In this document: piece by piece, positions 1 through 37,992 of the stretch | How the letters are laid out: each line of letters opens with the position of its first letter | Position numbering within the stretch: position 1 is the first letter of the stretch | From: Patescibacteria group bacterium | Lineage (GTDB): Bacteria > Patescibacteriota > Minisyncoccia > UBA6257 > HR35 | Assembly: GCA_040290225.1 (NCBI GenBank) | Contig: PSMS01000003.1 | Span: 1-37,992, forward strand | DNA: 37,992 bases | Reading direction: 5' to 3' | Notes under the pieces: generated by a model | Databases searched by the model: none | The model's input: only the letters and a program-made list of their open reading frames with translations | What the model was told of the DNA's origin: nothing | Program-made: the position numbers and the translations under genes

Positions 1-1
1 A

Positions 2-1654
2 ATGCTGTGGCAGAACACCCTCGCGGGCAAGGAACTCCACCCCCGTTATCGCTTCTTGCCCCTAGACACGAAATACTTCAAGGACCTGGAACTCCGGATC
101 ATTGGACTTTTTGACGACCTGGACGCCGCTCTGGACGGCTGGCTGGTCCACAGCGAGAACTACCAGGCACTGAACACGATGTTGCCGAAGTTTCGCGGGC
201 AGGTGAAGTGTATTTACATTGATCCGCCGTATAACTCTCCGGAAACCGAGATTCACTATGTGAATAGGTTCCGGGATGCTTCGTGGATAACTCTTATGGA
301 GAACCGCCTTGAGAAAGCAAAGGAATGGTTGCAAGAGCATGAGTCCGTTGTTTTTGTGGCAGTGGATGACTATGAAGTCATAAACCTTGGTGGACTGTTG
401 ACACAAAAACTAGCTGACTTTGATATAAATATTTTTGTGGTAGTCCATCACCCCCAAGGATCACCAAAGAACAATGTCTCAAGAATACACGAGTACACAT
501 TCGCAGCGATCACCCAAGGTGACGATTTGCTTCGAGTCCCGCGACCATCAGGTCATTCCAATGAAAGGCCTTTTATGCGCACAGGAACGGCTATCAACAA
601 TTTTAGGCACGGTCGCCCTAACAGCTTCTACGCGATAGTGGTTGATCCTTCCTCTGAGCGAATTGTGAGTATTGAAGATCCGCCGCCGATGGGAGCAAAT
701 TATCCGACAGAGCCTACATCAGAGGGTTATTTGCGGATTTACCCCATAGATTCCCAGGGACGCGAGCGAGTATGGAGGAAAACGGCAAATACCGCACGCA
801 AGATGCTGCTTCAAGGGAAACTTCTTTGTCGTCGGACACGGTCGGGATTTACCATTTTTGAAGAGGCGACTGTGGATTTTATCAAGCCAGTCAGCGTTTG
901 GACAGACAGCCGATATAATGCTGGGACACATGGAACTAGCCTGCTCGCCGATTTGTTTGGGACATCTGATGTGTTTTCTTACCCTAAGTCACTATATGCG
1001 GTACAAGATTTTATCGCCTCGGCTACTCATGAAGAACCCGAAGCCTTGATCCTCGACTTCTTCGCCGGCTCCGGCACTACGGGCCATGCGGTCATCAACC
1101 TGAACCGACAGGATGGGGGTAAGCGCAAATACATCTTGGTGGAGATGGCGGACTACTTCTACACCGTCCTGCTACCGCGCATCAAGAAGGCGGTCTTCTC
1201 GGACAAATGGCGGGACGGCAAGGCACAGCCGGAAGGGAAGGGCATCAGCCACTTCGTGAAGTATTACGAACTGGAGCAGTACGAGGATGTCTTGCGTCGG
1301 GCAAGCTATGCCGACGATGCGGACCTCTTCAGCGACCCCAACGAGCCGGTGCGCTATCTCTTCCTGCGGGACACCAAGATGTTGGACAATGCCGAGACAG
1401 GCGAGAAAGTAATGGAAGTGGACCTGGAGAAGGGCACAGTGAAGGTGGACCTGAGCAAACTCTACCGGGAAGGGGATCGGGACATCATTGACCTTGCCGA
1501 GACCCTTTCCAATCTCACAGGCAAGTGGATCAGGCGCATCCACCCCGACCCTGAAGAGCCCACCAAGCCCGGCAAGGTGGAGTTTCAGGATGGCACCGAG
1601 ATTGACTTAAAGAACCCGGATTGGCGGTTGATAAAACCGCTAATCTGGTGGTGA
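2..1654 (+). CDS. mod: Type III restriction-modification methyltransferase (Mod), N6-adenine MTase; probably 5'-partial
   Basis: Catalytic IYIDPPY motif precedes the SAM-binding LDFFAGSGTT motif (beta-class order), with FSYPKS between them. Lies directly upstream of a Res helicase. The ORF starts at the window edge. Confidence 0.93.
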   Translation: MLWQNTLAGKELHPRYRFLPLDTKYFKDLELRIIGLFDDLDAALDGWLVHSENYQALNTMLPKFRGQVKCIYIDPPYNSPETEIHYVNRFRDASWITLMENRLEKAKEWLQEHESVVFVAVDDYEVINLGGLLTQKLADFDINIFVVVHHPQGSPKNNVSRIHEYTFAAITQGDDLLRVPRPSGHSNERPFMRTGTAINNFRHGRPNSFYAIVVDPSSERIVSIEDPPPMGANYPTEPTSEGYLRIYPIDSQGRERVWRKTANTARKMLLQGKLLCRRTRSGFTIFEEATVDFIKPVSVWTDSRYNAGTHGTSLLADLFGTSDVFSYPKSLYAVQDFIASATHEEPEALILDFFAGSGTTGHAVINLNRQDGGKRKYILVEMADYFYTVLLPRIKKAVFSDKWRDGKAQPEGKGISHFVKYYELEQYEDVLRRASYADDADLFSDPNEPVRYLFLRDTKMLDNAETGEKVMEVDLEKGTVKVDLSKLYREGDRDIIDLAETLSNLTGKWIRRIHPDPEEPTKPGKVEFQDGTEIDLKNPDWRLIKPLIWW

Positions 1655-1658
1655 GCTG

Positions 1659-4646
1659 GTGGAGATGGCTAACATGCGGATTTACCTTCAGCAAATGGTG
1701 GAAGCGATCCGAGACGACGACCTGCCGGCGAACTGGCAGGGTATGGACTTGGAAACCTTTTCTCGGGAAAAACGCCTCTGGGACTACCAGCAAAAAGCCC
1801 TTAAAAACGCCTTAAAACTCCTCTGGAAGTACTACGAGGATTTCGGGGACTTTCGTCCTGGCGAAGATTTAAGCATCAACGCCGAGCGTAAGCGAAAACT
1901 CTGGCAGTGGTATCGGGATAACGGCCTTTCGGCTTCTTTGGACATAGAGATAAAACCTGGCCATCGCATTGGAGGTCTTCTCCGAGAATACTACCCCGTA
2001 ACGGACGGCAAAATCGCCTACGAGCATTTCATCAACCGTGCCTGTTTCTGGATGGCTACGGGCAGCGGGAAGACCTTGGTTATCGTGAAACTCATTGAAC
2101 TCCTGTGGCACCTGATGCGGCGGGAAGAGATCCCCAAGAACGACATCCTGGTGCTGACCCATCGGGACGACCTGCTGGAGCAACTTGAACGGCATGTGGA
2201 AGAGTTTAACGAGGACCGAGGGGATTTTCGCATCATCCTTAGAGAATTGCGGTATTATGCCTCTGCCCTGCGGGAAGCCTCCCTCTTTCGGGAACAGGCA
2301 GTTACCGTCTTCTACTACCGGTCCGACAACCTGAGCGATGAGCAGAAGGAAAAGATTGTAGACTTCCGCAACTACGATAACGATGGCCGGTGGTATGTGT
2401 TGCTTGACGAAGCCCACAAGGGAGATAAGGAAGAATCCAAGCGCCAGCACATCTATGCCATCTTATCACGCAACGGCTTTCTCTTCAACTTCTCCGCCAC
2501 CTTCACCGACCCTCGGGACATCGTCACCACCCTTTTCAACTTCAACCTTTCCGAATACATCCGGGCGGGTTACGGGAAACACATCTGTATTCTCAAGCAG
2601 GAGATGCGGGCTTTCCGGGATGGGGAAGACTATAACGGCGACGAGAAGCAGAAGGTGGTGCTCAAGGCACTTTTGATGCTGGCCTATGCCCGAAAGGTCT
2701 ATGAAAACAGGCAGGACAAAAGCGCCTATCACAAGCCGCTGATGCTTGTTCTGGTGAATTCCGTCAACACGGAAGACGCCGATTTGCTTCTGTTCTTTAG
2801 AGAACTGGAGCGCATCGGGAAGGGGGAGATTTCCGAATTGGCTCGGGCGAAAGTTGAGCTCCTGAAGGAGGAGCGTCCCCCCTTCGTGTTCGAAGAGGAG
2901 GGCGCCGAGATTGATGAAAGCCTGCTTGGTAGCCTGACGCCGGAAGACCTGCTTCGCCTTGTCTTCAATGCTGAAAGCCCTGGTGAGATAGAAGTCTTGG
3001 TGCGCCCTTCCGACCGCAAAGAAATGGCGTTCAAACTCAAGAGCACTGACCGTCCCTTCGCCCTTATCAAGATCGGCGACATCTCGGGCTGGCTCAAAGA
3101 AAAACTCGCCGGCTACGAAATCAACGAGCGCTTTGATGACGAAGGATATTTCACTCGCCTAAATGAGGAGGATTCAGAGATCACCATCCTCATGGGCTCC
3201 CGAACCTTCTACGAGGGCTGGGATTCCAACCGCCCCAATGTGATCTGTTACATCAACATCGGGGTCGGGGAGGATGCCCGGAAGTTCATCCTCCAGTCTA
3301 TCGGCAGGGGGGTGCGCATCGAGCCGATAAAGGGGCAAAGGAAGCGCCTTCAGTTTCTTTACAACGCCGGCCTCGTGGATCAGGACAGGTTCAGGGGGTT
3401 AGAGCCGGCTGCCAAGGCGCTGGAGACCCTCTTCGTCTTCGGGACGAAGCGCGAGGCTTTGAAGACGGTTGTGGAAGGCTTGAAACAGGAACACATGCGG
3501 ACCGGAGAGCGTCAACTCACCCTTTTTGAAGTGAATCCCACAGCAAAGGACAAATTGTTACTGGTGCCTGTTTATCAGCTGTCGGAAACGCCCCTTGCCG
3601 CAAGAAGGGAGCTGTCCAAGTTCCCCATTGAGAGTGGGGAGCTGGATCTGCTTCGCCGTTTTGTGGAGAGCACCGACGACCGTGTGCTCCTGATGCTGGG
3701 AAATGGAAATCTTGAGCCCCACAGCCTTCGGCTTCTCAAAAGCAGTTTCTCCGAGCCCGAGCGTTTCTACCGGACCGACGGACAGCGGTCTGGCGATGTT
3801 GTCCGTTTAATGCAGAGGGTGGCAGAGTATCTCGCCATCCGGCCTGAAGAGATAAAGAAGCTGAAGCCCTTGGAGGACGAAATCCGTCACTTCCGTCACA
3901 TCATCGTGACGCTGGAGGATCTGAAAAAACTGGAAGAACTGGAAGAGAAGATGCAAAGGGTCAAGTCTTTCAAGGTTCGGAAGGCAACGTACAGTTATGG
4001 CAAGTCAAGCATTATCATCAAGCACATCGCTCAGCATTACTACCTGCCTGTAGTTGTTGCGGAAAGTGACCGGGTGGACTACATCCGCCACATTATCAAA
4101 ACTCAGAGTGAACGCCAGTTCATTGAGAAATTGGAAGAGTATCTTTCCCAGCCGGACAACAGCTTTCAATTGTTTGACTGGTGGATGTTCAGCAAGATTG
4201 ACGAAAACCTCGATGACGTCTACATCCCCTACTATGACCCCAATGCCAATCGCATCGCCCGATTCAAGCCCGACTTCATCTTCTGGCTACAAAAAGGCTC
4301 GGACTATTTCATTGTTTTCGTGGACCCTAAGGGGACGGAGTATCGGGATGCCGACCGCAAACTGGAAGGGTATCGGATGGTATTTGAGGAAGAGGGTCGT
4401 CCCAAGGAATTCAATTACAATGGAATCAAGGTGCGCGTGCTCTGCTTTTTGTGGACAATAGATCGGGCACTGATTTCCGGCAACTTTAAACAGTACTGGA
4501 TAGACGAAAAATACGGGTTCGATTATTTAGTTAAACGAATCGTGAACCATCTGAGGGGCCGTTCCGGAAAGACTTACGGCCCTGAAGGAAATCCGGGCGG
4601 CCACCGAGGCGGAACTTCAGCGCCTGGAGCGGGCGATATTAGATAA
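1659..4646 (+). CDS. res: Type III restriction endonuclease Res subunit (SF2 helicase plus PD-(D/E)xK nuclease)
   Basis: Walker A MATGSGKT, DEAH box, FSATF, EGWD and QSIGRGVR helicase motifs; C-terminal FKPDF...FVDPKG nuclease motif. Confidence 0.93.
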   Translation: MEMANMRIYLQQMVEAIRDDDLPANWQGMDLETFSREKRLWDYQQKALKNALKLLWKYYEDFGDFRPGEDLSINAERKRKLWQWYRDNGLSASLDIEIKPGHRIGGLLREYYPVTDGKIAYEHFINRACFWMATGSGKTLVIVKLIELLWHLMRREEIPKNDILVLTHRDDLLEQLERHVEEFNEDRGDFRIILRELRYYASALREASLFREQAVTVFYYRSDNLSDEQKEKIVDFRNYDNDGRWYVLLDEAHKGDKEESKRQHIYAILSRNGFLFNFSATFTDPRDIVTTLFNFNLSEYIRAGYGKHICILKQEMRAFRDGEDYNGDEKQKVVLKALLMLAYARKVYENRQDKSAYHKPLMLVLVNSVNTEDADLLLFFRELERIGKGEISELARAKVELLKEERPPFVFEEEGAEIDESLLGSLTPEDLLRLVFNAESPGEIEVLVRPSDRKEMAFKLKSTDRPFALIKIGDISGWLKEKLAGYEINERFDDEGYFTRLNEEDSEITILMGSRTFYEGWDSNRPNVICYINIGVGEDARKFILQSIGRGVRIEPIKGQRKRLQFLYNAGLVDQDRFRGLEPAAKALETLFVFGTKREALKTVVEGLKQEHMRTGERQLTLFEVNPTAKDKLLLVPVYQLSETPLAARRELSKFPIESGELDLLRRFVESTDDRVLLMLGNGNLEPHSLRLLKSSFSEPERFYRTDGQRSGDVVRLMQRVAEYLAIRPEEIKKLKPLEDEIRHFRHIIVTLEDLKKLEELEEKMQRVKSFKVRKATYSYGKSSIIIKHIAQHYYLPVVVAESDRVDYIRHIIKTQSERQFIEKLEEYLSQPDNSFQLFDWWMFSKIDENLDDVYIPYYDPNANRIARFKPDFIFWLQKGSDYFIVFVDPKGTEYRDADRKLEGYRMVFEEEGRPKEFNYNGIKVRVLCFLWTIDRALISGNFKQYWIDEKYGFDYLVKRIVNHLRGRSGKTYGPEGNPGGHRGGTSAPGAGDIR

Positions 4647-4667
4647 GACGTTTCGGAGGAGGTGTAA
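4533..4667 (+). pseudogene. Frameshifted remnant of a type I R-M specificity subunit (HsdS) C-terminus, overlapping the end of res
   Basis: KRIVNHL in the res frame, then after a +1 shift from 4558 AVPERLTALKEIRAATEAELQRLERAILDKTFR, then GAG GTG TAA. This matches the typical HsdS ending RIVAxL...L(E/K)Q(S/A)ILxKAFRGEL. Confidence 0.65.
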
Positions 4668-4672
4668 GGAGA

Positions 4673-4858
4673 TTGAGGGGTATCGAGAAAAACGAAGTCA
4701 ACGAGGCCTTTAAGATTCTCCTGGAGGAGATCGAGGCGATCGTTAATACATTGAACGAGGAAGGCGCGCAGGCTTTCCAGGCTAGCGATTATGAAAAAGC
4801 TAAATCCGCTTGGTATATACTATCCTATTACAAGCTTTTAAACGATTTAGGTGATTAA
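4673..4858 (+). pseudogene. Truncated gene: N-terminal ~44 codons of an R-M-associated (Mrr N-terminal-type) protein running into AT-rich DNA
   Basis: NEVNEAFKILLEEIEAIVNTLNEEGAQAFQASDYEKAK is helical and GC-richer, with purine-rich RBS-like sequence upstream. Base composition drops near 4810 and the frame closes soon after. Family assignment is from memory. Confidence 0.5.
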
Positions 4859-5109
4859 AAATTTAAAATAAAGAGTTATAACATAACCCGAAACGTGAAA
4901 AGCCTATCGTTGGGTAATTTTTGTCCAAATTTAAATTTTGTGTATGGGGTATAAAAAATTCTTACAAAATTTTTTAACTTTGTTCTACTTCTTCTTCTAA
5001 GTATCGGTGTGGGGTAACTTTATCCAAAATGTCGTTAAAATATTGTTAATTGTAATACCTGTTTTATTTTGGCTAAATAACTTCGGGATATTTAAAAGTC
5101 TTTTCCAAT

Positions 5110-6300
5110 CTAAATTTTTGCCAAAACTCTCTTTTTAAACTCTAAAAATCTATTTTCCTTGATTGCTTTTCTTATTTCTTTAAATAAATTCATTATCCAA
5201 AAAATATTATGTTCAACCAAAAGCATAATTCCATAAATTTCTTTTTCTTTTAATAAATGACAAATATAAGCTCTTGAATAATTTTGACAAACATTGCATC
5301 GACATTTAGGATCAATTGGTTTTTTATCAAGCAAATATTTTGAACTTCTTAAATTAATTCTTCCTTTATAACTAAAACCAGCGCCATGCCTTGCCCATCT
5401 TGTTGGAATTACACAATCAAATAAATCTATTCCTCTTTCAATTGAATTAAAAATATCATTAACTTCTCCAATCCCTAATAAATGTCTTGGTTTATTTTCG
5501 TCCAAAAGCGGAATTGTCCATTCTAAAACTTTAATCATATCTTTTTTACTTTTTCCTAAACTTCCACCAATTCCAAAACCAAAAAAGGGAAGAGAATTAA
5601 TAAATTTTGCTGACTCCTTTCTTAAATCTTCATATTCTCCTCCTTGAACAATTCCAAACATTACTTGTTTTTTATTTTTCCCAAATACTTCTAAACATTT
5701 TATTGCCCAACTGTGCGTTCTTTTTAATGCTTTTTTTGTATATTCGTAATCAGAAAGAGGAGAGGTGCATTCATCAAAAGCAAAAATAATATCAGCTCCC
5801 AAAATTTTTTGAACTTCAATTGAAATTTCAGGCGACAAAAACAATTTTTTTCCATTATAAGGAGAAATAAACTCAACCCCATCATCAAAAATTTTGACTA
5901 AAGATTTATTTTTTACAACTTGATGCTCTTTTTTAAATTGATTTTCATCAGGAAAAATATCAGCAATCTTACCAACTCCATGCTCTAAGCCAAAACCCAA
6001 ACTAAAAACCTGAAAACCACCACTATCAGTCATTAATGGTTTATTAATATTTAAAAATTTATGAAGACCACCAAACTTTTTAACAATTTTGTAGCGCTCG
6101 TTATGAAAAAAATGGAAAGTATTGATCATAAAAATTTCAGCACCAAAATTTATTGCTTTTTTAAAACTTAATCCTCTAATTGCTCCTTTGGTAGCAACAA
6201 TAGCTAAGTTAGGAGTATGTAAAATTCCGTGGGGTGTTTTTAAAATTCCTAATCTTGCTTTTGTTTTTTTATCTTTTTTTAAAATTTTAAATTGAAACAT
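5110..6300 (-). CDS. tgt: tRNA-guanine transglycosylase
   Basis: MTDSGGFQVFSL (catalytic Asp), AFDEC, GIVQGG, PRHLLGIG, DLFDCVIPTR and the Zn site CRCNVC...H. Confidence 0.97.
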   Translation of the reverse strand: MFQFKILKKDKKTKARLGILKTPHGILHTPNLAIVATKGAIRGLSFKKAINFGAEIFMINTFHFFHNERYKIVKKFGGLHKFLNINKPLMTDSGGFQVFSLGFGLEHGVGKIADIFPDENQFKKEHQVVKNKSLVKIFDDGVEFISPYNGKKLFLSPEISIEVQKILGADIIFAFDECTSPLSDYEYTKKALKRTHSWAIKCLEVFGKNKKQVMFGIVQGGEYEDLRKESAKFINSLPFFGFGIGGSLGKSKKDMIKVLEWTIPLLDENKPRHLLGIGEVNDIFNSIERGIDLFDCVIPTRWARHGAGFSYKGRINLRSSKYLLDKKPIDPKCRCNVCQNYSRAYICHLLKEKEIYGIMLLVEHNIFWIMNLFKEIRKAIKENRFLEFKKRVLAKI

Positions 6301-7190
6301 CAGTAATAAATTGTTTTAACTAATGGTTCAGGTATTTTCATTTTTATTTTATTGGCGATCGACCACAAAATTGTATCTAATTTATAAGATGGTATTTTTA
6401 TTTTTTGAGAAATTTCTTCTCCTAAAATAATTGTTGCCATTCTTAATTCAATTTCAAACAAGCTTTTACTTTTTATAATTTTTCTTTTTTTAATTTTTTG
6501 AAAATAAATTTTTGATGGAACTATTAAATTAAAATTTAAAAAAAGTTGTGGTAATTTATAATCAGCAAATACTGTTAGTTCTGAAAGCTCATTTTCATAT
6601 TTTTTAGTTAAATTTTTTGCAAGAATCAATTCATAATATAAAAGTTGGTTTGGTTTGAGAAAATAAAAATTTTTGTAATAGTCTTTAAATTTTCTTAGCT
6701 TACAAAGTTTTAAACAAAAATTCAAAGGCTTTTTATTTTCTTCAAAATAGTTATTGAAATCATTATCGTAAGATTTTAAAAAATTAAGAGCTTCTTTAAA
6801 AATCTGATAGCGCAATTTCGCCAAACCAATTTTTTCTTTAGGTGAGATAATTTTTTTAAAAGTTTGAAAGTCAATATTTCTATAGTTTTTTAAAAATAAC
6901 TCTTTAGTTCTTTCTAAAAGTCCATAAAAACCTTTTTGATTTTTATACTGCCAATTGTTTTTGAATTCCCACAATCTAAAATCCAAGCTCCTTAAAATAA
7001 AAATAAAATTAGCCAGTTCATTTTTTTCGATTTTTTGAAGCAAAGATATAAATTTTTCATTTTCGTTAATTTCTTTTAGAGATTGTTTTTTGAGCCAATT
7101 TAAAAAATCTAAATTTGTTTCTTTAATCTTTAAAATCTGAAAATTATAATTTTTGATTTTTTGAAAGATAAAATTTTTTAATCCAATCAT
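6300..7190 (-). CDS. Queuosine salvage family protein (DUF2419/Qng1-like queuosine nucleoside/nucleotide hydrolase)
   Basis: LTVFADYKLPQL, EIELRMAT and LDTILW resemble the family motifs LTMFADYRVPQ, EVEIR and LDxxLW. Its stop codon overlaps the tgt start codon (TGATG). Confidence 0.78.
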   Translation of the reverse strand: MIGLKNFIFQKIKNYNFQILKIKETNLDFLNWLKKQSLKEINENEKFISLLQKIEKNELANFIFILRSLDFRLWEFKNNWQYKNQKGFYGLLERTKELFLKNYRNIDFQTFKKIISPKEKIGLAKLRYQIFKEALNFLKSYDNDFNNYFEENKKPLNFCLKLCKLRKFKDYYKNFYFLKPNQLLYYELILAKNLTKKYENELSELTVFADYKLPQLFLNFNLIVPSKIYFQKIKKRKIIKSKSLFEIELRMATIILGEEISQKIKIPSYKLDTILWSIANKIKMKIPEPLVKTIYY

Positions 7191-7243
7191 TTATATTTAT
7201 AATTTTAATAGAAAAAAGACCGTGATCTAAGAAGGAATAAAAA

Positions 7244-7564
7244 ATGAAACTTTATTGGACAAAACATTCTGAAAATAAGATTAAATTTTATAGTTTATCA
7301 AAACAAAGATTAAAAAGAATTTTAAATAGACCTTATCGTATTGAAGAAGGAATCGCACCAAATACAATTGCAATGATGCAACCTACGAAAATTATTAAAA
7401 AGGGAAATAAAAAAATATGGAAACAAGAGATTTGGATAATGATTCAAAAAACTGAAGAATCTATTAAAGTAATTTCTGCTTGGAAATATCCCGGTATAAG
7501 TCCGCAATCAAACCCAATCCCAATTGAAATCATTAAAGAATTAAAAGACGAAGGATTGATTTAA
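7244..7564 (+). CDS. Small conserved hypothetical protein, DUF4258/RelE-like fold suspected
   Basis: N-terminal WTKHS and C-terminal IKVISAW patterns; clean ATG-started ORF. Confidence 0.6.
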   Translation: MKLYWTKHSENKIKFYSLSKQRLKRILNRPYRIEEGIAPNTIAMMQPTKIIKKGNKKIWKQEIWIMIQKTEESIKVISAWKYPGISPQSNPIPIEIIKELKDEGLI

Positions 7565-7569
7565 AAATT

Positions 7570-7578
7570 TGGTATAAT
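7570..7578 (+). promoter_or_regulatory. Extended -10 promoter (TGnTATAAT) for tRNA-Asn
   Basis: TGGTATAAT lies 37 nt upstream of the tRNA 5' end. Confidence 0.55.
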
Positions 7579-7615
7579 ATAGTTATTAAGCAGACTTTAG
7601 TTATTCAAATTTTAT

Positions 7616-7687
7616 TCCGGGGTAGTTCAGTGGTAGAACGCGCGGCTGTTAACCGCGATGTCGGAGGTTCGAATCCTCCCCCCGGAG
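7616..7687 (+). tRNA. tRNA-Asn (GTT); CCA not encoded
   Basis: Acceptor TCCGGGG/CCCCGGA, anticodon arm CGCGG-CTGTTAA-CCGCG, T arm GGAGG-TTCGAAT-CCTCC. Confidence 0.97.
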
Positions 7688-7753
7688 CCCAACAGAAAAA
7701 CGACTGAATAGATTTTAATTGTACATTAAGTATCTGATTATTACGTAATCTTC

Positions 7754-7783
7754 TTGACAAGGTTTCTTTGTTTAGGTTATAAT
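7754..7783 (+). promoter_or_regulatory. Consensus sigma70 promoter for the 7816 gene
   Basis: TTGACA (7754-7759), 18-nt spacer, TATAAT (7778-7783); Shine-Dalgarno AGGAGGT at 7803-7809. Confidence 0.8.
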
Positions 7784-7815
7784 ATATCTTAGAACACTAC
7801 AAAGGAGGTGGAAAA

Positions 7816-8619
7816 ATGAGTCAGAATCAGGAGAAGTGCGAGAGGTTCTACATCCCCCTTGAGGAGGCGAGGGCCTTGCTTGAGGAGCGACGGCAACAAG
7901 GATGGACTCTAAAAGTTGAAGAATATTGGAGAAAGAAGAGGGGGATACAATTCCCGGAGGAGCTATCGAACCTCAATGATTTGGCGGGCTTTTTGGCCCG
8001 CCACCTCGCAACAGCGAGGTATGAGGATTTCGCTTTCATCCTCTTAACCAAGAGGGCAGGATTGAAACCGACGTGGCTTACCTATACAGCAGACAGGTTT
8101 GTGACCTGTTCGCCGGTTAAGGTAAGTTACCTGTGCCCCAAGATAGTGACAGGTTTTGGACGTCGGGGTGGTCCAATTCTGCGAAAATACCGACTGGCGA
8201 ATCCGAGAGTCGCAGAAAGGAAGCGTCTCTGCGACATCCGGATAAATACCGGAAAAAAGCTTGTCGATTGGCATCGACGGCGTCTTGAGGCAGTTTATCC
8301 GGGAGCTAATGTGGTTGATTTCTCCCGTGTTTTTCAGGCTCGTGGTAACGCGCAGGGGTACTATCCCTTGTTTCTTTCGCTAGCTGTCGCCCACGGGGTC
8401 CTCTTTGAAGACTTTCATGGAGGTGAAAGCGGGGAAAGACTAAACTCCTTTACAAAGGAGGTATTCGAGCCAGCCTTCGACGAGGTAACCAATACATTCG
8501 GTGTCCAGCCGCTTATCGTCAAGCTTCCATGGTGGCCGGAACTTGGATACTATCCCTCTATAAAGCTCGCAACAAACTGGCGCAACCATCGCAGCATCCT
8601 CAAAGACCTCCTCTCTTAA
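7816..8619 (+). CDS. Hypothetical protein (267 aa), GC-rich relative to its neighbours
   Basis: Long ORF with a strong SD, its own promoter and a terminator; no family recognised with confidence. Confidence 0.85.
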   Translation: MSQNQEKCERFYIPLEEARALLEERRQQGWTLKVEEYWRKKRGIQFPEELSNLNDLAGFLARHLATARYEDFAFILLTKRAGLKPTWLTYTADRFVTCSPVKVSYLCPKIVTGFGRRGGPILRKYRLANPRVAERKRLCDIRINTGKKLVDWHRRRLEAVYPGANVVDFSRVFQARGNAQGYYPLFLSLAVAHGVLFEDFHGGESGERLNSFTKEVFEPAFDEVTNTFGVQPLIVKLPWWPELGYYPSIKLATNWRNHRSILKDLLS

Positions 8620-8626
8620 GCTAAGT

Positions 8627-8656
8627 GGGGGCGAGTGTACTCGCCCCCTATTTTTT
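8627..8656 (+). terminator. Rho-independent terminator
   Basis: GGGGGCGAG-TGTA-CTCGCCCCC perfect 9-bp stem followed by TATTTTTT, 7 nt after the stop codon. Confidence 0.85.
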
Positions 8657-8685
8657 CACTTTTATATACTATAATTAAGAAAAAT

Positions 8686-9636
8686 ATGATGACTCCGCGA
8701 GACCTAAAAAATTTTATAATTGATTTATATAATTTAGGTGAAAGACAGTTTGAAAAAGAAAGGATGGCGAAAGAAATGATCGAAGAGAGACTTAAATCTT
8801 TTAGAATCCCTTATACTTTGGAAAAATTTACTACTTCAATTCCGCTTATCGAAAAGGCAATTCTTAAACTAGACGGACGCCCTGTACCTTGTGTAGCAAC
8901 CTCAATGGTAAGCGGAAATATCAATAATCCAAACCACCTCATTAGCTCTTTAACCAGTTCTCAAAATTTTTTATTTGTTGAAAATATAAATTTTAATCCC
9001 TTATGCCCAAAGATTTCGCGTAGTAATCATTATTTTGCTCCTGCTATCGCTGTTCCACGCTATGTTGTGCCCAAAATATTCCGTGCTAAAAAGATAATCG
9101 GCAAAGTTCGTGTTAAAAAAACAAATCATCTATCTGCAAATATTCTCGTTGGCAATTGGATAAACCCCCGTTACCTTATATTTTCTCATTATGATTCTAT
9201 TTATGGCGGTGCAGTAGACAATGCCAGTGGAACTGCACTTTCACTCTTTCTTGCTGTTAATAATTCAAATCTACTAAAACAAACTCTTTTTGTATTTTCA
9301 GGTAACGAAGAACTTTCTTACGACAAACCAATTTATTGGGGTCATGGTTACCGCGTTTTTGAAGAGCGACATAAACACCTCTTGGAAAAAGCAAAAAAGA
9401 TATTAATTCTTGACTGCCTTGGCTTTAGTAAAACATTTTTTATCAACAAAGAAGAAATCGTGCGTTTAGGATTTCCAGTTAATTGTCTTCAAAAAATTAT
9501 CTCAAAGACTTGGATAGTTGCTGGTGATATACAAAAATTGATGAGATTTTATCACAGTGAACTTGACAAACCCTCACTCATCAGCGAAAAAGAATTAGTT
9601 AAAGCAGCTGCCGAGATTATTAGTAAATTAAGATAA
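8686..9636 (+). CDS. M28 family metallopeptidase (start moved from the GTG at 8635 to the ATG at 8686)
   Basis: SHYDS, GAVDNASG, GNEEL, LDCLG and YHSELD zinc-ligand motifs. The 8635 GTG lies inside the terminator hairpin. Confidence 0.85.
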   Translation: MMTPRDLKNFIIDLYNLGERQFEKERMAKEMIEERLKSFRIPYTLEKFTTSIPLIEKAILKLDGRPVPCVATSMVSGNINNPNHLISSLTSSQNFLFVENINFNPLCPKISRSNHYFAPAIAVPRYVVPKIFRAKKIIGKVRVKKTNHLSANILVGNWINPRYLIFSHYDSIYGGAVDNASGTALSLFLAVNNSNLLKQTLFVFSGNEELSYDKPIYWGHGYRVFEERHKHLLEKAKKILILDCLGFSKTFFINKEEIVRLGFPVNCLQKIISKTWIVAGDIQKLMRFYHSELDKPSLISEKELVKAAAEIISKLR

Positions 9637-9673
9637 AATTATAATAAAGAAGTAGATTTTCTTAAATTTTAAA

Positions 9674-11449
9674 TCACTCTGCTGTTTTTTCAATATCTTC
9701 TATTTCTTTTTTCACAAATTTTTCTGCGTTGTCTAAATCTTTTTTAAGCTTATTAATAATTTTTTCCTCTTCTTCGGTAAGTTGACGTTTTGAACGCGCT
9801 TTTTCCAGCATCTCGATCTGTTCAAGAATATCTTCTTTTAGGAAATCAAAAGCTTTGTGAAGTGCTTGTTCCGCTTCACCAACTTCCTTTTTCACTTTTT
9901 TCTTAAGGACTGTAAACTTATGCCACCAGTAATACAACAGATAGACAAGTAAGAAAATGAGCGCGATAAGCGGAACAATGACTGCGAGAAACTCTATAGC
10001 CCGAGATCCGATTCTAAACAATATAGGCTGTTCTACTATTATTGTAACTTTTTCACTGGGATTGCTTTTCGCGCCTCTTGCGTCTGTTACTTCAGCCCAT
10101 GCAGTATAAATACCTTTTGCTAATTTATCCTCTATAACAAAAGTAAAATTTCCATCTTGATCGCTTTTTACAGAATCATTTTTGAGAGCACCTTTTTCAT
10201 GTCGAAGCCAGAGTGATATCTGGGCGTTCGGATATTTTGTTTTACCTTTGATAATAAGAATTTCTTCGCTTGCTAATTTCTTTGGATAATCAGTGATAAT
10301 TGGTGGTTCTAATGGTTCAATGATAAAATCAGCGAAATTTGTTGTTGAATTACCAGCTTTATCTACAGCTTTAACAATCAAAGTGTATTTTCCTGGTTTT
10401 AAAACTGGTGTTTCGTATCTGTGGCTTCCATCATCTCTCCATATCTGTTGAACTTGATTGTCAATTTGAACTTCATAATAATCAATACCGGAAGTTTTGT
10501 CACTGGCATTAAAAATAAATCTTACTTTTGGCTCAGTCAAATCCGCTCTTGGTATTTCAGTTATTTCCAATCGTTCTGGTTTTTCTGTATCAATTTGAAA
10601 TCTAAAATGAGAAATCCTTCCCCAGCCATGTTTATTTTGGAATTGAACATGAAAATACCAAATACCATCAGCTAAATTTTCTAATTGCTTTTCAGAAATG
10701 GGCGGTTCATAAACTACTCTTGGCTCGGAATTGGGAAATTTATCATAAAGCAATCGGACTGCAGTTACATCAGCTGGTAATTGCCAAGAAAATTTTGGAT
10801 TTGGATTTTTGTACCATTTATTTGGATCAGGGTGAGTAGGAGAGGAAATAATTGGAGCAGGTGGAACTCCAACAAGGGGGGCTGCAGATTCGCTAGAAGG
10901 AAGTTCTTCAACTGGTGGAGTAACAAATGCAGGTTTTATAGTATAAGTTCCTCCACTCATCTGAGCTAAAACATTTGTTCCCTCACCATCATTAGCTAAA
11001 ACAGCTCCAGAAAAAAATTTAATTTCGGTTGTTCCTTCTTGTAAAGCCTTAAATTTTAAACTTATTATTTTTCCATTATTACCAATGAAACCAGGATTAA
11101 AAATTATCCCTTCTAAAAAAACTTCGCCAAGATCATTATCAAATCTTGGCTCTTGAACCCACAAGTTTATTTTTGAATCTGCTTTTGATAAAGAAATAAT
11201 TCTTAAATAATTTGGATCGAATTTTATTTTAACAGAAATAGCATTTATTGATTGGTCGGGAGAATTAACAAAAAGAGTAATTGTAAAGGTCTCACCGATA
11301 TTCACTGATTTTGATTGAGGGCTTAAAATTAAATCAGCAGAAAAAACAGATCGGGGTGCAATAAATAAGAAAAAAATACTTGAAAGCAATGAAAAAATTA
11401 TCAAGAATTTATAACTATAATCATTTTGTTTAATTCTCGAAATCTTCAT
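9674..11449 (-). CDS. Secreted, membrane-anchored cohesin-domain protein with Ig-like domains and a cytoplasmic coiled coil
   Basis: Signal peptide; GETFTITLFVNS..SINAISVKIKFDP..GKIISLKFKA..VLANDGEGT cohesin pattern; SGIDYYEV and VKAVDKAGN Ig-like motifs; C-terminal TM helix and K/E-rich tail. Confidence 0.8.
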   Translation of the reverse strand: MKISRIKQNDYSYKFLIIFSLLSSIFFLFIAPRSVFSADLILSPQSKSVNIGETFTITLFVNSPDQSINAISVKIKFDPNYLRIISLSKADSKINLWVQEPRFDNDLGEVFLEGIIFNPGFIGNNGKIISLKFKALQEGTTEIKFFSGAVLANDGEGTNVLAQMSGGTYTIKPAFVTPPVEELPSSESAAPLVGVPPAPIISSPTHPDPNKWYKNPNPKFSWQLPADVTAVRLLYDKFPNSEPRVVYEPPISEKQLENLADGIWYFHVQFQNKHGWGRISHFRFQIDTEKPERLEITEIPRADLTEPKVRFIFNASDKTSGIDYYEVQIDNQVQQIWRDDGSHRYETPVLKPGKYTLIVKAVDKAGNSTTNFADFIIEPLEPPIITDYPKKLASEEILIIKGKTKYPNAQISLWLRHEKGALKNDSVKSDQDGNFTFVIEDKLAKGIYTAWAEVTDARGAKSNPSEKVTIIVEQPILFRIGSRAIEFLAVIVPLIALIFLLVYLLYYWWHKFTVLKKKVKKEVGEAEQALHKAFDFLKEDILEQIEMLEKARSKRQLTEEEEKIINKLKKDLDNAEKFVKKEIEDIEKTAE

Positions 11450-11478
11450 TTAAATTTATTATAATATTTTTGTGTTCT

Positions 11479-12405
11479 CTATGGAAAAATTAATTTTTTA
11501 AAAACGATGAAAAGTATTATAGCAAAAATAATAATAAATATAATTTCATCCCCAACAAAAAGATTTTTTGGTGTTAAATATTCAATCCTTTCATTACCAG
11601 CCCGATCGATTGCCTTAACAAAAATAAAACTTCTTAAGGTTTGATCTTTAATCAGATAAGGAGATTCAACAATTTGAAAATCTTGTTCGCTGATTTTTGG
11701 TTTTAAAACGAAAAATCTTCCTGGTTTTTCGGCAACTTCATAATGAGAAATGCCTGATTGTTTATCTTTGGCTTCAAAAATTAAATAATTAATTCCATCA
11801 ATATTTACAATTTCAGGTTTAAATTCTTCAGGAGGAAAATTATCTTTTACTTCATAGAATGTTTTTCCAATGCCAGGAATAATTTTTATTTTCAAATTTT
11901 TAAAATTTAATTTATCTTGAGTTCCATAGCCATCATTTAATAAAGTTTTAGAGTTTGATAAAAATTCTATTATTATTTGTTTTTCATTTTTTACTTCATT
12001 AGGTGATGATAAGATAATACTTGCCAATTTTCCTCTTTTTCCGATATAACCGCCGGGAATAATTCCACTAAATTTTACTATATCACCAATATTTTCACTT
12101 CTCCTTTCTAAATATGGTTTTTCTAACCAGAAACTGATTATTGAATCACCAATAAAATAATCTTTGAAATTTAAATCTTTTGGTAAAGCAATTTCTGTTT
12201 CCAAAGCATTAATAGAATTTCCCTCAGTATCAATATAAACATCAACAACTATATCTTCTCCCGCAATATAATTATTTCTAGATTCTAAATAAAGTGTTGA
12301 AGCCCAACTAGTAGAACCTAAAAGGTTGGCTACCAGAAACGATAAAAAAATAATTTTTTTACAACTCTTCATTTTAAAAAAATTTTTTAAAATTAATTTT
12401 AACAT
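11479..12405 (-). CDS. Second cohesin-domain protein with a C-terminal TM anchor
   Basis: Signal peptide; VDVYIDTEGNSINALE..FSGIIPGGY..LLNDGYGT; SGISHYEV and VKAIDRAGN shared with the neighbouring gene; C-terminal hydrophobic helix. Confidence 0.78.
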   Translation of the reverse strand: MLKLILKNFFKMKSCKKIIFLSFLVANLLGSTSWASTLYLESRNNYIAGEDIVVDVYIDTEGNSINALETEIALPKDLNFKDYFIGDSIISFWLEKPYLERRSENIGDIVKFSGIIPGGYIGKRGKLASIILSSPNEVKNEKQIIIEFLSNSKTLLNDGYGTQDKLNFKNLKIKIIPGIGKTFYEVKDNFPPEEFKPEIVNIDGINYLIFEAKDKQSGISHYEVAEKPGRFFVLKPKISEQDFQIVESPYLIKDQTLRSFIFVKAIDRAGNERIEYLTPKNLFVGDEIIFIIIFAIILFIVFKKLIFP

Positions 12406-12411
12406 TTTTCA

Positions 12412-13473
12412 TTAACCCGTCCACCAATAAGCTAAAATACTAAAGTCACTTAAATTAACTTTACCATCATTATTTAAATCTGCTCTCTTACATTTTTCTG
12501 TTAATTTTCTTTTATAACAATAAGCCATAATTGAAAAATCAACTAAATTAACTCGACAATCATTATTTAAATCTGCTTTAATATTACAAACAGCTGGTTT
12601 TTTCAAAATTGTTTTTTCTCCAACCTTAAAGGCAACAGCTCTTGAATAAGGCGAGGTAATAACTAAACTTCTTTCTTTATAGGTTGATTTGGATTTTGTT
12701 AAATGTTCACCTATTTCTAAGTCGGTAGTATTTAAAGAATAAAAATAACCTCCTTGTTCATCAGCATAAACTTTTAAGAAAATTTCATTTTCTGAGCTTA
12801 TATTGATTAAAATTTCAGAATTGGGTACACTAAAACCAAAAATGCTAATATCTTCCCCCTTTTTAACATCTGTTTTATCAACATCAATTGTTGGTGAGAG
12901 AAAAACTCCGGTGATATTAATTGTTGAACCAGCAGAAACAAATGTTGGAAAAGTAAATAAATTTGTTCTTAGACCTTTTTTGTCTTCTCCATAAACAGAA
13001 AATAAATAACTGCCAGGATTAAGATTTGTCAGTCTTATTTGCCATTTTCCGTCTCTTTCAGCTCTGGTAGTTGCTTTTATAATACCATCAGATAAAATAG
13101 TAATTTCAGAACCGGGTGCTGCTAAACCAGAAATTATAACATCTCCTGTTTGCTGATAAGGAAAAAATCCACCGCCTCCACCACCAGAAGGAGGAGAAAC
13201 AAAACAACGAGAAGTATTAAAAGTACAATTGGGATTACAAGTTAAAGTACCACCAAAATATCCTAAACTAACACAATTTTGTCCTCCTAAATCACCACCA
13301 TCACATTCTTCCCCGGGTTCTTTAATATTATTTCCACAAACACCTTTCACAAAAGCAGTAATTTGGACATTACCAGCTCCAAAAATTTCAAATTTAAAAT
13401 ATAACAAAAAGATTATTAAAAAAAATAAAAAGAAAAATTTTTTCTTTTCTAATCTTAAATAATCTTTCATCAA
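12412..13473 (-). CDS. Secreted protein with a Cys-rich (DUF4215-like) motif, Ig-like domains and a C-terminal dockerin
   Basis: VCGNNIKEPGEECDG; Gly linker PPSGGGGGG; duplicated Ca-binding loops ADLNNDCRVNLVDFSIM and ADLNNDGKVNLSDFSIL. Confidence 0.85.
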   Translation of the reverse strand: MMKDYLRLEKKKFFFLFFLIIFLLYFKFEIFGAGNVQITAFVKGVCGNNIKEPGEECDGGDLGGQNCVSLGYFGGTLTCNPNCTFNTSRCFVSPPSGGGGGGFFPYQQTGDVIISGLAAPGSEITILSDGIIKATTRAERDGKWQIRLTNLNPGSYLFSVYGEDKKGLRTNLFTFPTFVSAGSTINITGVFLSPTIDVDKTDVKKGEDISIFGFSVPNSEILINISSENEIFLKVYADEQGGYFYSLNTTDLEIGEHLTKSKSTYKERSLVITSPYSRAVAFKVGEKTILKKPAVCNIKADLNNDCRVNLVDFSIMAYCYKRKLTEKCKRADLNNDGKVNLSDFSILAYWWTG

Positions 13474-13511
13474 TTTAATTCTAACACCAAAAGATTTCGT
13501 TTTTTATGTTT

Positions 13512-14408
13512 TTACGAATCGCTCTTTAATGCTTTTTTAATAATCCATTGATTATAAGCTCTAATTAGACGAGGTAAAACTAAAACTAAGAAAATAATAA
13601 CAAATAGCAAAATAATTGTAAATTTAAGAGGAAAAACAAAAATCCAAAAATTATAATTTAAAGATTGAGCATTATCTTTGCCGTAATTCATTGAAAGCAA
13701 AACATGATAGGGTCCAAAAGCAAAAGGCCCTTCCCATTTATTTTCTAAAATTTTTTCTTTATGAGGTAAAATTTGTAAAATTCTTGGATTAATTGAAAGA
13801 ATTGCTTTGGTTCTTCCAAAAATATCTTTAATTATCCAATTTCCTTCTGGTCTAATATAAGTATTTCCCTCATTTTTAACCGTTACTGCAAATTTTATCG
13901 GAAATCTGAAATTAAATACTTGGTAATCAATTTTAGAAAAACTTGCTTTTTCAATAATATTGCCGGCAACATTAAGATAAATTAATGAACCAACACGAGT
14001 TACAATACCAACTTGTCCTTCTTTTTCTTGAAGAGGCTTGTTTTGAAGCCATAAAACTAAAAAATGTCCTCCAGGTGGAGCTGATTGAGGAATATTAATC
14101 TCTACATCAACATATTTTAATTCTTTAGGTTTTAATTTTATTGATTTCGGTAATTGAAACCAATCTTTTTCAGGAGGATTTTTGTAAAAATTTTTAACTT
14201 CACCATCTTCAGTAAAACCCTCAAGATCAAAAATAAAATTATCTTCAAAATCAGAATCGTTTCTAACAAAAAATTGTAATTTAATTTTTTCACCAGGACT
14301 AGCGTTAATTTCAACCTTAGCTGGTCCAACAGTTAAAGCAAGTGAATCTTTAGAAAAAAACAAAAATCCAATTATTAAAACAATGAATAAACACGATTTC
14401 TTTACCAT
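13512..14408 (-). CDS. DUF916/DUF3324-like (WxL-interacting, PapD chaperone-like) membrane-anchored protein
   Basis: Signal peptide; LTVGPAKVEINASPGE, IPQSAPPGGHF, VKNEGNTYIRPEG and ILP motifs; C-terminal TM helix. Confidence 0.72.
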   Translation of the reverse strand: MVKKSCLFIVLIIGFLFFSKDSLALTVGPAKVEINASPGEKIKLQFFVRNDSDFEDNFIFDLEGFTEDGEVKNFYKNPPEKDWFQLPKSIKLKPKELKYVDVEINIPQSAPPGGHFLVLWLQNKPLQEKEGQVGIVTRVGSLIYLNVAGNIIEKASFSKIDYQVFNFRFPIKFAVTVKNEGNTYIRPEGNWIIKDIFGRTKAILSINPRILQILPHKEKILENKWEGPFAFGPYHVLLSMNYGKDNAQSLNYNFWIFVFPLKFTIILLFVIIFLVLVLPRLIRAYNQWIIKKALKSDS

Positions 14409-14428
14409 ATTTTTTAATTTTATTTTTT

Positions 14429-15055
14429 TTAATTTGATGTGCAGGAATAAGTAATTGTATCACTATAAGAACCTGCAAGAGTAAGACCAGAAATGGCTGC
14501 TTTATGTCTAACAACAACCTCACGATTAGCTGTTGGCGCTGAAGATGAAGCTAAAGGAATAGTAGTTGTTGTTAATCCACCAACAGTGTTTCCACTAAAT
14601 GAATGATTATATCTTGGATTTAAACTAAGAGTAGAACCCGAACCAGCGGTAGTAGTTGCTGCTTGAATACCATAACCCTCTGTACCGGCAGATAAATTTG
14701 CTGTTGGTGGAAAACCTGCTGCTGGTGAGGGAATTAAATGAGTAGGACTAGTTGATTTGTATAAACCACCATTAGTACCGTCGCCTTGATCCCTCACGCT
14801 TAATGTACATCCTGAAGCAGGGTTACAAGAAATTGTTGTTGTAACATTAGGAATTGATGTAAAAACATTCGAAGTATCGATAGTACCAAAGGCTGTTGTT
14901 GAAGTTGAAACCGTACAAGTAATCGAAGTAGCGACTGTAGCAGTAACATTTACTACTTGTTGACCGGAAAGATATTCAGGAGAAAACAAGTAAAATGAGA
15001 AAAACAATCCTAAAAGAAAAATAAAAATTACAGGTTTTTCCCGATAAATATCCAT
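14429..15055 (-). CDS. Small secreted WxL/pilin-like single-domain protein
   Basis: Signal peptide; N-terminal VNVTATV strand; C-terminal AGSYSDTITYSC strand, comparable to the terminal YxxxITWxL/GxYxDT strands of WxL and Csu/SCPU pilins. Confidence 0.65.
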   Translation of the reverse strand: MDIYREKPVIFIFLLGLFFSFYLFSPEYLSGQQVVNVTATVATSITCTVSTSTTAFGTIDTSNVFTSIPNVTTTISCNPASGCTLSVRDQGDGTNGGLYKSTSPTHLIPSPAAGFPPTANLSAGTEGYGIQAATTTAGSGSTLSLNPRYNHSFSGNTVGGLTTTTIPLASSSAPTANREVVVRHKAAISGLTLAGSYSDTITYSCTSN

Positions 15056-15189
15056 TTTATCAGCTAAATAAATAAATTAAATTCGACCCTCTTTATAATT
15101 TATTATATTTTATTTTCTTAAACTTAAAAAATTATTGTGGATAATTAAAGAGCTGAGCAGGAATAAGTAATTGTATCACTATAAGAACC
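14441..15189. repeat. 33-bp exact direct repeat at 14441-14473 and 15157-15189
   Basis: GCAGGAATAAGTAATTGTATCACTATAAGAACC occurs twice and encodes GSYSDTITYSC in both paralogues. Confidence 0.9.
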
Positions 15190-17403
15190 CGCAGGGGCCA
15201 GAAAGGAAACGGCTGCTTTATGAATAATTGTTATAACTTGATTAGAAACAGCTATACTTGAAGTTGCTAAAACTTGTGGGGTTAATGTTAATCCACCAAC
15301 ATTATTTCCGCTTTTATTATATTTAGGATTAATATTAATACTTGGATTAGTTGTTGTTGCTTGGATTCCGTAGCCATCAGAACCAGCAGTTAAAAGAAGA
15401 TCAGCAGATGGAATTAAATATGATGGAGCTGTTGATTTATAAAGACCAGGATTAGAACCATTACCAGCATCATTAATAGTAACCTGAAAACCAGCAGGAC
15501 TTGTAATTGTAAGATTAATATTAGGAGAAGAAGTCGAAACAGAACTTGGTGATAAATCCGAAAAATTTGTTGTTGTTGCTGAAACTGAACAAGAAATTGA
15601 TAGGGCTGCGGTAGTAATTTGCGGAATAACTAAATAACTATCTAATAAGGTACCATCACTTTTAACAATCCGGAAACAATAAGTGGTATTTGCTGATGCT
15701 CCATTATCTTTTAGCGAAAAATCCCATTTACCGTCTTGGCCCGAAGGAATAGCCGCCACCGAGTTGGTAAAATTATTCAGTTCTTCGTAGGTTTGATTAA
15801 CAATTGTATCCGCGCCATGAGTTGGGTCATTGACATTAGCAGTCAAAGCTACGCCATCAGCTGGTGTTGGGTTGTCGTTATAAGCAATAACAGTTGATGT
15901 TGTCACATCCACATAGGTCTCGCCGGAAAAGCCGGTATCGCATAAATTATCAGCTCCTCGCTGAGCAAACTGTAATTTAAATTCTTGTCCATTTATTGCC
16001 AATTGATTGCCACCAATATGTAAAAGCATTCTTAAGCGAAAAGCAGCGCCAGGAGAACTAAGCGTAGCTGGCGTATCTTGAGCTGCTAAAGGTGTTCCCA
16101 CATCTGTTGAGTCAAGATTATTGAAAAAGCGGTAGGCAGACTGAGTAAAAGTTGGCATTGCAAGACTTATGACTAAAAGTTTAGTTTCTCCATTTATTCC
16201 TGTGCCTGAAGCTAAAGCAGTCACTTGATAACTGGCATTGGCTGGAGCAGAAGGATGACGCCATAAAAGACCAAAACCTCGCATCCTAAAAGATGAACCA
16301 CTTGCTCCATATTCAAAATTAAATTGGTTAGAAGATTGAGTTACACCTCCTGTTTTTAATCTAATGTTGCCAGCGTTAATTGTTCTAACAGCATTAACAG
16401 TATTGATAGTATCAATTCCAGCAATAATTACATTTTCGCCAGCCGGTAAGGTAGTGTTTAATGTTCCGATTATTGTCTCGCTAGTGCCAATCGAGACATT
16501 TGGGGTATCTAAAAACTCGCTATTTAAGCCCTGCAAAACAATTATTTTTGCTTCGCCATTAACACCAGCGGCTGAAGCTGAGGCAGTAACAGTGTAAGTT
16601 GGGTTAGCCGGCGCTCCGACATCTCTAGCAATTAACATATAACCCATACTTCGAATTGCTCCACTTGCTATTTCTAAAACAATAGCATTTTGATTACTTG
16701 ATAATACTTGTGTTCCTCTCTTTAATTTTAAATTACCAGCCGAAATGTTTCTGGAGCCTGCAGTACTGGTGTTATCGGCCTGAAAAATAGCAATGACTAT
16801 ATTATCACCAGCTGGTAGATTTGGGCTATGAGTCAAAATAGTTGTTTCAGTAGTACCAATTGGTACACTTACTCCATCAGCAAAAGAAGAAGCTGGTGGG
16901 TTATTAATAACTAAAATTTTTACTTCTCCCTGAGAACCGGCACCATCAGCTTGAGCTGTAACTTCATAAGTTGGATTAGCTGGTGCTCCAGCATCTCTAT
17001 AAACCAGCATTGTAGCCACTTGTTTTTTTCCGGCTGTTGCTCCATCAGCTCTGATAAGAAATTCATTGCTGGCTAAAGTTACGCCTGCCCTTTTTAATCT
17101 TAAATTACCCGCCGAAATTGTTCTTACAGCAGCAGCCTGAGTAGCATCAAATTGAAAAACAACAATTATTAAATTATCTCCAGCCGGCAAATTAGTAGCT
17201 AAGCTTCCAATAGTAGTTTCGGTTGTGCCAATAGTCACTGCCGCTCCATCAAGAAAAGCAGAAGTTGCCGCTTTTGCTTCTTTTATTTTCGGCGGAAAAT
17301 TAAAAATTTGAGGAAAACCACTAAATATCCAGCTGAAAATAATTAGAATTATAATTGTGTAACGAATAAACTTATTAATTATTTTATTAAAAATTAATGA
17401 CAT
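15145..17403 (-). CDS. Large secreted adhesin-like protein: three ~120-aa repeats, a middle domain and a C-terminal WxL/pilin-like domain
   Basis: Signal peptide; C-terminal domain clearly paralogous to 14429..15055 (GLYKST.P..LIPS, GYGIQA.TT, INP.YN, HKAA.S.L..AGSYSDTITYSC). Confidence 0.8.
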   Translation of the reverse strand: MSLIFNKIINKFIRYTIIILIIFSWIFSGFPQIFNFPPKIKEAKAATSAFLDGAAVTIGTTETTIGSLATNLPAGDNLIIVVFQFDATQAAAVRTISAGNLRLKRAGVTLASNEFLIRADGATAGKKQVATMLVYRDAGAPANPTYEVTAQADGAGSQGEVKILVINNPPASSFADGVSVPIGTTETTILTHSPNLPAGDNIVIAIFQADNTSTAGSRNISAGNLKLKRGTQVLSSNQNAIVLEIASGAIRSMGYMLIARDVGAPANPTYTVTASASAAGVNGEAKIIVLQGLNSEFLDTPNVSIGTSETIIGTLNTTLPAGENVIIAGIDTINTVNAVRTINAGNIRLKTGGVTQSSNQFNFEYGASGSSFRMRGFGLLWRHPSAPANASYQVTALASGTGINGETKLLVISLAMPTFTQSAYRFFNNLDSTDVGTPLAAQDTPATLSSPGAAFRLRMLLHIGGNQLAINGQEFKLQFAQRGADNLCDTGFSGETYVDVTTSTVIAYNDNPTPADGVALTANVNDPTHGADTIVNQTYEELNNFTNSVAAIPSGQDGKWDFSLKDNGASANTTYCFRIVKSDGTLLDSYLVIPQITTAALSISCSVSATTTNFSDLSPSSVSTSSPNINLTITSPAGFQVTINDAGNGSNPGLYKSTAPSYLIPSADLLLTAGSDGYGIQATTTNPSININPKYNKSGNNVGGLTLTPQVLATSSIAVSNQVITIIHKAAVSFLAPAGSYSDTITYSCSAL
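16165..17262 (-). repeat. Three tandem intragenic ~120-aa beta-rich repeats (boundaries approximate)
   Basis: Each unit has IGT(T/S)ET.I, LPAG(D/E)N..I, I(S/N)AGN(L/I)(R/K)LK, APAN..Y.VTA.A and GE.K(I/L).V. Confidence 0.9.
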
Positions 17404-18064
17404 TTATTTGACAAATCGTCGTGGAATCGCCGCTCGTGTAAATTATCGGAATGCTGAAATTGCCTTTTTGCGAGCCTGGTTGATTTTTAATTTGTAAAAC
17501 AAAAACATTATCGCCTTTCCCCGGCACATACGTATAGTCGCCGTTATTGAGAAAAGTAATATCAATGCCTAGCGGTAAACTGCCGATTTCAATATTTTCT
17601 GAATCGCTTCGCACGCCTTCAAGAATAAATTCCACTATTGTTTTGTCGATACCTGTAAGGTCAATTTTAAAATTTTTTGCTGAGCAGGAATGTTTGGCGT
17701 TTTTAGCAATTTTTATTTCTTTGTTAAGCTTCCTTTCCTTAAGAGGTGGAAGTTGTATTTGTGGTAGTTCTTGAGGCTGGATTATTTCTTCCGGCGCTCC
17801 TCCTTCTTCTATTAGTTCTTCTGTTTGAGGTGTTTCGGTTATTGAACTGGTCGTTGTTTCATTAGTTGTTGTTGAAGTTACAAATTCAATGGTTGAAGTC
17901 GTAGTTGTATTAGTTGATGTTGCAATTTCTTCGGCAAATGCTCCAAGCGGAACTTTCAGGCTCTTCTCAATCAACGAACCGTTTCCAATTATCCAAACAA
18001 AAATTACCAAAAATATAACAAAAAATTTAGAAAATTTATCAATTATTTGTTTTACTCTTGGCAT
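17387..18064 (-). CDS. Secreted or membrane protein with a Thr/Glu-rich linker and a C-terminal Ig-like domain; first gene of the surface operon
   Basis: N-terminal hydrophobic helix, TSTNTTTTST linker, beta-rich C-terminus; overlaps the next gene by 17 nt. Confidence 0.75.
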   Translation of the reverse strand: MPRVKQIIDKFSKFFVIFLVIFVWIIGNGSLIEKSLKVPLGAFAEEIATSTNTTTTSTIEFVTSTTTNETTTSSITETPQTEELIEEGGAPEEIIQPQELPQIQLPPLKERKLNKEIKIAKNAKHSCSAKNFKIDLTGIDKTIVEFILEGVRSDSENIEIGSLPLGIDITFLNNGDYTYVPGKGDNVFVLQIKNQPGSQKGNFSIPIIYTSGDSTTICQINVINF

Positions 18065-18226
18065 AACTTCTTACTTTGCGTAAATAAATTTATTATCATT
18101 TATAATTATATTAAACTTTTGTAGGATATAAAAAGATGTAAAAGAACTCTTTTAAAATGGTAAATAGAAAAATAAGACTTTAGATTTTGATTTTGGTAAG
18201 ATGAACTTTATAATTTAAAATATTAG

Positions 18227-19156
18227 ATGAATTTAGAGGAGTTTGCAAAAAATTTAGAAAAGCAATTTTTGTTTGAGCCTAAAATAGAAAATAAGGATTT
18301 ACTAAGAAAGAAAGAAAAATTAATTTTTTATGGTATGGGAGGTTCGCATTTAGCTTCTGATTTTCTTTATTTTTTAAAACCAAATTTAGACTTTTTTTCT
18401 ATTTATGATTTTAATTTACCTGAAAGAGAAGATATTTATGAAAGACTTAATGTTTTTATTTCTTTTTCTGGTAATACAAAAGAAACTATCAATTGTCTTA
18501 ATTTAGCCCTGGAAAAAAATTTAGATTGTCTTGTAATTTCTCAAAATGGAAAAATAATTGAAATAGCTAAAGAAAAACAAATTCCTTATATTAAAATTCC
18601 TGAGGATAAAATTTTGCCAAGATTCGGCATTGGTTATATGTTAAAGAGCCTTTTTGAATTAGTTGAATTTAAAGAAGAAATAAATTTGAATCTTGATAAT
18701 TTATTTATTGAAAATGCTGAAGAATTAGCAAGAAAGTTGATAGATAAAATACCAATTATTTATACTTTTAATTATTTAAAACCATTTGCTTATTATTTAA
18801 AAATAAGTTTTAATGAAAATTTAAAAACCCCTGCTTTTTTGAATTTATTTCCAGAAATCTTTCATAACGAAATTGAAATGTTAGAAAATGAAAATTTAAC
18901 TAAAAATTTTTTCTTTATAATAATTAGCTCTTTTAAAGAAAATGAATTAAATAATAGACAAATAGAAATTTTTAAAAGAATATTGAAAATGAAAAACCTA
19001 GATTATTTTGAAATCAAATTAAACACCGAAAATAAAATTAATTCTATCTTTAATTTCCTTATTTTTTCTTATAAATTATCTCTTATTTTAGCCTTACATA
19101 AAAAAATAGATATAAATCAAACAAATTTAATAAATTTTTACAAGGAGGAATTTTAA
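18227..19156 (+). CDS. Bifunctional phosphoglucose/phosphomannose isomerase (SIS domain)
   Basis: GMGGS, ISFSGNTKET, PR, NENLK and PEIFHNEIE motifs. Confidence 0.88.
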   Translation: MNLEEFAKNLEKQFLFEPKIENKDLLRKKEKLIFYGMGGSHLASDFLYFLKPNLDFFSIYDFNLPEREDIYERLNVFISFSGNTKETINCLNLALEKNLDCLVISQNGKIIEIAKEKQIPYIKIPEDKILPRFGIGYMLKSLFELVEFKEEINLNLDNLFIENAEELARKLIDKIPIIYTFNYLKPFAYYLKISFNENLKTPAFLNLFPEIFHNEIEMLENENLTKNFFFIIISSFKENELNNRQIEIFKRILKMKNLDYFEIKLNTENKINSIFNFLIFSYKLSLILALHKKIDINQTNLINFYKEEF

Positions 19157-19241
19157 AATTAGTGGCTCATTTTTTAAAAATAAGATGGTTTTAGAATTTT
19201 AATTAATAAGCCTTAGCTAAATTTGATATAATTTTTACAAT

Positions 19242-21086
19242 ATGGAAAAAGGAGCCTTCGAAGGAGAAAAATTTTTAAAAGAAAAGTTTTGGAGATTTAA
19301 AGATTTCAGAGATATTGTTCAAAAATCAGCTAAAAGGAAATTAGGTAAAATTCCTCCAGAACCAACAAAACAAATTCAAGCCTATATTGAGAGATTGGAA
19401 AAGATTTTAGAGAATGAAAGGGGCCGAGAACTAATTTTAAATAGGCTATTTGAAAAATATATTATCAAAGAGGAAAAAATCACACCAAAGATAGTTAAAG
19501 ATCTTCTTTTAGGTAATTTAGCTGAAGAGATGGGTTATCAAAGAAGTGCTTTAAAAGATGAGAGGATTAGAAAGAGCGTTCTTGAAAGGTTTAAACAAGA
19601 ATATGGACAAGATTTTGAAGAATACCAACCTCCAGAAGAAACAATAAATGAACAGAGAAGACTTATTATAGAAAATCAAAAGGAAACTCTAAAAGCTTGG
19701 TTTGATTATCTTACTTCTCCAGAAGCTCAAAACTACCCTTCAGAATTTAGGTACTGGATCTTTAGTCAAATTATAGGTCTAGGTTCTTACAATGAAAAAG
19801 ATAAAAGCTTTTATAAAAGATCAGAGTCAACCATTGCTCCTTTTCTACCAATCAACTCTCAAGCTTTAGCTCTAATACTCGATGAACTTTTAAGAAAATA
19901 TCAAAAGCAACCATCAGAAATATTACCTAATTTATCAGAAGAAGAACAAAAAGATTACCAACAAAGATTAAAATCAGAAAACTTTAGTAAACTCTATGGC
20001 TGGGCTTTAGATTATGTTAAAAGACTCAAACTACCAGAAGAAAGATTACCGATTACCATTGGTGAATGGAGAGAATTTAAAGATCCAAAAGAAGCTCAAA
20101 ACCTTGTCTCTCAGATTAAAGATTTTTCTACAGGCTGGTGTATTGCAACTGAAACAGTAGCTCAAAATTATCTAGATAACTCAAGAATTTTAATTTATTT
20201 TTCTCAAGACGTAAATGGTCAAAATACTATTCCAAGAATAGCTATTGTAATTGATAAAGAAACTGGAAATATAAATGAAATAAGAGGTATTGCTGAAGCA
20301 CAGAACCTCGATCCTTATATTACTGAAGTTTTAGAAAAAAAATTAAAAGAAATTCCAGGCGGTGAAGAATATTTACAAACGCTTGAAGATATGAAAAAAT
20401 TAGCAGAAATTCACTTCAAACACCTAAACAATCAAGAACTAACAAAAGAAGATTTAAGATTTATTTATCAAATTGACAAAAAAATTAGAGGTTTCGGTTA
20501 CCAACAAGATCCAAGGATTAAAGAAATTTTAAAGAAAAGAGATAAAAGAAAAGATCTGGCCCAAATTTTTGATTGTAAAGAAGATCAAATAGCTCTTAAT
20601 GTGTTAGAATTTGATCCAAATAAAACAATTGTTTTCTACGGAGATTTTATTGGTAACCTTAGACTTGATATAACATCCTTAGGAAATTTAGAAATAATTA
20701 TAGGTAATGCTTATTTTGAATATTCTCAAGTAAGAGACCTTGGAAATTTAAGAATAATTGGTAGAGCTGGTTATTTCTCTGATTCTTATATCACATCTCT
20801 CGGAAATTTAGAAGAAATTGGAGGTATTGCTTATTTTGAATATTCCCAAGTAACAGACCTTGGAAATTTAAGAAGAATTGGTTGGTCAGTTTATTTCTCT
20901 AATTCTCAAATCACATCTCTCAAAAATTTAGAAGAAATTGGAGGTTATGCTGATTTTGAAAATTCCCAAGTAACAGACCTTGGAAATTTAAGGAGAATTG
21001 GTGGGCTAGCTTATGTAAAAGAAGAACAAAAAAAATTAATAGAAGAACTAAGAAAAAGAGGATTTCGTTTGAATATAATAGAATGA
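19242..21086 (+). CDS. Hypothetical protein with a TGWCIA (PcfJ-like) core and C-terminal 20-aa LRR-like repeats
   Basis: STGWCIA...PRIAI...EIRGIAEAQNL core; six (I/V)xxL(G/K)NLxxIxxxxxF-type units. Confidence 0.8.
   Translation: MEKGAFEGEKFLKEKFWRFKDFRDIVQKSAKRKLGKIPPEPTKQIQAYIERLEKILENERGRELILNRLFEKYIIKEEKITPKIVKDLLLGNLAEEMGYQRSALKDERIRKSVLERFKQEYGQDFEEYQPPEETINEQRRLIIENQKETLKAWFDYLTSPEAQNYPSEFRYWIFSQIIGLGSYNEKDKSFYKRSESTIAPFLPINSQALALILDELLRKYQKQPSEILPNLSEEEQKDYQQRLKSENFSKLYGWALDYVKRLKLPEERLPITIGEWREFKDPKEAQNLVSQIKDFSTGWCIATETVAQNYLDNSRILIYFSQDVNGQNTIPRIAIVIDKETGNINEIRGIAEAQNLDPYITEVLEKKLKEIPGGEEYLQTLEDMKKLAEIHFKHLNNQELTKEDLRFIYQIDKKIRGFGYQQDPRIKEILKKRDKRKDLAQIFDCKEDQIALNVLEFDPNKTIVFYGDFIGNLRLDITSLGNLEIIIGNAYFEYSQVRDLGNLRIIGRAGYFSDSYITSLGNLEEIGGIAYFEYSQVTDLGNLRRIGWSVYFSNSQITSLKNLEEIGGYADFENSQVTDLGNLRRIGGLAYVKEEQKKLIEELRKRGFRLNIIE
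20670..21015 (+). repeat. About six 60-bp tandem units alternating A/B (120-bp super-repeat)
   Basis: Successive 60-nt lines align: TTATTTTGAATATTCYCAAGTAASAGACCTTGGAAATTTA alternates with TTATTTCTCTRATTCT...TCACATCTCTC. Confidence 0.92.
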
Positions 21087-21136
21087 TGATTTTTTAAAAT
21101 TTGTTTTTTAGCTATATTTTTGTATAATTAAAAATA

Positions 21137-21388
21137 ATGAATAACCAAATTACCCAATTAGTGACTTATATTTTAGTAGTTATTTTATCAGATATTTTGG
21201 GATTTAGCCTAATTCCTATTGAAAAAATATCTACTTCTACTGTTGAAACCCTAACTTCAACCACACCTTTGTCTTCTAGTTCAGTAATAATTTTGACAAC
21301 AACATCCTCTACTCTAGAACAATTTTTGGGTTCAACAACAATCACAACTACTTTGCCTACTAAATCTCTTGAAAAAATTTTAAAATAA
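21137..21388 (+). CDS. Small hypothetical protein, N-terminal hydrophobic helix and Ser/Thr-rich tail
   Basis: Fills the intergenic space; TATAAT lies 8 nt before the ATG. Confidence 0.6.
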   Translation: MNNQITQLVTYILVVILSDILGFSLIPIEKISTSTVETLTSTTPLSSSSVIILTTTSSTLEQFLGSTTITTTLPTKSLEKILK

Positions 21389-21415
21389 AAATTTGTTTCT
21401 TAATATAATTTTTTA

Positions 21416-22255
21416 ATGAATCTTATTGGTTTTTTTAATGGCAAGTATCTTCCTGTAAAAAAAATAAAAATATCTATTTTTGATTTAGGACTTTTAAGAT
21501 CTTATGCGGTTTTCGATTTTATTAGAACCTATAACCAAAAACCATTTCTATTAGACGATCATTTAAAGAGATTTTTTAATTCAGCGAGAGCTCTTTCTTT
21601 AAAATCTCCCTACAATTTTGAAGAAATCAAAAGAATAATTAATAAATTAATTGAAACAAACAAAAATAAAGCAAAAGAATTTAATTTAAGAATTGTTTTA
21701 ACCGGAGGTGAATCAGAAAATTCTACCGAACCAGGCAAACCAAATTTTTTAATTATTGTAACGCCCCTTAAAAATTTAAACCAGTCAATTTATAAAAAGG
21801 GTATCAAACTTATTACTAAAATTTACGAAAGACCATTTCCTCAAGTAAAATCAACACTCTACGGTCCTTTGATAAAGTTTTTAATTGAAGCTAAAAAGAA
21901 AAAAGCTTTTGAAGTTTTGCTTTTAGATAGAAATAAAATGGTTTTAGAATGTACAACCTCAAATTTTTTTATTGTTAAAAAAAATAAAGTTTATACACCA
22001 CCATTGAAGAACGTTTTGGGGGGTATTACTCAAAAATTTATTTTTAAACTTATGAAAGAAAATAAAATACCCTTTGAAGAAAAAGAAATAAAATATGAAG
22101 AGTTAAAAATTATTGATGAATGTTTTATTACCGCTACTAATAAAGAGATAATACCTGTAGTTAAAATTGACAATTTTAAAATAGGCTCAGGCAAACCTGG
22201 TAAAATTACTTTGAATTTAATTAATCTTTTTAAACAGTTTGTTGAAAATTATTAG
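21416..22255 (+). CDS. Aminotransferase class IV (branched-chain/D-amino acid aminotransferase family)
   Basis: DLGLLRSYAVFD, HLKRF, the PLP lysine in QVKST, ECTTSNFF, LGGIT and DECFITAT. Confidence 0.92.
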   Translation: MNLIGFFNGKYLPVKKIKISIFDLGLLRSYAVFDFIRTYNQKPFLLDDHLKRFFNSARALSLKSPYNFEEIKRIINKLIETNKNKAKEFNLRIVLTGGESENSTEPGKPNFLIIVTPLKNLNQSIYKKGIKLITKIYERPFPQVKSTLYGPLIKFLIEAKKKKAFEVLLLDRNKMVLECTTSNFFIVKKNKVYTPPLKNVLGGITQKFIFKLMKENKIPFEEKEIKYEELKIIDECFITATNKEIIPVVKIDNFKIGSGKPGKITLNLINLFKQFVENY

Positions 22256-22308
22256 TTTCTACAGTATACTATATTAAGTCTATATTAAGTTTAATGAAAT
22301 AATTTAAC

Positions 22309-22941
22309 ATGAAATACTTATATTTTCGAAAAAGTAATTTTAGTTTAGATGAAATTGAAAAAAGATTGCAAGATAAGCTAAAAAGTGAGAATTTTATATT
22401 TAAAGAAGTTTATCGTCAAGAAAATAAATTTTTAGTTTATGGAATAGTCTTTCCAGAAATGATTGAAGAGTTTGTTAAATTAGATCTCCAATTATTAGCA
22501 TTTTATCCTTTGAATATTTTTGTAATTAATCAGGAAAATGAAATAATTATTGGTGTTTTTAATCCAGAAATAATAACAACAATTTTAAACGAATATAATT
22601 CTAATTATCAAAAATTTGTCGATTTTGAAAATAAAATTAAAGAAATTGTTGATGAAATTTCCGGAGGAGAAAAAAGAAAAATAGAAAGTATAAAACTTTA
22701 CGCAACAACTACTTGTCCTTATTGTGCTCAAGAAAAAGCCTTCTTAGATAGTAATAATATTAAATATGATTATGTTTTGGTTGATATTAATCCAATTGCT
22801 GCTGAAGAAATGATTAAAAAAACAGGTCAACAAGGTGTGCCAGTTACCGAAATTATTTACAATGATGGAGATTCAGATTTTATTATTGGCTTTGACAGGC
22901 AAAGACTTACTCGAATAATCAAAGAATTAAAGGAAAGTTAA
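22309..22941 (+). CDS. DUF302-like domain fused to a C-terminal glutaredoxin (NrdH/YruB-like)
   Basis: TTTCPYC, KTGQQGVPV and IIGFD; the N-terminal domain has a degenerate DUF302-like pattern (LLAFYPLNIFV). Confidence 0.75.
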   Translation: MKYLYFRKSNFSLDEIEKRLQDKLKSENFIFKEVYRQENKFLVYGIVFPEMIEEFVKLDLQLLAFYPLNIFVINQENEIIIGVFNPEIITTILNEYNSNYQKFVDFENKIKEIVDEISGGEKRKIESIKLYATTTCPYCAQEKAFLDSNNIKYDYVLVDINPIAAEEMIKKTGQQGVPVTEIIYNDGDSDFIIGFDRQRLTRIIKELKES

Positions 22942-22943
22942 TT

Positions 22944-24212
22944 ATGGTTTATGAAGACACTTTAAAAAAATTAGAAAGTATAAAGGAGATATTAAAAAAA
23001 ATAACTAAAAAAGATGAAGAAATTGAAGAATTTTATAAAATTTTATCTTATCCCCAAAGAATTATTAAAGTTTTTGTGCCATTAAAAAGAGATAATGGTT
23101 CAATTGAAATTTTTGAAGGTTATAGGGTTCAGCATAATAATTTTTTAGGACCTTATAAGGGTGGGATAAGATTTTATCCTGAAGTTGATGAAGATGAAAT
23201 AAAAACTTTAGCATTTTTGATGACAATTAAGTGTTCTTTAGTTGGTTTGCCTTTGGGCGGAGCGAAAGGAGGAATTAAAGTTGATCCTAAAAATTTATCT
23301 GAAAAAGAATTAGAAAACTTATCAAGAGAATATGTTAGAAAAATTTATGATTTTATTGGTCCAGAAAAAGACATTCCTGCTCCAGATGTTAATACTAATT
23401 CTAAAATAATTGATTGGATGACAGATGAATATTTAAAAATTTCTAAAGAATTAAATGTGGATAAAAGAGAAAATTATTTAAAAGCTACTTTTACAGGAAA
23501 GTCAGTCGAAAATTTTGGTTCAGAAGGAAGAGAAGAGGCAACCGGAAAAGGAGGAGAGATTGTTTTGGAAGAGGTTATTAAAAAATTAAATTTAAATAAA
23601 CCTTTAACAGTTGCTATTCAAGGATTTGGTAATGTTGGTTTTAATTTAGCGAAGTTTTTGTATCAAAATGGCTATAAAATTGTTGCTTTGTCAGATAGTA
23701 AAGGAGGAATATACTCAGAATTAGGTTTCAATCCAGAGTTAGTTATGGAATGTAAAAAAGAAAAAGGAACGGTTTGTGATTCAAGATTAGGTAAAAATAT
23801 TACTAATGAAGAAATTTTAGAATTAGATGTTGATATTTTAGTTCCTGCAGCAGTTGAAAATGTTATTAATGAAAATAATGCTTTAAGACTGAAAGCAAAA
23901 ATAATTTTAGAAATGGCTAACAATCCTTTAACTGCAAAAGCAGCTGAAATTTTGGACAATAAAATTATAGTTATTCCTGATATTTTAGCAAATAGTGGAG
24001 GTGTTATTGTTTCTTATTTAGAAATGTTACAAAACTTTGAAAATGAAAAATGGACAAAAGAAAAAGTTTTTGAAGAGTTAAGAAAATATTTAGTAAATTC
24101 TTTTGATAAAATCTGGCAAATAAAAGAAAATTATAATCTTACTTTAAGGGAATCTGCTTATTTGGTTTCAATGATAAATATTTGGGAAAATGTTCAAAAT
24201 AGACTCTTTTAA
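22944..24212 (+). CDS. gdhA: Glutamate dehydrogenase (Glu/Leu/Phe/Val dehydrogenase family)
   Basis: GYRVQHN, GPYKGGIRF, GGAKGG, DIPAPDVNT, QGFGNVG and PDILANSGGV. Confidence 0.95.
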   Translation: MVYEDTLKKLESIKEILKKITKKDEEIEEFYKILSYPQRIIKVFVPLKRDNGSIEIFEGYRVQHNNFLGPYKGGIRFYPEVDEDEIKTLAFLMTIKCSLVGLPLGGAKGGIKVDPKNLSEKELENLSREYVRKIYDFIGPEKDIPAPDVNTNSKIIDWMTDEYLKISKELNVDKRENYLKATFTGKSVENFGSEGREEATGKGGEIVLEEVIKKLNLNKPLTVAIQGFGNVGFNLAKFLYQNGYKIVALSDSKGGIYSELGFNPELVMECKKEKGTVCDSRLGKNITNEEILELDVDILVPAAVENVINENNALRLKAKIILEMANNPLTAKAAEILDNKIIVIPDILANSGGVIVSYLEMLQNFENEKWTKEKVFEELRKYLVNSFDKIWQIKENYNLTLRESAYLVSMINIWENVQNRLF

Positions 24213-24600
24213 AATAATTCTTTTTCTTTCAATTTTAAATTTAATTGTTTCATCTTATTTATTTTATTTGGACTTAAAAAAAGAAGTTCCATTTTGTTTA
24301 ATTAATTCTGGTTGTGAATTTATTTTTCAAAGTAAATATAGTAGAATTTTTAATATCCCAATTGCGTTTTTAGGAATAGTTTATTTTTTAATTCTTTTAA
24401 TTTTTTCTTTTTTAATTTTTAAAGGTAAAAATTATCTAATAAAATTTTTTAAAATAATTATTACTTTTGGCTTTTTATTTGCTCTTTATCTAATTTATCT
24501 TCAATTTTTTGTTATTAAAAGTTTTTGTCAATACTGTTTGGTCGTTGATTTTTCTACAATTATAATGTTCTTTTTAAGTTTAAAATTAAAAAATGAATGA
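24190..24600 (+). CDS. Vitamin K epoxide reductase (VKOR) family protein
   Basis: Loop cysteines C.INSGC, SKYS, four TM helices and the active site CQYC. Confidence 0.9.
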   Translation: MFKIDSFKIILFLSILNLIVSSYLFYLDLKKEVPFCLINSGCEFIFQSKYSRIFNIPIAFLGIVYFLILLIFSFLIFKGKNYLIKFFKIIITFGFLFALYLIYLQFFVIKSFCQYCLVVDFSTIIMFFLSLKLKNE

Positions 24601-25822
24601 AAAGATAAAAATTTTAATTTTAGGAGGAGGTTTTGGGGGAATTTATACTTTAAAATATCTTCATAATTTTTTTCACCAAAATAAAAAAGTTAAACTAATC
24701 TTAGTTAATAAGAAAAATTATTTTTTGTTTACACCACTTTTACATGAAGTTGCTACTGGAAGTGTTTCTTTAGAAAATACTATTGAAGCATTAAGAGAAA
24801 TAATTAAATGTTGTGATTGGGATTTTATTCATGGTGAGGTTAAAAAAATTGATTTGGAAAATAAAGAAGTTTTTATTGATGATTTCAAATTAAATTATGA
24901 TTACTTAGTCATTGCTTTAGGTTCAACAACAAATTTTTATAATATTCCTGGAGCTGAAGAAAATTCCTTTACTTTAAAATCAATTGATGATGCTATTAAA
25001 TTGAAAAATCATTTTATTCATAGTTTTGAAAAAGCAAGTTTAAATTATCAAGAAGGTGATTTAAATTTTGTTATTGTTGGCGGTGGAGCAACAGGAGTTG
25101 AGTTAGCAGCAGAAATGTCTGATTATTTTTATGGAACATTTAACAAACTTTATTCAAAAGAATTAATAGAAAAAGTTAGAATATTTTTAATCGAAAGAGG
25201 GACTGATTTAATTCCGCAATTTTCATTAAAATTAAGAGAATTAGCTAAAAAAACTTTGATCAAGAAAAAGGTTGAAATTTTGTTAAATAAAGGAGTAATA
25301 GAAGTTGGTAAAGATTTTGTCAAACTTGATGATGGGACAATAATTAAAAGTAAAACAATAATTTGGGTTGCCGGCGTAAAACCAAATCTTCCTGAAATAG
25401 TTGGTAAGATTGAAAAAGACAATAAAGGAAGATTAATCGTTAATGAGTATTTACAGGTTAAAAATTATTCTAATGTTTTTGCTGTTGGTGATGTTTGTTG
25501 TTTAGTTCAAAATGAAAAACCCTTACCCCAATTAGCTCAGGTTGCCACCAAAGAAGCAAAATATGTTGCTTGGAATATTAAAAATTTAATTGAAAATAAA
25601 AATTTAAAAAAATTTGTTTATCAGCATACAGGAGATTTAATTTCTTTAGGAAGATTTTATGCTATTGGTGAGATTGGAAGATTTACTTTTTCAGGATTTT
25701 TTACTTGGATACTTTGGCGAGGAGTTTATCTTTGTAAAATGGTATCTTTTAGAGATCAGCTAAAAACAATTGTTGATTGGTTTACTAATTTATTTTTGCC
25801 AAGAGATATATCGGAGATTTAA
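24593..25822 (+). CDS. ndh: Type II NADH dehydrogenase family FAD-dependent oxidoreductase
   Basis: ILGGGFGG, FTPLLHEVATG, VGGGATGVELA, FAVGD and the quinone-site motif AQVA. Confidence 0.9.
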   Translation: MNEKIKILILGGGFGGIYTLKYLHNFFHQNKKVKLILVNKKNYFLFTPLLHEVATGSVSLENTIEALREIIKCCDWDFIHGEVKKIDLENKEVFIDDFKLNYDYLVIALGSTTNFYNIPGAEENSFTLKSIDDAIKLKNHFIHSFEKASLNYQEGDLNFVIVGGGATGVELAAEMSDYFYGTFNKLYSKELIEKVRIFLIERGTDLIPQFSLKLRELAKKTLIKKKVEILLNKGVIEVGKDFVKLDDGTIIKSKTIIWVAGVKPNLPEIVGKIEKDNKGRLIVNEYLQVKNYSNVFAVGDVCCLVQNEKPLPQLAQVATKEAKYVAWNIKNLIENKNLKKFVYQHTGDLISLGRFYAIGEIGRFTFSGFFTWILWRGVYLCKMVSFRDQLKTIVDWFTNLFLPRDISEI

Positions 25823-25825
25823 TTG

Positions 25826-25834
25826 TGATATAAT
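25826..25834 (+). promoter_or_regulatory. Extended -10 promoter for the CAT tRNA
   Basis: TGATATAAT lies 45 nt upstream of the tRNA. Confidence 0.5.
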
Positions 25835-25879
25835 AATATATATAAAAGAAGTTAATAAGAGTTTTTATTTTGACCTTAA

Positions 25880-25950
25880 CGCGGGGTGGTGGAGTAGGAC
25901 CACGCGGGTCTCATAAGCCCGAGACGCCGGTGCAAATCCGGCCCCCGCAA
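25880..25950 (+). tRNA. tRNA-Met (CAT), initiator-like (C1:A72 mismatch); CCA not encoded
   Basis: Acceptor CGCGGGG/CCCCGCA, D stem GTGG/CCAC, anticodon arm CGGGT-CTCATAA-GCCCG, T arm GCCGG-TGCAAAT-CCGGC. Confidence 0.92.
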
Positions 25951-25976
25951 CAATTTTTTCGTTATTTTTAAAATAA

Positions 25977-26711
25977 TTAACTATTGAAAAATTTTTTAAA
26001 TTCAAAAGCATCCTCAATTGCATAACCTTCAAAATCGTTATTAAAGTAAGCAAATAAAGTTTTTGGTTTCAATTTTTTAATCTTATCCGCATATTTTTTT
26101 AACTCTTCCTTTTCGTATTTTGAAGCAAAAAGTTTTGGTTTGCCATGAAATCTAACATAAACAAAATCAGCAGTTTTAACAATTTCTGTTGGCCAGCGAG
26201 GAGAATCAGAAATAACAAAAGCAATATTATTTTCTCTTAAAAATTGATAAACTTCTTTATCTAACCAAGATTTATGTCGAAACTCAATTGCGTATTTTAA
26301 TTTTTTATCAATTGATCGGATTAATTTAACAAAATTTTTTAAAAGTTTCAAATCCTTTTTAAGTCCTGGTGGTAATTGAATCAAAATTATTCCCAAATTT
26401 TTTCCTAAAACTTTATAACTTTCAATTGTCTCTTTTAAAATTTTTTTATCATCTTTATTTAATTTTAATCTTCGAAAATGAGTAAAAAGTCTGTGAAGCT
26501 TGATCGAAAATAAAAAATTTTTTGGAACCTGATCTTTCCATTTTTCAAAAGTTTCTATTTTTGTGAAATGATAAAAACTAGTATTAATTTCAACAGTTTT
26601 GAAATTTTTTGCATAAAAATTAAGCCAATTTTTTGATGACAAATTTTCTGGATAAAATTTTTCTTTCCAATGATAATATTGCCATCCGGATGTTCCAATA
26701 TAAGTTTTCAT
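25977..26711 (-). CDS. DUF72 (YecE-like) protein
   Basis: IGTSGW.Y, VEINTSFY, QLPP, EFRHKSW, YVRFHG and YFNND. Confidence 0.93.
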   Translation of the reverse strand: MKTYIGTSGWQYYHWKEKFYPENLSSKNWLNFYAKNFKTVEINTSFYHFTKIETFEKWKDQVPKNFLFSIKLHRLFTHFRRLKLNKDDKKILKETIESYKVLGKNLGIILIQLPPGLKKDLKLLKNFVKLIRSIDKKLKYAIEFRHKSWLDKEVYQFLRENNIAFVISDSPRWPTEIVKTADFVYVRFHGKPKLFASKYEKEELKKYADKIKKLKPKTLFAYFNNDFEGYAIEDAFEFKKFFNS

Positions 26712-26797
26712 TAATTAAATTATAGTAGACTCCCTTCAGGCTTAAAAATTTTCTATTTTTATGTTTTGATTGTTAAATTTTAGGTTAAAATAAAATT

Positions 26798-27805
26798 ATG
26801 CATAAAATTGGGATCTTTGAAATTGAAGGTTGGGAGAAGGAGTTATTTGAAAAAGAATTTTTTGAGCATAATCTTTATTTTTCAGAAAAATCAATTACTG
26901 CTAATCATTTGCCCGAAGAAAGAGATTTTACAATTTTATCGATCTTTGTTGGAAGTAAATTGACTAAAGAAGTTCTTGAAAATTTCCCCAATTTAAAATT
27001 AATTACTACTCGTTCAACTGGATTTGATCATATTGATTTAAATTATTGTAAAGAAAAAGGAATTGTTGTTTGTAATGTTCCAAGCTATGGATCAGAAACT
27101 GTTGCCGAATGGACAATAGGCCTTATGCTTTGTTTAATGAGAAAAATTTATTATGCTATTGATCAAATAAAGGAAACAAAAAATTTAGATTTTAAAAATT
27201 TAAGAGGTGAAGAGCTATCAGGAAAAACTTTAGGAGTAATCGGAACAGGAAAAATTGGTAAAGAAGTGGCTAAAAGAGCTAAAGCATTTAATATGAATTT
27301 AATAGGTTATGATCTTTTTCCAGATGAAAAATGGGCGAGTGAAATTGGTTTAAAATATGTTGGTTTAGATGAGCTTTTATCTAATTCCGATGTTATTACA
27401 ATTCACTGTCTTTTGAATGAATCAACGTATCATTTAATTAATAAAGAAAATATCAAAAAAATAAAGAAAGGTGCTTATTTGATTAATACTGCTCGAGGAG
27501 AAATTGTCGAGACAGATGCTTTGATTTATGCTTTAAAGGAAGGAATATTAAAAGGAGCAGCCTTAGATGTTTTAGAAGAAGAAAGATTTTTAAAAGAAGA
27601 ATTAGATTTATTAATTAAAGAAGGACAATCAATGACAAACCTAAAAATAGCTTTAGAAAATCATATTTTAATGGAAATGCCAAACGTTTTAATTACACCT
27701 CATAATGCTTTTAATTCAAAAGAAGCAATTGAAAGAATAATAAAAACAACAATTGAGAATATAAAAAATTTTATGAAAGGATCTTTGATAAATGTTTGTG
27801 AATAA
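26798..27805 (+). CDS. D-isomer-specific 2-hydroxyacid dehydrogenase (D-lactate dehydrogenase-like)
   Basis: TRSTGFDHID, NVPSYG, GTGKIG, INTARG, ALDVLEEE and TPHNAF. Confidence 0.92.
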   Translation: MHKIGIFEIEGWEKELFEKEFFEHNLYFSEKSITANHLPEERDFTILSIFVGSKLTKEVLENFPNLKLITTRSTGFDHIDLNYCKEKGIVVCNVPSYGSETVAEWTIGLMLCLMRKIYYAIDQIKETKNLDFKNLRGEELSGKTLGVIGTGKIGKEVAKRAKAFNMNLIGYDLFPDEKWASEIGLKYVGLDELLSNSDVITIHCLLNESTYHLINKENIKKIKKGAYLINTARGEIVETDALIYALKEGILKGAALDVLEEERFLKEELDLLIKEGQSMTNLKIALENHILMEMPNVLITPHNAFNSKEAIERIIKTTIENIKNFMKGSLINVCE

Positions 27806-28416
27806 TGAATATAAATTTAGATATGGATATTAAAACCGCAAAAAAAATATTTGAAAAAATTTACGAAGATATAGATGGTTATTCTATTTCTAATGAAGAT
27901 AAAAGAAGATTAGAATTATTTAGTTCAGAATTTACTTATGGTGAAATAGATTTTGATTCATTTATTTGGTTAATGGAAAAAGTCGAAGTTAAAAAAGATG
28001 ATATATTTTATGATTTAGGATCAGGCACAGGTAAACCAACAATTTCTACTGCTTTAGTTTTTGAACCATTTAAATCAGTTGGTATTGAAATTCTCCCAGG
28101 ACTTTATAATACTTCTCTTTTAATTAAAGAAAGTTTGAAAAAATACATTAGCCCACTTCCTCATATTGAATTTAAATTAGGTGATATTTTTAAAGAAGAT
28201 TTTAGTGAAGCAACTGTGGTTTTTGTTCAGTTAACTTGTTTTGATGAAAATAAAGTAAGTGATTTAGAAAAAAAATTTTTATTACTTAAACCCTATTCTC
28301 GGATTATTACTATTACTAAAAATTTAAAAAATGAAGTTTTCGAGCAAATAGAATCAGGAAGTATAAAAATGGGTTGGGGAACTGGTACTTATTATCTTTA
28401 TTTGAAAAAATTTTAA
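27805..28416 (+). CDS. Class I SAM-dependent methyltransferase, DOT1-like
   Basis: FTYGE, FYDLGSGTGK, SVGIE, GDIF and a C-terminal MGWG. Confidence 0.8.
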   Translation: MNINLDMDIKTAKKIFEKIYEDIDGYSISNEDKRRLELFSSEFTYGEIDFDSFIWLMEKVEVKKDDIFYDLGSGTGKPTISTALVFEPFKSVGIEILPGLYNTSLLIKESLKKYISPLPHIEFKLGDIFKEDFSEATVVFVQLTCFDENKVSDLEKKFLLLKPYSRIITITKNLKNEVFEQIESGSIKMGWGTGTYYLYLKKF

Positions 28417-28436
28417 GAATTTTTATAATTTTTATT

Positions 28437-29633
28437 ATGATGAATTCAAACATAAAAACCCAAAATAAGAAAAACGTTATTTATTTAGGATTGACATCTC
28501 TTTTTGTTGATATAAGTTCCGAAATGATTTTTACAGTTATGCCGATATTTTTGAAAAATGTTTTAGGAGCAAGTTATGCTATTGTCGGATTTATTGATGG
28601 TATTTCTGAAATAACTGCTAATATTTTAAAGTATGTTTCTGGAGAGATATCTGATTTTATTCAAAAAAGAAAACTTTTAACAATTATTGGTTATTCATTT
28701 TCAGCAATTTCCAAAATATTTTTTGCTTTAGCTAATTCTTGGCCATTTGTGTTAGTTTTCAGGGTTTTTGATCGAGTTGGGAAGGGAATAAGAACTTCTC
28801 CAAGAGATGCTTTAATTAAAGAATCAGTCCCAGCGGAAGAGACAGGTAAATGGTTTGGTTTTCATAGATCAATGGACACAGCAGGAGCTTTTATTGGGGT
28901 TTTTCTAAGCATTGTTATTTTATATTATTTAACTAATTTTCAACATTTTAATTTAGAAAAAACAATCAGAACAATTTTATTTTTTTCAGTTATTCCTGCT
29001 TTTATTGGTATTATCTTTTTGTTTTTAGTCAAAGAGCCAAAATCAACAGAATTAACAACAAAGAAAAACTTATTTGAATTTAAATCATTTTCAAAAAATT
29101 ATTATCTTCTTATACTTATTTTTTCTTTATTTTCATTAGGAAATATTAGTTATTCATTTTATTTATTAAAAGCTCAAACTTTAATTCAATCAATTTATTT
29201 TTTACCAATTCTTTATCTTATCTATAATCTTTTTTATATGCTTTCTTCTTATCCGGCGGGCAAATTATCTGATAAAATTGGTAGAGAAAAGGTTTTAATT
29301 TTTGGTTTTTTACTTTTATTTTTTGTTTTACTTTTTATGGCTTATCTTAATTCTTTAATTTTGCTTTTTCCTATTTTTGCTTTTTTGGGAATTACTGCTG
29401 GAATTTATGACGGAACTAGTAAAGCATTTATTTCTGATTTAATTAAAAAAGAAGTTTCTGGTGGGGCTTTTGGATTTTATTATATGATTACCGGAATTTG
29501 TACTTTAATTGGCAATAGTTTATTTGGTTTTATTTGGGATAAAATTGGTAACCAAGTTTCCTTTTTAATTTCAGCAATAATTATTTTAATAGCAACCTTA
29601 ACTTTTTTCTTTTTGAGAAATAGATTAAAATAA
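28437..29633 (+). CDS. MFS transporter (start moved to the ATG at 28437)
   Basis: About 12 hydrophobic helices; DISSEMI, DRVGKGIRTSPRDA and GKLSDKIGR motifs. Confidence 0.92.
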   Translation: MMNSNIKTQNKKNVIYLGLTSLFVDISSEMIFTVMPIFLKNVLGASYAIVGFIDGISEITANILKYVSGEISDFIQKRKLLTIIGYSFSAISKIFFALANSWPFVLVFRVFDRVGKGIRTSPRDALIKESVPAEETGKWFGFHRSMDTAGAFIGVFLSIVILYYLTNFQHFNLEKTIRTILFFSVIPAFIGIIFLFLVKEPKSTELTTKKNLFEFKSFSKNYYLLILIFSLFSLGNISYSFYLLKAQTLIQSIYFLPILYLIYNLFYMLSSYPAGKLSDKIGREKVLIFGFLLLFFVLLFMAYLNSLILLFPIFAFLGITAGIYDGTSKAFISDLIKKEVSGGAFGFYYMITGICTLIGNSLFGFIWDKIGNQVSFLISAIIILIATLTFFFLRNRLK

Positions 29634-29640
29634 AAAATCT

Positions 29641-31158
29641 ATGATTGATTTTAAAAATAAAAAAATTTTGATATTTGGTTTAGGAAGATTGGGTGGCGGA
29701 ATTTCATCGACTAAATGGTTTTATCAAAATGGAGCGAAATTGAGAATAACTGATTTAAAAACAAAAAAAGAACTTCAGGACTCAATTGAAAAATTAAAAA
29801 ATATAAAAGCAAAATATATTTTAGGAAAACATAGAAAAGAAGATTTTGATTGGGCTGATATTATTGTTGTTAACCCTGCGATTAGTTATAAAAATGAATT
29901 TGTTAAATACGCAAAAGAAAAAGGCAAAGAAGTTGTTAACGATTGTTATTTATTTTTTAAATATGCCCAAGGTGAAATAATTGCTCTTACCGGAACAAGA
30001 GGAAAAACAACAACGACAACTTGGATTTATGAACTATTAAAGGCAATCCACGGATATACACGGATTTTTACGCGGATAAATGCGGATATTGACGCAGATA
30101 AACGCGAATATCGAAGGCAAGAAACGCGGATTGATATTGATGGATTTAAAGAAATAATTATTGGAGGTAATCAACCTGATAAAAGTTTATTAAAAATTAT
30201 AAAGAGGGGAAGAAAAAATTCTTTGTTTGTGCTAGAGCTTTCTTCTTTTCAGCTTGAATTTTATGAAAAAAATTTAAAAGCACCAAAGATTGCCATTATT
30301 ACAAATATTTATAATGATCATTTAAATAGATATGAAAGTTTTGAAGAATATGCTTTAACTAAAGCAAAAATTTTTCAAAATCAAACCGAAAATGATTACT
30401 TAATTTTAAATTATGATAATGAATGGACAAAATTTTTATTAAATTTAAAACCAAAAAGCAAGGTTTATTTTGTTTCTTTCAAAAATCTGCCAAAAAATTT
30501 AAAAGGAATTTTTCTTAAAAATAATTATTTATTTATACGCGATCAAAAACTTGAAAAATTATTTAACATTAAGAAATTTAGAAAAATTTATGGTGATCAC
30601 AATGTTTACAATTTAATGTTTGCTTTATTAGCGATTTATTTGTATTTAAAGAATATAAATTTAGTTAAAAAATTAAAAAGCAAAATTTATTCTCTTTCAT
30701 TACCTCCATTTCGTGAGCAAATTATCTATCAATCAAAAAATTTGATAGTTATTAATGATTCAGCAGCAACTTCGCCTGAGGCAACAATTTCTGCTATTGT
30801 TAGATTTTCAAAATTAACAAAAAATTTAATTTTAATATCAGGTGGAACTGATAAAAATTTAAATTTTAATGGCTTAGCCAAAATAATAAAACAAAAAATT
30901 AAAAAAGAAAATTTAATTTTATTTAATGGAAGTGCCACAAAGAAATTAATTAATGAGTTGGAAAAAATAAATTATAAAATTTTGGAAGAAAATATTTTTG
31001 AAAACTTAAAAGATTGTCTTGAAAAAGCACTTAAAATAAAAAAGCAAAAATCAATTATTCTTTTTTCTCCTGGAGCAGCTAGTTTTGAAAAATTCAAAAA
31101 CGAATTTGATCGCGGAAAGAAATTTAATAAAATTGTTAAATCATTATTAAAGATTTAG
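29641..31158 (+). CDS. murD: UDP-N-acetylmuramoyl-L-alanine:D-glutamate ligase with a ~30-aa insertion
   Basis: GLGRLGGG, TGTRGKTTTT, LELSSFQL, DHLNRY, NDSAAT and SPGAASF..FKNEFDRG. Confidence 0.93.
   Translation: MIDFKNKKILIFGLGRLGGGISSTKWFYQNGAKLRITDLKTKKELQDSIEKLKNIKAKYILGKHRKEDFDWADIIVVNPAISYKNEFVKYAKEKGKEVVNDCYLFFKYAQGEIIALTGTRGKTTTTTWIYELLKAIHGYTRIFTRINADIDADKREYRRQETRIDIDGFKEIIIGGNQPDKSLLKIIKRGRKNSLFVLELSSFQLEFYEKNLKAPKIAIITNIYNDHLNRYESFEEYALTKAKIFQNQTENDYLILNYDNEWTKFLLNLKPKSKVYFVSFKNLPKNLKGIFLKNNYLFIRDQKLEKLFNIKKFRKIYGDHNVYNLMFALLAIYLYLKNINLVKKLKSKIYSLSLPPFREQIIYQSKNLIVINDSAATSPEATISAIVRFSKLTKNLILISGGTDKNLNFNGLAKIIKQKIKKENLILFNGSATKKLINELEKINYKILEENIFENLKDCLEKALKIKKQKSIILFSPGAASFEKFKNEFDRGKKFNKIVKSLLKI
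30043..30145 (+). repeat. Degenerate ~10-bp-period A(CG)CGGAT repeat tract inserted in frame in murD
   Basis: ACGGAT 30050, ACGGAT 30060, ACGCGGAT 30070, ATGCGGAT 30080, ACGCAGAT 30092, ACGCGAAT 30102 and ACGCGGAT 30124. Confidence 0.8.
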
Positions 31159-31261
31159 GTTTTCGTCTTAAATTTTTATATTTTTCTAAAACTTGATTTA
31201 TTTCTAAAAGCAAATTAAAATTGTTAGAGTGGGTCATTAATTAAATTATAAATTTTATAAA

Positions 31262-32000
31262 ATGGATAAACAATTAAAATATTCAATTATTGCCGGGATT
31301 TTTCTTTTGGTTGGTGCTACTTATTGGTATGTTTATAATTATTCCTATAATATTCAATGTTACGTCCTATAGAACATTTGTAGTTAATGGTGAAGGAAAG
31401 GTCAATGCTATTCCTAATGTTTTTGTTTTTAATGTTGGTCTTATCAGTGAGGGAACAGATTTATCTAATCTTCAAAGAGAAAATTCTGAAAAAATGAATA
31501 AAATCATTAACTATTTTAAAAATGAAGGCGTTGAAAGCAAAGATATCGAAACTATACAATATAATTTAAGTCCTAAATATGATAAAGACGGAAAAAATAT
31601 TATTGGTTATCGAATTGAGCAAACTGTTTCTGTTAAAGTGAGAAATTTAGAAAAAGTTAGTAAATTATTAAAAGGCGCTATTGAAAATGGGGCAAATTAT
31701 GTTAATAATCTTAATTTTACTTTTGATGACGAGACAAAATTAAAACTTGAAAATGAAGCTCGCGAAAAAGCAATTAAAGAAGCAAAAGAAAAAGCCCTGG
31801 CTATTGCTAAATCAGCTGGTTTTAAATTAGGAAGATTAGTTACAGTTTATGAATTTACTCCTCCTTTTTATGAAATACCACCAGTTAAGTCAATAGGATT
31901 CGGAGGTGAGGGTGGGATTATGGGATTACCAGAGCCTAAAGTTGAACCAGGAAGTAAAGAAATTAAAGTTCAGATAAATTTGACTTACGAGATTAAATAG
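31262..32000 (+). CDS. SIMPL (DUF541) domain protein with an apparent +1 frameshift near 31358
   Basis: VNGEGKV.AIP, AREKAIKEAKEKA and VEPGSKEI motifs. The ATG at 31262 encodes a plausible N-terminal TM segment in a different frame from the domain. Confidence 0.8.
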
Positions 32001-32379
32001 TTTTAATAAAAATTTCTCTTTCTCTTGGACCGTCAAATTCAATTAAAATTACTCTTTGCCAGGTTCCTAAAAATAGGTTTTTGTTTTCAAAAGGTAAAAG
32101 TAAAGAAATACCGACAAGGGAAGAAAGAAAATGATCAGGAAAATGTTCAGGATTATGTGGATGGCGATATTTTAATTTGGGAGTTAAATTTTCAAAAGCA
32201 TCGAGATAGTCTAAATCAGTTCCTGGATCTAAATCAGCAGTTGTTAAAGCACAAGTTGTATGTAAAGCAAAAAGAAAAACTAAACCACTTTTAATTTCTT
32301 GTTTTTCCAAAAATTTATTAATTTCCTCTGTTATATCAACAATTTCTTTTTTCCTTTTCGTTTTAATTTTGATTATCAT
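31993..32379 (-). CDS. yjbQ: YjbQ/UPF0047 family protein
   Basis: DIT, HTTCAL, YRH, DH and LGTWQRVILIEFDGPRER. Confidence 0.93.
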   Translation of the reverse strand: MIIKIKTKRKKEIVDITEEINKFLEKQEIKSGLVFLFALHTTCALTTADLDPGTDLDYLDAFENLTPKLKYRHPHNPEHFPDHFLSSLVGISLLLPFENKNLFLGTWQRVILIEFDGPREREIFIKTI

Positions 32380-32477
32380 TATTTTAATTATAAATAAAAA
32401 TAATGTTTTCCACTCTTTAGTTTTTGATAATATTTAAATTTCCTGGTATAATTTGAATGATTAAAAAATAGGTAATA

Positions 32478-33008
32478 ATGAAAAAATTGATAATTTTGAT
32501 TTTGGGCTTTTTATTGCTTCAAGGAGTTTGGTCTGCTTTTACTAAAGAAGATTTAGAAAGAGAAGTTAATGAGGGAAAAGAGATTTATGAAAAATTAAAG
32601 AAAAAAGAAATAAGTTGTGCAGATTTAACAAAGGAAAATTTTGCTTCTTTAGGAGAATATTTTATGGATTTGATGGTTGGCAATCGTGATAGTCATTTAG
32701 CAATGAATTTAATGATGAAAAATATGCATGGTGAAGATGGAGAAGAATTAATGCATATTAATATGGGTAAGAGATTTTCTGGATGTGATACTTCAACTAA
32801 TTTTTCTTTGCCGATGATGGGTGATCAATTTGATAGAATGCCAATGATGAATTTCTTTTATTGGTCAGGTTGGAAATTTTTAGGACCGGTTTTTGTATTT
32901 TTGGGAATAATTTGGTTTTTAGTGATTTTATCTATGCCTATTTTAGTTTTAGTTTTATTAATTGTTGCTATTCTTTATTTAATTAAAAAATTAAAAAGGC
33001 CGGATTAG
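32478..33008 (+). CDS. Secreted, membrane-anchored Met/His-rich hypothetical protein in the copper cluster
   Basis: Signal peptide; LGEYFM..HLAMNLMM..MHINMGKRFSGC; C-terminal TM helices. Confidence 0.75.
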   Translation: MKKLIILILGFLLLQGVWSAFTKEDLEREVNEGKEIYEKLKKKEISCADLTKENFASLGEYFMDLMVGNRDSHLAMNLMMKNMHGEDGEELMHINMGKRFSGCDTSTNFSLPMMGDQFDRMPMMNFFYWSGWKFLGPVFVFLGIIWFLVILSMPILVLVLLIVAILYLIKKLKRPD

Positions 33009-33024
33009 AAAAATTTTTTAAAAA

Positions 33025-33178
33025 ATGGATAACAAAATTATTAATTGGGTTTTAAGAGTAGCAATTTTTGGAGAATTTTTTGGTCACGGAATTTTTGCTT
33101 TGCAAGGTAAGAAAGCTTGGCTTGGATGGATTGAGCAAATTAGGTTGGCCCAAGAATTTAAAAGAATGGTTTAAATAA
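33025..33178 (+). pseudogene. Internally deleted DoxX-like membrane protein gene
   Basis: MDNKIINWVLRVAIFGEFFGHGIFALQGKKAWLGWIEQ is joined out of frame to LGWPKNLKEWFK*, whose TAA overlaps the next ATG (TAATG). Confidence 0.7.
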
Positions 33179-34251
33179 TGGTTATTGAGATAAACAAAGA
33201 AGATAAAAAATATTATCAGTGCGAAAAGTGTGGTTTTTATTATGAAACGAAGGAATTAGCAGAAGAATGCGAAAATTACTGCAAAGAAAATAAAAGCTGT
33301 AATGTAGAGATAACTAAAAAAGCAGTGGGAAGGGAAGAAATAAAGACAAGTAAAAATTTGAATTTAAGTAGTTTAATTTTAGGTTTAATTTTAGGTTCAT
33401 TATTAATTTTTGCTTTTTCTAAATTACCAATTCAAACAAAAATTAACCAAAATAAAATAAATCAACAAAATTCTCAATTGCAAAATTTAATCTTAGAGGT
33501 TCAAAATCAGGTTTTTCCTCCTAAGGGATTTCAAACAAGATTAGCTTTCGGTGATGCTTTTAAAAAAATGATTGATTGCGGTGTTGTTGATTTAGAGAAA
33601 ATGAAAAAATTGTATAATGGAAAAATCCCAGATTATATTCAAAAATTGATTAATGGATCAAATGAACCAATAGTTATTAATTTTGATACTGCTAATTATC
33701 TTTTGAACATTTTTTGGCCATTAGGATTATCTAATAAAACTGAATTTAATAAAAATATTCCTTTCAGTAAAGATCAGCTTCCTTATTTAGCTTCAACTGG
33801 TGGTTGGTGGTTAGGTAAAGAAGATAATGGGGCAGTTTATTTTAATAAATGTGAAATTATAAAACTTAGCAAAGAACAGGAAGATTTAGTTTATGAAGTT
33901 GCTCAAAATACTTTTCGTCCATGTTGTAATAATTCAACCTTTGCTCAAGATTGCAACCATGGTTCAGCTTTATTAGGAGCTTTAGAACTTGCTGCCAGTC
34001 AAGGATATACAAAAGATGAACTTTACAAATTAGCAGTTCAACTTAATTCTTATTGGTTTCCTCAAGAATATTTAAAAATAGCTACTTATTTTAAGTTAAT
34101 CGAAGGCAAGGATTGGAATCAGGTTGATCCCAAATTAATTATGTCAGCTAATTATTCATCAATTTCTGGCTATATGGAAAATGTTGAGAAAAAATTAGCA
34201 AATTTAAATATTCAAGGATTTCAGATTGGTGGCAGTGGTTGTGGATTATAG
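33178..34251 (+). CDS. Cys-rich membrane-anchored hypothetical protein, probably metal-binding
   Basis: N-terminal YQCEKCG..CENYC..SC Zn-finger-like segment; TM helix; RPCCNNS..DCNHG; C-terminal GSGCGL. Confidence 0.8.
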   Translation: MVIEINKEDKKYYQCEKCGFYYETKELAEECENYCKENKSCNVEITKKAVGREEIKTSKNLNLSSLILGLILGSLLIFAFSKLPIQTKINQNKINQQNSQLQNLILEVQNQVFPPKGFQTRLAFGDAFKKMIDCGVVDLEKMKKLYNGKIPDYIQKLINGSNEPIVINFDTANYLLNIFWPLGLSNKTEFNKNIPFSKDQLPYLASTGGWWLGKEDNGAVYFNKCEIIKLSKEQEDLVYEVAQNTFRPCCNNSTFAQDCNHGSALLGALELAASQGYTKDELYKLAVQLNSYWFPQEYLKIATYFKLIEGKDWNQVDPKLIMSANYSSISGYMENVEKKLANLNIQGFQIGGSGCGL

Positions 34252-34279
34252 ATTATTAAAAAATTATTAAAAAATTAAA

Positions 34280-34882
34280 ATGAATAGATTTTTTGTTTTA
34301 ATTATTTTATTATTTTTAGGTTTTGTTGGTTTTATTAGTTATAAATATTATTTAGTTTTAAAAGAAAATGAAAATCTTAAAGAAATTTTAAAAGATTTAG
34401 GAGAGCTTACTGGGATCGATAATTATGGTTCTTTGCACCTTCATGCTGATATAAAAATTTTTATTAACGGAAAAGAGTTAGTAATTTACAGGCCTGAAAA
34501 CTTTGAGAAAAATAAATTTGTACATTTTCACGAAACAACAGATCCCTCAAAACCGAACGAAAATGTTATTCACATTCATGCTAAAGGAATTACTTTAAAA
34601 CAATTTTTAAATACTTTAAATATTAAATTAAATAATAATTGTTTAACTGTTGATAATATTAATTATTGTAATAATGAAGAAAATAAATTAAAAGTCTATG
34701 TAAATAATAAAAAATTGGATGACTACGAAAATTATCTAATTAAGGATTTAGATAGAATTTTAATAAGCTATGGTCCGGATAATAAGAATAGAATTAATGA
34801 AGAATTAAATAAGGTCGGAAATTACTCAAAATTACATAGCAGTAAATTTAATTTTGAGTGTAACGAAGAACTAGGTTGCTAA
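34280..34882 (+). CDS. Membrane-anchored protein with three HxH motifs
   Basis: HLHAD, HFHE and HIHA after an N-terminal TM helix. Confidence 0.75.
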   Translation: MNRFFVLIILLFLGFVGFISYKYYLVLKENENLKEILKDLGELTGIDNYGSLHLHADIKIFINGKELVIYRPENFEKNKFVHFHETTDPSKPNENVIHIHAKGITLKQFLNTLNIKLNNNCLTVDNINYCNNEENKLKVYVNNKKLDDYENYLIKDLDRILISYGPDNKNRINEELNKVGNYSKLHSSKFNFECNEELGC

Positions 34883-34883
34883 A

Positions 34884-35360
34884 ATGAAAGAAAAAAGTTT
34901 TTTAATTGGAATAGTCTTTAGTATTATTTTAATTTCTGGTTTTATTTATTTTCTTTCTCAAAAACCTCTATCAAGTGAATTTTCCAAAGTTAAGGCAACA
35001 GTTTATTATCAGCAAAATTGTAATTGCTGTAAAGAATATATTGGTTATCTAAGATCATCAGGATTTAAAGTTGAAACCAAAATTTTAAGTTTAGAAGAAT
35101 TGGAGCAATTGAAGAAGAATTTGGGTTTAAGTGAAGATTTATATTCTTGTCATACTGTAATTATTGATAAATATTTTGTTGAAGGACATGTTCCTCTTGG
35201 GGCAATTAAAAAATTATTAAATGAAAAACCAGATATTGATGGAATTGCTTTACCTGGTATGCCCTCTGGTTCACCCGGAATGTCAGGATTTAAAATTTCT
35301 CCATTTAAAATTCATTCAGTAAAAGATGGCAAAGATCAAGGAATATTTATTGAGATATAA
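34884..35360 (+). CDS. DUF411 (CopG-like) metal-binding protein
   Basis: CNCC, SCHT, VEGHVP and LPGMPSGSPGM. Confidence 0.9.
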   Translation: MKEKSFLIGIVFSIILISGFIYFLSQKPLSSEFSKVKATVYYQQNCNCCKEYIGYLRSSGFKVETKILSLEELEQLKKNLGLSEDLYSCHTVIIDKYFVEGHVPLGAIKKLLNEKPDIDGIALPGMPSGSPGMSGFKISPFKIHSVKDGKDQGIFIEI

Positions 35361-35386
35361 GCTTTTGATGCTTTTATAATTTAATT

Positions 35387-37477
35387 ATGGAAACAAAAAA
35401 GAAATATATTTGTCCAATGGAATGTGTTGAACCTAAAGATGAACCAGGAAATTGTCCGATTTGTGGGATGAAACTTGTTGTGGTTGAGGAAAAAGATAAT
35501 CATAGAAAACATAAAGAAAAAGAAGAAATTGATAAACATTATAAACATCGAGCTGAAGATTTTTTAAAAAAGTTTTGGTTTTCTTTAATTTTAACTATTC
35601 CAATTTTTTTATTTTCTGATTTTTTTCAAGATTTAACTGGAATTAAAATTTTTCAATTTCAGGGCAGAGAATATTTAATTTTGATTTTTGGTTCAATTGT
35701 CTTTTTTTATGGAGGGTTTGTTTTTCTAAAAGGTTCTTTAAGGGAGCTAAAAGCAAAAAATCCTGGAATGATGACTTTAATTGGTCTTGCAATTTCTTCA
35801 GCCTATATTTATAGCAGTTTAGGAATTATTTTTAAAATTGGTTATGACTTTTTCTGGGAACTAACAAGCTTAATAACAGTTATGCTTTTGGGGCATTATT
35901 TTGAGATGAAATCAGTTTCTTTTGCCCAAAGAGCTCTACAAGAAATTGAAAAATTATTACCTGATAAAACTGAAAGAGTAATTAATGATAAAATTGAACT
36001 CGTTAATTTAGATGAGTTAAAAGTTAATGAGATTGTTTTGGTCCGTCCCGGAGGGAAAATTCCAGCTGATGGTATTGTTATTGAAGGAAGATCAGAAGTT
36101 AATGAAAGTATGATTACTGGAGAAAGTAACCCTGTTTTAAAAGAAATTGGATCAGAAGTTATTGCTGGAACAATTAATGGTGATGGAATGTTGAAAATTA
36201 AAATTACCAAAATTGGTGAAGAAACATTTCTGGCGGGAATAAAAAGATTAATTTTAGAAGCACAAAAATCTAAGTCAAAATTACAAGTTTTAGCTGATGT
36301 TTTTGCTAAATATTTAACTTTTATCGCTATTTTTGTTGGTACATTAAGTTTTATTTTATGGTTAATTGTTCAAAAAGATTTATCTTTTGCTTTAGAAAGG
36401 TTGGTAACAGTTTTAATTGTTGCTTGCCCGCATGCTTTAGGGTTAGCAGTTCCCTTAGTTGTTGCTATTTCAACTTCATTAGCAGTTCATAATGGTTTTT
36501 TAATTAAAAATAGATTGCAATTAGAACTTGCCCGAAAAATTGATGTTGTTTTATTTGATAAAACTGGTACTTTGACTAGCGGTAAATTTGTCGTAAAACA
36601 AATTATTAAATTGGCTAATTTCTCAGAAAAAGAAATTTTACAAATAGCAGGTTCTTTGAATCAATATTCCCATCATTTTATTGCTCAAGGAATTTTAGAA
36701 AAAACAAAAGAAGAAAAAATAGAGTTTCTTAATGTGGAAAATTTTGAAAATTTAAAAGGATTAGGAGTTACTGGAATTATTAATGGCAAAAGATATTATG
36801 TTGGCGGTGATAATTTATTGAAAAATTTAAATCTTGAATCTCCTCAAATTGAAACAATTGGTACAGTTGCCTATGTTATAGAAGAAAATAAACTTTTAGG
36901 AGCAATTATTTTAGAAGATGAAATTAGAAAAGAAGCTTTTGAGGCAATAGAAAAATTACATTCGATGGGAATAAAAATAGCAATGATAACGGGTGATAAA
37001 AAAGAAGTTGCAGAAAAAGTAGCTCAAAAATTGAAGATTGATGAATATTTTGTGCAAGTTTTACCAGAAGAAAAGCTTAATAAAGTTAAAGAATTGCAAA
37101 AAAGAGGATTAAAAGTTATGATGGTTGGCGATGGAATTAATGATGCTCCAGCACTGATGCAAGCCGATGTTGGGGTTGCTATTGGTGCTGGTACTAATGT
37201 TGCTATTGAATCAGCAGGAATAATTTTAATTAGAAATGATCCCAGAGATATTGTTAAAATAATTGAACTTTCAAGATTGACTTATAAAAAAATGATTCAA
37301 AACTTATTTTGGGCAACAGGCTATAATGTAATTACTATTCCACTGGCAGCTGGAATTTTGGCTTTTAAAGGAATTTTACTTTCTCCACTACTTGCAGCAG
37401 TTTTTATGAGTTTAAGCACAATAATTGTTAGTATTAATGCAATGTTGATGTTTCGAAATAAAAAGCTAAATAAATAA
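35387..37477 (+). CDS. copB: Copper-translocating P1B-type ATPase (CPH subtype, CopB-like)
   Basis: TGES, CPHALGL, DKTGTLT, GDGINDAPAL, YN and MSLST; N-terminal YICPM..CPICGM plus a His-rich segment. Confidence 0.93.
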   Translation: METKKKYICPMECVEPKDEPGNCPICGMKLVVVEEKDNHRKHKEKEEIDKHYKHRAEDFLKKFWFSLILTIPIFLFSDFFQDLTGIKIFQFQGREYLILIFGSIVFFYGGFVFLKGSLRELKAKNPGMMTLIGLAISSAYIYSSLGIIFKIGYDFFWELTSLITVMLLGHYFEMKSVSFAQRALQEIEKLLPDKTERVINDKIELVNLDELKVNEIVLVRPGGKIPADGIVIEGRSEVNESMITGESNPVLKEIGSEVIAGTINGDGMLKIKITKIGEETFLAGIKRLILEAQKSKSKLQVLADVFAKYLTFIAIFVGTLSFILWLIVQKDLSFALERLVTVLIVACPHALGLAVPLVVAISTSLAVHNGFLIKNRLQLELARKIDVVLFDKTGTLTSGKFVVKQIIKLANFSEKEILQIAGSLNQYSHHFIAQGILEKTKEEKIEFLNVENFENLKGLGVTGIINGKRYYVGGDNLLKNLNLESPQIETIGTVAYVIEENKLLGAIILEDEIRKEAFEAIEKLHSMGIKIAMITGDKKEVAEKVAQKLKIDEYFVQVLPEEKLNKVKELQKRGLKVMMVGDGINDAPALMQADVGVAIGAGTNVAIESAGIILIRNDPRDIVKIIELSRLTYKKMIQNLFWATGYNVITIPLAAGILAFKGILLSPLLAAVFMSLSTIIVSINAMLMFRNKKLNK

Positions 37478-37492
37478 TTAGAAAATATTCGG

Positions 37493-37990
37493 TTATTTTA
37501 ATAGATTTTGAAGAATATAAATTGCTATATCAATAAGGCTTCTTCTATTTTCTGGTAAACTGAGTTTGATTTTTTCTAATTTATCAATTATTTCTCTAAT
37601 TTGAGCTGGTATATCATTTGGAGTTTCTTTTTTGACAATTTCAAAATAATCATCTGATTCATCTCTATAATGACCTGACACAAATTCATCAACTAAATTT
37701 ACTCCCAATTTATATCTTCCTGACTCAATTGTTTCTGGTATTTTCCATAAATAAGAAATTTCATCTTTAGTTCCGTATTTCCAGTAAAATGTAAATTCAG
37801 CAATAGGTATTACCCGAGAAGGCATAAGACACCGTGGTTCTTCATAAAAACATTTTGGAGGTTCTGGATGTAACTCTAAGAAAACTTTAAAGGGGATTCG
37901 AATTGAAATCGGAGGTAACGGAGTAGAGGTTGTTTCCAAAACTGGAAGAGATGCAATCTCTGTTTTAATTTCATATGTTTTTCCGATTTC
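37493..37990 (-). CDS. Hypothetical protein, 5'-partial (frame open to the window edge), Ig-like domain plus helical tail
   Basis: The frame continues upstream of the TTG as EIGKTYEIKTEIASLPV; WKIP....GRYKL...DESDDYFEI pattern. Confidence 0.7.
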   Translation of the reverse strand, partial: EIGKTYEIKTEIASLPVLETTSTPLPPISIRIPFKVFLELHPEPPKCFYEEPRCLMPSRVIPIAEFTFYWKYGTKDEISYLWKIPETIESGRYKLGVNLVDEFVSGHYRDESDDYFEIVKKETPNDIPAQIREIIDKLEKIKLSLPENRRSLIDIAIYILQNLLK

Positions 37991-37992
37991 TA

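Follow-up and report, generated by a model that had tools for sequence, protein, structure and literature searches.

Seven genes on the minus strand of the window, the 37,992-nt stretch of DNA from an ultra-small bacterium of the Patescibacteria (CPR) analysed here, occupy positions 18064-9674 and probably encode a thin and adhesive pilus built by donor-strand exchange, with neither an usher nor a sortase (Table 1). A preliminary description had claimed that a strand shared by a small pilin and a dockerin protein divides the proteins of this region into a tip that only accepts a strand, a shaft that accepts and donates, and a dockerin protein that only donates. We found this three-way division not only in the window but also at 21 syntenic loci and in samples taken database-wide, and it recurred in a second, independent pilin family. 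The donor-strand reading of the shared strand is supported by sequence comparison and by structural models, and from the same material we infer polymerisation, assembly order, the action of a chaperone and dockerin-cohesin binding.

Table 1. Features of the predicted pilus operon, with positions in the window and the content or basis of each assignment.
Feature	Position	Strand	Content or basis
225-aa secreted/anchored protein, operon gene 1	17387..18064	-	N-terminal hydrophobic stretch (residues 7-34), Thr-rich linker, C-terminal domain
752-aa tip protein (proposed)	15145..17403	-	Signal peptide, three internal repeats, adaptor domain, C-terminal pilin-like acceptor domain
Pilin-like acceptor domain of tip protein, residues ~600-752 (ALSISC...TITYSCSAL)	15148..15606	-	Alignment to small pilin
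208-aa shaft pilin	14429..15055	-	Signal peptide, N-terminal donor strand, incomplete Ig-like pilin domain (residues 45-207)
Putative pilin donor strand, residues 32-42, QQVVNVTATVA	14930..14962	-	Conservation, monomer model, hhalign
298-aa membrane-anchored chaperone candidate	13512..14408	-	Signal peptide, putative WxLIP/DUF916-like beta-sandwich, C-terminal transmembrane helix
353-aa donor-only terminator / anchor adaptor (proposed)	12412..13473	-	Pfam, monomer model, Foldseek
Putative dockerin-protein donor strand, residues 33-42, AGNVQITAFV	13348..13377	-	Conservation, monomer model, co-fold
Type I dockerin module, two calcium-binding repeats (DLNNDCRVNLVD / DLNNDGKVNLSD)	12433..12576	-	PF00404
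308-aa cohesin-like protein, candidate membrane socket	11479..12405	-	C-terminal transmembrane helix; likeness to 591-aa cohesin region
591-aa protein, candidate membrane socket	9674..11449	-	Cohesin module, Ig-like domains, transmembrane helix, cytoplasmic coiled-coil tail

The motif V-x-[VI]-T-A-x-V directly follows the signal peptide in both the 208-aa and the 353-aa proteins (minus-strand translations ...EYLSGQQVVNVTATVATSITCTVS and ...EIFGAGNVQITAFVKGVCGNN, respectively), and all three sequences that the preliminary description had quoted, among them QQVVNVTATV and AGNVQITAFV, were correct. In the genome covered (482 kb, 99.6% complete, 863 ORFs of at least 50 aa, 170,664 residues) there are just two matches to V.[VI]TA.V, one at residue 35 of the 208-aa protein and the other at residue 36 of the 353-aa protein. 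Composition predicts 0.10 occurrences, and the count of two is post hoc because the motif was defined from these same two proteins. Conservation is the stronger evidence. In the pilin family V35, V37 and A39 were invariant in all 26 aligned sequences, and among the best 120 database matches 115 carried the strict motif and the other five read VTVLA[ST]V. The dockerin proteins of the 21 syntenic loci and the window (22/22) have h-x-h-x-A-x-[h/K] right behind the signal peptide, and that of locus L015 keeps the strand though the Cys-rich module that usually follows it has been lost. The best 120 database matches of the dockerin family comprised 60 with the strict motif, 13 with a loose form and 47 with something else; most of these 47 bear a second type of strand, paired with a second pilin family, while a few (e.g. 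SVQEASTKPLVAV) have no clear alternating strand. A strand is thus kept at this position in homologues of both proteins, and one of the two outcomes that the preliminary description had named as speaking against its reading did not occur.

The strand also stood apart from the fold that follows it. The AlphaFold2 model of the pilin had a mean pLDDT of 88.3, with values above 90 for the pilin domain, and in this monomer model residues 31-44 were unpacked, the strand itself having a pLDDT of 65-69. Residues 29-44 of the dockerin protein had a pLDDT below 50 in its monomer model, so the strand, which might have belonged to the protein's own fold, was not confidently packed there, and the second of those outcomes did not occur either. 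Two cysteine pairs of the pilin that may form disulfides, C47/C205 and C77/C83, were invariant in 26/26 sequences.

In a VIA structure search with the pilin, 43 of the 50 matches listed were subunits of donor-strand fibres. [quoted passage not shown] Foldseek gave the pilin no PDB match at E ≤0.001 (best 1.6e-3), and when the pilin profile was compared with PDB sequences PapF topped the list at E 0.009. Among the 334 homologues of the pilin, the 26 aligned relatives were also searched against family models. NF058581 (CPR_Pam_pilin_C) matched 23 of the 26, all of them weakly, the best (E 8.1e-7) still having a bit score far below the curated cut-off; the window pilin scored 19.5 bits (E 8.2e-4) against that cut-off of 55 bits. 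These profile scores indicate distant homology rather than membership by the curated rule. The WxL family PF13731 matched none of the 26 at E ≤1, and the SCPU family of Pfam matched five weakly. The one link to WxL was a language-model lead from the Atlas, in which the pilin scored 0.93 against a cluster where 60% of the members carry WxL.

A further link was to the two-domain (Pam-type) pilins. Profile-profile alignment of the small and the two-domain pilins with hhalign gave a probability of 100% and an E of 4.2e-58, and aligned QQVVNVTATVATSITC with ADNSVSVTATVDPSITC; the latter is the inter-domain linker of the two-domain pilins, and its match is the N-terminal strand of the small pilin. 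Judged by this alignment, the small-pilin strand is homologous to a linker that is not N-terminal in the two-domain proteins.

The co-folding that the preliminary description had proposed was run for one pair, consisting of the pilin domain minus its own N-terminus and the first 63 residues of the dockerin protein. The pair scored 0.80 (0.80, 0.80 and 0.79 in three runs) against 0.27 for the best control, this score being a model confidence that may in part reflect likeness to solved chaperone-usher complexes. In comparison, 116 of 157 solved complexes attained the mark used, as did 2 of 215 mismatched pairs. The runs had at least 96% of their contacts in common, with a partner pLDDT of 81, and the interface lay between residues 33-45 (and 52) of the dockerin protein and residues 47-60 and 184-205 of the pilin. 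On one side the donated strand paired in antiparallel fashion with residues 195-201, the final strand of the pilin (pairs 197:40, 199:38, 195:42 and 201:36), and on the other it ran parallel to residues 54-59 (pairs 56:39, 57:40 and 58:41). As modelled, this combination of antiparallel and parallel pairing is the topology of donor-strand exchange.

The large protein is encoded outside 12412..15055. The A1 profile matched it at E 5.8e-52, and its acceptor domain aligned to residues 43-208 of the small pilin, in agreement with the earlier observation that the homology of the two proteins begins only after the strand; the domain that follows the strand is all they have in common. The acceptor domain is preceded by a conserved adaptor domain (about residues 418-599) that ends in Y-L-V-I-P-Q-I-T-T-A-A, and residues 590-608 read ...YLVIPQITTAALSISCSVS. 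The pattern [VI].[VI].[AG].[VI] was found in the 30 residues before the domain neither in the window protein nor in any of 16 large homologues from dockerin-type loci, and the strand motif was absent upstream of the domain in all 75 large cluster representatives (at least 400 aa), in every one of which the pilin-like domain is C-terminal.

The second pilin family provided a further comparison. Of 53 loci with genes for all three of pilin, chaperone and dockerin protein, 28 carried the window's pilin family; their dockerin strands were assigned to the [VI].[VI].A type in 23 cases and to the other type in 2, with 3 left unclassed. The remaining 25 carried a second family of small pilins with the strand [VI].A.[VI].[VI], and their dockerin strands were of the first type in none, of the second in 15 and unclassed in 10. 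In operons of this second family the strands of pilin and dockerin protein both read [VI]-x-A-x-[VI]-x-[VI], and even a sub-variant was matched in locus L088 (VNLTVTV in the pilin, VNLQVTI in the dockerin protein). Cognate strand pairs outscored shuffled ones, with 1 of 5000 shuffles reaching the observed value, a signal that stems from few independent events; related loci are not independent. The mean pair score was 19.7 for cognate and 18.2 for non-cognate pairs, segments rich in T, V, S and A scoring high even when non-cognate, and the observed score was reached by 1164 of 5000 shuffles within family 1 and by 216 of 5000 within family 2. A parallel change of the pilin and dockerin-protein strands in the independent second family is supported by these sequence comparisons.

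Between the genes for the pilin and the dockerin protein lies that of the 298-aa chaperone candidate, whose hydrophobic stretch is C-terminal (residues 252-286). PF06030 matched 15 of the 23 members of its family (best E 7.6e-7), and the window copy scored 14.5 bits, below the cut-off of 27.3. The top PDB match was EfmWxLIP1 (9i25_C, E 0.048), and the Atlas placed the protein at 0.91 to a WxLIP cluster of Bacillota. We tentatively regard it as a weak relative of WxLIP. The first gene encodes the 225-aa protein. Its C-terminal domain, which spans about 115 aa and includes a Cys pair, was kept upstream of the large protein in four loci; Pfam and NCBIfam searches gave the protein no match. The usher family PF00577 had no match in the genome at E ≤0.01, nor among the seven operon proteins, and neither a sortase nor another anchoring route was found in the 99.6%-complete genome.

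The 353-aa protein consists of a signal peptide, the putative donor strand, a Cys-rich module, a Gly-rich linker, two Ig/FnIII-like domains, which Foldseek matched to tandem Ig/FnIII adhesin domains, and a type I dockerin (PF00404, 31.9 bits against the Pfam cut-off of 22.9). The dockerin stands where a C-terminal hydrophobic stretch might be, the sequence having neither such a stretch nor an LPxTG motif. A whole-genome dockerin search gave this protein as its only match (34.7 bits). The 591-aa protein has the only Pfam-detectable cohesin of the genome (PF00963, 32.0 bits against a cut-off of 24.1), together with a Big_13 match at 7.3e-15 and a hydrophobic stretch at residues 480-510; the sole dockerin and the sole Pfam cohesin of the genome are thus both inside the operon. 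The 308-aa protein shares 30% identity (E 7e-9) with the part of the 591-aa protein that holds the cohesin, and its hydrophobic stretch comprises residues 280-308. Gene order was preserved across about 20 loci. In 19 of 21 loci the dockerin gene was followed by a counterpart of the 308-aa gene, and 18 of 21 had a counterpart of the 591-aa gene downstream; loci L001 and L005 had no such 591-aa-like gene in the stretch searched, and the contig of L003 ends before that position. A sample of 301 genomes of the phylum contained matches to the dockerin protein in 36. This protein most likely caps the fibre and plugs into the membrane cohesins.

Assembly might proceed as follows. All parts would be exported by Sec, and the membrane-anchored 298-aa chaperone would keep the incomplete Ig-like pilin domains foldable. 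Because it has an acceptor groove and no donor strand, the 752-aa protein would begin the fibre and end up at its distal tip. [quoted passage not shown] Its dockerin would then bind the cohesin modules of the two membrane proteins encoded next to it, and the base of the fibre would be fastened to the cell.

Strand exchange could be real without the dockerin protein being the anchor and terminator. It may instead be a strand-attached adaptor that recruits other cohesin proteins, links fibres or binds a host, or it may cap the tip directly to form a short stalk with no shaft; its strand should fit the groove of the tip as well, which belongs to the same domain family, and two of the 21 loci showed no 591-aa-like gene in the stretch searched. 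We consider this unlikely, given that the operon houses the one dockerin and the one Pfam cohesin which the genome contains, that both cohesin proteins have C-terminal transmembrane stretches and follow the dockerin gene at most loci, and that no sortase or alternative anchoring route was found in the genome.

Two further explanations do without strand exchange. The shared strand abuts the region of signal-peptide cleavage in both proteins and the chaperone candidate is encoded between them, as might be expected of a tag for recognition or sorting, one that the 298-aa protein or a processing enzyme would read and that would not enter a groove. The co-fold, which passed its controls, nevertheless placed the strand in the pilin groove with the topology of donor-strand exchange, the homologous linker of the two-domain pilins is not N-terminal, and the conserved gene order of the syntenic loci contains no peptidase gene, so that a tag seems very improbable. 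The likeness could also be a coincidence of composition, the secreted beta-rich proteins of the lineage being rich in V, T, A and S, and each strand being the first of its own fold. The motif is just seven residues long and was defined afterwards, and non-cognate pairs of such segments also score high, as noted above. This explanation is already disfavoured, and we give it hardly any credence, in view of two genome occurrences at the same place in both proteins against 0.10 expected, the invariance of the strand in the pilin family, its retention in L015 where the following domain is lost, its unpacked state in both monomer models, and the fact that the two strands have changed in step in the second pilin family.

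The predicted donor-strand pilus resembles two recently described systems. One is the Pam pilus of Ca. Mycosynbacter amalyticus, a member of the CPR (Troman et al., bioRxiv 10.64898/2026.03.03.709456, PMC13278184, a 2026 preprint). In that preprint, cryo-EM of PamA/PamB identifies the inter-domain linker as the donated strand, PamR terminates the pilus as a donor only and combines an N-terminal strand with FnIII-like domains in tandem and a transmembrane helix at the C-terminus, and the system is placed mainly in Saccharimonadia and Microgenomatia; the words 'dockerin', 'cohesin', 'Parcubacteria' and 'Paceibacter' are absent from the text of PMC13278184. By that account, common features are a CPR host, the lack of an usher, donor-strand exchange that completes a truncated Ig-like domain of the pilin (predicted here) and a tip subunit without a donor strand. 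The PapD-like chaperone of Pam, which a C-terminal membrane helix holds in place, has a candidate counterpart here in the 298-aa protein with its C-terminal hydrophobic stretch. The 353-aa protein has the N-terminal strand and two Ig/FnIII-like domains of PamR, but its C-terminus is a dockerin where PamR has a transmembrane helix, and the genes for two cohesin membrane proteins come next. The pilin here is a single domain that carries the strand at the N-terminus of the mature protein, whereas a Pam pilin consists of an N-terminal domain, a linker and a C-terminal domain, and the tip is a large modular protein where Pam has the small PamT.

The other is the WxL/Elr pilus of Enterococcus faecalis and other Bacillota (Sleutel et al., bioRxiv 10.64898/2026.10.17.759780, a 2026 preprint), reported in that source as confined to Bacillota, with no mention there of CPR. 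Both systems have a large adhesin for a tip, which lacks a donor strand and ends in an acceptor domain (ElrA in Enterococcus), and a donor-only terminator (ElrB). The chaperone there, ElrE (DUF916/DUF3324), is anchored through a helix at its C-terminus, and the 298-aa chaperone candidate is possibly a weak WxLIP-type relative. They differ in the pilins, which here have no Pfam WxL match, in the strand consensus (V-x-V-x-A-x-V here, [S/T]-x-[G/A]-x-[V/I]-x-F in WxL/Elr) and in the anchoring of the terminator, by a dockerin here (as proposed) and by LPxTG and sortase in WxL/Elr. The donor-only terminators described for these sister systems, PamR and ElrB, are a precedent for the role suggested for the dockerin protein.

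More distant parallels exist. In archaic and alternative chaperone-usher pili (Csu of Acinetobacter, CFA/I, CupE) an incomplete Ig-like pilin is likewise completed by the N-terminal strand of the next subunit, as predicted here, but the present system has no outer membrane and no usher, its candidate chaperone is membrane-anchored, and sequence identity is 12-18%. The TLP-1a/b fibrils from pond water (PDB 9ikj, 9ikk; CryoSeek, PMC11494351) also have an N-terminal donor strand that completes an Ig-like domain, according to that paper, though there the donor is protomer n+4, in a tubule, unlike in our model of the operon's pilin. As in type I cohesin-dockerin anchoring of cellulosomes, both modules here exceed their Pfam cut-offs. 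The cohesin carriers are cell-bound and comparable to anchoring scaffoldins. Unlike in the cellulosome, enzymes and carbohydrate-binding modules are not involved, the dockerin is on a protein like a pilus subunit with a donor strand, and the cohesin carriers have transmembrane helices rather than SLH domains or a sortase. We found no literature report of a cohesin-dockerin pair as a pilus anchor or of a dockerin on a protein with a donor strand, in CPR or elsewhere. What differs from Pam and WxL/Elr is a single-domain pilin with a donor-only, dockerin-ended terminator beside two cohesin membrane proteins, and no paper describing such a combination was found.

We see an even chance that the Pam pili of CPR, the WxL/Elr pili of Bacillota and the dockerin-capped type form one old family of pili in single-membrane bacteria, usher-free and chaperone-guided in its strand exchange, whose final subunit, a donor only, serves as an exchangeable cassette for anchoring, with a transmembrane helix, LPxTG and sortase, or dockerin and cohesin. 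If this is true, donor strand and groove can be re-coded together, as the two strand dialects illustrate. These co-varying dialects would constitute a natural specificity experiment for the groove, and three parts of the system lend themselves to testing, being short, defined and expressible, namely the strand, its groove and the pair of dockerin and cohesin. The findings would extend usher-free strand-exchange pili to lineages of the Parcubacteria/Paceibacteria type, with the chaperone connecting the CPR Pam system to the WxL system of Gram-positive bacteria, and would add a third solution to anchoring, a non-covalent one by dockerin and cohesin. About 8.4 kb of a 482-kb genome are spent on the operon, and no second pilin locus was found in that genome with the A1 profile and a motif search of the ORFs; the fibre may therefore be a main means by which this cell makes contact with a host or surface.

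The seven genes of the putative pilus operon lie on the minus strand from 18064 to 9674 and are tightly packed: one neighbouring pair overlaps, and the other gaps measure 6 to 89 bases. Six of the seven proteins carry a strong N-terminal hydrophobic stretch, and a second such stretch at or near the C-terminus is found in the 298-, 308- and 591-aa proteins, with none in the 353-aa dockerin protein. A scan for promoters and terminators returned 37 sites against 36.9 in shuffled sequences, and thus no excess, and the only Rfam families in the window were two tRNAs. Among the sequencing runs listed for the window, none was of RNA, and one of DNA had a small share of matching sequence words. The first protein of the operon combines a Thr-rich linker with a conserved domain of ~115 aa at the C-terminus; this domain bears cysteines in its first and last strands, is matched by no Pfam or NCBIfam family, and also occurs upstream of the tip gene in four other loci, in some on proteins of about 550 aa. 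An M28-type peptidase gene (8635-9636, plus strand) adjoins the end of the operon and lies outside the gene order conserved in the other loci.

Coordinates of the operon genes in the window and of two example pilins of the second family in other loci
Feature	Coordinates	Strand	Remarks
225-aa protein	17387-18064	minus	first gene of the operon
752-aa tip protein ("adhesin")	15145-17403	minus	
208-aa small pilin	14429-15055	minus	within the segment of the preliminary description
298-aa chaperone candidate	13512-14408	minus	within the segment of the preliminary description
353-aa dockerin protein	12412-13473	minus	within the segment of the preliminary description; type I dockerin and Big_6 (Pfam)
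308-aa protein	11479-12405	minus	related to the cohesin region of the 591-aa protein (30% identity, E 7e-9)
591-aa protein	9674-11449	minus	cohesin and Big_13 (Pfam)
Second-family pilin, locus L039	4837-5343		
Second-family pilin, locus L040	4707-5237		

Elsewhere in the window, the G+C content is 52-54% in two long ORFs on the plus strand, 2-1654 and 1659-4646, vs 24-39% in the rest; their products are an N6/N4 DNA methylase and a ResIII/SNF2-type helicase. The two genes look like a restriction-modification pair and may have been acquired from elsewhere; no rRNA was found in window positions 1-4646. On the minus strand at 5110-7190, a tRNA-guanine transglycosylase gene adjoins that of a queuosine salvage protein.

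A scan of species-representative genomes yielded 26 homologous loci, nearly all labelled Patescibacteria, Parcubacteria or Paceibacterota-type. The usual order is a large protein with a C-terminal pilin-like domain, the small pilin, and then the 298-aa-like, dockerin, 308-aa-like and 591-aa-like proteins; the dockerin-protein gene is present in 21 of the 26, and these dockerin-type loci include the 308-aa-like gene in 19 cases and the 591-aa-like gene in 18.

The preliminary description proposed that the small pilin and the dockerin protein share a donor strand just after their signal peptides, and its three sequence quotations were all accurate against the translated window. Among the 863 ORFs of at least 50 aa in the genome (482 kb; completeness 99.6%), the pattern V.[VI]TA.V occurs only twice, at residue 35 of the small pilin and residue 36 of the dockerin protein, against 0.10 occurrences expected from composition; because this count is post hoc, we prefer conservation as evidence. 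The small pilin has 334 database relatives, and the strict motif is found in 115 of its best 120 matches, the remaining five reading VTVLA[ST]V. Residues V35, V37, A39, C47, C77, C83 and C205 are invariant in 26 aligned relatives. In each of the 22 dockerin proteins, those of the 21 loci and that of the window, an AxA-type cleavage region is followed directly by h-x-h-x-A-x-[h/K], and in one of them (locus L015) the strand is kept even with the loss of the Cys-rich module that usually lies next to it. The shared strand is thus conserved in relatives of both proteins. The idea that a C47-C205 disulfide closes the end of the groove only where the donor is N-terminal was discarded, as the two-domain pilin P0341 has the same cysteine pair.

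The large protein was expected to have no strand to donate, and this absence was borne out. In the 30 residues before the pilin-like domain, an alternating strand was found in none of the 16 large proteins of dockerin-type loci, nor in that of the window. A profile searched against 1.84 billion cluster representatives matched 624 clusters at E 0.001 or better. In the best 150, every one of the 75 proteins of at least 400 aa ends with the domain, and none has a donor strand upstream of it. Within the same 150, the strand forms an internal linker (DDQ-VxVxAxV-DPSI) in 11 of 36 mid-sized proteins and is N-terminal in 22 of 39 small ones, the other 17 being mostly truncated fragments or variants. 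A tree of 144 pilin domains, from a quick search only, was poorly resolved, with tip, shaft and two-domain forms interleaved and no clean tip clade.

Immediately before its acceptor domain the tip protein has a conserved adaptor domain (residues ~418-599; window 15607-16152) that ends in Y-x-V-I-P-Q-I-T-T-A-A and is 60-74% identical across loci, including the tips of both pilin families described below, while the N-terminal payloads vary from ~400 to >3500 aa. The segment VIPQITTAA was considered as a donated linker like that of PamA/B and was rejected for its proline and its lack of an alternating pattern. Moreover, Y.V[IF]P[QE]ITTAA is constant in the tips of both families while the donor strands differ, which argues that the segment fails to follow the groove from one family to the other and is no donor strand.

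Among homologues of the dockerin protein, a strand is present in all 22 syntenic proteins, and the particular motif of the window is absent in 47 of the best 120 homologues. Around one variant without the motif we collected 80 metagenome loci (L030-L109), whose operons have a second small-pilin family of 138-228 aa that is unmatched by the profile of the first, a shorter chaperone (~200 aa) and a large tip protein, in otherwise the same gene order. The strand of these pilins is [VI]-x-A-x-[VI]-x-[VI], for example TVGATVTVQ, and the dockerin proteins of the same operons follow the same pattern, for example AVQATIKITV. Among 53 loci with pilin, chaperone and dockerin genes, the 28 with the first (the window's) pilin family had a dockerin strand of the first type in 23, of the second in two and unclassed in three, these five exceptions being near-variants of the first type by eye; for the 25 with the second family the counts were zero, 15 and 10. 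In 13 second-family loci the homology between small pilin and tip again sets in no earlier than the end of the pilin's strand. Sub-variants pair up too (VNLTVTV with VNLQVTI; VLLTVTV with TNLTVTV). Cognate strand pairs scored above shuffled ones, with the observed value reached in 1 of 5000 shuffles, and within families in 1164 and 216 of 5000, a weak signal; in all these tests related loci are not independent. This parallel change of the pilin and dockerin strands is the strongest comparative evidence for strand exchange.

Structural models were consistent with this reading. The small-pilin model had a mean pLDDT of 88.3, above 90 for the domain (residues 45-207), with residues 31-44 unpacked at 65-69. 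No PDB entry was matched by Foldseek at E 0.001 or better, the list below that level being led by CfaB, CsuA/B, CupE, Caf1 and Fim pilins. With VIA, donor-strand fibre subunits made up 43 of the 50 entries listed, at Z values (TLP-1a/b 8.7/8.6, Csu 7.4, CfaE 7.3) that are middling by the tool's own grading. The dockerin-protein model consisted of two confident Ig/FnIII-like domains, matched in Foldseek by tandem adhesin Ig/FnIII domains, and the dockerin. Its residues 29-44 had a pLDDT below 50, so that packing of the strand into the protein's own fold, which would have spoken against donation, is not supported.

The proposed co-folding was run for one pair, pilin residues 43-208 (own strand removed) with dockerin-protein residues 33-95, and placed the strand in the groove with a score of 0.80 in three runs against 0.27 for the best control. 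Of 157 solved complexes 116 reach that mark, as do 2 of 215 mismatched pairs; the score is a model confidence and may owe something to resemblance to pilus complexes already solved. Contacts agreed between runs to at least 96%, and the dockerin-protein partner had a pLDDT of 81. The confident interface joined residues 33-45 (and 52) of this partner to residues 47-60 and 184-205 of the pilin. Its closest pairs (197:40, 199:38, 195:42, 201:36) set the strand antiparallel to the last strand of the pilin, and pairs 56:39, 57:40 and 58:41 set it parallel to residues 54-59. The predicted arrangement is that of donor-strand exchange.

Two described systems share features with this locus. For the Pam pili of CPR bacteria (PMC13278184), cryo-EM shows pilins of two domains, the linker between which is donated to the truncated Ig-like domain of the next subunit; the chaperones are described as membrane-anchored, the tip (PamT) as having no strand, and PamR as a terminator that only donates, built of two FnIII domains and a membrane helix besides its strand. 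The WxL/Elr locus of Enterococcus follows the same assembly logic, with ElrA as tip, ElrD as a single-domain pilin whose strand is N-terminal, ElrE as an anchored DUF916 chaperone and ElrB as a donor-only LPxTG terminator (10.64898/2026.10.17.759780). Our small pilin matched NCBIfam CPR_Pam_pilin_C weakly (19.5 bits, below the cut-off of 55), and 23 of its 26 relatives matched it, with a best E of 8.1e-7; NF058580 and NF058582, two candidate neighbours of the Pam models, turned out to be unrelated. In profile-profile comparison the small pilin, including QQVVNVTATVATSITC, aligned with two-domain pilins over their linker and domain (probability 100%, E 4.2e-58), which indicates that its N-terminal strand is homologous to the Pam-type donated linker.

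The 298-aa protein appears to be a weak relative of the ElrE-type DUF916 chaperones: PF06030 was matched by 15 of 23 of its relatives (best E 7.6e-7), its top PDB match was EfmWxLIP1 (E 0.048), and Atlas placed it at 0.91 to a Bacillota WxLIP cluster. Its residues ~118-152 (window 13950-14060) include a conserved hairpin, W-W...Q-V-x-I-V-T-R-x-G-x-L-V-Y-L-x-V-x-G, with alternating apolar residues, a candidate for a strand that the chaperone might lend to the pilin groove.

Neither dockerin nor cohesin is mentioned in PMC13278184 and 10.64898/2026.10.17.759780, and literature searches for dockerin with cohesin, pilus and CPR, or with Patescibacteria, Parcubacteria or Paceibacteria, found no relevant report; dockerin combined with "donor strand" brought up a single review of 2013. 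The operon holds the only dockerin and the only Pfam cohesin of the genome, in which neither an usher nor a sortase was found, so that a dockerin-cohesin clasp is the only anchoring device visible. That this putative clasp binds and anchors the fibre is less certain than strand exchange itself, which, with the dockerin protein as terminator, we consider quite likely. Conservation of the strand, its absence from the tip, the models, the co-fold and the parallel change together lend computational support to the donor-strand assembly first proposed, and suggest that the locus encodes a pilus of the strand-exchange type of single-membrane bacteria, capped by a donor-only protein that bears a dockerin.
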